Part shown: piece by piece, positions 1 through 59,015 of the stretch
How the letters are laid out: every line of letters starts with the position of its first letter
How positions within the stretch are numbered: the stretch's first letter is position 1
Virus record (IMG/VR): IMGVR_UViG_3300003653_000051
Location: 1 to 59,015 of that record
Direction: 5' to 3' (one strand)
Origin: a virus
Lineage: Duplodnaviria; Caudoviricetes
Length of the DNA stretch: 59,015 nt
Program-made: the position numbers and the translations under genes
The notes under the pieces: model-generated
Seen by the model: only the letters and a program-made list of their open reading frames with translations
Database searches by the model: none
What the model was told of the DNA's origin: nothing

Positions 1-52
1 GATGTAAATGCTCTGCTAATGCTGCTGGAATCCCTTAGCTGCCCCAGCCAAG

Positions 53-367
53 ATGACCATGAGCCCGTGCCAACCCAACTCTCCCTCGTCCCAGAATGGA
101 GCCCAGACAATGACCCCGACACTTACTGACCGTTCCCATCTCCGTGCCTCCCGTGAGCGCCTCATGGATCTGGTGATCCATGTCGGCATCCTCCGTGGTG
201 TACTGATCCGTGACATCCCTGGAAAGTTCTCCATCGACGGGGATGAGGCGGTCTTCTCCATGACCGCACTCCTCAACGACGTGAACCAGCTCCTCCGCTA
301 CATGGACGACCTGGACAAGCTGGAGGGTCTGCCCGCCCTCTATGGCGAGCCAGCGGGCTCGCCATGA
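53..367 (+). CDS. hypothetical protein (start may be the ATG at 110)
   Basis: ORF with GC3-biased codons; ATGA-coupled to the next gene. Confidence 0.65.
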   Translation: MTMSPCQPNSPSSQNGAQTMTPTLTDRSHLRASRERLMDLVIHVGILRGVLIRDIPGKFSIDGDEAVFSMTALLNDVNQLLRYMDDLDKLEGLPALYGEPAGSP

Positions 368-702
368 GCACCAAGGCGGATCGCCCCGACACCATGTCCT
401 GTGCCCATGTCTGGGCCCGGGACATGGGCAACCCCAATGGACGCCGCTGCACACTCTGCCGTGCTGGCGGCTTCGTCAAGCACAACGCCAACCGTCTTCC
501 CCAACGAACGAAGGTGATGACCCAGGAGATGCTCGATGCTGTGGCACGGAGCATGGTCGTCTCAACCTACCAATGTCGCACCAAGATCAGGGACGCAGCG
601 CGCCCCCTGCCCCCGGTCTACGTCATCTGCGGTCGTAACGCATACAACTCCGGGGGCTACTGCAACCTTCACAGCCCGCTGCTCGTAGGAGAAACTGAAT
701 GA
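364..702 (+). CDS. hypothetical Cys/His-rich protein (possible Zn-binding)
   Basis: CAHVW...RCTLC and C...CNLH motifs; ATGA overlaps on both sides. Confidence 0.65.
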   Translation: MSTKADRPDTMSCAHVWARDMGNPNGRRCTLCRAGGFVKHNANRLPQRTKVMTQEMLDAVARSMVVSTYQCRTKIRDAARPLPPVYVICGRNAYNSGGYCNLHSPLLVGETE

Positions 703-1223
703 CTGAGTACATACTTCGTCCCGACGAATGGGAGCCTCCACTGCTCCCCAGCCTACCGGAGCCTGTGCTCCCCAAGAAGCAGCGCAAGCAACGGAAGAAG
801 CAGAGGTCCAGGTCTCGCCGCTTCACCCAGACCGCACCTGGACCCGATCCATGGGAGGCCGCCGCGCACCCTACAATGGCGGCCTACATGAACCGGAAGC
901 CGCCCTTCCTTCATGTAACGCTCCCCAAGGGAGAGGAGCTCAAGTCGTTCATCTACCTTCTCACCCAGGACAAGAGCAGGTTCCGCGACCCCGAGGGCCC
1001 ATGTGGTGTGATCCAGCTCTCTGAAACGTCATGGTGTTTCTTCGGGTGGTATCGCCCCGACTCCCCCAAGCCCACAACGGATAGGAAGGAGCGCGCCTCC
1101 ATCTCCGAGATCCTGGAAGCAGGAGATGCCGCCGAGATGGAAGACGATGCACCCTATGAAACTGGTGAACACGACTACGAGCACGAAAATCACACCGGAG
1201 ATCCTGGAGTGGGCGAAGGCTGA
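699..1223 (+). CDS. hypothetical protein
   Basis: ATGA coupling; basic patch KKQRKQRKKQR and acidic C-terminus. Confidence 0.65.
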   Translation: MTEYILRPDEWEPPLLPSLPEPVLPKKQRKQRKKQRSRSRRFTQTAPGPDPWEAAAHPTMAAYMNRKPPFLHVTLPKGEELKSFIYLLTQDKSRFRDPEGPCGVIQLSETSWCFFGWYRPDSPKPTTDRKERASISEILEAGDAAEMEDDAPYETGEHDYEHENHTGDPGVGEG

Positions 1224-1416
1224 AGGATACGGGGAACTGGAGATCCTAGATCAATCAGAAGGCTACATCTTGGCACGCTTCACCCTCCACGAGATCGAAA
1301 CAGGATGCTGGCTCTACACAACAGGGCCATGGGCAGCGCCCCACCAACAACTGCGAAGGCTCGCCTTTCACTGGCTCCTAACCGCCACCCTCCCCCGCTA
1401 CCAGAACCCACCATGA
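1126..1416 (+). CDS. hypothetical protein (start uncertain)
   Basis: Fills the gap to the primase; stop overlaps the primase ATG (ATGA). Confidence 0.5.
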   Translation: MPPRWKTMHPMKLVNTTTSTKITPEILEWAKAEGYGELEILDQSEGYILARFTLHEIETGCWLYTTGPWAAPHQQLRRLAFHWLLTATLPRYQNPP

Positions 1417-2312
1417 GCTACGCCAAGAACCGGCTGGTCCTGGAGGCCATCGCCCACGAATCGTCCTCCGGGCTCATGGGAATCATCCGAGCCATCTGCC
1501 CCTTCTGTGTCGCATCGGGACACAGCACCCGAAAGAAGAAGCTGGACTACTTGCCAGCGACCGGCAAGTGGTCTTGCTGGCGATGCAAAGCGTACGGCTG
1601 GCTAACCGTCGCCGAAACGCTCGCGCCTCGACGCATGGCACCGTCTAGCGCCAGCAATCGCCATGTTCGACCGACCACGGTTGAGCCGCCTGAAGGTTTC
1701 TTTCGCGTCGGCGCGTATCCGTCGCCGATTTCGCATTTGGTTCATTCGTATGCGATAAAACGTGGCATAACGAGAAATGCCATAGCGGAAGCTGGCTTCG
1801 GAATGACGCTACACCGGGCGGATCGCTCCCAGGGGGAGCAGGATTTCCGGGGGAGGTTGATTGTTCCTATCTATGCTCCTGGTCAGCACGGATCGGAGTC
1901 TGGGTGGTTGGGGTATGTAGGTAGGGATGTGACGGGGAGGAGTAATCTTCCTTATCTCTATTCCAAGGGATTGAGTAGGGCGAAGGTTCTCTACCGGGAG
2001 GAGATTCTCTGGGAGGAGACGGAGGAGCCTGCCTTGTGTGTGGAGGGCACCTTGGATGCGGCCTACCTTTGGCCGGATGCCTTTGCTGTTCTGGGCACCT
2101 GGGGTACGGATCAGGTGGCCTTGATGCGGGGGGCCAAGCGTCCGATTGTGGCGCTCTTGGATGGGGATGCGTGGAGGAAGGGGGAGGCGCTGGCGATGTG
2201 CCTAGAGGTTTTGGGGAAGCGGGGCGGGTATGTCCGTCTTCCCCCTACCAAGGACCCTGATCAGTTGGATCGGGCGTGGATCAAGGAGGAGGCCCTTCGG
2301 AGTCTCCGATAG
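1413..2312 (+). CDS. DNA primase (Zn-finger + TOPRIM)
   Basis: CPFC...CWRC zinc finger, FRGRLIVPI...GYVGR, TOPRIM CVEGTLDA and LDGD, C-terminal KDPD; ATG at 1413. Confidence 0.9.
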   Translation: MSYAKNRLVLEAIAHESSSGLMGIIRAICPFCVASGHSTRKKKLDYLPATGKWSCWRCKAYGWLTVAETLAPRRMAPSSASNRHVRPTTVEPPEGFFRVGAYPSPISHLVHSYAIKRGITRNAIAEAGFGMTLHRADRSQGEQDFRGRLIVPIYAPGQHGSESGWLGYVGRDVTGRSNLPYLYSKGLSRAKVLYREEILWEETEEPALCVEGTLDAAYLWPDAFAVLGTWGTDQVALMRGAKRPIVALLDGDAWRKGEALAMCLEVLGKRGGYVRLPPTKDPDQLDRAWIKEEALRSLR

Positions 2313-2334
2313 GGAAGAGGAAGGAAGAGGGTAC

Positions 2335-2661
2335 ATGGCCGAGGATGCGGAGTGGTTTCTGTTGGTTCAGATGTCTGTGGTTGGGATTGGGTTTCACGCC
2401 TGGAGGGGCAGGGCCCATCAGTTCCGTCAGGGTCTTCCTGTGAAGATCCAGGCGGAGCCTCGGAACGAGCATGACCAGTACGCCCTCATGGTGCTGGCAA
2501 AGCCTTCGGGAGAGGAGCCCAGTCATGTGGGCTACCTTCCGAGGGGTGCGAAGATCCTGAGCTTGATGCTCCAGAACGGGCATAAGTTCCGGTGTGAAGT
2601 GGCAGAGGACACGTCTGGGGTGAGCCCGAGCGTGAAGATCTACATGAAGAAGGGAAGCTGA
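2335..2661 (+). CDS. HIRAN-domain protein
   Basis: VVGIGF, AEPRNEHDQYALMV and HVGYLPR match the HIRAN pattern; purine-rich RBS before ATG 2335. Confidence 0.85.
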   Translation: MAEDAEWFLLVQMSVVGIGFHAWRGRAHQFRQGLPVKIQAEPRNEHDQYALMVLAKPSGEEPSHVGYLPRGAKILSLMLQNGHKFRCEVAEDTSGVSPSVKIYMKKGS

Positions 2662-2662
2662 G

Positions 2663-3637
2663 ATGACCAAGCTGAAGATCGTGAATGTGAGCTGGACCGA
2701 GGATCTGACCACGGTGGTCCTGGAGTCTGCGGGCGGTGAGGAGTTCACCCGTGCGGAGGCGATGGTGGTGGTGGATCGCCTGGAGAAGTACCTCGACGGG
2801 GGCGGTAGCCTTGCGGATCTGCCCGTGTCCGCCCCCGTTGTCTCGGAGGTCAAGAAGGTCCGCAAGAAGGAGGCTGCCCTGGTGGACTACCCCCCGAGTG
2901 TGATGGCCATGGACATCGAGGTGCCCGATCCCCGCCAGATGGCCCTGATGGAGAGGCAGATGGCAGACGCCGCCATCCCCTCCGATCTCCTTCCCATCCC
3001 CGTGAAGCAGGTGCCCCACCCCAAGGACACGGGGCAGAGCCTGGAGGCGCTCGCCAACCAGATGGCCACCCGGAAGCATGAGGAAGTGCCCGCTGTCGTG
3101 GATGAGGATGAAGCCGAGATGGCCCTCGGGATGTTCGAGGACAACTTCTCCGAGGTTTGCATCACGGAGGATGCCATCCGTGTCTGGGCAGAGAACCAGC
3201 CCCTGTTCGGGAAGTACCCCAGCATCCGTGAGCGGTCCCGGATGCTCCTCTCCGCACACCTGGGACGGAAGCTGGGCAAGAGCCCGCAGGAAGCCTCCGA
3301 ACTCATCAAGGCCATGATCACGGCCAAGAGTGCCCCCGTGGCCGCAACCTATGTGGCAGCCCCCGTGGCCGCCCACTCGCCCCAGGCAAGCGCCTTCCTC
3401 CTGAAGCTGGGCTCCGATCCCAAGCAGCTCATCGGAACGGCAGTGAAGCTGGCGTGCGAAGTGATGGGAGGGGAAACCAAGACCGTCACGGTCAAGCTGG
3501 TCGAGGACTTCCTGGTGTCCATGGTGGGCAAGCACCCCCTGCTCACGGACGCGGATCTGATCCGCGGACTGGTCCAGTCCCCCAGGTTCAAGCTCTTCGC
3601 CTCCGCAGGCAAGGTCAAGGTCATCGACCCCGCCTGA
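2663..3637 (+). CDS. hypothetical protein
   Basis: 324-aa ORF with strong codon bias; no motif recognised. Confidence 0.75.
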   Translation: MTKLKIVNVSWTEDLTTVVLESAGGEEFTRAEAMVVVDRLEKYLDGGGSLADLPVSAPVVSEVKKVRKKEAALVDYPPSVMAMDIEVPDPRQMALMERQMADAAIPSDLLPIPVKQVPHPKDTGQSLEALANQMATRKHEEVPAVVDEDEAEMALGMFEDNFSEVCITEDAIRVWAENQPLFGKYPSIRERSRMLLSAHLGRKLGKSPQEASELIKAMITAKSAPVAATYVAAPVAAHSPQASAFLLKLGSDPKQLIGTAVKLACEVMGGETKTVTVKLVEDFLVSMVGKHPLLTDADLIRGLVQSPRFKLFASAGKVKVIDPA

Positions 3638-3646
3638 AAGGATCGT

Positions 3647-3946
3647 GTGCCCGTAGTGCAGGGGCATGTACGCCCTGCACTACGGCGCGCTGGGAGCACC
3701 ATGGAACTACCCTGTCTTCTCTGCCATCAGCCCAAGGGGAATGTTCGATACATACTTGGTACGCCGCGGGATCTCACACTCCGTATTCCCAGGCTTGTAG
3801 CAGGTGTATTGGACTTGCGGATTCACAGGGGTCGAACAGGGGATCGCCGCCCTATCTGTCAGCAGTGTCACGATGATTGGGGCACTGCGCTTGACTGCAT
3901 CCACCTGATCCACTCCAGAATCAGGCTACAACTGGTGTCCCCATGA
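3647..3946 (+). CDS. small Zn-finger protein (CxxC...CxxC-x9-C family)
   Basis: CLLC...CQQC-x9-C; true start may be the internal ATG (MELPC). Confidence 0.55.
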   Translation: MPVVQGHVRPALRRAGSTMELPCLLCHQPKGNVRYILGTPRDLTLRIPRLVAGVLDLRIHRGRTGDRRPICQQCHDDWGTALDCIHLIHSRIRLQLVSP

Positions 3947-4164
3947 CGCAGCTCTGTTGTGTATGTGCTGTTCCCATACCGGCCAGCGCCTACTGCATGT
4001 GGCAGGACCAGGAACTTGCCTGCACTGCTCTGGGCATTCCCCTGTATTGGGCAGGCTATCCTGGGCTATCCATGGCATGTACCCCCTGCGCCATTGCGGC
4101 GGAGCGGTTTGTTTGGGCAGAGCGGTGTGTATTCCGTCGTCTTCGTGCATGGAGTGCCAAATGA
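3943..4164 (+). CDS. small Zn-finger protein
   Basis: CCVC...CTPC; ATGA-coupled on both sides. Confidence 0.55.
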   Translation: MTQLCCVCAVPIPASAYCMWQDQELACTALGIPLYWAGYPGLSMACTPCAIAAERFVWAERCVFRRLRAWSAK

Positions 4165-6827
4165 GAATCCTACCGCTCTACCCGGAGCTCCCGCTTCCTG
4201 CCGTCCAGCTCGCTTCTCCCCTGGACAGGAATCCTGACTGTACCCGCTGCCCCCTTCACACTGGGACACCTGCGGGTCAGCGGTGTCTTTCTGCGGAGGG
4301 CACGCCTGGGGACATTCTGGTGGTTCTGGATCACCCCACCGAGTTTGAGCGCCGCCTGGGGCGTCCCGCTGCCTCCCCCTCGGGGGTATGGATCCGTTCC
4401 CTGATCGCCAAGATCGCTCCTGGGCGATCGGTGGTCTTCACCTACGCCCTTGGGTGCAAGCCTCTCCCCAATCAGGAAACCAAGGATCTGATCGAGCCCC
4501 TGGCACAGTGCCGCCCCTATCTGGCGGGGGTTCTCAAGGATGCCAGCCCTCAGATCGTCCTGCTCTTCAACTCCCTGGCAGGTATTGGGTTCCTGGGAAG
4601 GAGCTTCCAGCCCCTCTCCGTCCGAACCGGCTACGGGATGTTCGTCGGGGAGCTGGTGTCCCCCGCATACCTGCTAGGCGACCCCGCCTATGCCATGAGG
4701 AACAAGCTCATCGCCCGTGCCATGGAGGAAGACCTCCGCCATGCGCTTCTGGGGGCCCTTCCGTCGTTCCCTGCTCTGTCTCTGGGCTACGGCATCATTG
4801 AGACGGTAGAGGACGCTGTAGAGGCTTGGGAGGTGCTTCAGCGTGCAGCCTATGTAGCGACGGACTGTGAGACTTCGGGGATGCTTCACGAGCCTGACTT
4901 TCGGATCGAGTGTTTGGCGACCTCGGATGGGGAGATGACCTACGTTTGGCCAAGGGAGTCGGTAGAGTCAGAGGAGATTGGGGCGATCCTGGCATCTGTC
5001 CTGGAGGACAACGATCAGGTTACATGGAACGGGCAGTACGATTTGGTGGCGATCGAGTGTGAGCCGCTCCTGAAGCGGCACCAGCTTGGTGGGCGGAAGT
5101 GGCTCCTCAATCTACAGAGTGACAGCCGCATCAAGCGCAAGCTGTACGAGGCGGATGCGGTTGCTGATCTGGGTACAGCCGCGGAGCTTGTTGGGATGGG
5201 TGGTCACAAGACCGAGGCCCACGATCAGATCGGTGTCATCTGCTCCGAGCTACGGAAGCTCGCCATGGCAAGGAACCTCACCCCCACGGGCAAGGTCCGC
5301 AAGGCTGCGGAGCTGAAGGTGGTGGACCCCAAGCAGGTCCCGCCGGAGTGGCTGGTCTATCTGGATCAGGGCTTCGAGCCGGAGAAGTTCGCCTACCGAT
5401 TCCTGGATCGGGACGTGATGCACCGCTACTGCGCCCTGGACGCACTCTCTACCTCATACCTGGAGGATTGGTGTCTCCAGAAGCTAGTGGAGCACCCCAA
5501 CCTTGCTCTGATCTGGGATGAGGTAGCCCAGCCTGCGATGTGGGCATGGTGCTGCGCCCGTCTCACGGGCTTCCCCACGGACAAGCGGCGGGTGGAGCTG
5601 CTCCGGGACTACCTGAACGTGGAGATCGACAAGCTCTACACCAAGATCCAGGCATACGAGCCTGGGATGAACCCGAACTCCCCCGCGCAGATCGCGGTGG
5701 CCTTTGCCAAGCGTGGGCTGGTGAGCAAGCGGCTTACACCTTCTGGTGCGGTGAAGATGGACAAGGAGGTGATGGTGGACTTCAAGGGGAAGCACCCTCT
5801 GGTGGATCTAGTGCTGACCTACAAGATGTTCAAGCACACCCAGGACAACTTCGCGGAGGGGCTGTTGATGCACGTCCGCACCGACGGACGGTGCCACCCC
5901 AGCTTCCTTCAAGACGGCACATCCACTGGACGCCCCAGTTCCAGCGATCCAAACTTCTTCAACAGGCTCAAGGGCCGTGATGAGGAGAGCCGCAAGCTGG
6001 GGACCATGCTCCGGGAGTGCCACACCATGCCCCCCGGATTCACCCTAATCGAAGCGGATGAGGGGCAGATTGAGATTCGGGCGGTGATGGACCTTTGTGA
6101 AGACCCGGTGGGCATCGCCACCATTGTCTCCGGGGTGGACTTCCACATGGCCTCCGCACGGAGCTTTGCTACCGTGCTGGGTAAAGATCCAGAGAAGGTG
6201 ACGGACCTGGATAGGGAGACTGCGAAGACCTGCAACTTCGCGGCAATCTACGAGCTACCCGATCAACTTGGGTTCATGCTTGCTCAGCGCCTCGGCATCC
6301 CCAACAAGGCTGGGAACGAGCTGGCCACCGCCCTCTTTGGGAGCTACCTACGGCTCAAGCCATGGATGGATGAGTGCCTCTCCGATGCTACGCGCACGGG
6401 GTACGCCAGCACCCTCTGGCGGGGCCAGGAAGGGCGGCACCGCCCCCTCTGGCACCTGGGACTGCCCGTACCCAATCGGGCGGATCGCACCCCGAGCAAG
6501 GACAAGAGCAACTGGCAGACCCATGCGCGTTCTACATGGAACGGACGCGCGCAGGGAGGGGCTGTAGACATTGTGACCTCCATGCTCTGGCCCGTGCAGT
6601 GCTGGTTGGATGCCAACACCTCCGGGGGGCAGTTCCTGCTCCAGATCTACGACTCCATCATGGTGATGGTGCCCGATGACGATGTAGGCAAGACCATCGC
6701 CTTCCTCCGGGAGCTGATGACCGATACCGTTCCCGGAAAGAAGATGGGCTACCTCAAGGCTGTCCCCCTCACCATCGACGTGAAGACAGGGAAGAGCTGG
6801 GGCGGCATGTCCAAGGTGAAGGCGTGA
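4161..6827 (+). CDS. polA: DNA polymerase family A with N-terminal uracil-DNA-glycosylase-like domain and 3'-5' exonuclease
   Basis: CTRCPLH...ALGC...QCRPYL (family-4 UDG Fe-S Cys pattern); Exo motifs DCET, NGQYD, YCALD; TGRPSSSDPN; motif A ADEGQIEIR, motif B RETAKTCNF, motif C QIYDS; ATG at 4161. Confidence 0.93.
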   Translation: MRILPLYPELPLPAVQLASPLDRNPDCTRCPLHTGTPAGQRCLSAEGTPGDILVVLDHPTEFERRLGRPAASPSGVWIRSLIAKIAPGRSVVFTYALGCKPLPNQETKDLIEPLAQCRPYLAGVLKDASPQIVLLFNSLAGIGFLGRSFQPLSVRTGYGMFVGELVSPAYLLGDPAYAMRNKLIARAMEEDLRHALLGALPSFPALSLGYGIIETVEDAVEAWEVLQRAAYVATDCETSGMLHEPDFRIECLATSDGEMTYVWPRESVESEEIGAILASVLEDNDQVTWNGQYDLVAIECEPLLKRHQLGGRKWLLNLQSDSRIKRKLYEADAVADLGTAAELVGMGGHKTEAHDQIGVICSELRKLAMARNLTPTGKVRKAAELKVVDPKQVPPEWLVYLDQGFEPEKFAYRFLDRDVMHRYCALDALSTSYLEDWCLQKLVEHPNLALIWDEVAQPAMWAWCCARLTGFPTDKRRVELLRDYLNVEIDKLYTKIQAYEPGMNPNSPAQIAVAFAKRGLVSKRLTPSGAVKMDKEVMVDFKGKHPLVDLVLTYKMFKHTQDNFAEGLLMHVRTDGRCHPSFLQDGTSTGRPSSSDPNFFNRLKGRDEESRKLGTMLRECHTMPPGFTLIEADEGQIEIRAVMDLCEDPVGIATIVSGVDFHMASARSFATVLGKDPEKVTDLDRETAKTCNFAAIYELPDQLGFMLAQRLGIPNKAGNELATALFGSYLRLKPWMDECLSDATRTGYASTLWRGQEGRHRPLWHLGLPVPNRADRTPSKDKSNWQTHARSTWNGRAQGGAVDIVTSMLWPVQCWLDANTSGGQFLLQIYDSIMVMVPDDDVGKTIAFLRELMTDTVPGKKMGYLKAVPLTIDVKTGKSWGGMSKVKA

Positions 6828-7093
6828 GGAGAGGCTGCGTCTCCTGTGGTGTCACCAACCAATCCAACATTGGACCTCCACCATTACATTCTGTCCCCAA
6901 TATATCCTTGGGCCTGGGCCTGTGTGCCCAGGATCTCTATGACATGATGGATGGGGACACATGCACCCTATGCGATAGTGAGTTCTGGCGGGTAATCACC
7001 TGCCTGCCCTTGCTACAGACTGTACTGAGTTCATGGCATACAACTGCTGGCACTGTGGGGAGCGGACTCCCGGTGGATACACAGTCTCCATGA
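6824..7093 (+). CDS. small Zn-finger protein
   Basis: CVSC...CTLC-x9-C; GTGA overlap with the pol stop. Confidence 0.5.
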   Translation: MRRGCVSCGVTNQSNIGPPPLHSVPNISLGLGLCAQDLYDMMDGDTCTLCDSEFWRVITCLPLLQTVLSSWHTTAGTVGSGLPVDTQSP

Positions 7094-7227
7094 CTGCATT
7101 CATGCAGTGCTTGGGGATTGGGGTGCGTATGCCCGTCAAGGTTTGTATTCCATGTCACACCATCCTGGTGCGCCTCATGGAGTGTGAAGACATCATTAGT
7201 CGGCTCCTGAATCGAAGGGGCTGGTAA
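7033..7227 (+). CDS. small Zn-finger protein
   Basis: CWHC...CIPC-x9-C; TAATG coupling to the next gene. Confidence 0.55.
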   Translation: MAYNCWHCGERTPGGYTVSMTAFMQCLGIGVRMPVKVCIPCHTILVRLMECEDIISRLLNRRGW

Positions 7228-8018
7228 TGCGAAAGGAAACGACAATGGAACAACAAGTAAACAAGGATCCCCTGATCACCGTGTCCGCTGACGTACAGGA
7301 GCCTGAGCTTTCTGGGTGTCTCCAGGGGCTGCATGAGCATCTGGGGCTTCAGGTGAAGCTGCTGGAGCACCTGAACAGGTCCATGGCCCAGCAGTCCCTG
7401 GTCATGTGTGGGCTTCTGGCGTGGTTGGCACGTCCGGTGGTGGTACTGGCACCGCCCCCCGTTGCGCCGATCCCGGAGGTGGTGCCCGTGGTTGCCCCCG
7501 TTCCGCGCCAACGCCAGCTCCGTCAGAACACCCGTACGTCGCGGGTGCTGGGTGCGCTTACCAAGAGCCCGTGGATGACCACCAAGGAGCTCGTAGCGGC
7601 ACTGGCATCCGATGCAGGTGCCACCTCCAACACCATCGCTTCCATCTGCTCCAGCCTGGAGTTCCACGGGTTCATCATCTCCATCTGGGAGAGTGGTCAG
7701 CGCGCCCGCTACGCGCCCGTTGGGACGCCGCTGCCCCAGGAAGAGCAGGCTACCCTCCCAAGGCTCTACGAGCCCGCAAAGACCACCCCGGAGCGGTCAC
7801 GGTACACCCTGCACGAACAGGCAGTGCTCCGCGCCCTGGAGGGTGCTGCAAGCCCGCTCAACGCGCTCCAGATCCAGGAGCGCGCCAGCGCCCAGGGCAA
7901 CCAGATCCTCGCCAACAGCATCGGAAGTGTCTGCTCTCGCCTCCACAAGAGGGGAATCCTCCACCGTACCCAGACCGGTGGGCGTGTCACCTACCTCATC
8001 CCCGAAACGAAGAGCTAA
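7227..8018 (+). CDS. DNA-binding protein with two tandem winged-HTH-like domains
   Basis: Two similar units: VLGAL..TTKELVAAL..NTIASICSSL..G and VLRAL..NALQIQER..NSIGSVCSRL..G. Confidence 0.7.
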   Translation: MRKETTMEQQVNKDPLITVSADVQEPELSGCLQGLHEHLGLQVKLLEHLNRSMAQQSLVMCGLLAWLARPVVVLAPPPVAPIPEVVPVVAPVPRQRQLRQNTRTSRVLGALTKSPWMTTKELVAALASDAGATSNTIASICSSLEFHGFIISIWESGQRARYAPVGTPLPQEEQATLPRLYEPAKTTPERSRYTLHEQAVLRALEGAASPLNALQIQERASAQGNQILANSIGSVCSRLHKRGILHRTQTGGRVTYLIPETKS

Positions 8019-8126
8019 AAGGACCAGCAACGACAAACACACACATGTAGGTGTCCGATTCTTTCGGTTTGGCGTGGCGATTGTGGCATAACGGTATTGC
8101 ACCATTTGTGTGCAGAGGAGGATCTA

Positions 8127-8543
8127 ATGGATCATCAGGAGATGGCTGGGTTGTTGGTCATTGACAACATGGATTTGGGTGGGCAGTTTGCGTCCCTTCC
8201 CGGGCTCTTGTTTCAGTACGGGATGTTGGAGGCGGATGCCATCCAGCTCTTCCTGGAGAGCAAGGCGATGATGGAGCAGGTGCATGCGGCTGCCCACACC
8301 AGCATTCGTGGGGCGACGATTGGGAAGGCCCCGACGGTTGACCAGCTTGACGCGATGATTGAGCTGGACAATGACTACATGCAGGCTCGGGGCATCTGCA
8401 TCGCACGGGAGGGGGACAGTCGCCGGATGAAGGCGATGGTGACGGCTCTGCTGGCGAAGCGGGACATGCTGGTTCAGCTTGGTTCGAGCCAGCGGGCGCA
8501 GCTTCAGGCTGGGATGGACACGGGGATCCGGGCTACCCGGTGA
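8127..8543 (+). CDS. UvsY-like recombination mediator / helical protein
   Basis: IDNMDL...TVDQLDAMI..D.DY...ALLAKRDMLVQLG pattern; sits next to the SSB; GAGGAGG RBS. Confidence 0.6.
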   Translation: MDHQEMAGLLVIDNMDLGGQFASLPGLLFQYGMLEADAIQLFLESKAMMEQVHAAAHTSIRGATIGKAPTVDQLDAMIELDNDYMQARGICIAREGDSRRMKAMVTALLAKRDMLVQLGSSQRAQLQAGMDTGIRATR

Positions 8544-8596
8544 TCTGGTAGGGTTGGCAAGAAGGATCCCATGATGGGATCAGGAAGACGTGATAC

Positions 8597-9646
8597 ATGG
8601 GCAACATCAAGCAGAATCAGGGTCCGATCGACACCTCCGCGTTGGAGGCTGAGATGGCAGCGGCCAAGGGTGGTGGTCGCCGGGGTGGCGACTACGGCAA
8701 GAGCACCAAGGGTCGTGCTGTGGAGCAGAAGAACCTGCCGTGTGTGGTGGAGGTGGGTGGGAGGGCAAAGCCCGGGAGCGGTGTTGTGACCTTCAAGATC
8801 CTCCCTCCGGTGGAGGGTCAGCCGATGCCCTGGGTCCGATGGGACGGTCACTTCTTCTTCAACGAGAGCACCCGCGATTGGGCCAGCATGAACTGCAACT
8901 GGCGGATGACGGGGGGTGCGGAGCAGTGTCCTGGGTGTGACTTCATCCAGCGGTTGAACCGGCAGATTCTCTGGCCCATGGAGAAGCTCTCCGAGGCCGA
9001 GCAGGGGCGTTGGATGTCCCAGCACCCCGCCCACCGTGGGGCGAAGAAGATGGCGGGAGGGAAGGCGAAGACCTCCATCGCCATGAACGTGATCTTCACC
9101 TCCTGGAATGGGGGTCCGGTCCCCGCCGACTACGACGGGGTTCGGGTTCTGAAGGTGGGGGCTGGGATCTGGAAGGGCACGACCAAGGGTCAGGTTCTGG
9201 GGCTCTGCGACATCCTCTCCCGCTACCCCGATCTGTGCGATCCGCAGAACGCCCTGGAGATCAGCATTACCAAGGCCGGGGAGGGCCTGGACACCACCTA
9301 CATCGTCTCCGAGGTGACGGAGAAGGTGGAAGCCACGCTCGGTGGGCAGAAGCGGATGGTGGATGTGGAGAAGCGCGGACCCATCGGGGCCTCCCCCGAG
9401 GAAATCTCCGCCATCCTGGAGGATCGGATGGGGCTCGGGATCTTCCTCCGCATGAAGACCATGGATGAGGCAACGGCGGACATCCTCAAGGTGGACACCT
9501 TCACCGACCCCAACGTCTTGGACGCCCCCAAGAGGGCCACCGCACCCAGGGCATACGACCCCAGGCCCGCAGGGAGGAGCGCACAGGACGACCTGGAGAC
9601 CGAGGCATTCAAGGGAAAGTCGGACGACGACCAGATCCCCTGGTGA
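8597..9646 (+). CDS. single-stranded DNA-binding protein (T4 gp32-like)
   Basis: FKILPP, H...C...CPGCD Zn site, GEGLDTTY, acidic-aromatic tail DDDQIPW. Confidence 0.8.
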   Translation: MGNIKQNQGPIDTSALEAEMAAAKGGGRRGGDYGKSTKGRAVEQKNLPCVVEVGGRAKPGSGVVTFKILPPVEGQPMPWVRWDGHFFFNESTRDWASMNCNWRMTGGAEQCPGCDFIQRLNRQILWPMEKLSEAEQGRWMSQHPAHRGAKKMAGGKAKTSIAMNVIFTSWNGGPVPADYDGVRVLKVGAGIWKGTTKGQVLGLCDILSRYPDLCDPQNALEISITKAGEGLDTTYIVSEVTEKVEATLGGQKRMVDVEKRGPIGASPEEISAILEDRMGLGIFLRMKTMDEATADILKVDTFTDPNVLDAPKRATAPRAYDPRPAGRSAQDDLETEAFKGKSDDDQIPW

Positions 9647-9673
9647 TGAGCTAGCCTTCCCACCTTAGCTTCC

Positions 9674-10012
9674 TTGCCCCCGAAAGGGGGCACCCTCCAG
9701 TCAGGTGCTCTTTGGGAGCACACCCCCGCATGGGGGAAGAGCCGGGATCGTTCTCCGGGACTGGAGCCTATGGAATACGACATACCGCCCGTGATCATGG
9801 GGGTTGCTACCCATGACCCCTGTGCCATCTGTTCGTATAGCACATGCAGGTGGTGGCACCATATATTCCCGTTGGATCAGCGTGACATAGAGCGGTTGTG
9901 GGTCCTGTACGGCATAGACTTCCCCTCGCAAGGGTGCCTATGTAACGCCTGCTGGAGTGGTTTGCAGATTATGTTGAGCTGTCACGGGCTCACGGTGGGT
10001 GTGCCCCGATGA
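9674..10012 (+). CDS. small Zn-finger protein (true start probably the ATG of MEYDIPP, ~9770)
   Basis: CAIC...CNAC-x9-C; ATGA-coupled to SbcD. Confidence 0.55.
   Translation: MPPKGGTLQSGALWEHTPAWGKSRDRSPGLEPMEYDIPPVIMGVATHDPCAICSYSTCRWWHHIFPLDQRDIERLWVLYGIDFPSQGCLCNACWSGLQIMLSCHGLTVGVPR
9675..9692 (+). terminator. GNRA-capped hairpin downstream of the SSB gene
   Basis: TGCCCCC-GAAA-GGGGGCA perfect stem; no U-tract, so it may be a stabiliser or processing site instead. Confidence 0.4.
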
Positions 10013-11154
10013 ATAAAGTTCTCTTCCTTGGCGACCTCCACTTGTGGAACCATAAGTTTGAGGGTGGCGAGCTCGTCTGTGGGATCAACCGCAGGTGCCA
10101 GGAGCTACTTGATGCCCTGGATCTTACCGTCTCGGAGGCCGTGGCCATGGGGTGCTCTGCGGTGGTCCAGGTTGGGGACTTCTTCGATCAGGCCAGACCC
10201 TCTGGGGCTCTCCTGGATGCAGCCATCCAGTTGATGCTGCGGCATCCTGTGGCGTGGCACATCATGGCGGGCAACCATGATCTTGCGGCCTTCGGAACTC
10301 CCTCTGGGTTGGCACCTCTGCGGTACATCCCCGGGATCTGTGTCTACGAACAGCCCACCCAGCTCCTTCTGTGCGGCAGACGGGTCACACTGATCCCCTA
10401 TGTAGCGCACAGCGTCCTAGAGGCGCTGGAGCTTTCCAAGGGTGTGCTAGATGGCGCATCCCTGGTGGTGATGCACTACGGGGTAGTTGCCAATCCCTCC
10501 CGTCCCGATCAGATCTCTCTGCCTCAGATTAGATCTTGGTGGGCGGAGGTCATGGGGCAGAGCAGCCGTGATCGCTTCTTCCATTGGATAGGATCTCAGT
10601 CTGTAAAGATCCTATCTGGGCATGAGCACGGGGAGCGTACGGTGGCTGAGTTCTCCATGCAGAACTCCAATATGGCTATGGGTTTGGGGAGCTTTGCCGA
10701 TCTGGACTGGAGCGCGGTGCGCTTCCCCTGGCCCCATGCTGTGTTGATGAACATGGACACCTGGGATGTTACGCCCATGAAGGTACATGGCCCTGTGTTC
10801 TGTGTCGTAGGCACAGAGGAGCCCACTTGGGATCCCAAGGAGCATATACACGAGCGTATGCTGCTCCGCGATGCAATCAATAGTCGTGGGCACGGCATGT
10901 ATATCTCCGGGGAGCCCGAGCATCAGGAGTTACTGGGCGTGCTCAAGGTCATGGGGCTGATCCAGGGGTTCCGGTTGTCACCGTCGGATGATCTGGAGGT
11001 GTGCGCTGGCCCTGGCATGTCCACTGACCCTGTGGGGTTTCAGGATCTTGAGGAGGCGATTGCGGAGGTGTTGGTGTCTCAGGGTGCGGATCTCGCGGAT
11101 GAGAAGATCCAGAGGATCTGGTCAGAGTGCATTACGCACATCAAGGAGCGTTGA
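10009..11154 (+). CDS. SbcD/Mre11-like metallophosphoesterase nuclease
   Basis: GDLH, GDFFD, GNHD, H, GHEH motifs. Confidence 0.9.
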   Translation: MNKVLFLGDLHLWNHKFEGGELVCGINRRCQELLDALDLTVSEAVAMGCSAVVQVGDFFDQARPSGALLDAAIQLMLRHPVAWHIMAGNHDLAAFGTPSGLAPLRYIPGICVYEQPTQLLLCGRRVTLIPYVAHSVLEALELSKGVLDGASLVVMHYGVVANPSRPDQISLPQIRSWWAEVMGQSSRDRFFHWIGSQSVKILSGHEHGERTVAEFSMQNSNMAMGLGSFADLDWSAVRFPWPHAVLMNMDTWDVTPMKVHGPVFCVVGTEEPTWDPKEHIHERMLLRDAINSRGHGMYISGEPEHQELLGVLKVMGLIQGFRLSPSDDLEVCAGPGMSTDPVGFQDLEEAIAEVLVSQGADLADEKIQRIWSECITHIKER

Positions 11155-11159
11155 AGATC

Positions 11160-11450
11160 ATGGCACATGCCCGGGACTACGATTTGGGGATGACGGAGAC
11201 GGTGCTGGAGGATGTGCCCATGGCACCTCCCACCATCGAGAGCTTCCAGGAGCTGCTGGACAGACTGGAGGCGCTCTCGATGACCCGTCCCATCGCGATG
11301 GCCTATGCGGCGGTGTGTAAGGAGCGGGAGACCTTCACCACCTGGGATGCTTTCTCCCTGGTGCAGAAGACCCGTGCCCTGCTTCTGTTCGCGGTTTACA
11401 ACGCCAGCATTCGGAGCAACTCAAAGTTTCTGGCGGAGCAGGCAACCTGA
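11160..11450 (+). CDS. hypothetical protein
   Basis: ORF between SbcD and DUF3310; TGATG coupling. Confidence 0.6.
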   Translation: MAHARDYDLGMTETVLEDVPMAPPTIESFQELLDRLEALSMTRPIAMAYAAVCKERETFTTWDAFSLVQKTRALLLFAVYNASIRSNSKFLAEQAT

Positions 11451-11752
11451 TGGACACCTATGGCGAAGCACGCGACGGCCTCAACCGCATTCTGGATCGG
11501 CTCGCGACGGGGTGTACTTCCGATGACGCCGTGGATCTTGGGGATGCTGTGTGCCACCCCGCACACTACGGGGGTGGTAACAACCCCTACGAAGCCATCA
11601 AGGTCATTGAGGCGTGGGAGCTTGGATTCTGCCTTGGGAACGTGGTGAAGTACATCGCCAGGGCGGGGAAGAAGGCAGACCCTCTGGAGGATCTGAAGAA
11701 GGCCCGGTGGTATCTGGACAGGGAGATCTGCCATAGGCAGGCCAAGGAATGA
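11450..11752 (+). CDS. DUF3310-family phage protein
   Basis: HPAHY...EAIKVI...GFCLGNVVKYIARAGKK...EDLKKARWYL. Confidence 0.9.
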   Translation: MDTYGEARDGLNRILDRLATGCTSDDAVDLGDAVCHPAHYGGGNNPYEAIKVIEAWELGFCLGNVVKYIARAGKKADPLEDLKKARWYLDREICHRQAKE

Positions 11753-13332
11753 TCACCCTGCTCCATGTCGGGAACTTCCTGGCCATTGAGAAGAGCGAAC
11801 TGGTCCTGGGTCCAAAGGTCACGCTGGTTACAGGCCCCAACGGGAGTAACAAAACGACGCACCTGGAGGCACTGCTCTGGTGCCTATGGGGGCAGCGCCT
11901 CCGTCCTGGGCCTCTCGCGGAGGGTGCTGCGGTTGCCATCACCTTCGGGTGTGGCGAGCTACTGGAGCGGGTACAGACGCCCTCTGGTGAGCGTGTGCAG
12001 CTCTGCGGTGCCCCCTCCATAGCGCATAGGGGTGTGTGGCAACAGAAGACCAAGATCCTTCCGCAGTTGGAGGGGAAGTTCGGCACCTACCTTGCCTGGA
12101 GTCGCTCCCTTCACCTCACAGGGAAGACGGTTGGTGCCTTCGCAACGGGGACTCCTGGTGGTCGTTGGGATCATCTGGTGAAGCTCACAGGGGCTGGGCA
12201 GTATGACAAGGGGATTGAGTCTGCCCGGAAGTGTGTGAAGGTTGCGGAGGCGGAGAAGCTCCGCCAGAGCGGGGAGGTACAGAGCGCCCGTGTGGTGTGT
12301 GATATGATAACTTCCACCTGGACGTCTGCGGTGGTGGAGGCCCGTGGGATTGATCCCGAGGTGTTTCCAGAGCGCATCGAAGCCTGGGGCCAGGAGCTGG
12401 CTGTCCTGGATCTGCGTGTGGGCCGGGGTGGCGTCGTCAAGGCAGATCAGCAGGAGTTGCTGCTCGCAGCCCTAGTGCATGAAGCGGATGCCATGGCACA
12501 CCTTACGGGTGTGCGGGTACGCCTACGCGCCGTGCTACAGATTCAGCGGCTCTGTGAAGCCTGTGGGGGGCCTATCCCTGACCCTAAGCAGGTTCAGATT
12601 CAGGTGGAGGTGGAAGATGCCGAGCACCTACACGTTCAGGCCCGCGATGCCCGATACCGAGCTTACGATGTGGTGGCCACCACACAGACCAAGCTAGAGC
12701 TACTTCTCATGGAGCGCATGGCAACCCTCCACAAGATAGAGCGTGAGACTGGCAAGGTAGAACGCTACCTCCAGAGTCAGGATCGCCTATGGGATACCGC
12801 CCTTCAGGCTGTGACTGCCCAGACACTCTCCGTGGGCTGCGGCTTGCGCTACGCCGCAGCGATGGAGGCTCTGATCCATGCGGAGGGTGTATTGGGCACG
12901 CTGGTAGCTGCCCGGATGGTCTATCTCCAGAGCTACCTCCGCGAGATGAACCGGATGGTCAAGATCTTCCTGGGCTACATCGGAGCGAAGGCCACCGTGG
13001 TTCTGGTGGCAACAGGTGCCAACGGGCTTGAGTTGCAGACGGCGGGGACGGGGGCAACCAGCTACGCACAGTGCTCGGGCGGTGAGCAGCGGAGGATCGA
13101 CCTTTGCTTGGCCCTGGCCATGTCCGAGGTGGCCTCCCGCATGGGGAACCTGACCCAAGCGGTGCCTCTGGTGATCGACGAAGCCTTCGACACGCTTGAC
13201 GAGGCTGGGATGAGCGCGCTTCTCTCCCTGGCATGTCACATCGCCAAGACCCGACAGGTGCTTCTGGTGAGCCATGTCCTCCCAGACCTACCCCTCGGAT
13301 CCGACATCCTGCATATCCGGCTGGGTCCGTGA
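11749..13332 (+). CDS. SbcC/Rad50-like ABC ATPase
   Basis: Walker A GPNGSNKT, coiled coil with CEAC hook, signature SGGEQRR, Walker B IDEAFD, H-loop VSH. Confidence 0.9.
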   Translation: MITLLHVGNFLAIEKSELVLGPKVTLVTGPNGSNKTTHLEALLWCLWGQRLRPGPLAEGAAVAITFGCGELLERVQTPSGERVQLCGAPSIAHRGVWQQKTKILPQLEGKFGTYLAWSRSLHLTGKTVGAFATGTPGGRWDHLVKLTGAGQYDKGIESARKCVKVAEAEKLRQSGEVQSARVVCDMITSTWTSAVVEARGIDPEVFPERIEAWGQELAVLDLRVGRGGVVKADQQELLLAALVHEADAMAHLTGVRVRLRAVLQIQRLCEACGGPIPDPKQVQIQVEVEDAEHLHVQARDARYRAYDVVATTQTKLELLLMERMATLHKIERETGKVERYLQSQDRLWDTALQAVTAQTLSVGCGLRYAAAMEALIHAEGVLGTLVAARMVYLQSYLREMNRMVKIFLGYIGAKATVVLVATGANGLELQTAGTGATSYAQCSGGEQRRIDLCLALAMSEVASRMGNLTQAVPLVIDEAFDTLDEAGMSALLSLACHIAKTRQVLLVSHVLPDLPLGSDILHIRLGP

Positions 13333-13580
13333 ACCTCCTAGCCCTGTTCATCGAACTCCGGCACGGGATGTTCTGGGCCCGCTATGACGAGGTGTGCGTC
13401 AAACTACACTGCATTGTAGTCCCTGGGGTATCACGCCAGCCTGGGATCCACATGGACTGGCGGCTGACCAACATCCCAGCGTTCTACGAGTGGGCATCCA
13501 GAACTGGGTATTGGACCCCAGAACAGTTACGTCCCGTGGAGGCCGTGGTGGTTCTTGGTATGATGGAGGATGCGACATGA
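13329..13580 (+). CDS. hypothetical protein (paralog of the next gene)
   Basis: GTGA-coupled start at 13329; shares HGM, AFxxW and VL motifs with the next ORF. Confidence 0.55.
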   Translation: MNLLALFIELRHGMFWARYDEVCVKLHCIVVPGVSRQPGIHMDWRLTNIPAFYEWASRTGYWTPEQLRPVEAVVVLGMMEDAT

Positions 13581-13855
13581 CGCCCAAGGAACTCTGGATG
13601 AAGAATCGTCCATGGATTCACGAGACGGATCTATCCACCTTTGAGGTGGAACATGGGATGGAGAAGCTGATGTACCTGCCCGAGGCAGGGCTGGTTGTCC
13701 TACCTACGGTGCGCGAGGTCGATCGGAAGCCCGAGGTGTACCAATGCACCTCCCCCTCTGCTTTCCGACGTTGGCTGTGCTCTTTCGGGAAGTTCGCGGG
13801 CGAGGATTTGGTGTTCCTAGACCCGTACATCGTCCTGGAACTATCCGAGGGCTGA
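13577..13855 (+). CDS. hypothetical protein
   Basis: ATG at 13577 with GGAGG RBS; ATGA coupling. Confidence 0.6.
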   Translation: MTPKELWMKNRPWIHETDLSTFEVEHGMEKLMYLPEAGLVVLPTVREVDRKPEVYQCTSPSAFRRWLCSFGKFAGEDLVFLDPYIVLELSEG

Positions 13856-13916
13856 TCAAAACAGGGCATAAGCCCGCTGCGCTCTGTGTGTACCTGAAGA
13901 AGAGGAGATTCTGTTC

Positions 13917-14487
13917 ATGGCGAAGAAGCTGATCAAGATGGTTCCGGTAGTAGCTCCTGGCGAGCCGAAGTTCATGACACTGGATGCTGGGTTGAACCCC
14001 ATCACGGAGCCAAGCTGATTTGGGGATGATCAGCTTCAACGTCTCCGCGGATGTTCAGGATGAGATCCTGGGGAAGTTCGTGCTGGAGATGCTGGAGACG
14101 GGGGTGGATGAGGAGCAGCTCAGGCTTCATGCGGGCCTGTCGGAGTCCTTCATGGCCTCCATCAAGGCCGCTCTCGCAGAGCCCATCCCCGGCCTGGAGG
14201 ATGGCGAGCTCCCCCGAGAAGGCACCGGAGACGACAAGGGTACGAAGGCTAAGAAGGCCCCCGCTGTGAAAATGGTGATCGTGCTGGCCAAGGATGAGGA
14301 GGGCAACCTGAGCCCGCTCGCCTTCACCATGACGCACCGCGACACGATCTTGAGCAAGGAGGTCCGTGACGCGCTGACGGAGCAGGGGATGGAGCTTGAG
14401 GAGGTCGAGCCCATGTGGTTCTCGGAGGGAGAAGATCTGCCCATGCTCCTGGACGAGCTGGCCAACCAAGGGTCCGAGGATAACTGA
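13917..14487 (+). CDS. acidic hypothetical protein, apparently split by a +1 frameshift near 13996-14015
   Basis: AGGAG RBS + ATG 13917 gives 33 aa ending at TGA 14016-14018; a coding-like +1 frame continues to 14487. Confidence 0.55.
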
Positions 14488-14544
14488 CCATCCCGATGGG
14501 TAGTTATCGCCAACACACACCTGCATCCTGGAGACATTGAGATC

Positions 14545-14922
14545 ATGTATGAGCGTGTAAATACCGTCCTTCAGAACTCTGGGCTTGGGTTCGCATACGC
14601 CTACCCAAAGACCCTGACGCTCCCCCATGGGAGCACCGGAACCCTGCTGGTCACGGTGGTCAGCGACAACGGCATCCCAATGGACCTGGAGGGTGCCAGC
14701 GTGGCGCTTCGTATGGTGCATCCTGTGGGGGGGCACGTTCTCTATCAGGTGGCAGTGCTGGGGGTTGCGAGGTCGTCCCAGGTGGCCCTGGCTCTGGCTC
14801 CTCCGAGTTCCCTCCAGGTGGGGAGCTACCATTGGGATCTGTGGCATACGGTTGTGGCGACGGGGGTGAAGCACCAGATCTTCCCGCTCTCCAGCTTTCT
14901 GATCGTTCAGACCTCCCAATGA
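14545..14922 (+). CDS. Ig-like beta-sandwich protein resembling BppU N-terminal domains
   Basis: DNGIPMDLEGASVALRM...LQVGSYHWDLW pattern. Confidence 0.5.
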   Translation: MYERVNTVLQNSGLGFAYAYPKTLTLPHGSTGTLLVTVVSDNGIPMDLEGASVALRMVHPVGGHVLYQVAVLGVARSSQVALALAPPSSLQVGSYHWDLWHTVVATGVKHQIFPLSSFLIVQTSQ

Positions 14923-15599
14923 CATGCCGGGGGCGTCAGCTCGCTCCTCCGTGGTCCGAGAAGGAGCGAGCCCTAATCAAGAAGTGGTACACCAAAGAGG
15001 GGGGCCCCAAGTCCCTCCACCGCTTCCCCGGACGGACCCTGGCTGCTCTACGTCGTGTAGCACTGGGGATGAAGGTGCCCAGCCTGTTCACCCGACCCGT
15101 ATGGTCGCGTGGGCAGTCTGTGGTCCTCGCTCACGGGTGGCACGAATCTGGGATTCGTGTCATTCGGAAGACTCTGGCGGAGACACAGCCTCGTAAGAGG
15201 TCCGCCCTTGTGGCGAAAGCCAAACGGATGGGGCTTGGCCCGCGGCTCCAGGGCATGTTGTCCGTCACGGCTGCGGCGGTGATGGTGGGCTGCTCCACAG
15301 AGTTGCTCACCCGTATTGCCAAGGTCGAGGGGGTGGCCCTGTTGTTCAAGTACAAGCGCAAGCAGGGTGCGTGGCGTGTTGTCGATGAGGAGAGCATCAC
15401 CAAGGCCGCACTAAACTACTTCCGAAGGGAGACTCAGAGGGGATTTCTGGAGCGCTCTGGGCTCACTCGGGATGTCCTCTGTCCCGTCATGATCTGGGCG
15501 GGGATGAAGACGCAGGGGACGGCTATGTTCTGGCGGCTGCTCCCCGAGGAATGGGACAGCCTGATGGTCCGGTATCAAGCGAGAGGGGGCGACGGATGA
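14919..15599 (+). CDS. HTH/Myb-like repeat DNA-binding protein
   Basis: Two WS-x-(E/G)...R-x-x-x-A-L-x-x-x-A-x-x-(M/L)G/K repeats, then an SVTAAAVMVGCS HTH. Confidence 0.65.
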   Translation: MTCRGRQLAPPWSEKERALIKKWYTKEGGPKSLHRFPGRTLAALRRVALGMKVPSLFTRPVWSRGQSVVLAHGWHESGIRVIRKTLAETQPRKRSALVAKAKRMGLGPRLQGMLSVTAAAVMVGCSTELLTRIAKVEGVALLFKYKRKQGAWRVVDEESITKAALNYFRRETQRGFLERSGLTRDVLCPVMIWAGMKTQGTAMFWRLLPEEWDSLMVRYQARGGDG

Positions 15600-15820
15600 T
15601 CCGCCGTCGCTACATGATGTTGACGGAGGAGCAGGACGCTACCTTCCTTGCGGGTGAGGAAGCTCTCTCCCGATCCTCGGGGTTGAAGGTCACCCACCAG
15701 GAGCTGCTGCTCCGCATGATGAAGTTCTGTTTGTACCATCGCTGGGGGGAGTTCCTGGATGTAACATCCCAGGAGATCAAGGATGAGGTGGCGCTCATCC
15801 TACAGAAGCACGGGGGCTAG
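15596..15820 (+). CDS. small hypothetical protein, possibly ribbon-helix-helix-like
   Basis: ATGA-coupled; short strand then two helices; last gene of the + operon. Confidence 0.5.
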   Translation: MIRRRYMMLTEEQDATFLAGEEALSRSSGLKVTHQELLLRMMKFCLYHRWGEFLDVTSQEIKDEVALILQKHGG

Positions 15821-15944
15821 AATCGTATCCGCGGTGCTGGGGGGCCTGGGGGATCGTTCTGGGTAGCAACCACCCAGAAGATCCAGAGCCATGCATGTAC
15901 GAAGCTAACGGCTGCTTTGGCCCCTGAGACGACCGTTCGCACTC

Positions 15945-17606
15945 TCATGCGGGTACGAACTCCAGGGTGCAGACCAGATCATCCGCAGCCACGGTGATGG
16001 CCCCAAGGGGCTTTGTCCGTAGCTGGATGTGCTGCCCTGCGGTGACAACCGTGGTGTTTACGGTGTCCGCTTTGTCCTCGTTGGTGAGTCCCGCGGTGTG
16101 TGTCAGGACGATTCCGGTTGGCACCCCGTCCACATAGACTTCCACCTCGAAGTCGAATGTGGTGGGGCCAACACGGAGGTTGGAGTACAGGTTCTGTAGG
16201 GTTCCAGCTCGCGGGATCCGTAGGGCTGGGAACTTCCCGCTCGCCACCGTGGGGGGCGATCGAAGCCCAAACCCTGGGTCGATCACACATGCATCCGCCC
16301 CAACTGGAATCACATTGTTCCCGAAGGTGAGGAGTGCCCCTCTGGCAAGGACATACGCCTTGGTGGCGGCGTCCTGTGCGTTGACAGGATCGAGGACGCC
16401 CTGGATGGGTCGATTAGCTCCCGTGCCGATGAGGGCCCCGGTGGCTGCGTTCAGGACCCAGCGGTCAGATCCTGAGCTCTGTAGCCTGACATCACCGACG
16501 CCGCTGAGTGCCAGGGCGGTGGTGCTCCTGATGTAGCGGAGCCCATCGCCATCTGGGTCTTCCAGGGTGGTGTCCCCGTGGGCGGTAACGTAGAGGATGG
16601 GTGCCCCCGCTTGTGTCACCAGTCTGAATAGGGGCTGTACCTGTGCTGCGTCGAAGCGCCTGAGTTGGAGGTTGGTGACATCTGCCGCCGCCTCCATCCT
16701 GACCACAGCGGTCAGAGCTCGGAGGTTGACCCCCGTGGGGTAGACACCCGTGGGTGCATCCGCAAAGACGAAGGGCTCCTGGGTCGAGATCCCGCCCCCA
16801 TTTCCCTGGAAGTGAAAGTAGTTCGCTGCCCCTACCAGCACCACGACCCCGATGGGTCGTGGGTAGGTTCCGGGGGTCAGGGCTGTCACTCCCGCATCGG
16901 AGAGGTACACCGTCTGCCCCAGAACAGGCAGGCCCGCGATGGCACCGAAGACGCCCTGCATCCTGGTCCGAATGAGCTCCCCAGCAACGGATGCTGGCGA
17001 CCCATCCACGTTGGATTCCATGAGGTAGAGCACCTCCCTGGCGTCCGTTGCACTCAGGGCCAGCGCCTTGATGAAGACAGGAACCTGCTCCTCCCCCGGC
17101 AGCCCAGCCTTGATGGTGGTGACTGCGGAGATGCGGAGAAGGTCGCCACGCGAGAGCACACCCGCCCCCATGCCCACCACACTGCTGGTGTCCGCTCGGG
17201 CGTTGTCCAGTAGCTGTAGAGCGCGGTTGACCCGTGTGGCCCACCCACGAGCTGAATCAACCTGGGTTGATTCACCAGCAGCAGGGATGACAACCTGTGT
17301 CTTGAGCTGGGCGATGGCAGCCACCGCCACGTTCACGGCTTCCGTGGCGAGGTTCTTGTTGACCGTCAGGCGGATGAGGTAGCTGCCCTCCACGTCCGGG
17401 GTGAAGGTGGGGCTCTGGAGAGCTGGGTTGGAGAAGGCTGCGGCGACAGAGCCCTCGGGGCGATCCAGCCATTCCCAGAGGTAGGTGAGCTCCCCGCCGC
17501 TGTTGACGTTGGAGAGGTTGACCAGCGTGTCGATGACCAGCGCGACGCCACCTGGGGGGTTGGACCCGGTGACGGCGTTGATCGTGATTTTTGCTTGGGG
17601 TGGCAC
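15945..17606 (-). CDS. tail fibre / receptor-binding protein with N-terminal PKD-like domain
   Basis: YLWEW...PTFTPDVEGSYLIRLTV (PKD-like); DPVNAQDAATKAYV fibre motif; distal to the baseplate genes. Confidence 0.7.
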   Translation of the reverse strand: MPPQAKITINAVTGSNPPGGVALVIDTLVNLSNVNSGGELTYLWEWLDRPEGSVAAAFSNPALQSPTFTPDVEGSYLIRLTVNKNLATEAVNVAVAAIAQLKTQVVIPAAGESTQVDSARGWATRVNRALQLLDNARADTSSVVGMGAGVLSRGDLLRISAVTTIKAGLPGEEQVPVFIKALALSATDAREVLYLMESNVDGSPASVAGELIRTRMQGVFGAIAGLPVLGQTVYLSDAGVTALTPGTYPRPIGVVVLVGAANYFHFQGNGGGISTQEPFVFADAPTGVYPTGVNLRALTAVVRMEAAADVTNLQLRRFDAAQVQPLFRLVTQAGAPILYVTAHGDTTLEDPDGDGLRYIRSTTALALSGVGDVRLQSSGSDRWVLNAATGALIGTGANRPIQGVLDPVNAQDAATKAYVLARGALLTFGNNVIPVGADACVIDPGFGLRSPPTVASGKFPALRIPRAGTLQNLYSNLRVGPTTFDFEVEVYVDGVPTGIVLTHTAGLTNEDKADTVNTTVVTAGQHIQLRTKPLGAITVAADDLVCTLEFVPA

Positions 17607-17609
17607 GGA

Positions 17610-18827
17610 TCAGCCCTGGCCCATCATGAACTGGAGGAATGCCTGCTCCGTGGCTCCAATGGCACCAGCCGACGTGTTCTGTAGCTCGAACGCGAACATG
17701 ACGTATGGCTGTCCGATCGCAAACGTCCTTGGGGTGACCACAGTATAGGTGCCCGTGGTTCCTGCAAGCATGGAACGTAGCGTGGTATCCACCGCACTAG
17801 TGCGCCAGTCCCTGATCTGCCCTGCGCAGAATATAGTGGTGTCCCCTGCCGTGACAGTCGCCGTTCCGCGGCGTGTGGCCATGGATGTCCTGGGGCGGAT
17901 TTCACCCCCAAACAGATACACCTCCATCGTGTAGCTGGTCCCTACGGCCGGTGGTACGTTGTTGATGTACCCCATGGTCATCACAACACCTGGGGGCAGC
18001 TCTACATTTGTGATAGCCTGCGTGCCCAAACCAACTGCTGTCCCGGGGACGTTCACTACTGCCCCTGCATGGATCATCCCGCCCGCGTAGATCTTGGGCC
18101 TCATGTCCGCGATCAGATCTTGGGTGATCGCTGCCACAGCTCCATCCAGATTGATCCGACCGATCATGATGTAGCCCGGAGTGACTGCTGGCTCCACGGC
18201 GGCAGCAATGCCACCCACAACAGCCACTCCCGTGACGTAGCTGATCGCTGCCGTGCTGGCTCCTGGGGCGGCGGAGCCAGTGAGGCCCAGTAGATCCCAG
18301 TTGAATCGCTTGTTCTTGACCGTGGGGTCGAAGATCCTGGTGGCAGCATTGAAGATGCCCACCGTGGCAGGGTCTGACGACTGATAGTTGGGGCGTACCT
18401 CGATGATGTCGATTCGGCTGCTCCCCACAATGGGGGGTGGTGGGACCGTGAGTGCTTGGGGCACGCTCAGCGCCAGAGGAGCACCGATCAGTGTGTCCGC
18501 AGTCCAGTTGAGGCCCGATACCCCGCCAATGTCTACAGCGGACGCAGGACCCAGACTCCCGCACCCCACACCTGACAGGACTCCAATCCCAAATGCTCCC
18601 GTGCTGGCTACCATGAAGCCAGTGCCATAGAACCCAATGGGTCCCACAGCATTCTGCTGCACACCGTAGTCCGTCGATGGGAGCCCAGAGAGCGCGCTGC
18701 CCATGGCACCCGCCTGGATACGGCGGAGGCCCGCTTCCGCGTACTCCTGCATCCGGTTCAGGTCGGAGGAGGTCGGGCGCTCTCGGGTGTGGATCATCCG
18801 GCGGGAGAAGAAGTCGAAGAGGCCCAT
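17610..18827 (-). CDS. tail fibre-proximal / baseplate-associated structural protein
   Basis: Synteny; SRIDIIEV, PAVTPGYIMIGRI, ITQDLIADMRP typical of tail-fibre attachment proteins. Confidence 0.65.
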   Translation of the reverse strand: MGLFDFFSRRMIHTRERPTSSDLNRMQEYAEAGLRRIQAGAMGSALSGLPSTDYGVQQNAVGPIGFYGTGFMVASTGAFGIGVLSGVGCGSLGPASAVDIGGVSGLNWTADTLIGAPLALSVPQALTVPPPPIVGSSRIDIIEVRPNYQSSDPATVGIFNAATRIFDPTVKNKRFNWDLLGLTGSAAPGASTAAISYVTGVAVVGGIAAAVEPAVTPGYIMIGRINLDGAVAAITQDLIADMRPKIYAGGMIHAGAVVNVPGTAVGLGTQAITNVELPPGVVMTMGYINNVPPAVGTSYTMEVYLFGGEIRPRTSMATRRGTATVTAGDTTIFCAGQIRDWRTSAVDTTLRSMLAGTTGTYTVVTPRTFAIGQPYVMFAFELQNTSAGAIGATEQAFLQFMMGQG

Positions 18828-18830
18828 GGG

Positions 18831-19970
18831 TCAGTAACCTTCCTGGTGGAGCCCGGCGACAATACCCGCAGCCCGAAGCGATTGCATCTGCTCGTACACG
18901 CTGTTCAACAGCGCGTCCTGTTCAACATCCCTGCCATCATAGGCGATGCAGAGATCCTCACCATCCCCAAACGTCCCAGAATCTGGAAGGTCGTAGGCTG
19001 GGATCGCCCTTCTCCCTCCCGAGACAGGAGACCGGAGCATCTCGGCGGAGAGGGGTGCAAGATCGTCGTAGGCCCCGCCGAAGTCCGACAGTGGCTGGAT
19101 CTTCCCCACCACAACGTAGAACGTGCCCCACTGCTCGCGATCATCCGCGTACCAGTCGATGCTGGGAAAGTACCGTGGGCGTGGGTCGTCGTAGGTGAAG
19201 ACCTGCCCGTCGAGACCATCGGGGAGATCGTAGGCGGTCTGGAAGTCTGTCTCCCATGATTCCAACAGCTCCCACCGCGCCTGGGAGGGTCCCAGAAGGA
19301 TGGTGAGCATCCGCTCCATGGCCCCGGGGGTCAGGTTATCCGGGAGGTTCCTGGTCCTGTAGGAGAGCGCCTCATCAGGTTCCCCCGCGTACCGATGGAG
19401 ATTGTTCTGGACTGCCAGGAGATCCAGCATGGGGCTTCGCCCGCCGAGGGTGCTGGTGACAGACCGGACCATGACGTTGGGGTCACCGTAGGCCGGTGAC
19501 TGGATCATGGTCCTGACCGTCTGGATCTCCCCCGGGATGGTGCCCTGGGGTGCAACCACAGGCCCATCCGTGTTTGCCTGGAAGTCCTGGAAGACCGAGC
19601 GAACACCGACGGTATGTGGCCCGGGATCGGCTACCCCGAAGGTAGCGTCCTGGATGGTGCGGAAGAGCTTTCCCCCTACAGCCTCCACGATGGTCCCGGA
19701 GAGGACCACCACGGCGGGGCCCACGGCAGCCGTCCTGTAGAACTCCACGAGCCCTGTGGAATACGCACCGCCCGATGCGTAGGATGCGAAGAGCCCCTCT
19801 CCTGTGACATGGACAGCCGTGGAGACTCGGGCAAGCTGTACCGCCTGTGCCCGGATGATCTCGTAGCCCTCTCCTGCTTTGAGCCCGTTGAGGTAGTCGG
19901 GCTCCATGACCCGATCCGCCAGTGCCAGCAGATCCGCCGAGGACCGGATCATCAATCCTGATCCGTGCAT
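18831..19970 (-). CDS. baseplate wedge subunit
   Basis: Follows the J-like gene; RYAGEPDEALSYR and C-terminal RAAG motifs. Confidence 0.65.
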   Translation of the reverse strand: MHGSGLMIRSSADLLALADRVMEPDYLNGLKAGEGYEIIRAQAVQLARVSTAVHVTGEGLFASYASGGAYSTGLVEFYRTAAVGPAVVVLSGTIVEAVGGKLFRTIQDATFGVADPGPHTVGVRSVFQDFQANTDGPVVAPQGTIPGEIQTVRTMIQSPAYGDPNVMVRSVTSTLGGRSPMLDLLAVQNNLHRYAGEPDEALSYRTRNLPDNLTPGAMERMLTILLGPSQARWELLESWETDFQTAYDLPDGLDGQVFTYDDPRPRYFPSIDWYADDREQWGTFYVVVGKIQPLSDFGGAYDDLAPLSAEMLRSPVSGGRRAIPAYDLPDSGTFGDGEDLCIAYDGRDVEQDALLNSVYEQMQSLRAAGIVAGLHQEGY

Positions 19971-19973
19971 CGC

Positions 19974-21125
19974 CTACCCAACCGTGGTGGTGAAGGTGGT
20001 GGAGGTTCGCAGTACCTGACCGGGTGCTGGTACTACGTTCCCAATCGGGGAGAGGAACTCTCCCCCTGTGTAGTACAGCCCCGAGATCTTGGAGATGGCG
20101 TCCCGCATCGTCTGGAGCACCAGAACTTGTCCGGGGCGGAGGTTATTCACCAGTTGGATCAGGGTGGTGATCACGATGGCGCGCACGGCGTCCGCATCCG
20201 CCCCCGCCGTATAGTTCAGGGAGAGTTTGATGGGCTGGATCACCACCTGCGCGAAGGTCACTACGACACCCACTCCCGCCGCTCGCCACTCCCTAAGCAG
20301 CGCATCCAGTTGGGTCCGAAGGCTTGCAAGCTGCGCTGCGTAGCCCGGTGGGACGGTAGATGCGGTGACGAACTGCTCGGTGTAGGTGTCTGCCACCACA
20401 GCCTGGACGTAGCCGATGGGCCTGCCCAGGATGTCCAGGTTCTCCAGGACGGTGACCTTCACAATCCCGGCGACGGAGAGGATGGCCTGCTCGATGGCAC
20501 CCACCGTGGCCCTCCGTGCGGCCAGATAGTAGAGCCTGTAGCGGAGCGCGTAGTCCCCATCCAGCTCACGGTCCTCACCCCCGAAGGTAGCTGCCTCGTT
20601 GCTCACGGTCATCCCAACCGCAGGTGACCCTGCGATCGTCGAGGTGAGGTTGACGATCTTGTTGGCCGACGCCTTCTGACTGGCCCCAGCCACCACAGAG
20701 CGGATGGGCACCCGGATGGATGCAGCCCCGATGGCCACGGAGAAGGAGCCCACCGTGCCAAACTGGATCCCATCTGCCGTGGTGGCCACCGTCCCCTCGG
20801 GGATGGTGAAGGCCCCCACTACGGCAGGTGTAAAGCTGAAGGTCAGGTAGCCAAAGCTGGGTGCCGCCTGCTTGCGGATGAGATCCGGGTAGCGATCCGT
20901 GATCAGACGATCCAGGGCAGCACCGCGCGCGGTGCCGACGAAGAGGTCGCCACGAAGGCTGGCAAGCTGCCCGGTGACCTCATCTGCCATGGCAGCCCCA
21001 GAGGCAATCAGGATGTTGAGGTCCGAGCCAACCCGAGCCACCTCCTCCATACTGAGGCGTGGGTTGCGTACCAGGGCCTCTGTCTGCCCGATCCTCATGA
21101 GGTCGGGGAAGCTGGGAAGATCCAT
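19974..21125 (-). CDS. baseplate J-like protein
   Basis: TARGAALDRL, IPEGTV, GGEDRELDGDYALR, ATVGAIE...VAGI. Confidence 0.88.
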   Translation of the reverse strand: MDLPSFPDLMRIGQTEALVRNPRLSMEEVARVGSDLNILIASGAAMADEVTGQLASLRGDLFVGTARGAALDRLITDRYPDLIRKQAAPSFGYLTFSFTPAVVGAFTIPEGTVATTADGIQFGTVGSFSVAIGAASIRVPIRSVVAGASQKASANKIVNLTSTIAGSPAVGMTVSNEAATFGGEDRELDGDYALRYRLYYLAARRATVGAIEQAILSVAGIVKVTVLENLDILGRPIGYVQAVVADTYTEQFVTASTVPPGYAAQLASLRTQLDALLREWRAAGVGVVVTFAQVVIQPIKLSLNYTAGADADAVRAIVITTLIQLVNNLRPGQVLVLQTMRDAISKISGLYYTGGEFLSPIGNVVPAPGQVLRTSTTFTTTVG

Positions 21126-21137
21126 AAGGTCAGAACC

Positions 21138-21899
21138 TCAAGAAGCCGAGATGGCGGTTTCCAGTTCGCCCTGTGCGGTTTGCACCTTGGCGCGGATGGA
21201 TAGTAACCCAGAACCCAGGGAGAGTGCGACGTGCGCCGACAGAACACCGGGCTCTCGGAGGATCTCCTCCGTGATCGCCCGCTGAAGACTTGGAAGGCTG
21301 CTCATCCGTAGCAGGCCCTTGATCTTCAGGCCCACCCCGAACTCCCCCTCGGGGATGTGGAAGAAGCTCCCCGGCATGGTGGTCAGCCTCCGGTAGATCA
21401 TCTTCCGCAAGAGGTCCACCCCGTAGACCCTCGCGTACCCGCCAGCCTCCGTGGTCTTCAGGCTCCCCGCTACAATATCCGTAGTGAGGAGGTCGAATGG
21501 GCCCGAAGGCTCCCGAAGCTCCGTCGCCGGAATCACCCCGCGGAACTCTAGGGAGTACGGGAGCGACACCAGAACCAAGTTCTCCGCCTGGAGAGAGACA
21601 GAGCCCACGGTATGGAGATAGTTCCAGCTCGCCAGAGGCTCCCGCAGGATGATGAGCACCCTGCGGTCTGTGATCTTCTGCACCAGAATCGGGGTGAAGA
21701 GCTGGACGGGGCTCACCTGAGTCACCGTCCAGGTCCTGGGATTGAGCGCGTCTCCCGTGGACAGTGCCGAGCTGATTCGGAGGGGGCGTGAGCAGGTGAC
21801 CAACACCGCATGGGTGCTCACCGCAACAGCCTCCTCCAGAAGTAGGAACGGGGACGCCCCCCATGGCGTGAGCCCCCAGGATCCAAGGCCAAAGCTCAC
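21138..21899 (-). CDS. baseplate wedge gp25/gpW-like protein with N-terminal extension
   Basis: C-terminal LRKMIYRRLTTMPGSFFHIPEGEFGVGL...EILREPGV. Confidence 0.7.
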   Translation of the reverse strand: MSFGLGSWGLTPWGASPFLLLEEAVAVSTHAVLVTCSRPLRISSALSTGDALNPRTWTVTQVSPVQLFTPILVQKITDRRVLIILREPLASWNYLHTVGSVSLQAENLVLVSLPYSLEFRGVIPATELREPSGPFDLLTTDIVAGSLKTTEAGGYARVYGVDLLRKMIYRRLTTMPGSFFHIPEGEFGVGLKIKGLLRMSSLPSLQRAITEEILREPGVLSAHVALSLGSGLLSIRAKVQTAQGELETAISAS

Positions 21900-22132
21900 G
21901 AGATCACCGCCGACCCCGTACCAGGGCCTGAGATTCCCACACCGGGGGTCACAGCGCCCACACTAGCTACCGTGACCGTCACGGTAGCGGTGATGATATG
22001 CGCCACGATGGCGTTCCCCATGGCCTCGAAGATTGCCTCGCGCTGAGCAGCGCCCGCGGTGGTGTTTGCGGCCACCGCGCTGTCGATGTTGCCCCTGATC
22101 AGCGCACCCAGAATAGCTCCGTTCAGTGGCAT
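21896..22132 (-). CDS. small baseplate / spike-tip candidate (78 aa)
   Basis: MPLNGAIL...GPGTGSAVIS; TGATG-coupled to the spike gene. Confidence 0.6.
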   Translation of the reverse strand: MPLNGAILGALIRGNIDSAVAANTTAGAAQREAIFEAMGNAIVAHIITATVTVTVASVGAVTPGVGISGPGTGSAVIS

Positions 22133-22758
22133 CAGCTCTTCCTTGCGAAGACCTTGGAGGACGTGTTCCCCAGGGCTGTCTGTGTAGCCCCGGTGAAAGA
22201 ATCGAAGGCTTCCCCCTGTACCACTCCCTGGAGTGCAGTGTGCTCGCTCATCCCAAGGTTCACGGTGCCGCCCGCGACGTTCAGGTTGACGTTCCCTGCC
22301 CCCTCGACCTTGAGGGTGATGTTCGCACCTGCGGAGACGATGATCACCGTGTCCGTACCCGGCTTGGCCCGGAGAACGACAAGCTGTGCGGGCTCGTACT
22401 GGTTCTCCAGCCCTGGGATGGCGGCTCCCTGCATCTCGGGGAAGGGCTTGTCGCCCGCATCCCACATCCTGGCGATGATGATGGGGCCTTGAGAGCAGTC
22501 GCCATCTGGGATGGCGATGAGCACGGTGTCATCCACCTGGAGGGGCATGTAGAGGCCGTAGCCACCCCCCGCGTAGGGCACGCCCATAAAGGCTGTCTCG
22601 GGCTCCTCGTTGGGGAGGAGGGAGATGTCCGCGAAGATGCCCTCGTTGGGGTCCACAACGATGTCATCCACGATGGCCAGCTTGAGGTGGTAGCGGGTGT
22701 CGATCCCCGGACGTGCCACAAGCTGTGAGATTCTGGAGGCGAGAAGTCCGCGGCTCAT
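22132..22758 (-). CDS. baseplate spike gpV-like protein
   Basis: YAGGGYGLYMPLQVDDTVLIAIPDGD OB-fold signature; C-terminal beta repeats. Confidence 0.8.
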   Translation of the reverse strand: MSRGLLASRISQLVARPGIDTRYHLKLAIVDDIVVDPNEGIFADISLLPNEEPETAFMGVPYAGGGYGLYMPLQVDDTVLIAIPDGDCSQGPIIIARMWDAGDKPFPEMQGAAIPGLENQYEPAQLVVLRAKPGTDTVIIVSAGANITLKVEGAGNVNLNVAGGTVNLGMSEHTALQGVVQGEAFDSFTGATQTALGNTSSKVFARKS

Positions 22759-24836
22759 AGCGGTACCCACCGTGACACTCCACCCATCGAGGTTCCAAAA
22801 CCAGCGAGACCGCCGCTGGGGGGTCCGCCGCTGGTGAGTCCAGGTTCAACCCTTGACCCGCCTGTTACGGGTGTATGTGCGTTGGCACTTGTATGAGCTG
22901 CCCTTCGTCCTCTGGCATGGTCCGCGGAAATGCGCTGTGCCCGCTGCTGTGCTGTCTCTGCCGCGATGTAGTCCCAGCGCGGCGTCCAGTAGTTCTGGAT
23001 CTCACACTTCACGGTCATCTCCGAGTCTGACCAATCCAGGTTCACACCAGAGACCCGGAAGTACCTGAGAACACCCATGATGTTCCCCCTGGCAGATGCC
23101 ACGATGGCACGGGAGAGGTTCTCGTCCAGGAGGATTGCCTGGACCTCCCTTACTGCCTGTGAGAATGGGAGCTGCGAAGTCCTATTCAGGGTGGAGACGA
23201 TGGGGCTGTTGTGGTCCAGGCGAGACGAATCCACCAGGATCTCGATGGGATCGCCCACCCTAAGCCTGATCATGTCAGGGTCCGCATTGCGCTCCTCGGA
23301 GGTGCCACCCCCGTAGGAACAAAGCCCCGCAGCTTCGATGTCACCCTTGATCTCTCCGCGCCCAATCTGCTCGTAGAGACAAATGGCGATGGAGACAAGC
23401 TGCCTCATGTCCGTGATGCCGTGGACAGGAACACTGAGGATCTCGGAGCTTTCCTGACCTCCGATGGAGTCCCGAATATCCCTGCCATGTGTGCTCGTCA
23501 GGAAGTCCTGACGCCCCTCTGCCGTGTTCCTCGGGGGCCAGTACGCCTCCATCATCCGTGCAGGATGGTGGCCCCTGTGGGGCGTGGACAGGTTGGTGTT
23601 CACGATCCTTACGGTCTTGGGCTTGGCGTGCCCGGAGTACTGGCGGGTGATCTTCAGGCTCTTGATGTCCCGCCCGTAGACCAGACGGCGGATGCCCCAG
23701 GAGTCCCCACTCCCATCCCTACGTTTCTCGTTGGGGCGGAACGGCGTGTCCGTGTGCTCGCGGCGGAGTGCCTCAAACAGCGCGCGTCCGGGTCGGATGA
23801 TGAGATCCCTCCCAACGAAGCTGGGGATACACCCGACCAGGAAGCAATATCTTGTAATTACGTCCCAGAAGTTGAGACCGGAGCTTCCACCACCTGCGGC
23901 ACTCCCGCCACCACCCGCACCCCGGCGATGCCGGGGAATATGGGATGCGTTCCCCGGAGATGGGATGACGCCATCCTCAAACTGATCCGGGTTGCAGATT
24001 ACACGGATGGGGAACGGTAGCTTCTTGATCTGGTCATGCTCATGGAGGATCTGGCGAACCAGAACGTCAATAGTTTTGGAGCAGTCCAGCCTGGAGAGGA
24101 TGCTGGTCTGCGGAGCTCGGTGCCTGTGCCGTCCCGCAGGTGTGGGGTGTGCTGTGGTGCCGCCGTCACGCGGCAGTGACTGGCCCGCAGCAACCTCCGC
24201 AGCCGAGGGGGGCTGTGGGGGTGGTGCAGGTGCTGGGTGTGCTGGCTGGGCTACCGTCCCGCCAGCGGTGTGTGTATGGCGTGACGGTGTGCCGTGGCGG
24301 CGGTGTTGATCCCTCGGTGTGACCAGGGGTGAGTCCAGGAGCAGTCCACGAAGGTCGCGACCTTCTAGGTGGACTTCCCCCCCGTCCTCTCCCTGATCCA
24401 CGCTCCACTTGTCTACCAAGCCTACGAGACGTAGGTGGCGGTCCAGCGTGCGACCTTGTGGGGTTCTTGTTACCAGGATGGAACGGCGAACTCCTGGGGA
24501 TGTCTCGCGCTGGATGCCTTCCGAAAATGCTCCTGGTGTGACTGTCCCTGCGTAGATCTCCACCCTGGCAGCCACGATGGTACGCGGGTCAATGGGGAGT
24601 TCTTTGTAGTCGAAGACCAGCTTGAAGGTAGCTGCCTGTGTGTGGCCCTGGAAGTCGATGGAGCACTTCCGGGGTACACGGTTCATGATCTGCGCCCCGA
24701 TGGAGTTGGGCTGTGTCACCAGTGGCTCGTTCTGGAAGCTGTCTCCGCCCTCATTCACGCGGATGAACAGCTTATCCTCAAACTTGAGGATCAGATGGAC
24801 TACGAGGCTGGGGTAGCTGGTGACCTGTCCGCCCAT
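22755..24836 (-). CDS. baseplate hub / gpD-like tail protein
   Basis: GLVDKW...LEGRDLRGLLLD; lies between the LysM gene and the spike. Confidence 0.7.
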   Translation of the reverse strand: MGGQVTSYPSLVVHLILKFEDKLFIRVNEGGDSFQNEPLVTQPNSIGAQIMNRVPRKCSIDFQGHTQAATFKLVFDYKELPIDPRTIVAARVEIYAGTVTPGAFSEGIQRETSPGVRRSILVTRTPQGRTLDRHLRLVGLVDKWSVDQGEDGGEVHLEGRDLRGLLLDSPLVTPRDQHRRHGTPSRHTHTAGGTVAQPAHPAPAPPPQPPSAAEVAAGQSLPRDGGTTAHPTPAGRHRHRAPQTSILSRLDCSKTIDVLVRQILHEHDQIKKLPFPIRVICNPDQFEDGVIPSPGNASHIPRHRRGAGGGGSAAGGGSSGLNFWDVITRYCFLVGCIPSFVGRDLIIRPGRALFEALRREHTDTPFRPNEKRRDGSGDSWGIRRLVYGRDIKSLKITRQYSGHAKPKTVRIVNTNLSTPHRGHHPARMMEAYWPPRNTAEGRQDFLTSTHGRDIRDSIGGQESSEILSVPVHGITDMRQLVSIAICLYEQIGRGEIKGDIEAAGLCSYGGGTSEERNADPDMIRLRVGDPIEILVDSSRLDHNSPIVSTLNRTSQLPFSQAVREVQAILLDENLSRAIVASARGNIMGVLRYFRVSGVNLDWSDSEMTVKCEIQNYWTPRWDYIAAETAQQRAQRISADHARGRRAAHTSANAHTPVTGGSRVEPGLTSGGPPSGGLAGFGTSMGGVSRWVPL

Positions 24837-24838
24837 GG

Positions 24839-26098
24839 CTAGCCCTGCTCATCGGGGCTGATCCCGAGGTTGGGGATGATCAAGAGCTGCCCTGCGTAGA
24901 GTTCGGTGGTGTCGAGCTCATTCCATGTCATCAGGGCTCGCCATTGGGTTGGGTTGCCGTAGTAGCGGCTGGAGACATCCCGGAGATCCTCGCCTTCACG
25001 GGCTCGGTAGGTGTCGAGGATCTGTGCAGTGGGTGTGTCCAGAGCACGCTGTCGGATCACTGCCTCATCACGGAGGCGGCGTGCATCTGTGATGGTTTCG
25101 CGGACGTAGAGCTGCATCCGGATCACCCTCTCAGGGTCGATGCTCTCCAGGGCAGCAATGGCCAGAGCATCCGCCGTTCTCTCTTCTGCTAGAGATGCGC
25201 TAGGGCCCCCGAAGGGGAGGATGCTCTGTGGGTCCGTGAAGAGCAGGGGCCACCCCTGATCTTCCACCATATCCTTGATGAGCTGTGCAGAGCTGGCGAT
25301 ACCCCCCAGGGATGTCTGGAGTGTGGATCCCACATTCAGAAGCTCCGATACATCACTGGCGAAGCCGCTCACGGAGTCATCGAAGGCGCGTGAGAAGGAG
25401 TCGATCCTGTTCACCGTGTTCCTGAAGCCCTCCATGGCAGGCCCCAGGATAGCGTGGGGCGTATCCAAGATTCGGGAGATCAGCCGGAGCAGCTCCCGGA
25501 GTGCGCCGCCTGTCTCCATCATCCCGGCTGGGGGTCCGTAGAGGGGCGAGCTGGTGGGGAGATTCTGGGACACCCATGCGAAGGTGGCTGACCACTCGCA
25601 ATCATGGATGTTGTGCCACTTCTGTCCGAACTTCTTGAGGTAGCCCCGGCGGCTGATGTAGCCCCATGTCACCTGGAGAAGCTGCCCCTCCCTTCGGATG
25701 GAATCAAAGAGCAGGGTGGCATCCACCGCAGACGTGACCTGGGTGCCCGACGCGCGAATATCCATGCTACTAGCCGCTGCACTCGGGCTGCCCTGGTATG
25801 GTTGGATCATCTCGATGGAGGACCGCTGCCCCTGGCGCGTGTCCCCGATGAACTTGTCCTTCCAGTACCCCGAGATGTCCGTGGTCCCCTCCGTGGGGCC
25901 CATCACCGTCGCCCATCCCTCGGGGTTGCCCGGTGGGTTGGTCACCTTCACACGCTGCTCCCCCTCCACAGAGAACGGCCCAATGGGCAGGCCACGCCCC
26001 GTCAGGGCCACCGTGCGCTTGCGCCCGGTCATCTCTCTGATGACGAAGGCTGGCACCTCTAGGACGGGTGCTGGTCCAACAACTTGTTCGGGGGGCAC
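24839..26098 (-). CDS. tail tube initiator-like protein with C-terminal LysM domain
   Basis: YRAREGEDLRDVSSRYYGNPTQWRALMTWNEL...GQLLIIP; directly after the tape measure. Confidence 0.8.
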   Translation of the reverse strand: MPPEQVVGPAPVLEVPAFVIREMTGRKRTVALTGRGLPIGPFSVEGEQRVKVTNPPGNPEGWATVMGPTEGTTDISGYWKDKFIGDTRQGQRSSIEMIQPYQGSPSAAASSMDIRASGTQVTSAVDATLLFDSIRREGQLLQVTWGYISRRGYLKKFGQKWHNIHDCEWSATFAWVSQNLPTSSPLYGPPAGMMETGGALRELLRLISRILDTPHAILGPAMEGFRNTVNRIDSFSRAFDDSVSGFASDVSELLNVGSTLQTSLGGIASSAQLIKDMVEDQGWPLLFTDPQSILPFGGPSASLAEERTADALAIAALESIDPERVIRMQLYVRETITDARRLRDEAVIRQRALDTPTAQILDTYRAREGEDLRDVSSRYYGNPTQWRALMTWNELDTTELYAGQLLIIPNLGISPDEQG

Positions 26099-26119
26099 GG
26101 TGGGTAGCTTACACCAGGA

Positions 26120-28153
26120 TCATGTGGAGCTGAATCCAGGAGTGAACCCGGAGGACAGGGGCCGCTCTGCCATGGCCTGTAGATCCGTGACAAAGGCGGT
26201 TGATACCCGGTCAGGATCGAAGCCATCCGCGAACTTCTGGGTGATGTCGAACCTGCTGAACCTGAAGTCGTTGTGGGTATGGGGCCGCGCCGCTGTGGTG
26301 CCATGGCCCGTCCGTGTCATATCCGCCGTAGCAGCCGTCAAGGTTGCCCTTAGCTCCGCAAGCCACGCCCCCGTACTGTCCGCGGCTGTCGTGCTCTGTA
26401 GTTCAGTCTGCCGTGCAAGGTACTCACCCTCAGTGCGGAGGTGCATGATAAAGAGTAGGTAGTTCACAGATTCCCCAAGCTCGGAACTTAGGGTGGTGAG
26501 CGTTCGCCCAAACACCCTCACAAGATCAACAAAGCTAACACCCTCCACTACCGCCCCACCAAAGACTGCGATGAACCCATTTATGGTGGCCCCTAGCGCC
26601 ACCATAAATATCTCCAGGACAGCCGCAGCTCCCATGAACCCCGCGAGAAGCACCAGGGCTACCGACATCACGATAAACCCAAGAATCTGAAAGACTGTCA
26701 ATACCACCCCCAACACACTAAGTATGCTCGTGACGATACTTGCTAGTATGTTGAGCACCGCAGGTAGCACAACGGCAACGATGGGTACAAGTGCCATCAT
26801 AAACGCATCGTATAGTGCGTATGCCCCGCGCGCCAGTACTAGGATTGGTGTGATTACATCTACCAACGCGGATGTAAAACTCGCTACGCTACCTCCAGTG
26901 TTCCCTGTGGTAAACATGCGTACAATGACATCTGAAATGATGAACCCGATGGGCCCCATCCCAATCCCAAGTACACGAAGCATGATAGCTGGTAGCCCTG
27001 CGGACACTATACCCGCCATCATACTCGTCGTGCCAAGCGCACCCCCCGCTGCATCTGCTATTCCAGATCCTGCTTGGCGGACTGTCCCAAATACCTTGCC
27101 AAAGAAGTTCACAACGGTCTGTGCGGTGTTACCGATCGAGACTGCATGGGTTGTGAGCCATGCACTCATGCGGTCAATGGGTGGCCCAATGCCCATGATC
27201 TTTTCTGTGACCCACTGAAGCGCGATTGCGACCTTGGTTCCCAGTACAAAGCCAACTTGGTTCAGGATTGGTGTGAATATCGCAAGTTGTGTGTTGGCTG
27301 CTTCGATTGCCTTCTTGAATCCGTCGAAGATGGGTTCTGTGGCGACGAGGTATATCTCATGTCTGAATGAGTCGAAGGTGCCCATCACCGCCGCATACGA
27401 GTCCCCCGCCGCATCCATCTGGGGCTGGAGTGCGAGGGAGATGTTCTCCGCAACCTTGATCTTGTCGTCCATGGACATAGCGGAGATCTGCGCCGCTGTA
27501 ACCGCATGTCCGTTCAGTGTAGCGAGCTGCTTCCACACCTCTGTCCATGAGCGATCCGTCATGTGCGGGCCCACGGAGAAGAACTGCATGAGGTCACGAG
27601 CGCCCTGGTCTGCCCCGATCCCGCCTGCAATGGCACCTGCACTCATGTAGCTGGAGATGCGGACTGCCCTACCCTCCGTCATCCCATGGCCTTGGGATAG
27701 GAAGGGTAGTGACTGTTGGAATGCCTGCATGTAGTCATCCGTCCCGCCTGGGAGGCGGGCGGCGAGGACGTTCATGTCTGTGAGGATGCCCCTGGCATTC
27801 GCCCTTGCTTCCGCAAACTGGCTTGCATAGCGGCGTGTGAACTCAGCTCCCTGTGCGGCCTGGGTTGCACCGGGCATGGATGTCGCGATGTCCCTGTGCA
27901 TCTGTACGACGGACTGGCCGACGTATTCATACTGCCGGAGGGTGCGGGCGATGTTGTTGATCTGTTCTTCGCGTTGGCTCCAGGAGTTGGCTACCTGTTG
28001 GAGCGGGCTGATCAGCCCCATGATGGAGGACTGTGCAGCGGTGGCGATATTGGAGACAGCCCACAGGCGCTGGCCCAGATTGATCAGCCCACTGCTGGCT
28101 CCGCCATCAACGAAGGATGCGTAGTAGGAGAGTTCCTGTGCGAGCGCGAACAT
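26120..28153 (-). CDS. tape measure protein
   Basis: Long Ala/Gly-rich helical protein with hydrophobic segments; follows the chaperone genes. Confidence 0.8.
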   Translation of the reverse strand: MFALAQELSYYASFVDGGASSGLINLGQRLWAVSNIATAAQSSIMGLISPLQQVANSWSQREEQINNIARTLRQYEYVGQSVVQMHRDIATSMPGATQAAQGAEFTRRYASQFAEARANARGILTDMNVLAARLPGGTDDYMQAFQQSLPFLSQGHGMTEGRAVRISSYMSAGAIAGGIGADQGARDLMQFFSVGPHMTDRSWTEVWKQLATLNGHAVTAAQISAMSMDDKIKVAENISLALQPQMDAAGDSYAAVMGTFDSFRHEIYLVATEPIFDGFKKAIEAANTQLAIFTPILNQVGFVLGTKVAIALQWVTEKIMGIGPPIDRMSAWLTTHAVSIGNTAQTVVNFFGKVFGTVRQAGSGIADAAGGALGTTSMMAGIVSAGLPAIMLRVLGIGMGPIGFIISDVIVRMFTTGNTGGSVASFTSALVDVITPILVLARGAYALYDAFMMALVPIVAVVLPAVLNILASIVTSILSVLGVVLTVFQILGFIVMSVALVLLAGFMGAAAVLEIFMVALGATINGFIAVFGGAVVEGVSFVDLVRVFGRTLTTLSSELGESVNYLLFIMHLRTEGEYLARQTELQSTTAADSTGAWLAELRATLTAATADMTRTGHGTTAARPHTHNDFRFSRFDITQKFADGFDPDRVSTAFVTDLQAMAERPLSSGFTPGFSST

Positions 28154-28159
28154 GGCGGG

Positions 28160-28400
28160 TTAGTGCTCTGTCCTGTTCTCTTCAGAGATCAGCTTACCCA
28201 GCGCCTCCGAGAAGTCCGCAGTATCGCTGCGGGGCATCCCCATCGCATCCACGAGAGAGATATGTCCGTAGCGACAGAGGATCGCAATGCGCTGCCAGAA
28301 CATAGTACGGTACTCGTCCATTCCCAGTAGCCTAGCTGCGTAGATGCCAACCGCGAACGATGCTACCGGACGGTCGCGCTCGCGGACTGAAGAAAACTGG
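28160..28400 (-). CDS. tail assembly chaperone C-terminal (T-like) segment, probably reached by -1 frameshift
   Basis: Open -1 frame overlaps the end of the upstream gene; IAILCRYGH...MPRS...LISEEN. Confidence 0.55.
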
Positions 28401-28749
28401 CAGCCTGATCCTTGTTGGGCTGATTGACGAAGCTGTACGCCTGGAGAGCCAGCCCACGCCCCTTGGGTCCGATCTCCGCCATGATCTGGTCGATGGAGGA
28501 GTCCGCCGTGCTGATGGCCACGGGGCCGCTGTCCATCTTCACAGCGCCGCAAAGGCTCTCCTTCACCAGCTCCTGCATGAGCACCCCGCCATCCGTGCCC
28601 GCACGGCTGATGGCACGGCTCTCCGCAGAGCCCGTAAGCTCGCGAACCGTGATGGACGTGTAGCCCGTCTCCTGCTGGAGAGTCTCAGGGAAAGTGAAGG
28701 TCACCTCCACAGGGCTGCGGTACGACTTGGGTTGCATTGAATCGTTCAT
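28363..28749 (-). CDS. tail assembly chaperone (G-like)
   Basis: Between tube and TMP; ITVRELTG motif. Confidence 0.7.
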   Translation of the reverse strand: MNDSMQPKSYRSPVEVTFTFPETLQQETGYTSITVRELTGSAESRAISRAGTDGGVLMQELVKESLCGAVKMDSGPVAISTADSSIDQIMAEIGPKGRGLALQAYSFVNQPNKDQAASFLQSASATVR

Positions 28750-28774
28750 GATCGGATTCCCTCTTCATGGTTCA

Positions 28775-28799
28775 GAAACAAAGCGGGTGCTTCCCGCTC
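28775..28799 (-). terminator. rho-independent terminator after the tail tube gene
   Basis: Minus strand AGCGGG-AAGCA-CCCGCT stem followed by TTGTTT. Confidence 0.55.
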
Positions 28800-29237
28800 T
28801 CAGGTCAGGACAACCAGGGCTTCCCGGCAGGCCGCGTCGATCTTCACGGAGACATACTCCGTGCGCCCTCCCGTGGACACAGGAAACGCACCGAACTCCA
28901 CGTCAGGGAAGGTGATCCTGGCCACGTCCCCATTGGGCCATGTCATCGTCGCCTTGATGTTGATTCGCACCCCAGGAGTCCGCCGCTGTGCCTTGGCCAC
29001 AGCGGACTTGATCAGGGAGAAGATCTTGTGGTTGTTGGTGTGTAGCTCCATGTCCATCTTGATCCCGGAGTAGATCGAGTCCTTCCGGCTGGAGGTTTCC
29101 CCCAGGTAGTTCTCGCTCTTGATCTCCAGCTCGTAGGTGAAGTTGAACGAGCGGATGGCGTTGATCTCCTCAATCGGAGTGGAGTTCTGGATGATGAACA
29201 GGCTGACGTTCTGCCCGATTAGCCTCTGTGATGCCAT
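28800..29237 (-). CDS. tail tube protein
   Basis: 145-aa beta-rich protein directly after the sheath. Confidence 0.8.
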   Translation of the reverse strand: MASQRLIGQNVSLFIIQNSTPIEEINAIRSFNFTYELEIKSENYLGETSSRKDSIYSGIKMDMELHTNNHKIFSLIKSAVAKAQRRTPGVRINIKATMTWPNGDVARITFPDVEFGAFPVSTGGRTEYVSVKIDAACREALVVLT

Positions 29238-29260
29238 GGTGCGCTTCTCTCCTACTCAGA

Positions 29261-31288
29261 TCAGGTGGTGACCGAGATGCCGCCGGGGCCGATCTCAGAC
29301 TGGGCGACGATGGTATCAAGGGTCATGAGCATGGTGACCTTGTGCTTGATGATCCAGATGCCCTTGGCTGCGAGGGCGGGGGTGTTGGGGCTCTTGTCAT
29401 CCAGGGTGTAGCTGTCGATCCGCTGGGCCTCCGGGTTGGAGGGGGAGAGCAGGTCGTTGAAGAACGCATCCGACTCGGAGAGCAGGGAGTCCTTCAGGGT
29501 TTGACGCCCCAGCATCTTGGCCATCTGGTTGTAGCGTGCGGCCAGGGAGTCCTGAACGTAGTCCGCGAAGCGGCGGCGGTTGATGTTCGTCTCCCCCGTC
29601 GTCAGGCTGGTGGTGATGCCTGACTGGAGCAACGGGCCTACCACGCGATCCATGCGGAGGGCACAGATGCCCGCCTGCTTGAACAGGATATAGTCGTTCA
29701 TGTCCAGCGTCGGGGTGCCACGCTGGTATCCGATGATCGCGGAGAAGCTGGTGGGGACAGGCTCCGCTGCCTGCCCAGGGTTGTACTCCGGGGGCAGCTT
29801 GCTGAAGAGCGATGCGACCCAGGTGTCCATCGTCACGTCGATGACCCCATCATCCGTGGTGGTCCCATCCGAGCAAGCGACGACGATGCCCACCAGCTCT
29901 GGGATGAAGGTCCGGCATCCCGGCCAGGAGTAGATCACCCGCTCCGAGCGAACCGCACCTCCAGTACCACCGACCCCTGGAGCCGCAGAGCCCAGGACGA
30001 CGGACTTGGAGAGCGTGGTCAGCGTCGGGGAGATGATCGTGGTCCGAGACAAGCCCCGCGCGGATGCGTTGAGGCAGTGGAGCCGGGTGGCTGCCTGAAT
30101 GGTGCTGTCCTTGCGGGCGCAGATCACCACGGAGATGACGTTGGTGGGCGTGTCATCGTTGAGCAGAGCATCCAGCGCAGCCCCGTATCGGAGACGGATC
30201 AGTGCGGTGGTGGATGGGTTATCCGCATGGACGTTGGCGTCGTAGGTGAGCCCCGTGAGCGGGTGCGTTGAAGCACTGAGCCCAGAGCTCGGACCCCAGA
30301 AGGTGTCCGAACTTGCCGTCGGAACAGGGAAGGGCGTGAGATCCGTAGCAGCCGCGATGTCGCCCACACCAGGGCGGGCCAGCACCGTGTACCCAGCCAC
30401 AGTGACCCGAGCTCCAACGCCAGAGTCCGCATCCGATGCAGCGTGAACGCGGAATGCCAGGGCAGCACCCGTCCGCCAGTCCACGGTATCCGTGAAGGCC
30501 GACCCATCCTGCTTCTGGACCGTGATGATCAGGCCGAGGGCATCAACGACCGTGACACGGAGGGTGCTCGCCAGGGCGCAGTCGCCATTCTGGGTGCCCG
30601 CCGCACTGGTGAGGCTGCCCACGACCACCGCATCACCGACGACCACACCATCCGTGATGAAACTGCCCGCAGCGCGGGTGATGGTGCGGGTGACGCCGCC
30701 GACCACAGAGGCAGTGGTCCCGTCGAGCCCGACAGACTTCGGTGCCTTGCCCGTGAAGTTCACCGCCTGTGCGAGATAGGCCCTGTTGGCACCCGAGCGG
30801 AACTCGTAGCCCGCGGGGATGCTGGCACCCGAGCCAGGGACAATGGGGGTGGTGTCCGTGGCCGAGCGGTTGGTGGGAAGGTCGCGCCAGACCCGGATGG
30901 CAAACTGGGTCGCGGAGAGCGGGCGGATCAGATCCACCGGCATCACCACCAGACGGGAGAACGCCTTGTTCCGCACCTCCGCGAAGAGGTTGCCCATCTC
31001 CGCCCCGAACTTGCCGAGCTTGGAGTCCATGCCCCCGATCCGGTTGATCAGGTCAGAGCCGCCGTAGACCTCCGCAGGCCGAAGGCTGGAGACCACCTCC
31101 CCGGAGGTGTTGACCACGCAGGTCTGGCTCATGTCGCTGGCCTCCCCCACCACAGCAACCACGCCGTAGCTAGCCCCGCTGATGCCACCAGGAACCTTCT
31201 GGTCCACGATGACAACACCCTCGATGGCCGTGAGCTCGTCAGTGCCTGGGAAGTAAGAGAAGCGTCGGATGAAACCAGCACCAGCCAT
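29261..31288 (-). CDS. contractile tail sheath protein
   Basis: C-terminal GITT...NINRRRFADYVQDSL...FFNDL...IDSY sheath signature. Confidence 0.88.
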   Translation of the reverse strand: MAGAGFIRRFSYFPGTDELTAIEGVVIVDQKVPGGISGASYGVVAVVGEASDMSQTCVVNTSGEVVSSLRPAEVYGGSDLINRIGGMDSKLGKFGAEMGNLFAEVRNKAFSRLVVMPVDLIRPLSATQFAIRVWRDLPTNRSATDTTPIVPGSGASIPAGYEFRSGANRAYLAQAVNFTGKAPKSVGLDGTTASVVGGVTRTITRAAGSFITDGVVVGDAVVVGSLTSAAGTQNGDCALASTLRVTVVDALGLIITVQKQDGSAFTDTVDWRTGAALAFRVHAASDADSGVGARVTVAGYTVLARPGVGDIAAATDLTPFPVPTASSDTFWGPSSGLSASTHPLTGLTYDANVHADNPSTTALIRLRYGAALDALLNDDTPTNVISVVICARKDSTIQAATRLHCLNASARGLSRTTIISPTLTTLSKSVVLGSAAPGVGGTGGAVRSERVIYSWPGCRTFIPELVGIVVACSDGTTTDDGVIDVTMDTWVASLFSKLPPEYNPGQAAEPVPTSFSAIIGYQRGTPTLDMNDYILFKQAGICALRMDRVVGPLLQSGITTSLTTGETNINRRRFADYVQDSLAARYNQMAKMLGRQTLKDSLLSESDAFFNDLLSPSNPEAQRIDSYTLDDKSPNTPALAAKGIWIIKHKVTMLMTLDTIVAQSEIGPGGISVTT

Positions 31289-31356
31289 GAGGAAAACCTC
31301 CAGGAGTCAGGGAAGGGTGCCCCATCGGGCAGGTGTTCGGGCAGACCGTAGCAGAA

Positions 31357-31980
31357 TCAATCGGAAACCTCTACCACAGCCCTGGGGTCTAGCCTCGGGA
31401 GAACGAACCTCCGCGCCTTGGGGCTGTGTGAAACGATGGAAAACAGGAGCTTCCTGTAGCGACGTGCGTTGTCATCAGGGCTGTCCTCGTAGGTCATCCG
31501 CTCTACAGAATAGACGGCGCGGAGGTTGTAGTAGTGGGGCATCTCCAGCATGAAGCCCGTCATCCACTCCACAGGGTCCAACGCATCCTCCACCATCATC
31601 AGGGCGTTCTCCCTGATGGCATCTTCATCTGTCCAGATGTGAACGCTCAGGGTTTGCTTGATCTCCCCCGAGCCCATGATCGCACCCCCCTCGGGGTCAT
31701 CATCCGCTGGGGAGTACAGCATCTGGAACGAGGCATCGTCGGCCCCGTAGTCCACGGAGCTCTCTGGGAACACACAGGCTGCTGGGTAGTCCGCCAGGGT
31801 TTCCGGTTCCGCTTTCATGATCAGAACCTTCTTCAGCTTGAAGGCCAGCCCGCCAGAAATAGGGAAAGTCAGACTGCGGAGGTACTCTCCCAGAGCAATC
31901 ACAGGTGCCTTAGCAGCCGAGCAGGTTCTCCGGGAGGAAACCCTCTGCTTGTCCCCTGGCTCTTGGATCAGTCTGGTCAT
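31357..31980 (-). CDS. tail terminator / neck protein
   Basis: Synteny upstream of the sheath; YPAACV motif. Confidence 0.6.
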   Translation of the reverse strand: MTRLIQEPGDKQRVSSRRTCSAAKAPVIALGEYLRSLTFPISGGLAFKLKKVLIMKAEPETLADYPAACVFPESSVDYGADDASFQMLYSPADDDPEGGAIMGSGEIKQTLSVHIWTDEDAIRENALMMVEDALDPVEWMTGFMLEMPHYYNLRAVYSVERMTYEDSPDDNARRYRKLLFSIVSHSPKARRFVLPRLDPRAVVEVSD

Positions 31981-32582
31981 CCCAGCCTCTCCGACACCAT
32001 GCTAGCACCCTTGGTGCGCACAGCTTCCGCCACAGCACGCGCCATGTATTCCAGCATCCTAGCCTTGAAGATCTCAGCCACCCGCAGAGCAGACCGCTGT
32101 GTGATGGTCCTGGGCTTCAGAGCCCAGACCTTCCGCTTCTTCATGGCCTGGGTGATAGCCCATGTCATCTGCCTTGGGGTTAGCGGACGGCCCTTGGAGT
32201 CGTTGAACTGGATCTTCCGTGCCTTGATCCACTCCTCGATCCTATCTATGGCCGTCCTCCCGATCCTCAACTTCGCAGGGCGTACCCCTGAGTTGATGAC
32301 ACCTGCGTAGGGTACATTGTTGTAGAGGTGTACTGACAGATCATCCCTGTTGAAGTCTACCTCCCACCCCATCACAAAAGTCCCAGTAACGTGTGGATAT
32401 GTGCCAACGGAATAGGGGGAGTCTGATGCGGGGGGTGCATCCCATGTGCGAGATGCCAGCACAGGTATGCACTGTCGCGCGGCTACCTTCATGGCCTTGG
32501 CGATGGACTTCCTGAAGCCCTGTGCCAGTGCCATCTCAAACCTGCCCATGCTTCTCATGGGCACCTTGAATCGGACGGTCAT
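31977..32582 (-). CDS. neck / tail-completion protein (HK97 gp10-like)
   Basis: TGTF..GW...NNVPYAGVINSGVRP; basic protein. Confidence 0.65.
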   Translation of the reverse strand: MTVRFKVPMRSMGRFEMALAQGFRKSIAKAMKVAARQCIPVLASRTWDAPPASDSPYSVGTYPHVTGTFVMGWEVDFNRDDLSVHLYNNVPYAGVINSGVRPAKLRIGRTAIDRIEEWIKARKIQFNDSKGRPLTPRQMTWAITQAMKKRKVWALKPRTITQRSALRVAEIFKARMLEYMARAVAEAVRTKGASMVSERLG

Positions 32583-33115
32583 CCTGGAACTCCCCCCTGC
32601 TCCCGATCCTTACCCGCTCGGACCAGTTGAACGGTCCACTGGAGTGCCTCTGGGTCGTAGGCTGGGATTCCGCTCACCATGAACCTGCGGCGGTGTGGGT
32701 TCTCTCGATCCCCCCTCATCAGGATGATCTCCCATGAGAAGGTTTCGTTGCCAGGGATCTGCCCGCCCATGGGATCAAAGCCCATGAGCTGGTGCTCTGT
32801 GTACTTCGGGGAGATCTCCGAGACGCGGAGGCTTCCCGCCTCATCCATCCCGATGTCCAGGAGAACACGATTCACAGAGCTGATCGGGTCCACCTTGGGG
32901 GTTGGAACAATCTCCGTGTCCTGGATGACGGTCTCGACCCCCTCACCCCGGCTCTCCCCGCTCCAACGGGTCCGTACCATGAAGGCGCGGTAGGGGCGCG
33001 CACCCAGGTCTGTGAAGAGCTGGCGTAGATCATCCAGCATCCCATCCGTGGCCAGCTCCCCTAGAAGGGTGCCAACCCACTCTGACTCGGGGGGACGCCG
33101 GATGTCGCTGGCCAT
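32579..33115 (-). CDS. head closure / head-tail joining protein
   Basis: Synteny; beta-rich; likely start ATG 33115. Confidence 0.6.
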   Translation of the reverse strand: MASDIRRPPESEWVGTLLGELATDGMLDDLRQLFTDLGARPYRAFMVRTRWSGESRGEGVETVIQDTEIVPTPKVDPISSVNRVLLDIGMDEAGSLRVSEISPKYTEHQLMGFDPMGGQIPGNETFSWEIILMRGDRENPHRRRFMVSGIPAYDPEALQWTVQLVRAGKDREQGGVPG

Positions 33116-33116
33116 C

Positions 33117-33539
33117 TCAGTGTTTGACCTTGAGGTTGGTGACACCGCCGCTGCCCATAAAGGCGGAAGCGTAGGGGTAGTAGGGCTGGCCTAGCTCATC
33201 CGAGAGCTTCATGGCCCAGCGAACATACTCCCGCTGGATCAGGTCTGTGGAGGTCATCCCGTTCTGCGCGCCGCGCATCTTGATGGCCCCGATGCTCTCC
33301 ACCGTGAGGTAGGACACCGCCTTCAGGAGCTTCACCTCCAGCCCCTCCAAGATGCCCAGGAGCTGCCGCACCCGAGCAACGCTGTGCTCCGTGAGGTGGT
33401 CCATGGCGCTCTCAATCAGGAAGGCACCCTGCATCGGGATCACCATCCCGAAGGCGTAGACCGATACCGCACTGGTGCCGGGAAAGCCCAGATGCCTTCT
33501 GGTCATCGCCTTCTCTGACTCTGTGAGGAGGTAGGACAT
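33117..33539 (-). CDS. head-tail adaptor protein
   Basis: LTESEKAMTRRHLGFP N-terminus; position after the MCP. Confidence 0.6.
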   Translation of the reverse strand: MSYLLTESEKAMTRRHLGFPGTSAVSVYAFGMVIPMQGAFLIESAMDHLTEHSVARVRQLLGILEGLEVKLLKAVSYLTVESIGAIKMRGAQNGMTSTDLIQREYVRWAMKLSDELGQPYYPYASAFMGSGGVTNLKVKH

Positions 33540-33545
33540 GGGCCC

Positions 33546-33869
33546 TCAGACTACTTCGATCTCGGGGTAGGGCTCCAACTCTACCTGCTGCTGCTGGAGC
33601 TTCAGGTAGATGGAGTGGTCCCGGATGATCTTGCCAGGGGAGACGTAGGTAGTGCCCCCGTGGATCACCACCATCTTCTCCTTGAGCACCCGCCATGCCT
33701 TCACGATCTTCTGCGGGATTGGCTCCGGGATCTCTACAGCACAGACAACCGGCGCTTCCACCTGTGCCTCCGTGACCTCCGCCAGATCACGGATGTACTC
33801 CGCTTGGGGTATCAGAGCAGTCTGTGGTGCCTTGGTGATCTCGTGGTGGCTGTGGTGCTTCTTGCCCAT
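33546..33869 (-). CDS. hypothetical virion-associated protein
   Basis: ORF between the MCP and the adaptor. Confidence 0.6.
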   Translation of the reverse strand: MGKKHHSHHEITKAPQTALIPQAEYIRDLAEVTEAQVEAPVVCAVEIPEPIPQKIVKAWRVLKEKMVVIHGGTTYVSPGKIIRDHSIYLKLQQQQVELEPYPEIEVV

Positions 33870-34045
33870 GAAGGTCGGAGCCTACCAGTCAGATGCATGG
33901 GAGGGAAGTGGCGATGCGTAGTGACAGGCCGCAGAACCAAACCAAGAGGGGGGATGATCTGGCTCTGCGACCCATCGGGGGCGAAGGTGCTGGAAGCCAT
34001 CTCCCAGACCGTCAGGGCTTGGCTCCGTGTTACCGGAGCTAGTGC

Positions 34046-35443
34046 TCAGGAGTCGAAGCCGTGGGCGCACACGATGGCGCGCTTCATCCGGGCGGGGGTG
34101 CCAGTGGCCGCGTCGGTACGCATGGGCCAGTCACCGTCGAAGCGCCAGGAGGTGGCCACCATGTCCTGAAGGCGGTTGAGGGGGGCGCGCATGATCAGCT
34201 TGACACGCTCCGAGGAGATCTCGATGCCGTTGTTGTTGACCTGGACATCGCCCATCTTGCCCACCATGCCCGCCTCAGTGATGAACTGGGCCGGATCCTG
34301 GTAGTACTCGTAGATCGCACCGAAACCGCTGAAGAGCATGCGATGCACCTCCATGCCGGTCGCCGTCCCATCGCGGGTCAGCTCGGGCGCGAAGGCGTCA
34401 TCCAGGCTGAAGGTGATGCCGTCCGCGGGAGCAACGGTGAGCTTGGTCGGAACCTCGTTGTTGTCCACGAAGATCACGCCCAGCATCTTGCCGATCACGA
34501 AGTCCGTGTACATGTAGTTCTCGGGACGGCCCGTGAGCATGCGCTGGATCTCAGTGTCCGCCATGAGCGCGGCGAGGGACACCGGGCCGATGTGTGCATG
34601 GTAGCAACCAGACGGATGCATCGGGATGTTGTTCCGCCGGAGCCGCATGATGCAGTTCCTGATGTCCTGAAGCCGGGGGAGGTCCGTGACACCCAGGTCA
34701 TCCACCTTGTTGCCGCCGCCGACGTAGACGATCTCCGAACGGTCCACCGACTGAACGAAGTCACGATCACCCCAGACCGCGACCGCATCCAGGATGAGCG
34801 TTCCCGGGCCGATCTCATCGCCCGACGTGCTCGGGGTGAAGCCGACCACGTTGCGAACCGTACCCGCGATGCTGATCTGGAGCGGGTTGCTGGAGCTGAC
34901 CGCCGAGAAGCGAACACGGGAGCCGTTCGTCAGGCTGGGGTTTCGCGACTTCGTGAAGCCATTGAGGCGCTTCACGACAAGGCTGGTGGACCCACCGCCT
35001 CCCTGCGCGCCGTTGGTCACCGTGGAGCCCGACTCCGCAGCGTTGTAGAAGCGGTTGCGGACCAGACGGTTGAGGGTCTGGGCAGCCTGGAGCCCGAGCT
35101 GGTGGCTGTTCCGCAGGAGCAGATCCACGATCGCCTGCACCGAGGTGGGGATGTTCGTGTCGATCGTCCCGGCGTAGGTGTTGAGCTGGGCTTCCCACTG
35201 CTCGATCGTGTAGCTCATGGGCTCCGGGTCCGTACCAGGACGGAGCGGACGGCCACTCGGCGCGATCAGACCAGGGGCCGACGCGATGTAGGTGTCACCC
35301 ACACCGGCAGGCCACGGGGAGGCCACCACGTCTCCGCGATAGATCATCGAGGGGAAGAGGGCATCATGGAACGCACGCTCCAGGAAACCCTCCTGGACGA
35401 TGGCGCGGACTTCTGGGGTGGCGATGATGTTCGAGAAATCCAT
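34046..35443 (-). CDS. major capsid protein
   Basis: 465 aa, very strong codon bias, follows the scaffold; P-domain-like C-terminus RAPLNRLQDMVATSW. Confidence 0.85.
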   Translation of the reverse strand: MDFSNIIATPEVRAIVQEGFLERAFHDALFPSMIYRGDVVASPWPAGVGDTYIASAPGLIAPSGRPLRPGTDPEPMSYTIEQWEAQLNTYAGTIDTNIPTSVQAIVDLLLRNSHQLGLQAAQTLNRLVRNRFYNAAESGSTVTNGAQGGGGSTSLVVKRLNGFTKSRNPSLTNGSRVRFSAVSSSNPLQISIAGTVRNVVGFTPSTSGDEIGPGTLILDAVAVWGDRDFVQSVDRSEIVYVGGGNKVDDLGVTDLPRLQDIRNCIMRLRRNNIPMHPSGCYHAHIGPVSLAALMADTEIQRMLTGRPENYMYTDFVIGKMLGVIFVDNNEVPTKLTVAPADGITFSLDDAFAPELTRDGTATGMEVHRMLFSGFGAIYEYYQDPAQFITEAGMVGKMGDVQVNNNGIEISSERVKLIMRAPLNRLQDMVATSWRFDGDWPMRTDAATGTPARMKRAIVCAHGFDS

Positions 35444-35505
35444 ATTACTTGCTCTTTCTCCGGGGTCAGGGGGGTTTCTGGCCCCATCGAATCAGTTGCG
35501 AATCC

Positions 35506-36270
35506 TCACACCATGGAGGCGGGGTTCTTGTAGCCCTTCTTGCGAAGGTACTCCTGGTACTCCGCCCTGGTCATCTCATTGGCCTGCTTTGGCTGGGACA
35601 GTGCCGCACCTTCCGTGCGTACCTCGCCCGGAGGCATACTCCTTGGAGCCCCGCCTCCGGGGGTAGAGCCCACCTCCAGCTCTTCGATCTTCCGCTCCGC
35701 CTGAGCCTGGAGAACCTGCTGGAAGATCCCAGGCTTCTTGGCCCGCAGATCATCCTTCAGGTACTTGGCCGCATCGAAGCTCTTGGCATCCGTATCCGAG
35801 AGCTTGCGGTAGTGCCCGTTGAGGTGGGACAGAGCGTAGTCGATCTCCTCGCCCTGGACCCCAGCCTCGTAGGCCATCTGCCGAAGCTGACCGTCGTTCT
35901 CCAGGACGGAGATCCGACTGCGAAGACCCTGAATCGTCTTCCGAAGCGTGACGTTCTCTGCCTGGATGGCAGCATCCGCCGCACCCCTATCCAGAGGCTT
36001 GGGGGTGGGCTTGCCGCCAGGGCCCGCCTTCATCATCGCTTCCACACCCTCAAACCCGAGGGCCTGAGCGCGCTTGTTGTACGCCTCCATGACAGAGGCA
36101 CGTCCCGCATCCCGATCCGTCTTGCGCTCCTCCGACCGTGCCTTGGCATTGGCGGAGGGGAGCGGAGCACGCGGAGGTGCCTGTACGGCCCGCTCGGCAG
36201 GTTGTTCGATGTCGGTAACAACCTCGTCGATGAGGGCCTCGGTCTCGGTGAGCTCGGTTTCGTCTTGCAT
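35506..36270 (-). CDS. capsid scaffolding protein
   Basis: Acidic N-terminus, coiled coil, KPGIF, C-terminal ANEMTRAEYQEYLRKKG. Confidence 0.75.
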   Translation of the reverse strand: MQDETELTETEALIDEVVTDIEQPAERAVQAPPRAPLPSANAKARSEERKTDRDAGRASVMEAYNKRAQALGFEGVEAMMKAGPGGKPTPKPLDRGAADAAIQAENVTLRKTIQGLRSRISVLENDGQLRQMAYEAGVQGEEIDYALSHLNGHYRKLSDTDAKSFDAAKYLKDDLRAKKPGIFQQVLQAQAERKIEELEVGSTPGGGAPRSMPPGEVRTEGAALSQPKQANEMTRAEYQEYLRKKGYKNPASMV

Positions 36271-36305
36271 GATCAGTGTCCCCTCTTCCAGTTCTTCTTG
36301 TCAGA

Positions 36306-36782
36306 TCAGCCGTTCGAGGGCCAGATGGTGGTGACCACATCGAACTCGGGGCGCGGGATGTACTGGATCACGAACGCCGTGATCGTGGACGGGAAGGTCA
36401 GCGTCTTGCCGTCATCCGAAAGCAGGGCGACGCCAACGACGGTTGAACCGAGGGGGGAGAGCAGGGCAGAGCCCGCATCCCCGATGGCGTAGGTGCCCAG
36501 GCTGTTGGCCGTGCCCGAGGCCGTGACCCGAACGGTCTTGACCGCATGGATGGCCGGGAGGTTGTCCGAGAGCCCGCGATCAAGGCCCACGATCGTCGCC
36601 GCAAGGCGCGATGCGTTCGTGGTGATGTCGATCGCAGCCGCAGCCGAGAGGCCCACGAACGTCACCTTCACAGGCGCAAGCACGTTGCCGAGCTTCACCT
36701 TCTTCAGGGCGTTCATGAACTGGTTGAGGTTGCAGAAGTTCAGGATCTTCTGAAGCGTGATGTCAGCTACGGTGATGGCCAT
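36306..36782 (-). CDS. putative capsid decoration / structural protein
   Basis: Strong codon bias like the MCP; Ala/Thr/Gly-rich; GGGAGAG RBS. Confidence 0.55.
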   Translation of the reverse strand: MAITVADITLQKILNFCNLNQFMNALKKVKLGNVLAPVKVTFVGLSAAAAIDITTNASRLAATIVGLDRGLSDNLPAIHAVKTVRVTASGTANSLGTYAIGDAGSALLSPLGSTVVGVALLSDDGKTLTFPSTITAFVIQYIPRPEFDVVTTIWPSNG

Positions 36783-36796
36783 GGATGCTCTCCCTA

Positions 36797-37180
36797 TCAG
36801 GCTTTCTCACCGAGAACAATGTAGACCTCAGTGTCTACGGTTGCCTCTCGGGTCAGATCAATCGCGGTGATGTTCACATCATCACACCGCAGAATCAGGA
36901 TCGGGTCAACTGGCAGGCTCTGTGTCTGGCCCTGCGAGCTAGTGATGCGTGCGCGGACATAGCCCCCCGATGCACGGATGCACAGGAAGTTCACCGCACC
37001 CAGGGTGCCCAGGCTCACCTGAACCACATTATCTGTGCTCAGGGTGAGGTTGGTGGAGAGCTGCCGCTTCAGGAACACCTGCTCGTTCAGGGTGAGCACG
37101 ATGGACGGCTCCCCCGAGGGGCTACCTACCGGGTTGGCTACCGTGATCGACCCGTCAAGCAGAAGACGTTGCTGTGCCAT
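36797..37180 (-). CDS. hypothetical structural protein
   Basis: Beta-rich; TGATG-coupled start at 37180. Confidence 0.55.
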   Translation of the reverse strand: MAQQRLLLDGSITVANPVGSPSGEPSIVLTLNEQVFLKRQLSTNLTLSTDNVVQVSLGTLGAVNFLCIRASGGYVRARITSSQGQTQSLPVDPILILRCDDVNITAIDLTREATVDTEVYIVLGEKA

Positions 37181-37623
37181 CAGGTGAGCTCTCCTGCCCG
37201 CCAGAGCCATGCACCCACCAGGATGGGCTCCACTTCCGCGATCTCACCCGCCAAAGCCTGTGCGACTGCGATGGCATCCTCGGGGGCGATGCTCTTGAGC
37301 ATCTCCGGGAGGCCGTCACCCCAACCATCCACCAGCTCCAGAATCTTGTCCGCCATGTCCTCGGGAAGCTCCTGGTCATCTGCCAGGAGAATCGTGGGCT
37401 CCATCGTCTGAACCGACTCCTCGATCTGAGGAAGATGGTTCCTGGTCAGGGTCACGATGTTCTCAAGCTGCTCCGGGGACAGGGCCCCAGAGCCGCTCCC
37501 CAGAGCTTCCGCTCGGCTTGGGTCCAGCTCCTCATGGGGAACCGGATCCTCCTCGGGCCCTTGAGGGGGCTGTCCGCGAGGTGTCTGACCTCGGGACCAA
37601 GCTTGCATGTCAGGTGGTGGCAC
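37180..37623 (-). CDS. acidic hypothetical protein
   Basis: Glu/Asp-rich ORF in the head module. Confidence 0.6.
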   Translation of the reverse strand: MPPPDMQAWSRGQTPRGQPPQGPEEDPVPHEELDPSRAEALGSGSGALSPEQLENIVTLTRNHLPQIEESVQTMEPTILLADDQELPEDMADKILELVDGWGDGLPEMLKSIAPEDAIAVAQALAGEIAEVEPILVGAWLWRAGELT

Positions 37624-37655
37624 TACGGTAGAATCCTATAACATGCCTGGGTGTG

Positions 37656-37919
37656 TCAAACGTCCCCGGTTTCGTCCCAGGACTCGCCAGCCATGATCCT
37701 GCGTGCCAGATCCACAGAATCGAAGACGGGGCCGTCATCAGGCTCGACCCCGAGGTCACCATAGGGGTTCCCCTCCGAGATGAATTTTATCAGGGATGCC
37801 ACGTCCTCCACAGGGTCCATGTCCCGTTCCAGGGCATGAAGCTGGGGGGGTGCGTTCTTCAGGACACCATCGGGGGGTGCCACAATACTGTGGGTCGTCA
37901 CGACCTTTGTGTGGATCAT
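37656..37919 (-). CDS. hypothetical protein
   Basis: Likely start MIHTKVV at 37919. Confidence 0.5.
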   Translation of the reverse strand: MIHTKVVTTHSIVAPPDGVLKNAPPQLHALERDMDPVEDVASLIKFISEGNPYGDLGVEPDDGPVFDSVDLARRIMAGESWDETGDV

Positions 37920-37938
37920 CGGTTCGCCACGGAGCCTT

Positions 37939-38526
37939 TCAGACCTTCGCCGCCCGAGGTGGCGGGCGAAGACCTCGGATGTGCGTCGCACCTGCCTTCA
38001 CGACACTACCAAAAGCCTTCACGGCTTCAATGGGGTGGCGGAGGGACGTGCCTGCAATCTTGGCCAGACCCGCACCGAATCGCGCCGTCTGGGCAACCTC
38101 ATGGCCTGCACTCCTAAATGCGCCAGCCACACGAGTCCCAACCGCGCTGTCGCCGTGGTGCGCTCGCATGGCAGCAGTTGCACCTTGAAGAGCAACGCCG
38201 AGTCGCTGGCGCATCGTAGTCTTCACGCCCGCTTCCGCCGCGTGCGCCTTGAATATGGCATGACCCATGCGAGCACCACCAGGGGCTGCTGCGAGTGCCC
38301 TCCCGCCCTTGTGGAGCCCATAAGCCGTAGCGGCAAGCATGGCAGCTCCGATGAGCTTGCCCTTGTGCTGCCTGAGTTTGTCGAGGACAGAGCCCTTGCG
38401 GATCATCATCCCCGAACTTCGCAGCCCCACCTTCTTCGGGTTGGCGCGGACCCACATGGTCCTCATGATGGTCTTGCCCTTGACCCTGACAGCTACCTTC
38501 TTCGCAACCAGTCCTGCTCTAGCCAT
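37939..38526 (-). CDS. leader-array protein 1 (basic; leader + hydrophobic helix)
   Basis: MARAGLVAKKVAVRVKGKTIMRTMWVR. Confidence 0.8.
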   Translation of the reverse strand: MARAGLVAKKVAVRVKGKTIMRTMWVRANPKKVGLRSSGMMIRKGSVLDKLRQHKGKLIGAAMLAATAYGLHKGGRALAAAPGGARMGHAIFKAHAAEAGVKTTMRQRLGVALQGATAAMRAHHGDSAVGTRVAGAFRSAGHEVAQTARFGAGLAKIAGTSLRHPIEAVKAFGSVVKAGATHIRGLRPPPRAAKV

Positions 38527-38528
38527 AA

Positions 38529-39350
38529 TCAGCTCACATTCCTGCGGTTCAGTAGCCCGCGCCGAGCGAAGAGTCGATCAAACTCTTTGGCGATGGGTGC
38601 GAAGTCCTTGTCGTCCCACTGCGCGTGCATGTTACCGAGCTGTCGCCACTGGTCCCCAAACGCTTTGGTGTCGTGCTGAACAGCGCCCCCCGCATGGTGG
38701 CCCACCCACTGTGCGTAGCTTCGGGCGAATAGCTCCGCAGGCATCAGAAGGTACTCCGCGCTCCGCTTGGCGTTGGGCCAGTCGTTCTTGATTGCGGCTT
38801 CATGCCGCCCCATGAGCTGCTTGGCTGCATCACTTTTATAGATGGCGGTCATCAGCCCCTTGAGCTCCTTGGAGCGGCGCATGGTGCCCATGCCCCTCAG
38901 ACCGTCCTGTCCCGACACCCCCCCAGCCCCGAATAGGTTGTGATCCAGGAAGTGCCCATACTCGTGCGCGGCGATACCCGCATGTCCCTTGGCCCACTTG
39001 GAGACTTTGATCTCAGGATCGCGGAGCATGTACATGCCCCCTGCCCCGCCGAGGGAGCCTGTGACATTCATCTTGATCTTGAGCAGATCCTTCGGGACGG
39101 TGTGGACCTGCCCGATGGCATGGACCGCAGCATCAACCCCGTGGTTGGCGGTCTTGGAGAAGATCATCCCGTAGCTAACGGAGATCCTCTCCTTGGGGTG
39201 GATTCCAGGGTTCACAACCCGCTGCTTCTTCTCCACACCCGAGCTGATACGGATGGGCTCCTGGTCCTTCACCCAGTAGGTACGGCGTGTGTCCCCCTTG
39301 GGGCCGTGCGCCATGAGCACCTTGCGATGAAGACCAGGGTGGCCGCTCAT
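38529..39350 (-). CDS. leader-array protein 2: leader + zincin metallopeptidase domain
   Basis: MSGHPGLHRK...RRTYWVK; HEYGHFLDH and ELFARSYAQW. Confidence 0.8.
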   Translation of the reverse strand: MSGHPGLHRKVLMAHGPKGDTRRTYWVKDQEPIRISSGVEKKQRVVNPGIHPKERISVSYGMIFSKTANHGVDAAVHAIGQVHTVPKDLLKIKMNVTGSLGGAGGMYMLRDPEIKVSKWAKGHAGIAAHEYGHFLDHNLFGAGGVSGQDGLRGMGTMRRSKELKGLMTAIYKSDAAKQLMGRHEAAIKNDWPNAKRSAEYLLMPAELFARSYAQWVGHHAGGAVQHDTKAFGDQWRQLGNMHAQWDDKDFAPIAKEFDRLFARRGLLNRRNVS

Positions 39351-40063
39351 CGCTGCAACCGTTCTTGCGCCCATTGGGCTGCGCGGATGATGTGCTTCTC
39401 CGTGTGACGACCTGCGAGGTATCCCCCTGCGTGTCCGCCCAGGAAGCCTCCGACGCCCGCACCCACACCGCCACCTGCCAGCCCGCCGATAGCGGTGCCC
39501 GCTACCGTGCCGAAGTGGGAGCCGATGTGGTGTGCAGCGGCTTCGCCGCCAACCTTGGTCATGTGGCCAGCCAGATCCGCCCCGATCCCACGGCGGTATG
39601 CCGTGACCGCCGCACGCGCTCCCGCTGTCCTGGTCGAAAGGGACTCACGGGCGGATGCAAACTTGGCCCTGGCAGCAGTGGCTCCATCGCCTAGATGACC
39701 GCGGACCTCCGCTCCGGTTAGATCCCGCTTCTTGTTGTGGTAGCCAGAGCTCGCACCGCCCAGTGCTGCCTTCAAGCGGTCCTTGAGGCCTTCGCCCTGG
39801 TGTAATCCATGCGCTGCGGAGGCACCTCGGAAAGCTCCGGCGATTCCATGCCCGTGCTTGTGCGCGATGTACGCGCCACCAACCAGAGCAGCTGCACCCA
39901 GAATCTTCCCGGCGTGTCTACGGAGGAAGCCTGGGCCCTTCTCTGGGCCCGCGGAGCGTAGGCCCTTCACCGTCGGGTTTGTCTTGACCCAATAGGTTCG
40001 CTTGACCGTGCCACGCTTCCCGCGGACGGTTTTGACGACCTTCTTTAGCCCAGCCCGCGCCAT
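39347..40063 (-). CDS. leader-array protein 3 (glycine zipper)
   Basis: MARAGLKKVVKTVRGKRGTVKRTYWVK; GTVAGTAIGGLAGGGVGAGVGGFLGGHAG. Confidence 0.8.
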   Translation of the reverse strand: MARAGLKKVVKTVRGKRGTVKRTYWVKTNPTVKGLRSAGPEKGPGFLRRHAGKILGAAALVGGAYIAHKHGHGIAGAFRGASAAHGLHQGEGLKDRLKAALGGASSGYHNKKRDLTGAEVRGHLGDGATAARAKFASARESLSTRTAGARAAVTAYRRGIGADLAGHMTKVGGEAAAHHIGSHFGTVAGTAIGGLAGGGVGAGVGGFLGGHAGGYLAGRHTEKHIIRAAQWAQERLQR

Positions 40064-40065
40064 GA

Positions 40066-40488
40066 TCAGCGAGGCTCCTTACTCAGCGCCATCTGTTGTC
40101 TAGTGCCCCTGTATATTCCGTGTGCTGCTGCTGCTACGCCAACCGCTGCGGCTGCTAGACCAAACTGGGCCTTATGGTCTGCGCTCATCTTGCTATCCGC
40201 CAGGTGCCGCCCCAATAGGTGTCCAGCGGTAAGCCCGACGGCACCCCCGCCTACGACGTGTGCAACACCCCCCTTGCCGATGTGAGAGCCTGCGGCAATC
40301 CCAGTACCTGCCCCCATAATCTTCATACCAATGCGAAGAAGATGCGCAGCATCCTTGTTGACCTTTTCATTATGAAGGCCCTGCATCCCGAGCTTCTTGG
40401 GGGTAGCCCTGACCCACATGGTCCTCATGATGGTCTTGCCCTTGACCCTGACAGCAACCTTCTTGGCTACCAATCCTGCTCTAGCCAT
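40066..40488 (-). CDS. leader-array protein 4 (glycine zipper)
   Basis: Leader identical to protein 1; GxxxG repeats. Confidence 0.8.
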   Translation of the reverse strand: MARAGLVAKKVAVRVKGKTIMRTMWVRATPKKLGMQGLHNEKVNKDAAHLLRIGMKIMGAGTGIAAGSHIGKGGVAHVVGGGAVGLTAGHLLGRHLADSKMSADHKAQFGLAAAAVGVAAAAHGIYRGTRQQMALSKEPR

Positions 40489-40503
40489 GATCAATTCACC
40501 TTC

Positions 40504-41154
40504 CTACTCATCATCATCTTCCGCACCAAATCGCTTGCGAGCCCGCTTGATTGCACCACGGGCGAGGGCATTCCCGATGATTGCACCTACGGCGGAGCGG
40601 CCCGTTCGGCTGGCCGTGCTGCCTTTGCCTCTCATACCCAAAGCGGCTCCGGCAAGTGTTCCTGCGTGTTCGGCAAGTTCCATGGCTACCTTGGACCTGA
40701 CCACATGCCCTGCCGCAGTGCTGGCAGTTCTCACCAGGAACTCGGCTGTCTTGGCCCTAGCCTTCTCTGTGCCCAGATGCTTGTGGTACGCCTTCGCAGT
40801 GTTGGTCCTGAGCGTTCCAGGCCCGCCCTTCCTCGCTGCCAAATCCCAGCCGCCCTTGGCACCGCGCGTTGCAGCACGGAACTGTTCCAAGAGCGAGCGG
40901 GAGCCCCCCTTCTCAAGGTGCTCGCCCAACCTCTGCTTGGCACCCTGATGTGCCCAGGTCAGTGCCTTCCGATTCCCATACGCCAACCCCGCTACCGTAG
41001 CGGCCACCACAGCCGCTCCGATGAGCTTCTTCTTGTGGCGGGACGCGAAGCCGGTCGTAGCCTCCTGGGATCGCACCCAATAGGACCGGCGGACCTGCCC
41101 GTGCTTTCCGCGGACAGACTTGGTGATCTTCTTCAGCCCTGCGTGCCCAGGCAC
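40504..41154 (-). CDS. leader-array protein 5
   Basis: MPGHAGLKKITKSVRGKHGQVRRSYWVR. Confidence 0.8.
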   Translation of the reverse strand: MPGHAGLKKITKSVRGKHGQVRRSYWVRSQEATTGFASRHKKKLIGAAVVAATVAGLAYGNRKALTWAHQGAKQRLGEHLEKGGSRSLLEQFRAATRGAKGGWDLAARKGGPGTLRTNTAKAYHKHLGTEKARAKTAEFLVRTASTAAGHVVRSKVAMELAEHAGTLAGAALGMRGKGSTASRTGRSAVGAIIGNALARGAIKRARKRFGAEDDDE

Positions 41155-41157
41155 TTC

Positions 41158-41559
41158 CTACCTCCGTGCATCCGACAGAGCCTTCACCGCATGGAACATC
41201 CGACCCACATCAATGGCGTGTGCCACGACATGGGAGGCCGTGGCGAGGTTCCGGGCAGCGAGCTTGGTCATCTTGGCCCCGACGTTGTACCCAACCTCCT
41301 GGCCAATCTTTGCTCCGGCAACCCGCCCAGCAGTATGCCCTGCGGCATACCCAAAGAGCCTGCCCACCGTACCCGCCTTGTGCTTCCCTATGGCAGCACC
41401 CGCATGGGCTCCGACGAGACTGCCCAGAGATCGCCCAAGATGATCGCCGCCCTTGGCCAGCAGATCCGCGCCCGTAGCCCGGACCCAATAGGAACGGAGG
41501 TAGGTGCCACGCTTGCCGCGCACCTTCACCTGCTTCTTCGTGAGTCCAGGTCGCGACAT
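41158..41559 (-). CDS. leader-array protein 6 (glycine zipper)
   Basis: MSRPGLTKKQVKVRGKRGTYLRSYWVR; GxxxG ladder. Confidence 0.8.
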   Translation of the reverse strand: MSRPGLTKKQVKVRGKRGTYLRSYWVRATGADLLAKGGDHLGRSLGSLVGAHAGAAIGKHKAGTVGRLFGYAAGHTAGRVAGAKIGQEVGYNVGAKMTKLAARNLATASHVVAHAIDVGRMFHAVKALSDARR

Positions 41560-41560
41560 A

Positions 41561-42208
41561 TTAGAAGAGGAGGGGCTTCCTACGGATCTGCGTACCATCA
41601 TAGGGTGCGTTCTGTTGTGTCCGAATAGCGTGTGCGTCTGGCATCACACTCGGCCTCGCCGCGATGACCTCCTGCCTGCGTATCGCATTCCTGTGCCCCT
41701 GCATCTCGGCCTGGTATTCCTTCATGACATCATGAGGACTCATTGAGTGGAGTCCGCGGACGTTTGAGTTGGCAGACCCGCTCTGGGTTCGATTGCCGTT
41801 GCGGGATGCAGTGCCCGTACCCGGAGCCATGGCACGCCCGATGGACCTGCCTGCGATGGCACCGCTGATAGCGCCAGTGACCGCGCCGAATACGGCACCC
41901 ATCGTACCTACCCGCGCGGTGTTGTAGCCGATGAGGACAGCTTTACCCGCCGTCGGCACTACACGCGCGGCACCTGAGTCCCGGATCAGACCGTGTGCGG
42001 CATGCCCCCCTGCAACGGCACCCGCAGTGCCGAAAGTGGTTGCACCCGCCACAGCGCCGAACAGAGCACCGGCCAGGGCACCACGACGACCGTACTTGGT
42101 CTTCTTGGCACCTGCATCCTCTGACTTCACCATCACAGAACGCTGGTAGGTCTTGCCGCCCTTGCCACGGACGGTCTTCTTGACCTTGCGTAGATTTGAT
42201 TTAGCCAT
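41561..42208 (-). CDS. leader-array protein 7 (glycine zipper)
   Basis: MAKSNLRKVKKTVRGKGGKTYQRSVMVK; GALAGALFGAVAG. Confidence 0.8.
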   Translation of the reverse strand: MAKSNLRKVKKTVRGKGGKTYQRSVMVKSEDAGAKKTKYGRRGALAGALFGAVAGATTFGTAGAVAGGHAAHGLIRDSGAARVVPTAGKAVLIGYNTARVGTMGAVFGAVTGAISGAIAGRSIGRAMAPGTGTASRNGNRTQSGSANSNVRGLHSMSPHDVMKEYQAEMQGHRNAIRRQEVIAARPSVMPDAHAIRTQQNAPYDGTQIRRKPLLF

Positions 42209-42223
42209 GATGTGCCATCCTAC

Positions 42224-42607
42224 CTAGCGCATGACATGCGGCTTGATCTTGTTGTCCCGCATGTATGCATCGTAGTCGTGGCTCATATTAGGCTTGATCT
42301 TGTTGATCCGCATGTACGCATCGTGCGGGTGCTCGTGTGCGGCGGGCGCGCTGCTGCGAGATGCAGTGCCAGAACCCAGATGCTTGTGCGCCATGTACGC
42401 TGCCGCTGCCGTCAGGGCGGTAGCTGCGAGGATCCTCCCCCCGTGCCGCCCAAGGATGCCGTGGGTGGTAGATCCTTCCGACTTCAGAGCCCTCTTGGTC
42501 TTCTTGGAGCCCGCATCCGCAGACTTCACCATCACGGAGCGTTGGTAGGTCTTGCCACCCTTACCACGGACGGTCTTCTTGACCTTGTGTAAGCTGTGCT
42601 TGGCCAT
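42224..42607 (-). CDS. leader-array protein 8
   Basis: MAKHSLHKVKKTVRGKGGKTYQRSVMVK; C-terminal DAYMRxNKIKP x2. Confidence 0.8.
   Translation of the reverse strand: MAKHSLHKVKKTVRGKGGKTYQRSVMVKSADAGSKKTKRALKSEGSTTHGILGRHGGRILAATALTAAAAYMAHKHLGSGTASRSSAPAAHEHPHDAYMRINKIKPNMSHDYDAYMRDNKIKPHVMR
42240..42324. repeat. imperfect direct repeat (34 nt x2, period 51)
   Basis: ggcttgatcttgttg(tc/at)ccgcatgta(t/c)gcatcgt at 42240 and 42291. Confidence 0.8.
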
Positions 42608-42622
42608 GTGCGTGCCCCACGC

Positions 42623-43135
42623 CTAGCGCATGGCGCGCTGGTCGCGGTGAAGCTCGTCAACGACCGTGCGACCCTTTGGCCCGCCCAGCGATTCCGGGTT
42701 CGGCGAGCGCAGATCCTCGCGGATCCTGTCTGCGATGTGCCCCAACTTGGCACCGACCTTGGCATCCCCGATGGCGTGACCGATGCGCGCACGCAAGCCG
42801 ATGTGTGCGTCCGTGGCCCCCGCAGCCCGCGCCAGCCTGTTGAATGCCCCCGAGACCTTCATTGAGCCGTGCGCGGCCAGAGCAGCGCCCACGATCTTCC
42901 CGGCGTTCTTGTGCGCGTAGTGTCCGCCCTTCGCCAGCGCCGCAGCCGCAACGACCGCCCCAGCGATCTTCGCGCCGCGCTTGAGGCCGACCTCGTGCGC
43001 CCTGGCGAACTTCCCGACGCGCTTGCCAGCGCCCTTCACGGCGGCAGTGGCGCGCACCCAGTAGCTGCGCTTCACCATCCCGTGCTTGCCCTTGACCGTC
43101 TTCTGGACCTTCTTCAGACCTGCATGCGACCCCAT
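42623..43135 (-). CDS. leader-array protein 9
   Basis: MGSHAGLKKVQKTVKGKHGMVKRSYWVR. Confidence 0.8.
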   Translation of the reverse strand: MGSHAGLKKVQKTVKGKHGMVKRSYWVRATAAVKGAGKRVGKFARAHEVGLKRGAKIAGAVVAAAALAKGGHYAHKNAGKIVGAALAAHGSMKVSGAFNRLARAAGATDAHIGLRARIGHAIGDAKVGAKLGHIADRIREDLRSPNPESLGGPKGRTVVDELHRDQRAMR

Positions 43136-43228
43136 GATCTTGCCTTCTCTGCCCTAATCAGGGCGTTGGACCTGCCGAAGCCCAGGCTATCACAGCATTT
43201 CAAGTGCGGGCAGACTTGCCCAGGCTGG

Positions 43229-43513
43229 TCAGATGATGCGTTCCATATCCTCAGACTGTGCATCCATGAGGAGCTGTGCCCTTTGCTTCCGGGTCTCCTG
43301 CCAGGATCGCAGCCCCAGGAGCCTGTTCCAGATGCAGTACCAGAGCATCCAGAGCGCCAGACGGAGTGCCAGACCCTCGGATAGATGGGCACGGACGACA
43401 CAGGATGCTGGGTCGCGGGGGGCGGAGAAGAAGAGCTCCACCATCCCCCGTGATGGGATCGCCGCTACCTCCAGGTAGCCGTCGGTCTTTCGGAAGATGG
43501 AATGGTGGATCAT
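43229..43513 (-). CDS. hypothetical protein
   Basis: ATGA-coupled to the MTase; hydrophobic C-terminal helix. Confidence 0.55.
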   Translation of the reverse strand: MIHHSIFRKTDGYLEVAAIPSRGMVELFFSAPRDPASCVVRAHLSEGLALRLALWMLWYCIWNRLLGLRSWQETRKQRAQLLMDAQSEDMERII

Positions 43514-44424
43514 CGGACGATGCCCTGACCCCGTAGTGCCTTCAGGATGGCCGTCTCTGTGGAGTTCTTTCCCTCGATGGCGGCATCCTGCCAGCGCGCT
43601 CCGATCTCCTCAGAGGCGGGGTAGTTCATCCAGAGAACCTCGGTGGCTGTTGTGCTGCCCTCTCGGGCGGTTGTGGTGATGGCGCGATCGAAGCTCACAC
43701 GTCTCCAGCTCTGATAGAGCCTGTCGTAAAGTACACCACCATAGCCCGACACCATGATCCGTGCCCCCGCTCCTGCGGCGGTGTGATTAGCCTGTGCCAG
43801 TGTCTCGTGCTGGTCTGTAGTCATCTCGTGCTGATACCCCTCGTTGACTACCCGAGATTCCGCATGATAGGGCGGGTCCTCGTAGATGAACGCATGGAGA
43901 TGCTGGTACTGCTGGATCATGTGTATGGCATCCTGATTATACATGCAGACACCCAACATTCTGTCTGCATACTGTTGGAACTGCCGGAGTCGGGATTCTG
44001 ACCCTGCTGCATGGGAGGCACCCGGTATGGGGCGACGCCAACCCACCGTGGGGGTTTGCATCCCGCTGAAGCTCTGTCTGGAGCGAACCCAAACCCTCCG
44101 GGCTACCTCCAGCTCATCCTCGAAGTTGTCCTCCGAGAACCGCTTGCAGACTTGGTGCTCTTCAAGCGCATAGGGTGTGAGCTCACAAACCCGGATCAGC
44201 TCATCCGTTCTTGTTTGGAGAACCCGGTAGAAGGTGATGATGCCCTTGTTCAGGTCGTTGATTACCTGGACATGGAAAAGCTCCTTGGGCACCTGGAAGA
44301 ACACACCGCCTCCCCCAAAGAAGGGCTCCACATAGAGTGTTGGACCCTTGGGAAAGTGGGGGATGATGTGCCGTGCAATCAGCTTCTTACCGCCAAAGTA
44401 ATGAAGCGGCCCATCCAAACTCAT
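43510..44424 (-). CDS. DNA N6-adenine methyltransferase (Dam/D12 class), copy A
   Basis: YFGGK, EPFFGGGGV, INDLN, DPPY. Confidence 0.92.
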   Translation of the reverse strand: MSLDGPLHYFGGKKLIARHIIPHFPKGPTLYVEPFFGGGGVFFQVPKELFHVQVINDLNKGIITFYRVLQTRTDELIRVCELTPYALEEHQVCKRFSEDNFEDELEVARRVWVRSRQSFSGMQTPTVGWRRPIPGASHAAGSESRLRQFQQYADRMLGVCMYNQDAIHMIQQYQHLHAFIYEDPPYHAESRVVNEGYQHEMTTDQHETLAQANHTAAGAGARIMVSGYGGVLYDRLYQSWRRVSFDRAITTTAREGSTTATEVLWMNYPASEEIGARWQDAAIEGKNSTETAILKALRGQGIVR

Positions 44425-44468
44425 GATCCGTTGTCCCCCTTCCTACTGATGTGAAACTGCCAGACGCC

Positions 44469-45386
44469 TCATCGGACGATGCCCCGCCCGCGTAGTGCCT
44501 TCAGGATGCCCTTCTCCGCGGCGCTCTTCCCCTTGGGCGTGGAGCTCTGCCAGTGGGCTCCAATCTCCTCAGAAGCTGGGTAGTTCATCCAGAGCACCTC
44601 GGTCTTGAGAACCTGCCCATCTTTCGGGTTGGTTATCATGTTGTATCGTGTGAACTCCGTCCGCCTCCAGTTCTTGTATGTCTGATCGTAGAAGGCTCCG
44701 CCATAGCCTGAGATCATGATCTTGGCCCCCAACTTAGTAGCAGCTTCGTTGGCATCAAACAGACCCAGATGCTGGGCTTCTGTCATCTCGTACTGGTAAC
44801 CACCAGACGAACTGCGAGATTCTATGTGGTAGGGTGGGTCTTCGTAGATGAACGCACCGGGCTTGGCGTACCTGGACACGAGCTGTGTGGCGTCTTCACA
44901 GTCAATGTGTACACTACGGAAGCGCGCAGCATAATCTCGTAGGTGGCGTAGTTGCACCTCTGTAGAATCACTCTGCGTGTGATTTACACCTACACGCCTC
45001 CAACTCACAGTCTCAGTCTGGTCACCTCCGAAACTCTGCCTTGCCCTGACCCAGACTCTCCTCGCCACCTCCAGTTCGTCCTCTGGGTTGTCCTCCGAGA
45101 ACCTCTTACATGCCCGATGCTCTTCGAGCGCGTAGGGTGTGAGTTCGCAAACCCGGATCAGCTCATCTACCCGCGTCCTTAGAACCCGGTAAAACGTGAC
45201 AATGCTCTTGTTCAGGTCGTTGATTACCTGGACATGGAAAAGCTCCTTGGGCATCTGGAAGAACACACCGCCACCCCCGAAGAAGGGCTCCACATAGAGC
45301 GTGGCACCCTTCGGGAAGTGGGGAATGATGTGCTGTGCGGTGGTCTTCTTGCCGCCGTAGTATGGGAGTGGCCCATCTAAACTCAT
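44469..45386 (-). CDS. DNA N6-adenine methyltransferase (Dam/D12 class), copy B
   Basis: YYGGK, EPFFGGGGV, INDLN, DPPY; start ATG 45386. Confidence 0.92.
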   Translation of the reverse strand: MSLDGPLPYYGGKKTTAQHIIPHFPKGATLYVEPFFGGGGVFFQMPKELFHVQVINDLNKSIVTFYRVLRTRVDELIRVCELTPYALEEHRACKRFSEDNPEDELEVARRVWVRARQSFGGDQTETVSWRRVGVNHTQSDSTEVQLRHLRDYAARFRSVHIDCEDATQLVSRYAKPGAFIYEDPPYHIESRSSSGGYQYEMTEAQHLGLFDANEAATKLGAKIMISGYGGAFYDQTYKNWRRTEFTRYNMITNPKDGQVLKTEVLWMNYPASEEIGAHWQSSTPKGKSAAEKGILKALRGRGIVR

Positions 45387-45411
45387 GATCCGTCGTCCCT
45401 CTTCCTGCTGA

Positions 45412-46347
45412 TCAGACCGAGCGTTTACGCCCCGCGCCAGCGCCCTTGGCCTTGCGACCCGCGGCTGTTTTGTCGCTCTGGTAGAATGTGCCACCACCAA
45501 CCTTGGTGTAGTAGCCCCCGCCTTTCGTCTTCTTGGTCAGTTTGGCCTCATCCCGCCCGTAGGAATGATCTCTGGTGGCCTTCTGGCGTGCGTCATGTTC
45601 GGCATTTCGCTTCGCCGCACCCTCGGGGCTCTGTGCCTTCATGGTGGCACGGATGGCCTTCTGGCGATCCTGGACGCCCTTGGTCTTGACGGTCTCTACC
45701 GCCTTCTTGATGTTCGCCAGCTTCTGCGCCTCCGCTACCCTGGCAGTGCTGGTGTGCCCTGCCACTTCCCGGAGGCGGCGGATTCGATCAACGTGTGCTG
45801 CCTCCCTCTGTCCCTGGCGATGCTCGTGGATCGCCTTGTCCTGGGTGATCCGGCTATGGGCACGCTCCTGGCCCTTGCTCTCGTGCCTCCGTGTCAGCTC
45901 CCCCGTTGCCCCCGCATGGATGGCAGCATGGTCGTGACCCCCGTACCTCTCCGCGTGGTGGGCCACCTCCCGCAGTTCGTTGTGGGACATGTGAGCTACT
46001 TCAGGATCACCACGGCGTACCTTGGCTACGTTCGTGAAAATCCGCTGGTCATTCTTCAGGTTGCTCATGTGGGACGCCAGGGCATGACCCGCGAAGGTCA
46101 TGAGCGTCCCCATGATGAAGTTCCCGCGTCGGAAGTTCCGGCTGGTGGCGGAGCCCAGCCACTTGCTGATGCCCGTACCTACGGAGTGCCGCGCCGAGGC
46201 CCGTCCTGCATCCGAATGGATGTAGTCACGCACGCTGGGCATGTTCCCGTGCAGCGCGTGGTAGTCGGCGCGATTGGTCTGGGCGTAGGCTTTCGCCCCC
46301 GTCGCAAGGTGCGTGGCCGTGCTGAGATGATCACCGAAAACGCCCAT
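45412..46347 (-). CDS. basic His/Arg/Ala-rich hypothetical protein
   Basis: 311-aa ORF; composition like the array proteins. Confidence 0.7.
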   Translation of the reverse strand: MGVFGDHLSTATHLATGAKAYAQTNRADYHALHGNMPSVRDYIHSDAGRASARHSVGTGISKWLGSATSRNFRRGNFIMGTLMTFAGHALASHMSNLKNDQRIFTNVAKVRRGDPEVAHMSHNELREVAHHAERYGGHDHAAIHAGATGELTRRHESKGQERAHSRITQDKAIHEHRQGQREAAHVDRIRRLREVAGHTSTARVAEAQKLANIKKAVETVKTKGVQDRQKAIRATMKAQSPEGAAKRNAEHDARQKATRDHSYGRDEAKLTKKTKGGGYYTKVGGGTFYQSDKTAAGRKAKGAGAGRKRSV

Positions 46348-46388
46348 GAGCTAGGCTAGAAGACCACGGATCCGTGGGTTTGGCCAGA

Positions 46389-46796
46389 TCAGTTCCCGGT
46401 GTACCCGGTCACCAGACGGTCTGGGGTAGGGCCGGTGTCGATCTCGACGAAGCACCAGCTCGGGTGGCGGGCAGCTTCCTTCTGTGCCTGCTTGGAGCAG
46501 AGGGAGCAGGCGTAGACGGCCCCGATGCGGAGGAAGTAGCCCATCTTGGTCTGGGTCCGCATCTGGGCGTACTTCTCCGGGTCCGTCTTCAGGAGCACCA
46601 GGAGATTGGGGTCGCGCTTCAGCATCTCCGCCTCCTCCCCGTAGGAGTGGATGGAGGTCATCGGGGGGCCGCCACAGCCCGTACACTTCGCACCCAGAGG
46701 GAACGCGGTGGATGCGTGCAGCTCCTGCGGGGTCATCCGCCCGTCCATGAACTGCTTGCGGTGGATGATCGGGCTCTTCTTTACTTCTTGTCCCAT
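46389..46796 (-). CDS. hypothetical Zn-binding protein
   Basis: CTGC...CSLC; strong codon bias. Confidence 0.65.
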   Translation of the reverse strand: MGQEVKKSPIIHRKQFMDGRMTPQELHASTAFPLGAKCTGCGGPPMTSIHSYGEEAEMLKRDPNLLVLLKTDPEKYAQMRTQTKMGYFLRIGAVYACSLCSKQAQKEAARHPSWCFVEIDTGPTPDRLVTGYTGN

Positions 46797-47185
46797 CGGT
46801 CTACTTGCTTTCTGTTGATCTTGGATCGCTCTACTGGGGGCGCTTCCAGGATGGTTTCGCGGATCACAGCCGCACGATCTAGGATTCGGAAAAGCGGAAC
46901 GGTGCTCCCCCTGACCATGGCGGTGTCCAGCTTCCCATCATGGACACCCAGAACTACCCAGGGCTCATCCTGGCGAACTAGCCGGAGAAGCTCCAGCATG
47001 GTCATCCAGTTCTCATGGGGCATCGCCTGATCAATCAGACGGTAGCGCAGCTTCCATGGGCCATCCCGCCAGTTCGGATCCCTCGGGGTGACGTGGCCAA
47101 GCGGGTGATCCAGCACCTCCGTAGAGAACGAAGGAGCACCCCCGGTGGTGTAGCGGTAGCCATTGAGGATCAATGTGGATGCCAT
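46781..47185 (-). CDS. hypothetical protein
   Basis: ORF overlapping the next gene's start. Confidence 0.5.
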   Translation of the reverse strand: MASTLILNGYRYTTGGAPSFSTEVLDHPLGHVTPRDPNWRDGPWKLRYRLIDQAMPHENWMTMLELLRLVRQDEPWVVLGVHDGKLDTAMVRGSTVPLFRILDRAAVIRETILEAPPVERSKINRKQVDRWDKK

Positions 47186-47264
47186 ACCTGTGCATCTGTC
47201 CTACCCGCGTGGTAGTGGGCCGTCAAGCCCCCTGTGTTCTCGGGGTGCAACGGAGGTCGCCGCC

Positions 47265-47828
47265 ATGCGGATCATCGGGTTGGACATCGCCTTCTGTAAT
47301 CTGGGTGTGGTGTCCTGTCATCTGTTGGGCGGTGTGCTTACTCTGACGGGAGCGGAGGCCATCTACACTGGCAAGGGCAAGGAGGGGCTGTCGGACACAG
47401 CGGACAACCTACGGCGGTCCCAGCTTCTCCATGCACGTCTCAAGGAGGTGATGGAGAGGACGGAGCCGCAGGTGGTGGTGGTGGAGTCTCAGAGCTGGCC
47501 GAGGATCAACCCTGCCAGCTCGATCAAGATGGCCCATGCCTGGGGAGCGATCAGCCCTCTTCTGGTTGGGCTTCCTCTTCTGGAGGTGACGCCACAGGCG
47601 CTGAAGCTGTTTGTGGCGGGGGACCGCTCGGCAACGAAGCTCCAGGTTCACCAGGGGGTGCTTCGTCGGATGGCAGAGCCTCTTCAGACCCAGCAACTTG
47701 TGGACTGGGGCGTCCTGAAGCGGGCTCGCCAGGAGCATTGTTGGGACGCCCTGGGGGCTGTCCTAGCGGTCCTCCCTTCCCAGGAGTTCCAGGCGCTTCT
47801 GCGCCTCCATCTCCCGCCATCGCTTTAG
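47265..47828 (+). CDS. ruvC: RuvC-like Holliday junction resolvase
   Basis: MRIIGLDI, VVVVES, TPQALK..VAG...ATK, HCWDALG; GGAGG RBS. Confidence 0.88.
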   Translation: MRIIGLDIAFCNLGVVSCHLLGGVLTLTGAEAIYTGKGKEGLSDTADNLRRSQLLHARLKEVMERTEPQVVVVESQSWPRINPASSIKMAHAWGAISPLLVGLPLLEVTPQALKLFVAGDRSATKLQVHQGVLRRMAEPLQTQQLVDWGVLKRARQEHCWDALGAVLAVLPSQEFQALLRLHLPPSL

Positions 47829-49764
47829 CCGCCATGGCTGGCGAGCTGATCGCGGCGTTCGCCACGAAGAGCTCCGCGAACTTCGCCCTGTACTGGATCA
47901 TCGTCAGGTCGCCATCCGGGAGGGCACCCAGCCCCAGGGCTCCCATGCGGTACTCGTTCAGGGTCACAATCCCCGCATCCAACCCCGCCTTCCATGCAGC
48001 CGGAGTCATGCTTGGCCCCGTCTTCGGTGCAGACGGACTCGGTGCAGCTCCAGTATCCTCGGCGGCGGGATCGGCACCCTCATCCGCTCCTGGATCTTCT
48101 CCTTCGGCAGCAGGCTCCGCACCTGGATCTGCTCCGGCATCCTCGGGGGTTGCTGCCGCATCTGCCTGAGCTGCCAGATTCGCCTCTTCCTGCTTCTTGA
48201 GATCGTGCATCTCCTTCAGCGGGTCCATGCTGACATAGGGGGCGTAGAACTTGATGGCGGTGGCCTTGGTCATCACCTCCGCATCCTTGGCGGTGGTGCA
48301 GATCCGAAGGGCGGTTTCTACATCGGACAGTGTGGGGCGGAAGTACGGGGGCCACTTCACCTCGCAGATCGTGCCCTTCCCCATGTCACGGGGGACCTCC
48401 AGCGTATCCCCATCCGGTTGCTGCACCACCTTCGGGGGTGTGTAGACCTTCCCCCGCACAAACCGAGTCGTGCCATCTGGGCCGGGAACCTCCCGGATCG
48501 CCGTCCACATCCTCACCGCTTGAAGCAGCTTCTGGCAGAGGCGGATGATCATGGGGCCATACTGCTCCCGCAGATCGTCCGCCCGCTCCAGCATGGAGGA
48601 GTAAACCCGCTCGATCTCCAGGGCTGTCTTCTCCCCAGAGTTCTGAAAGAGCACCTGATCCGGGACGCACTGGGCCAGACGGTACGCCCGATCCTCCAGC
48701 TCCTTCGCGACCGTGATCCCCAGGGTTGGGCCGGAGCCTGCCAGCTCCAGGTAGGAGGCGCTGCTGCCGATGGGGATTTTCAGTGCGTTGTCGGAGCCCT
48801 TGGCGAGCGTGCCCAGGGATGCGTCGGTGGTGAGGACCAGGGTGGGGTCCAGGTTCTTGATGGTCCCGGAGTAAACCTCCGTCATCAGGTTGTCGATTGC
48901 CTGGACCATCTCGTAGATGCCCGCACAGTCCGGCTCCCCATCCATATCCGCCCCCTCGGAGATGTTCTGGACCCACTCGTAGGGGACGAAGCCCAGGCCG
49001 TGACGGACCACGTTCTTCTGGATGTAGTCCCAGGCCGGTGCCTTCTGCTTGCACTTCACGGGCACCCAGACCGTATCCGTCTCCGTGTCGATCACCCTGC
49101 GATACCAGTACCAGATGGGCTTCCAGTTTCCCTCCAGGTCCTTCTCCTCCTTGACGTAGGTGTACTCAATCGTCAGGCGCTGAAGATCCTGGGAGCCCTT
49201 CCCCATGAACTCCGCCGTGGCCCAGCGCGGGTCCAACGCCTCAAACTGACAGCGCCCCTGGACGAACTTGAACCCGGTGCAGCCCGATCCCATGCCGCCG
49301 CCGTAGTTCCGGGTCTGGATCATGGCAGACCAGAACTGCCCGAAGACTAGCTGTGCGTTGAGCCAGTCCTCCGTGTCCTCATCCCCAGGAACACCCACCC
49401 TGGGCTGCTTCCGGTTGGAGAAGAGTAGCCCAGTGAACCGGCTCACGATGTTCCGAACAATCCCGTAGGGGGCTACAGGTCTGCGGAACTCTCTGGGTAG
49501 GCCGTCCCCTACCACCGCGTAGCCCGGGGGGAGGTAGCCGTTGCGGGAGATGCCGTCCCTGGCAGGCCCAGACATGACGGCCCTACCCTCCCAATCCACG
49601 CCCTTGCCCATGTGCTCCTGGACCTTGAAGAAGCTCCAGCGTGTGTTGAGCTCCATCTGACGTGCCGTGAGCTTCAGGTGCTTGCCCCCTGTCGCAGCGG
49701 TGTCGTTGTCGCCCAGCGCAGACATGGCCCCACCAGAATCTGATGGGTCTCGTTGAATCGGCAT
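47551..49764 (-). CDS. portal protein with long acidic/Pro-rich C-terminal extension
   Basis: IVSRFTGLLF, HGLGFVPYEWVQN, EKTALEIERVYSSM...DLREQYG, VKWPPYF. Confidence 0.82.
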   Translation of the reverse strand: MPIQRDPSDSGGAMSALGDNDTAATGGKHLKLTARQMELNTRWSFFKVQEHMGKGVDWEGRAVMSGPARDGISRNGYLPPGYAVVGDGLPREFRRPVAPYGIVRNIVSRFTGLLFSNRKQPRVGVPGDEDTEDWLNAQLVFGQFWSAMIQTRNYGGGMGSGCTGFKFVQGRCQFEALDPRWATAEFMGKGSQDLQRLTIEYTYVKEEKDLEGNWKPIWYWYRRVIDTETDTVWVPVKCKQKAPAWDYIQKNVVRHGLGFVPYEWVQNISEGADMDGEPDCAGIYEMVQAIDNLMTEVYSGTIKNLDPTLVLTTDASLGTLAKGSDNALKIPIGSSASYLELAGSGPTLGITVAKELEDRAYRLAQCVPDQVLFQNSGEKTALEIERVYSSMLERADDLREQYGPMIIRLCQKLLQAVRMWTAIREVPGPDGTTRFVRGKVYTPPKVVQQPDGDTLEVPRDMGKGTICEVKWPPYFRPTLSDVETALRICTTAKDAEVMTKATAIKFYAPYVSMDPLKEMHDLKKQEEANLAAQADAAATPEDAGADPGAEPAAEGEDPGADEGADPAAEDTGAAPSPSAPKTGPSMTPAAWKAGLDAGIVTLNEYRMGALGLGALPDGDLTMIQYRAKFAELFVANAAISSPAMAAKAMAGDGGAEAPGTPGKGGPLGQPPGRPNNAPGEPASGRPSPQVAGSEEALPSDEAPPGEPGASLPSGPPPQTASAPVASPPEEEAQPEEG

Positions 49765-49837
49765 GGCGGAACCTTACCCTGACAAACCGTAGGCTGTCCG
49801 GTTGTCAGACTGGACAAATACACATACCCTGCTGTTC

Positions 49838-50095
49838 ATGCGTGAGCCTACCGATCGACAGCGAGAAGTTCTGACCCTTGTGCGTGACTACATCAGCATC
49901 AACGGCTACCCGCCCACCCAGAGGGAGTTGGCCGCTAAGTTGGGGATCAAGTCCGCCACGGCTGTCTCCGACATCCTTGCCGCTGCGGAGAAGAAGGGCT
50001 TGGTTCGCCTGATCCCCTTCATATCCAGGGGCATCCAGCTAACTGCCGAGGGTCTCCTTGCCATCGAGGTGGCACCCATCGAGGAGCAGCCATGA
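49838..50095 (+). CDS. LexA-like N-terminal DNA-binding domain protein (no peptidase domain)
   Basis: TDRQREVL...GYPPTQRELAAKLGIKS..AV..L...EKKG...SRGI. Confidence 0.88.
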   Translation: MREPTDRQREVLTLVRDYISINGYPPTQRELAAKLGIKSATAVSDILAAAEKKGLVRLIPFISRGIQLTAEGLLAIEVAPIEEQP

Positions 50096-50763
50096 GCCGT
50101 GCGGGGCTGCCCAAGATCTCCTGGACCAAACTCGGTGTCACCTCCCCAGCTCCAGATGTTACACCTGCGGTTGGTGGGGCCAAAGCAACCCTGACCCAAA
50201 TCCGGCAGCAACACCCGCCACTCCTCCGTGGTGGCCAGACCACATCCTGGGCCCAGGGATTCGATCAGCGCGAAGCTGCCCAGGAGCAAAAGGAGGCGGA
50301 GGCTGCCCTCGCTTCCCGGCAGGAGCAGCTTCAGGCCCTGGATGATGAGACCACCGTTCGTCGTCTCAACAGACGGATTGCTATTGGGTTTGGGGCTGCT
50401 GGGATGGGGCTGCTGAAGACCCTCCAGACAACAGCGAAGCTACTGGAGGATCGGGTCAGCTTGAAGGGGTCCGACATGTCCATGAAGGAGATCAGGGACA
50501 CCATCCAGGTTCTCGGAGCCACCATCCTGAAGTCCCAGGCCGCTATGGAAGCCGCTGCCCGTACCGAACGCTTCATGGTCCGCAAACCGCTGGATAGTGG
50601 CGAGGGGGAGCCCGACGATCTGGCCGACATGAACGAGGAGGGTGCCATGCTCATCCTCAACAACTTGGCCAAGAGCCTGGGCAATCTCACCAGGAAGAGC
50701 CACATCATCCCCGCAGAAGGTGAACTCGTGTCTGAGAAGATCCCAACCCCGGAGATCCTGTGA
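50092..50763 (+). CDS. putative terminase small subunit
   Basis: Helical protein coupled directly upstream of TerL. Confidence 0.5.
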   Translation: MSRAGLPKISWTKLGVTSPAPDVTPAVGGAKATLTQIRQQHPPLLRGGQTTSWAQGFDQREAAQEQKEAEAALASRQEQLQALDDETTVRRLNRRIAIGFGAAGMGLLKTLQTTAKLLEDRVSLKGSDMSMKEIRDTIQVLGATILKSQAAMEAAARTERFMVRKPLDSGEGEPDDLADMNEEGAMLILNNLAKSLGNLTRKSHIIPAEGELVSEKIPTPEIL

Positions 50764-53381
50764 AGCTCGACCAAGTTGCACTGGCTACTCTCGCAAGAGA
50801 GAACCCAGAGTACGCAGCCACCGTCGCCCGTGACTACCGACGGGCCATGATCACCCTCGCCAGGAAAGATCCCAGCTACTTCTGCGCCTACGTCCTCAAG
50901 AACGAGAAAGACGGGGGGCAGATCTACCAGCACCCTGACCATGAGCTGATCCAAAAAGCCATCATGGAGTCCAGCCGCACAGCCATCTGGACCCATCCGG
51001 GATGCGGCAAATGTTCCACACGGGGTACACCCATCCTTCTAGCTTCTGGGGCATGGGCTCCTGTAGAGGCCCTGGCGGAGTGGACCAAGGTTCTGACCTG
51101 GGATGCACACTCAGATGCCCTGAAGGTGGTGACAGCCCGGAGCACACCAGACGGGATCAAGCCTGTGGTGGAGCTCGACTTCGCGGATGGGAGGAGTCAG
51201 CGGGTGACGCTGAACCACCCGCTGATGGGGACGGATCTACTTTGGAGGCGTGCTGATGGGTTTCAGGTTGGTGATTCGGTTGTGTGTCTTCGTCGTCTGG
51301 ATCTTCCTCTTGAGATGCTGACGCTGGAGAAGGATCTGCCAGATGATGAGGCAGAGATCCTGGGCTACCTCCTTGCTGGCCGGGTTCTACGGACTGGCTC
51401 TGTGCAGCTCCGCACCATGGGGGGTAGTACCAAATGGTCTGACCGGAGAAAGAGGCTCCTGGGGTCTGCGGGATGGGAGAGGATCCCGGTCACCCGCGTA
51501 GACGGTGCTGCCATCACCTTTGGGAACAAGCAGGGTGTGATGCACCCTGGAGCCTTCCTCAAACTCTGGGCAGCCGTGGATGCCGAGGGGTGGCCCATCG
51601 GTGTCTCCGATGCGGTCTACTGCCTGCCCAGACGTGCCCTGGAGCGGCTGCTCTCCGCCTTCTTCTCTGCCGCCTTCATGGACCTGCCCGACAAGCGGCG
51701 AAGGCCCATGGCTGCGACCGTGGGACGCGACGATGACTTCGTGCCCCATATGGTGGGGCACGTCCGTAGGGAGCTTCTGCTCACCATCCAGCGGCTCTTG
51801 CTTCGGGTAGGTGCAACCGCGAAGGTGCAACGGCTCAGGAGCTTGGTGGATGTGTCCCTTGTTACCTTCAAGCAACTCCTTGGGCAGAGGGACAGGGGGA
51901 TGAAGCCGTGGAAGATTACGCTGGACACGGGTGAGTACGGTCACTTCTGGCCCGGGCGCATGGCAGCCCCCGAGGAGCCTCTGATCCGCTCTGTGATGAT
52001 CACGGGCACCCGTGTTGTCGTGGAGCCACAGGAAACATGGGCAGTGGAGGTGCAGGAGACGGAGCACAGCTTCCTGGCGGACGGTGTGATGCACCACAAC
52101 ACCAATCAGGTTTCGATTGGGCATGTGCTCTGGCGGATAGGGAAGGACCCCAACACTGCCATCGCCATCATGACCAACACGGGGGCGCTGGCCAACCGAA
52201 TCATCGGGACGCTCAAGACCTACATCGCAGAGAGCCTGGAGTTCCGAGATGTCTTCCCCAACGTGAAGCCGGGGGAGAAGTGGTCGGAGTCCATGCTCAC
52301 CGTGTCACGGGACACCATCCGTAAGGATCCAACCGTACAGGCAGTGGGGCTCACCGGCTCTATCGTAGGGAGCCGCCTGGATGGGCTGGTCATCGACGAC
52401 ATCGACGACATCGACAGCACCCACACCCTGGGTGCCAGAGATGCCACAGAGGCCAAGGTGCGTAAGCAGGCCCTCACCCGCATAAACGATGGTGGCTGGG
52501 CCGTTGCCATCGGGAACGTCTGGCACGAAGACGACTGCATGCACCGGCTGGTCAAAAGCAACTGGAAGGCCCTGCGCTTCCCTCTCCTCGTTCCAGATAA
52601 GCAGGGCGGGTTGGTCAGCCGGGACCCCGATACCTTCTCGGAAGATCGCATCATCGGGATCCGGGATGACGACGTGGGCCCCGTGGAGTTCCAGCGCCTC
52701 TATCTGCTCCAAGCCAGGATCGACGGAGAGCAACGCTTCCGATCCGAATGGGTGGACACCGCCCTTCGGAAAGGTGCTGGATTGTCCCTCTGTACTGAGG
52801 GGCTGATCAAAGTCCCGTCCGGGTGTCGTACCATCACCGGGGTAGACCTGGGTGTGAAGCAGAGTGTCTCCTCCGATCCCACCGCAGTCATCACCATCCT
52901 GGAGATGCCCCAGGGCGGAGACAAGGTGGAGTACCAGATCCTCAACATCATCAAAGGCCGCTGGAACGCCCAGGAGATCATGGATCGCGTTACAGAACAG
53001 CAGAGACTGTTCCGTTCCGAGGTGTGGGTAGAGTCCAACGGCGCGCAGTCGTTCCTGATCCAGCTCCTGAATCTGAATGGCTCTGGCATCCCCGTCTCCG
53101 CCTTCTGGACCGGGAAGAACAAGTACGACCCCGCCTACGGGGTGGAGTCCATCGCAGCAGAAATGGCCATGGAACGCTGGTGGATACCCAGCTTCAACGG
53201 GAATCGGGAGGGGTTGGAGCCTGAGGTCCATCTCCTCATCCAAGAGATGGAAGCCTACATGCCAGGGAACCACACAGGCGACTGTCTCATGGCACTGTGG
53301 ATCGCTAGAGAGTCCGCCCGGATGAGCAGGAACAAAAACAAGGGCACCGTCGAGTACGGAAGACTCAGGCTCCGTCGATGA
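50760..53381 (+). CDS. terL: terminase large subunit containing an intein
   Basis: Walker A HPGCGK|T, GSRLDGLVIDD, nuclease TGVDLG, VESNGAQ, GDCLMALW. Confidence 0.92.
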   Translation: MKLDQVALATLARENPEYAATVARDYRRAMITLARKDPSYFCAYVLKNEKDGGQIYQHPDHELIQKAIMESSRTAIWTHPGCGKCSTRGTPILLASGAWAPVEALAEWTKVLTWDAHSDALKVVTARSTPDGIKPVVELDFADGRSQRVTLNHPLMGTDLLWRRADGFQVGDSVVCLRRLDLPLEMLTLEKDLPDDEAEILGYLLAGRVLRTGSVQLRTMGGSTKWSDRRKRLLGSAGWERIPVTRVDGAAITFGNKQGVMHPGAFLKLWAAVDAEGWPIGVSDAVYCLPRRALERLLSAFFSAAFMDLPDKRRRPMAATVGRDDDFVPHMVGHVRRELLLTIQRLLLRVGATAKVQRLRSLVDVSLVTFKQLLGQRDRGMKPWKITLDTGEYGHFWPGRMAAPEEPLIRSVMITGTRVVVEPQETWAVEVQETEHSFLADGVMHHNTNQVSIGHVLWRIGKDPNTAIAIMTNTGALANRIIGTLKTYIAESLEFRDVFPNVKPGEKWSESMLTVSRDTIRKDPTVQAVGLTGSIVGSRLDGLVIDDIDDIDSTHTLGARDATEAKVRKQALTRINDGGWAVAIGNVWHEDDCMHRLVKSNWKALRFPLLVPDKQGGLVSRDPDTFSEDRIIGIRDDDVGPVEFQRLYLLQARIDGEQRFRSEWVDTALRKGAGLSLCTEGLIKVPSGCRTITGVDLGVKQSVSSDPTAVITILEMPQGGDKVEYQILNIIKGRWNAQEIMDRVTEQQRLFRSEVWVESNGAQSFLIQLLNLNGSGIPVSAFWTGKNKYDPAYGVESIAAEMAMERWWIPSFNGNREGLEPEVHLLIQEMEAYMPGNHTGDCLMALWIARESARMSRNKNKGTVEYGRLRLRR
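51012..52100 (+). mobile_element. intein (363 aa) with degenerate LAGLIDADG domain
   Basis: N-terminal C(STRGTPILL), block B VTLNHP, C-terminal HSFLADGVMHHN followed by Thr. Confidence 0.9.
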
Positions 53382-53667
53382 GCTCCCGCTCCACGTCTTC
53401 CTGATCCGCTGCATCTACCTGGAGATCCAACCGACGATCCCTAGTCCTGATGCGGTGGTCAGAACTGCAAACCACCTCACACTTCTCAATCTCCCTGACC
53501 AACACCTCCCACTTCAGATGAAGCATCTCGGAGATGTTCCCCAGCTTCACACCTGAGACATGATCAAAGTCTAGGCTCTCCACAGGGTACAGCTCCCCGC
53601 AGTCCGCGCAGGGTGTCCGCTCCTTGAGCTGATTCACCCAGAGCTTGTGCAGCTCCCTGCGTGTCAA
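53365..53667 (-). CDS. HNH endonuclease
   Basis: CADC...DFDHV...KCEVVCSSDHRIRT. Confidence 0.85.
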   Translation of the reverse strand: MTRRELHKLWVNQLKERTPCADCGELYPVESLDFDHVSGVKLGNISEMLHLKWEVLVREIEKCEVVCSSDHRIRTRDRRLDLQVDAADQEDVERELIDGA

Positions 53668-53882
53668 TCTTCCTTCTCCACGATCAGACCGTAGGACTTG
53701 CCCACCCAGTAGCAGGCCCGGTCAATCCCCGAAACCACATCTGCTACCTGCCTGCGGATCATGTGCAGATCGAGCTCTGAGGTGCCTTTAGGGGCTTGTA
53801 ATAGCGCCAACTGAGCCTCCTCCTGTACCTGCTTGCTCAACGCCCAGAGAGCCCTCATCCGGTCCTTGGCATAGTCACTCAC
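53664..53882 (-). CDS. hypothetical protein
   Basis: Coupled on both sides. Confidence 0.55.
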   Translation of the reverse strand: MSDYAKDRMRALWALSKQVQEEAQLALLQAPKGTSELDLHMIRRQVADVVSGIDRACYWVGKSYGLIVEKED

Positions 53883-54127
53883 TTTTTGGTTCCCCTCTTG
53901 GCTCCTCCTGTAGCATCGGGGAGCCGTGTGTATGGATACGATGTCCTGACGTGCCTCCAGTGGTACTTCCCATGGGAGGGCGCTGCCAAGAGTGCCCTAT
54001 GTCTTTGTGCAGAAACCCCGGCGTAGCTGTAGATCCTCCCCGACTTGAAGCCAATCTCCAGCGTCTTCGACGGGGCATCGAAGCCCACATCCTTCAGGTT
54101 GGAGCTTATGACAGGCTTGCGAATCAC
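53879..54127 (-). CDS. KTSC-domain protein
   Basis: SSNLKDVGFD...TLEIGFKSGRIYSYAGV...LLAAPSHGKY. Confidence 0.9.
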   Translation of the reverse strand: MIRKPVISSNLKDVGFDAPSKTLEIGFKSGRIYSYAGVSAQRHRALLAAPSHGKYHWRHVRTSYPYTRLPDATGGAKRGTKK

Positions 54128-54324
54128 GCGCGGCTATCGCTCGGAGGAATGAGCACGGACCAGTAAGATCCAAAGTGTGTCCATTCCAGGGACAGCCCGC
54201 CATCCAGCGTTGGGAATACGGATGGCACGGGCATCCCAGGGACGGTCGCCATGGATATGAAAATCCTCCGCGCGATACCAGCCGCGTGGGCTGTCACCGC
54301 GAGCCCATAGCCGTCGGAGGTCAC
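54124..54324 (-). CDS. hypothetical protein
   Basis: GTGA-coupled; PSVFPTLDGGLSLEW motif. Confidence 0.45.
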   Translation of the reverse strand: MTSDGYGLAVTAHAAGIARRIFISMATVPGMPVPSVFPTLDGGLSLEWTHFGSYWSVLIPPSDSRA

Positions 54325-55130
54325 GCCCCGCTCACGATCCGCGCTCCGCAGTCGAAGTGCATGGCGTCCCCCGACTCCCTGGCGGACAGGTCGCAAAGCC
54401 CCATCCGCAGCCCCTCCGCCCCTAACGCCACGAAGACCGGGCGAGTGATGTTGATGAGCCCCTTCGCCGGGTTCCGCGTCAGCCTCGGATGGGGTAGGGG
54501 CTGGCCCACGACCAACACCACCCGCAGCGCCCGGTAGTCCGCCGCAACCTGGGGCGGGATGGGCACGCCGAGGGTGTCATCGTCGCCAGCGTCGTAGTCG
54601 TCCCGCACCGGGTAGTACGGCGCGAAGTACGCCACGACGGCCTCGCTCACCCAGTGCCAGCGATCCCAAACATCGCCGTCCGTCTCGCCCTTCTTCCGCG
54701 CGGAGAGGTCCGCGTCCTGGCCATCGACGTAATGACAGGCCCGGTCGCAAGCATCGCAGAACGCTTCCCTTACACCACGAAGGCCAGCGCCCGCAGCCTC
54801 ACCCCCGTAGACAATCCGCCCCAGCGGCGAAACCGTCCTACACGCAGAATACCCGTTCCGCGCGTAGTTGATGTCGATGGCCAGCCCTTTGCCATGCCAT
54901 CCCGCGTCCACCCTGTAGCCGCCTACGCTCGTCACTCCGCACCACCCCTCGAACGTCGGGATCGCCACGCCCCCTGGCTGCGCGAGCATCGCACGAGTGT
55001 AGGCCACGCCGAGGTGGCGATCGACCTTCGCGAGAATCTCGGCCAGCTTCGGGGCTACGCGGACGGCTTTCCCCAGGAACGTCACGCGGAGGAGGGACGC
55101 CTCGATGGCGGCGATGGCGGCGGGAGTCAA
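54321..55130 (-). CDS. putative endolysin, M15-type (LAS) peptidase
   Basis: GGYR...WHGKGLAIDIN...DAMHFD Zn-ligand pattern. Confidence 0.7.
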   Translation of the reverse strand: MTPAAIAAIEASLLRVTFLGKAVRVAPKLAEILAKVDRHLGVAYTRAMLAQPGGVAIPTFEGWCGVTSVGGYRVDAGWHGKGLAIDINYARNGYSACRTVSPLGRIVYGGEAAGAGLRGVREAFCDACDRACHYVDGQDADLSARKKGETDGDVWDRWHWVSEAVVAYFAPYYPVRDDYDAGDDDTLGVPIPPQVAADYRALRVVLVVGQPLPHPRLTRNPAKGLINITRPVFVALGAEGLRMGLCDLSARESGDAMHFDCGARIVSGA

Positions 55131-55738
55131 AGTACCTGCCCCACAATGGACTCGGGGGCGTTCGCTCGCATCCAACCCAGCACAGCTAGCCCAACGTCGG
55201 TGGAGATCACGCCCGCGCGGACGCTGGTGACGGCCTGTTCCAGCAGGTCGCGCGTCAGGTCTGCAACGTCATCATGCTCGCCCGGTGCCGTCTTGAGCGC
55301 GTAGCCGTGGCGGGTGATGTCGATGGAACCGAGGTCCGTGGGGGTCTCGCCTGTGAGAATCCACCACGTCTCAATCGCGCCCCGCTCGGACTCCGCTTCG
55401 AGCTCCGCACGTCCACGGCTGGTGAGGTAGCGCAGCATGAAGCCCGCGCCGTCCCGCCAGAACTGCACAACATGGGTGATCTCATGTGAGAGCACACGCA
55501 GATTCTCCCCAAGCACCGTTGATAGACCAAGCGGAGTGAAGATGACCGGGCCAATGGTGGTCCAGTAGCGCGTGAGGAAGTCGTCACCCGTAGGAACACC
55601 CGCCTCGAAGAGATCCGCCACGTCGAACATCGCAGCGATAAACTCCATCGGGCTGCCCGCCTTCTCGTATGAAATGGCGTTGAAGCGAGAGAGCAGGAAC
55701 TCCGCGAGCATGAACCGCTGGTCAAGGGAAAGCTTCAC
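55127..55738 (-). CDS. zincin metallopeptidase (HEITH)
   Basis: TTIG..I...LSHEITHVVQF...Y...R..LEAE. Confidence 0.7.
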   Translation of the reverse strand: MKLSLDQRFMLAEFLLSRFNAISYEKAGSPMEFIAAMFDVADLFEAGVPTGDDFLTRYWTTIGPVIFTPLGLSTVLGENLRVLSHEITHVVQFWRDGAGFMLRYLTSRGRAELEAESERGAIETWWILTGETPTDLGSIDITRHGYALKTAPGEHDDVADLTRDLLEQAVTSVRAGVISTDVGLAVLGWMRANAPESIVGQVL

Positions 55739-56034
55739 GGGGACACCTCGGGAGAGCACATGGCCTGAGGCACGCACGCATGGAGGAAGACCCCAGGACG
55801 CATCGCACTCGGAGTGCGGCAGCACACGACCGCAGAGGCATCGGTCGAAAGTCGGTTGCACTGTCTGTCGGCTTGGGACCAACGGTTGTCATTGCAACGC
55901 CATGGAGCGCCTGAATGGCAGAGGGTTGCACCAGCTTCGCACCCCACACTGGGCGGCTCGACGACTGGATCTCGAACGACCGTGGGGCAGCCGGTCAGGG
56001 CGACTGACAGGAGAGCGAGTCGGAGGATCTTCAC
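55735..56034 (-). CDS. Cys-rich lipoprotein (o-spanin candidate)
   Basis: Signal peptide with lipobox LTGC. Confidence 0.65.
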   Translation of the reverse strand: MKILRLALLSVALTGCPTVVRDPVVEPPSVGCEAGATLCHSGAPWRCNDNRWSQADRQCNRLSTDASAVVCCRTPSAMRPGVFLHACVPQAMCSPEVSP

Positions 56035-56354
56035 GGGGCTCCTGGGATGTCGCGGGGCGTGTGCTCCGCCTCAAGACGGGCGATGGTCGCGAGGTGCGTG
56101 GCGATGATCGCGTCCCTCGGGTCGGCCACCCGACGCCCGGTGATTGTCTGCATCGCGCCTTCAAGCACCTTCGACGGCTCAAAGCCAAGCGCCCTTGCCA
56201 GCTTGAAGATGCCCTGGACGCGGGGGAAGGACTCCCCAAGCGCGATCCATTGGGCGGCGGTTCGGCTTCGGTAGACGGCAAGGAGGGTCGCGACGACCCA
56301 TGCCGTGATGGCCGGGTGCGCGGCGAGGACAGCGGTGATGTAGTGGAGGTTCAT
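56031..56354 (-). CDS. small membrane protein (holin candidate)
   Basis: N-terminal hydrophobic helix; in the lysis cassette. Confidence 0.5.
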   Translation of the reverse strand: MNLHYITAVLAAHPAITAWVVATLLAVYRSRTAAQWIALGESFPRVQGIFKLARALGFEPSKVLEGAMQTITGRRVADPRDAIIATHLATIARLEAEHTPRDIPGAP

Positions 56355-56701
56355 CGGCGTCCTATGGGGCTGACGGGGCTGACGTGGTGCGTTTCGAGCG
56401 TCCTGACCCGCCCTTCGATGTCGGCCCGGTTCAACCGTACCGAATCGCCAGCCGCGAGGTCGCGGGCGGTGTTGTGCGCCATATCCCTCTCCAATACCGC
56501 CACCCGTGAGGTGAGCTCGGCATGATGGGAAAGCAAGGTGTCGAGCTTCGTCGCGACGGAGGCGTCACGGATGGCCGCGAGCGCCCGGTGCTCGGAGAGC
56601 ATTTCGCGCAGTTGACGCAGTTCGGAGCGCGCGGAACCCAGCACCCCGGCCACGCCGAGGAGCGTGACGAGGAAGGGGAGCCATCGGGCAAGCTCGGTCA
56701 T
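56351..56701 (-). CDS. membrane-anchored coiled-coil protein (holin/i-spanin candidate)
   Basis: WLPFLVTLLGVAGVLG then heptads RVAVLE/RVRTLE. Confidence 0.55.
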   Translation of the reverse strand: MTELARWLPFLVTLLGVAGVLGSARSELRQLREMLSEHRALAAIRDASVATKLDTLLSHHAELTSRVAVLERDMAHNTARDLAAGDSVRLNRADIEGRVRTLETHHVSPVSPIGRR

Positions 56702-57540
56702 CCCGCCGCCAGTCGGCGGCACACGTCCGCGCGAGTGAGGATCTCGGCGGGGGTGAGGACTGACGTGTGGATGGTGAAATCCGACATCAGCAGCGCAGAC
56801 GCAGCGACGGGGGTGGGCGACATACCACCGACCGATGCAGTCGTCAGGACAGCGAGCGTCCCAGCAGTGGCGTAAGACTGCCGCTCAATGCCGTCGATAT
56901 ACAGGATCGTAGTGCCACCCCCAGTCCGCGTGAGGTCGAAGCGGTGGGGCCTACTCCAGTCAATCTGGTGGTTTGACGAGTTCACGCCAACTCCCGCGAC
57001 CGTGGTGTTCACATAAACTGCCGTCCCCTCATTGGTGAGTAACAGGATTCGGTCGCCCCCGAGATCTCCAACATGGAGCGCAACAATGATGCGGATACCA
57101 GCAGGCAGGAGTTCCGTGGTGCGCTCATTGGCGATCGTCACACCGACCGTAAGGCCCTCCAGAACTCCTGATGGAGTGGAAATGGTCGCCGCCGCGTGGT
57201 CCGTGTCGCCGGGTGCGCGCTGCATCGTCGCACCATATCGGGCGTAAACGCCCGCACGGGCGTACTCCCGTGGTCCAGCGACGTAGGCGAGATCCGCCAC
57301 ACCGGAACCCAGGTCCGCGAACGGCGATGCGGATTCGTCCATTCGCCAGTGGTGGACCGCAGTGCCGACGCCGAGGCGCGCAAGCGAAACCTCCGCCCCG
57401 AGCGCCGCCCGCACGTCCGCCATCGACCGCACCGGGGACGTGGCGACACCGCCGACGACCTCCACGATGCCAGTACCGTCGGGCATGGCTGCACCGCCCC
57501 CACCGCCGCCGCCCGATCCCACAAGAGGTCGAATGCTCAC
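56698..57540 (-). CDS. LamG/concanavalin-A-like domain virion protein
   Basis: Poly-Gly linker, HHWRMDESASPFAD, LYIDG, SDFTIHTSVLTPAEI; GTG start 57540. Confidence 0.7.
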   Translation of the reverse strand: MSIRPLVGSGGGGGGGAAMPDGTGIVEVVGGVATSPVRSMADVRAALGAEVSLARLGVGTAVHHWRMDESASPFADLGSGVADLAYVAGPREYARAGVYARYGATMQRAPGDTDHAAATISTPSGVLEGLTVGVTIANERTTELLPAGIRIIVALHVGDLGGDRILLLTNEGTAVYVNTTVAGVGVNSSNHQIDWSRPHRFDLTRTGGGTTILYIDGIERQSYATAGTLAVLTTASVGGMSPTPVAASALLMSDFTIHTSVLTPAEILTRADVCRRLAAG

Positions 57541-57827
57541 CGAATGCTCCCAGCCATCACGGTCACGTTGACAGCAGCACCCGCAGCAGACCTGCGAAGC
57601 CAGAGGCGCGGCATCTTGGTGTCCCAGCCAAGGCCCGCGATGGCCGTGCCTGGAACCAGCTTGCCATGGTCCACGATCCCGTCGAAGGACAGCATGATGA
57701 CGTCTGCTGCCACGATGGACTCGTTGAAGAAGGTCCACGAATCAGGCTCGAACCCCAGCGCCACGCTCGGGGCGGCGGTGTAGGTGTCGGCTGCTACAGC
57801 AACGACGGTGAGGGGATGGATCGGCAT
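57537..57827 (-). CDS. small beta-rich structural protein
   Basis: Coupled to the LamG gene; SFDG motif. Confidence 0.6.
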   Translation of the reverse strand: MPIHPLTVVAVAADTYTAAPSVALGFEPDSWTFFNESIVAADVIMLSFDGIVDHGKLVPGTAIAGLGWDTKMPRLWLRRSAAGAAVNVTVMAGSIR

Positions 57828-57885
57828 GGGCCGAACCTATCACGTCCGGGGACGGATGGTGCCTACCGAAGAGGAAGAGGCAGGA

Positions 57886-58425
57886 TCAGGCGGAGATGAG
57901 CCCGAGAGAGACAAGGGCCGCATGGATGCCAGCACCCGAGACCGCCACACCCGCTGGACGAGCCACAGGGGTCGCACCGAAGAAGCCCAGACCCGTAGCG
58001 TTGCTCTGAATGGCGTAGGTGACGCCATCAGCCTTCTGAATCCCAACCTCCCCGCCAGTCGGAGCAGGACGAAGAAGAAGATCCGTCGCCATCCCGTGAA
58101 TCACCTGGACCGTCAGGATGCCAACCCCAGTGATGTCGTTGCTCCCACACACCAGAGACGAACTCAACGTGCAGGTGTTCAACGCCTTGTTGGTCAGAGT
58201 CTCAGACTCCACCGTGGACAGCCCGAACTCCACGTCATCCGTAGGACCCGTGTAGCTCGGAAGATCCCGGATGTAGAACCCACGACCCATCGAGGGAACA
58301 GAAGACAGAAGAGTCGCAGCAGACATGGCAAGCACAATGGCCCGACCACCCTGGAGAACACCCTGAAGAGGGTACGGAAGAGAAACCGAATCTACCGAAA
58401 CATTCCGAACCTCAACAGCAGGCAT
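57886..58425 (-). CDS. hypothetical structural (fibre-like) protein
   Basis: GGAGG RBS; ETLTNKAL and LGFFGATPVARPA...AALVSLGLI motifs. Confidence 0.65.
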   Translation of the reverse strand: MPAVEVRNVSVDSVSLPYPLQGVLQGGRAIVLAMSAATLLSSVPSMGRGFYIRDLPSYTGPTDDVEFGLSTVESETLTNKALNTCTLSSSLVCGSNDITGVGILTVQVIHGMATDLLLRPAPTGGEVGIQKADGVTYAIQSNATGLGFFGATPVARPAGVAVSGAGIHAALVSLGLISA

Positions 58426-58499
58426 GAACTTCCTCCAGAGGATGACCCCGAACTACAGCAGCCCAGGACAAACAAACACTACCACACCCCAGACCAACC

Positions 58500-58800
58500 C
58501 ACACAAGGAGGAATCCTACATCAGAGAACCTGAATAGAGATCCCCCCATCCTCGGGGATAGAATCCAGATTCTACATCCTGAATAAGCACACGCAAATCC
58601 TATAAAAAAATCCCAAACAACAGATCCCTCGGTGGGTAACCTCAGATCACAGAATCTGAATAGAGAACCTGGATCCAGCTCCCTGATCCTCGGGGATGAA
58701 TCTCCCCAGAATACCCATGCCTAACTTGAGGTTTTTTTATCCCAAAAAATCTGGGAACAAGGAATCCTATACACAAACCAGAGATCCAATCTGGCCAGGT
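58500..58800. repeat. AT-richer non-coding region with dispersed short repeats
   Basis: CTGAATAGAGA at 58530/58656; ATCCTCGGGGAT at 58548/58686; AATCCTA x3; A/T runs. Confidence 0.65.
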
Positions 58801-59015
58801 TCTATGTAGATTCCAGAAGCACTGTGTATCTGAACAGGTAGAGGGTTGCATTATTCGTCTTTTTGACCCGTCAAACATGGCATAAATTCTTCGCCTTACT
58901 GGCTTGCCCTAGAAAACAAGCAAAACAGGAAGACCAGCAGGGGTGTCAACCTGTGCAAGCGGAATCTGGTGTGGCTAGGTGCATCGGGAGGGGTGTACCT
59001 CCCCCCAGAGCCACC

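Follow-up and report, generated by a model that had tools for sequence, protein, structure and literature searches.

An array of phage head-module genes with a common N-terminal leader, a candidate capsid-loading tag

Array of leader genes in the head module

The window analysed here is a 59,015-nucleotide stretch of DNA from a virus of the Caudoviricetes (IMG/VR record IMGVR_UViG_3300003653_000051). Its head module contains an array of nine tightly packed genes on the minus strand (37939-43135), with intergenic gaps of -4 to +15 nt in the ORF listing. The original prediction that nine consecutive minus-strand ORFs have a common N-terminal leader is borne out, as all nine products carry it at their start. 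The proteins are strongly basic, with isoelectric points of 10.0-12.0 and net charges of +16 to +31.

Leader protein 1 (42623-43135) has 170 aa, a pI of 11.5, and a net charge of +24. The leader of protein 2 (42224-42607; 127 aa, net +18) is a variant ending in RSVMVK and is near-identical to the leader of protein 3 (41561-42208; 215 aa, net +24), which contains six GxxxGxxxG motifs. Leader protein 4 (41158-41559) is 133 aa long when read from an ATG overlapping the gene 3 stop codon, and its ORF is open upstream to 41601; it contains ten GxxxGxxxG motifs and matches the Pfam family Gly-zipper_Omp below the threshold (E 0.0015). Leader protein 5 (40504-41154; 216 aa, net +28) starts with GTG. 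The leaders of protein 6 (40066-40488; 140 aa) and protein 9 (37939-38526; 195 aa, pI 12.0, net +31) are identical at the amino-acid level. Leader protein 7 (39347-40063; 238 aa, net +27) contains nine GxxxGxxxG motifs and has orthologues in most related arrays. Leader protein 8 (38529-39350, ORF open to 39374; 273 aa) has a predicted zincin metallopeptidase domain, which a disordered linker connects to a divergent leader.

The neighbouring genes are also located on the minus strand. The array was predicted to lie between the portal gene and the scaffold and major capsid genes. PHROG matches confirm the portal protein (47551-49764; 737 aa, phrog_145, E 1.2e-10) and the major capsid protein (34046-35443; 465 aa, phrog_1357, E 2.7e-9). 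The putative scaffolding protein (35506-36270) has no family match; its label comes from its place beside the capsid gene and from a composition that is charged and of the helical type. Between the portal gene and the array are a gene of a conserved polycationic protein that lacks the leader (45412-46347; 311 aa, net +27) and two tandem genes of D12-class adenine DNA methyltransferases (43510-45500). Directly downstream of the array is a gene of a conserved, strongly acidic protein (37180-37608; ~142-147 aa, net -22), and we speculate that it is a candidate partner or chaperone of the polycations. The portal and scaffold genes are ~11.3 kb apart; cultured phages with related capsid proteins have a portal-capsid spacing of 1-2 kb and no array. 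Neither a prohead protease nor a MuF domain was detected among the head-module ORFs scanned, so that the zincin is the one enzyme identified that could perform a T4-like "cleave after loading" step.

Sequence, fold, and distribution of the leader

The nine leaders are variants of the pattern GLKKVxKTVRGKxGxVxRSYWVK, and the polybasic consensus of the whole family covers 27 residues (M-x-R-A-G-L-K-K-V-x-K-T-V-R-G-K-x-G-x-V-R-R-S-Y-W-V-K-A). Mean column identity among the nine proteins is 56% in the 37 leader columns versus 26% over the full length, and L, R, and V residues of the leader are invariant. The six-frame regular expression R[ST]x[WM]V[RK] occurs ten times in the window, nine times at the N-termini of the array proteins and once, unrelated, at 46688-46705. 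The conservation of the leader acts at the protein level and reflects protein-level selection, because the invariant arginine is encoded by five codons (CGC, CGT, CGG, AGG, and CGA). The 288 codon pairs compared contain 76 synonymous and 139 non-synonymous differences.

The prediction of a discrete, strongly conserved N-terminal module agrees with the leader profile, in which each of ~27 positions carries 3-4 bits of information, with a sharp fall to ~1 beyond them. The frequency of the consensus residue is at least 0.9 at about half of the leader positions, and the residue right after the leader is small (A 0.60, S 0.28). The leader is conserved far above the tails and far above the phages' own head genes; capsid protein identity is 51-82%. 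The DNA of gene pairs 6/9 and 2/3 is 83-100% identical across the leader and ~50% identical past it, which shows recent exchange of the leader segment; the mosaic boundaries in these pairs fit modular swapping of tails. The other copies have leader DNA identities of 25-72% and keep the key residues through synonymous codons.

The leader was originally not recognised as a named family, and searches of Pfam, PHROGs, and PDB sequences give no match to it. The nine genes encode a family of late phage proteins that has not been named before. An exhaustive search with a leader profile, which had been proposed together with the original prediction as a way to record gene neighbourhoods and tail make-up, identified 275 protein clusters (50% identity) from many contigs, with the leader N-terminal in nearly all of them. 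The motif is located within the first 70 residues of 226 of the 231 hit proteins and ends at residue 24-30 in 222 of these 226; matches of 146 of the 150 best exhaustive-search hits start at residue 1-6. No cultured phage carrying the leader was found. AlphaFold2 models of two different proteins support the anticipated β-hairpin fold of the leader, which is followed by a disordered linker. The confidence of the models in the leader is only moderate: one model has a mean pLDDT of 56-67 across its first three blocks of ten residues, and the other 64-68.

Related uncultured myophages contain arrays of 3-10 leader genes with the same synteny. In 13 IMG/VR loci, 68/68 leader hits are on the structural strand, and all leader genes seen are inside the late structural operon. 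All 7 viral loci analysed retain the order portal, basic protein, methyltransferase, array, zincin, acidic protein, scaffold, capsid, as do both metagenome loci of sufficient length (L024 and L026); all loci found belong to one phage clade, and this evidence is phylogenetically non-independent. Where relatives have extra leader copies, these always sit at other junctions within the same virion operon.

Tails and enzymatic domains of the leader proteins

The tails of the family fall into 68 tail clusters, and those in the window are 98-244 aa long. The prediction of diverse cargo is correct in that the tail sequences differ; by composition, however, most belong to one polycationic, Gly/Ala-rich class. 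All 266 tails examined have a net positive charge, with a median of +18, and most of them have no recognisable effector or enzyme domain in Pfam or PHROGs. The cargo is thus mostly not a set of diverse enzymes. The tail of relative P0124 is rich in Lys, Ala, and Pro.

The GxxxGxxxG motif, present in 141 of the 266 family tails and five of the nine window tails, is enriched about four-fold: it occurs 548 times, versus 134.5 +/- 12.8 times in 200 shuffles (maximum 174). Three window proteins match Pfam Gly-zipper_Omp (PF13488) with 18.8, 16.0, and 11.0 bits, and relative P0148 with 22.6 bits, all of them short of the 25 bits set as the curated cut-off. The tape-measure PHROGs 167 and 794 also give sub-threshold matches, through their glycine-rich segments. 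The maximum Kyte-Doolittle value of any 19-residue window is 1.54, and the value of 1.6 usual for transmembrane helices is not reached.

Leader protein 8 is predicted to be a zincin metallopeptidase of the head-morphogenesis/polyvalent type. It contains the motif HEYGHFLDH ... ELFAR, and residues H129, E130, H133, D136, and E206 are invariant in 8/8 orthologues. The zincin is a conserved core member of the array, present in 9/9 complete related arrays, and six of the eight orthologues match phrog_4529 "minor head protein and DNA pilot" (best E 4.6e-12). The AlphaFold2 model of the protein (pLDDT 83.6) resembles the BFVD model of the "Phage head morphogenesis domain" protein A0A6J5MVE0 (E 2.4e-12, TMq 0.66). 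Further BFVD matches include a [quoted passage not shown] and a "PolyVal ADP-Ribosyltransferase". Among solved structures, the matches are to zincins; these matches are weak, and none reaches E <= 1e-3. Pfam MPTase-PolyVal does not match the protein at E <= 1. Among cultured phages, relatives were found only in Akkermansia phages, as the C-terminal part of their "head morphogenesis" proteins, and the leader of the window zincin sits where the head-morphogenesis part sits in those proteins.

In relatives P0221 and P0235, the leader is fused to an ART-like domain, which matches Pfam DRAT below the cut-off of that family (E 0.002). ADP-ribosyltransferases are recognised by R-S-E type motifs and the ART fold; both proteins and the fragment P0234 contain the motifs YRG, SFT[TE]S, and E-x-E. 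The structure model has a pLDDT of 71 and was built on a 3-row alignment; its best fold matches, none of which has an E as low as 1e-3, are ARTs, namely ExoS (prob 0.97), Rhs ART toxins, ART2.2, and ParT. P0171 and P0232 are long, multidomain distant relatives with an InPase domain and internal leader-like motifs. Iyer et al. 2017 (PMC5512222) count InPase among the domains of polyvalent proteins that phages package. The enzymatic cargoes are few, and the zincin and ART-like domains are of kinds known from packaged and injected phage proteins.

Possible functions and comparison with known systems

We consider the chances about even that the leader is a capsid-loading tag comparable to the capsid-targeting sequence of phage T4 or the MuF module. 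Each protein would be composed of a polybasic N-terminal hairpin, a flexible basic linker, and a swappable tail. The hairpin would function as a shared head-incorporation tag binding an abundant, conserved component of the procapsid, such as the scaffold, the inner capsid surface, or an adaptor, and the head would take up every array member, the zincin among them. We infer that the loaded proteins would sit among the packaged DNA as counter-ions and exit with it at infection, and that the co-loaded zincin may process other members of the array. A more far-reaching version, which we put forward tentatively, sees the hairpin as a new kind of portable capsid-loading tag in place of the MuF domain. 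The array would then be a "distributed polyvalent protein" arsenal of hypervariable, tag-addressed polycations and enzymes, which the zincin would trim either inside the head or once they are injected, and which would enter with the DNA to blunt host defences or breach the membrane.

It is also conceivable, at a distinctly lower probability, that the array encodes protamine- or histone-like internal proteins, the leader itself binding DNA, which condense or neutralise the packaged DNA or coat the entering DNA. This alternative overlaps with the capsid-loading tag and differs from it solely in the role of the leader. Already named beside the original prediction, it keeps some weight because the cargo is mostly one polycationic, Gly/Ala-rich class: since the tails are uniformly positive, the whole protein, leader included, could simply bind DNA or anionic membranes. 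The basicity of all nine proteins, the Lys/Ala/Pro-rich tail of P0124, and the leaderless polycationic protein encoded in the same block are consistent with it, and T4 internal proteins are described as touching DNA phosphates via lysines (PMC3012670). Non-specific DNA binding, however, leaves unexplained the near-invariance of ~27 residues, G, L, Y, W, and V included, in paralogues and phages alike, and the strict N-terminal position of the leader; moreover, the zincin and ART-like enzymes bear the same leader. Phage procapsids form before DNA is packaged, and a leader that only binds DNA would not bring the proteins into the procapsid ahead of packaging.

Enrichment of GxxxGxxxG and the sub-threshold glycine-zipper and tape-measure matches would suit membrane-active late proteins that are not packaged, of a lysis/holin-like, superinfection-exclusion, or envelope-remodelling kind, in which the polybasic, aromatic hairpin would anchor to anionic lipids and the glycine zippers would insert in the membrane. 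We regard such a function as improbable, as no 19-residue segment attains transmembrane hydrophobicity, nine paralogues are many for lysis, the relatives of the zincin are head-morphogenesis and polyvalent proteins, and the leader genes are in the head module, apart from the one weak lysin-like gene found. Membrane activity after ejection is compatible with the capsid-loading tag.

Precursors of the bacteriocin or RiPP type, from which the zincin would remove the leader and free variable Gly-rich cationic peptides to act outside the producer cell, are very improbable. The layout fits formally, with tandem genes of a conserved leader, a variable "core", and one protease, and a small residue follows the leader, as at many processing sites. 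However, typical cores are far shorter than the window tails, the matches of the neighbouring ORFs scanned, where there are any, are to structural genes or methyltransferases and never to a modifying enzyme or export protein, the context in all loci is a conserved phage head operon, and the zincin itself bears the leader. Least probable of all is that the peptide has no function and the 5' ends are alike through recent duplication, gene conversion, or a nucleotide signal in the translation initiation region: the identity confined to the leader in pairs 6/9 and 2/3 would fit this, but it is largely refuted by the divergent DNA and codon usage of the other copies, the leader profile, in which conservation ends exactly at the protein-level boundary, and the same peptide in all 275 clusters.

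Tape-measure glycine-zipper segments and Gly-zipper_Omp resemble the tails in their Gly/Ala-rich composition and repeated GxxxG spacing; the leader proteins differ in being small, strongly cationic, and mostly encoded in the head rather than the tail module. Encapsulin cargo-loading peptides, described as short terminal peptides on different cargo of an HK97-fold shell, are another parallel to the proposed capsid-loading tag. They are usually C-terminal and bind a pocket of the shell, whereas the tag proposed here would address a phage capsid and is N-terminal and polybasic. MuF/head morphogenesis proteins have in common with the array zincin only the domain that is C-terminal to MuF in its relatives, and neither the nine proteins nor the neighbours scanned have a Pfam match to MuF.

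The internal proteins of T4 (IPI, IPII, IPIII, and Alt) and the array proteins are alike in being dissimilar, mostly basic proteins with one short N-terminal sequence. The cargo of T4 includes an ART, Alt. The T4 signal is ~10 residues long, whereas the leader has ~27 residues, is polybasic, and is modelled as a hairpin; none of the nine leaders matched any PHROG or Pfam family, which gives no sign of sequence homology to the T4 proteins or to their signal. The T4 proteins are described as a diverse set with only the capsid targeting sequence in common; this sequence sends them to the scaffolding core, and the set varies polymorphically among related phages (PMC3012670). Similarly, the leader is common to all 68 tail clusters, and its locus varies in gene number from phage to phage.

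The polyvalent MPTase, which Iyer et al. 2017 (PMC5512222) describe as widespread in phages, has an HExxH motif, an Asp three residues on, and a downstream Glu located on the next helix. The array zincin has the same residues and matches polyvalent proteins in fold, and polyvalent proteins typically contain domains such as the ART-like and InPase ones that accompany the leader. A DNA adenine methylase is among the polyvalent-protein domains listed in the same work (PMC5512222); here, it is encoded in the same gene block as the array, without the leader. Polyvalent proteins are reported there to carry two to fifteen effector domains per polypeptide (PMC5512222), whereas the window proteins consist of the leader and one tail, with a recognisable domain in protein 8 only. 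What is one giant polypeptide in polyvalent proteins is represented here by separate small proteins, each with a short tag.

The leader array and its setting in the head module

The window is a linear record of 59,015 bp with an estimated completeness of 67%. The array comprises nine ORFs on the minus strand between 43135 and 37939, spaced by −4 to +15 nt. All of them open with a version of the same basic peptide, the leader. In a six-frame scan, the R[ST]x[WM]V[RK] core occurs ten times in the window, and nine of these occurrences lie at the N-termini of the array proteins. Mean column identity among the nine proteins is 56% across the leader versus 26% across their whole length. The DNA encoding the leaders is 83–100% identical within two pairs, proteins 6 and 9 (40066–40488 and 37939–38526) and proteins 2 and 3 (42224–42607 and 41561–42208), and identity drops to ~50% directly after the leader. 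Judged from the alignments, the drop is a mosaic boundary, as would be expected if leaders and tails, the parts of the proteins that follow them, swap as modules. A promoter and terminator scan of the window detected no enrichment and no minus-strand site inside the array, and Rfam had no match in the window.

The portal gene (47551–49764, minus strand; phrog_145, E 1.2e-10) and the major capsid protein gene (34046–35443, minus strand; phrog_1357, E 2.7e-9) were identified by profile matches. The original prediction, nine genes sharing one basic leader and placed between the portal and the scaffold and capsid genes, is thus borne out by the ORF table, the six-frame scan, the leader identity, and these matches, with the scaffold label being putative. 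Matches to a baseplate wedge protein (phrog_6, E 8.7e-36) and, weakly, to a sheath protein mark the phage as contractile-tailed. A large terminase match lies within the plus-strand ORF 50760–53381, which encodes 873 residues. The match spans only residues ~452–854, and the N-terminal half of the ORF is unexplained, or its real start is internal.

Approximately 11.3 kb separate the portal gene from the putative scaffold gene. The interval contains, in order, two small ORFs, a polycationic 311-residue protein, two tandem D12 adenine methyltransferases, a 94-residue ORF, the array, a small ORF, a strongly acidic protein of ~145 residues, and two β-rich ORFs. Among cultured phages, Streptomyces phage Kromp and Ralstonia phage Raharianne have the capsid proteins closest to that of the window (31% and 26% identity); their portal-capsid intervals are just 1–2 kb long and lack an array.

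Several neighbors of the array are conserved. The 135-residue protein encoded after the portal gene (46389–46796, minus strand) has no family match but possibly carries a zinc ribbon, since it contains two CxxC pairs. The 311-residue protein (45412–46347, minus strand), positioned between the portal and the methyltransferases, is rich in His and Lys/Arg, has a net charge of +27, and lacks the leader. It matched neither Pfam nor PHROG, and the 94-residue protein likewise gave nothing above the Pfam cut-off. The acidic protein (37180–37608, minus strand; net charge −22, pI 4.1) is encoded directly downstream of the polycationic array and ends in an invariant hydrophobic, VEPILVGAWLWRAGEL-like motif. 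It matched no family, and could possibly be a chaperone, an adaptor, or a second scaffold. The methyltransferases (43510–44424 and 44469–45500, minus strand) form a tandem pair, at the position of which the relatives have a single copy. All of these methyltransferases finish in a conserved basic tail of the type E-[KS]-A-L-L-K-x-L-R; kinship of this tail with the leader was considered and dropped, as the likeness is superficial. The DarB protein of phage P1 is a packaged methyltransferase, and by analogy the packaging of a head-module methyltransferase is conceivable here.

The leader module and its distribution

As the original prediction had proposed, we searched for the leader with a profile. 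The profile has 34 positions and was built from the nine leaders. An exhaustive search of 1.84 billion cluster representatives with it retrieved 275 proteins at E <= 1e-3, 22 of them at E <= 1e-10. Among the best 150 of the 275 matches, 146 start at residue 1–6, with a protein of 855 residues as the clear exception. A word-indexed search retrieved 140 proteins; the 120 listed all lack both a Pfam domain and an informative name. In 226 proteins, each position from −24 to +1, counted from where the YWV[KR] core ends, carries ~3–4 bits of information, with a minimum of 2.2. Because the information content falls to ~1 bit per position further downstream, and because the motif ends at residue 24–30 in 222 of the 226 proteins, the leader is, by its conservation profile, a discrete, strictly N-terminal module of ~27 residues.

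No Pfam or PHROG family matched the leader of any of the nine proteins, and the leader profile gave only chance-level matches to PDB sequences (the best being uS11, E 0.27), in agreement with the original prediction, which did not recognize the motif as a named family. A literature search, mainly at the level of abstracts and without supplements, found nothing relevant on this module or a similar one; an unnamed small domain of this kind might be present in the alignments that supplement Iyer et al. 2017. Since both database matches and a published description were missing from these searches, the module and its family appear to be undescribed.

The proposed β-hairpin fold agrees with AlphaFold2 models of two different proteins, in which the leader forms a β-hairpin followed by a disordered linker. 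The moderately confident strands span residues 7–16 and 19–28 in the window zincin, protein 8 (mean pLDDT 56–67 in the first three 10-residue blocks), and residues 5–13 and 19–27 in the relative P0221 (block means 64–68). An ESM Atlas search with protein 7 (39347–40063; ESM model pLDDT 0.60, pTM 0.27) yielded first matches of 0.80, which is chance level. We rejected the leader as a Tat or Sec signal, as its hydrophobicity is low and its basic and hydrophobic stretches come in the wrong order. A presumed resemblance to a KOW-like motif was discarded since Pfam gave no match at E <= 1.

Thirteen loci found in IMG/VR carry 68 leader matches, 1 to 10 per locus and all on the structural strand, and 24 further loci were found in metagenomes. 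The gene order of the window recurs in all seven viral loci analyzed and in the two metagenome loci of sufficient length. The arrays differ from phage to phage in how many members they have and in the sequences of these. Capsid proteins of the relatives are 51–82% identical to that of the window, and by sequence all leader-array phages found belong to one clade. A pattern search of GTDB genome contigs (genomes of 185,579 species) returned 84 matches, none confirmed as a relative, and tblastn with protein 7 and a stretch of P0171, a long leader-matching protein, found no leader match in 50,697 phage records.

Four relatives also carry single leader genes at other virion-operon junctions, located between connector genes, ahead of the probable tape measure gene, and between baseplate genes (L007:17635–18105, L010:17415–17897, L019:10001–10438, and L047 near 9512–10684). 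The window has no gene at these junctions. A shortened leader, MxRxGL[VI]KK...RGRRTYW[VI], occurs at L008:4542–5087, in L009 from 11726, and in L010 from 12252. It is fused to a conserved basic domain of ~160 residues (PADLSK[LF]VGTTKYYA...), which is apparently helical and has no Pfam match.

Polycationic tails and enzymatic members

The nine window proteins have pI values of 10.0–12.0, net charges of +16 to +31, and Gly+Ala contents of 22–38%. From 270 collected family members we obtained 266 tails with a minimum length of 40 residues. By sequence they form 68 clusters, of which 40 are singletons and the largest comprises 87 tails. The tails had been predicted to be diverse cargo; this holds for their sequences but not for their kind, because all 266 are net positive (minimum +5, median +18), their median Gly+Ala fraction is 0.34, and GxxxGxxxG is four-fold enriched (548 observed versus 134.5 +/- 12.8 in shuffled sequences; present in 141 of 266). 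An exception is the tail of the relative P0124, which is rich in Lys, Ala, and Pro. Pfam gave nothing above cut-off for the tails not dominated by Gly and Ala.

Protein 8 (38529–39350, minus strand) is a zincin, as judged from its motifs and predicted structure. The HEYGHFLDH and ELFAR motifs of protein 8 are invariant across its orthologs (8/8). Protein 8 fits the metallopeptidase of phage polyvalent proteins described by Iyer et al. (PMC5512222), in which an Asp follows HExxH by three residues. Six of the eight orthologs matched phrog_4529, 'minor head protein and DNA pilot' (best E 4.6e-12). The protein 8 model (pLDDT 83.6) is weakly similar to solved zincins and strongly to predicted viral 'Phage head morphogenesis domain' proteins (E 2.4e-12, TMq 0.66), and its match to predicted polyvalent proteins is weaker than the latter. 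In Akkermansia phages, the domain of protein 8 forms the C-terminal part of a 557-residue 'head morphogenesis' protein, to which Pfam assigns no family. All nine complete related arrays contain a zincin member.

In two relatives, P0221 and P0235, the leader is joined to an ART-like domain, an alignment of which gave only low-complexity matches to PDB sequences. P0171 (855 residues) and P0232 (689 residues) are long proteins from unrelated low-GC contigs. Besides an InPase domain (PF18823), they show weak sigma-70-like matches and contain the leader-like motif RPGLVxKK[IV]TVxG...WV in one or two internal copies. The hairpin module can thus also occur inside multidomain virion-type proteins. The locus found via P0232 shares the InPase domain alone and lacks the leader-like motif.

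Proposed function and comparison with known systems

The leader module and its array are a solid, replicated observation, for which a plausible mechanism can be proposed. We favor the reading of the leader as a head-loading tag, and give it an even chance of being correct, because it takes the place of the head-morphogenesis part found in the relatives of the zincin, the attached enzymes resemble kinds present in packaged and injected phage proteins, all leader genes in the loci seen fall within the virion operon, and the leader is far more conserved than the tails. The hairpin would serve as the tag by which the array proteins are loaded into the head. The tails would be DNA-associated polycations, possibly membrane-active after ejection, and the co-addressed zincin may be a processing enzyme.

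The main rival, that the hairpin itself binds DNA, is unlikely but deserves consideration. A membrane role outside the virion is less probable still; the maximum hydropathy window of the nine proteins, 1.54, is under the usual transmembrane threshold. That the proteins are bacteriocin-like precursors is very improbable. A nucleotide-level artefact is the least credible explanation, as the leader likeness among the nine proteins is, by its codon pattern, selected at the protein level: the invariant Arg uses five different codons, and the 288 leader core codon pairs compared have 76 synonymous and 139 non-synonymous differences. Co-folding of leader residues 1–50 with the capsid protein, the putative scaffold, and the acidic protein scored 0.00 and 0.00, which gives no answer either way.

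The leader is a sequence-defined, 27-residue candidate tag on hundreds of proteins of uncultured phages, encoded in the virion operon in the loci seen. Among the proteins that carry it is a zincin, elsewhere found joined to a head-morphogenesis domain. If the head-loading tag is real, it would provide a simple bioinformatic marker for candidate packaged or injected proteins in metagenomes and a potential means of packing foreign proteins into capsids. If the proteins are not packaged, the leader remains an unexplained, very strongly conserved N-terminal peptide. The tails, uniformly polycationic and with glycine zippers, suggest a class of virion proteins, DNA-associated or membrane-active, of which we found no description in the literature.

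To our knowledge, there are very few systems in which the selection of proteins for head packaging has been worked out in detail, mainly the capsid targeting sequence of phage T4, the Dar proteins of P1, and MuF fusions. The closest precedent for the array is the T4 set of internal proteins, described as diverse proteins that have only a capsid targeting sequence in common (PMC3012670). In comparison with the T4-type, tag-directed loading of internal head proteins, the leader is unrelated, longer, and structured, being modeled as a hairpin. Its putative cargo is unusual in being uniformly polycationic with glycine zippers.
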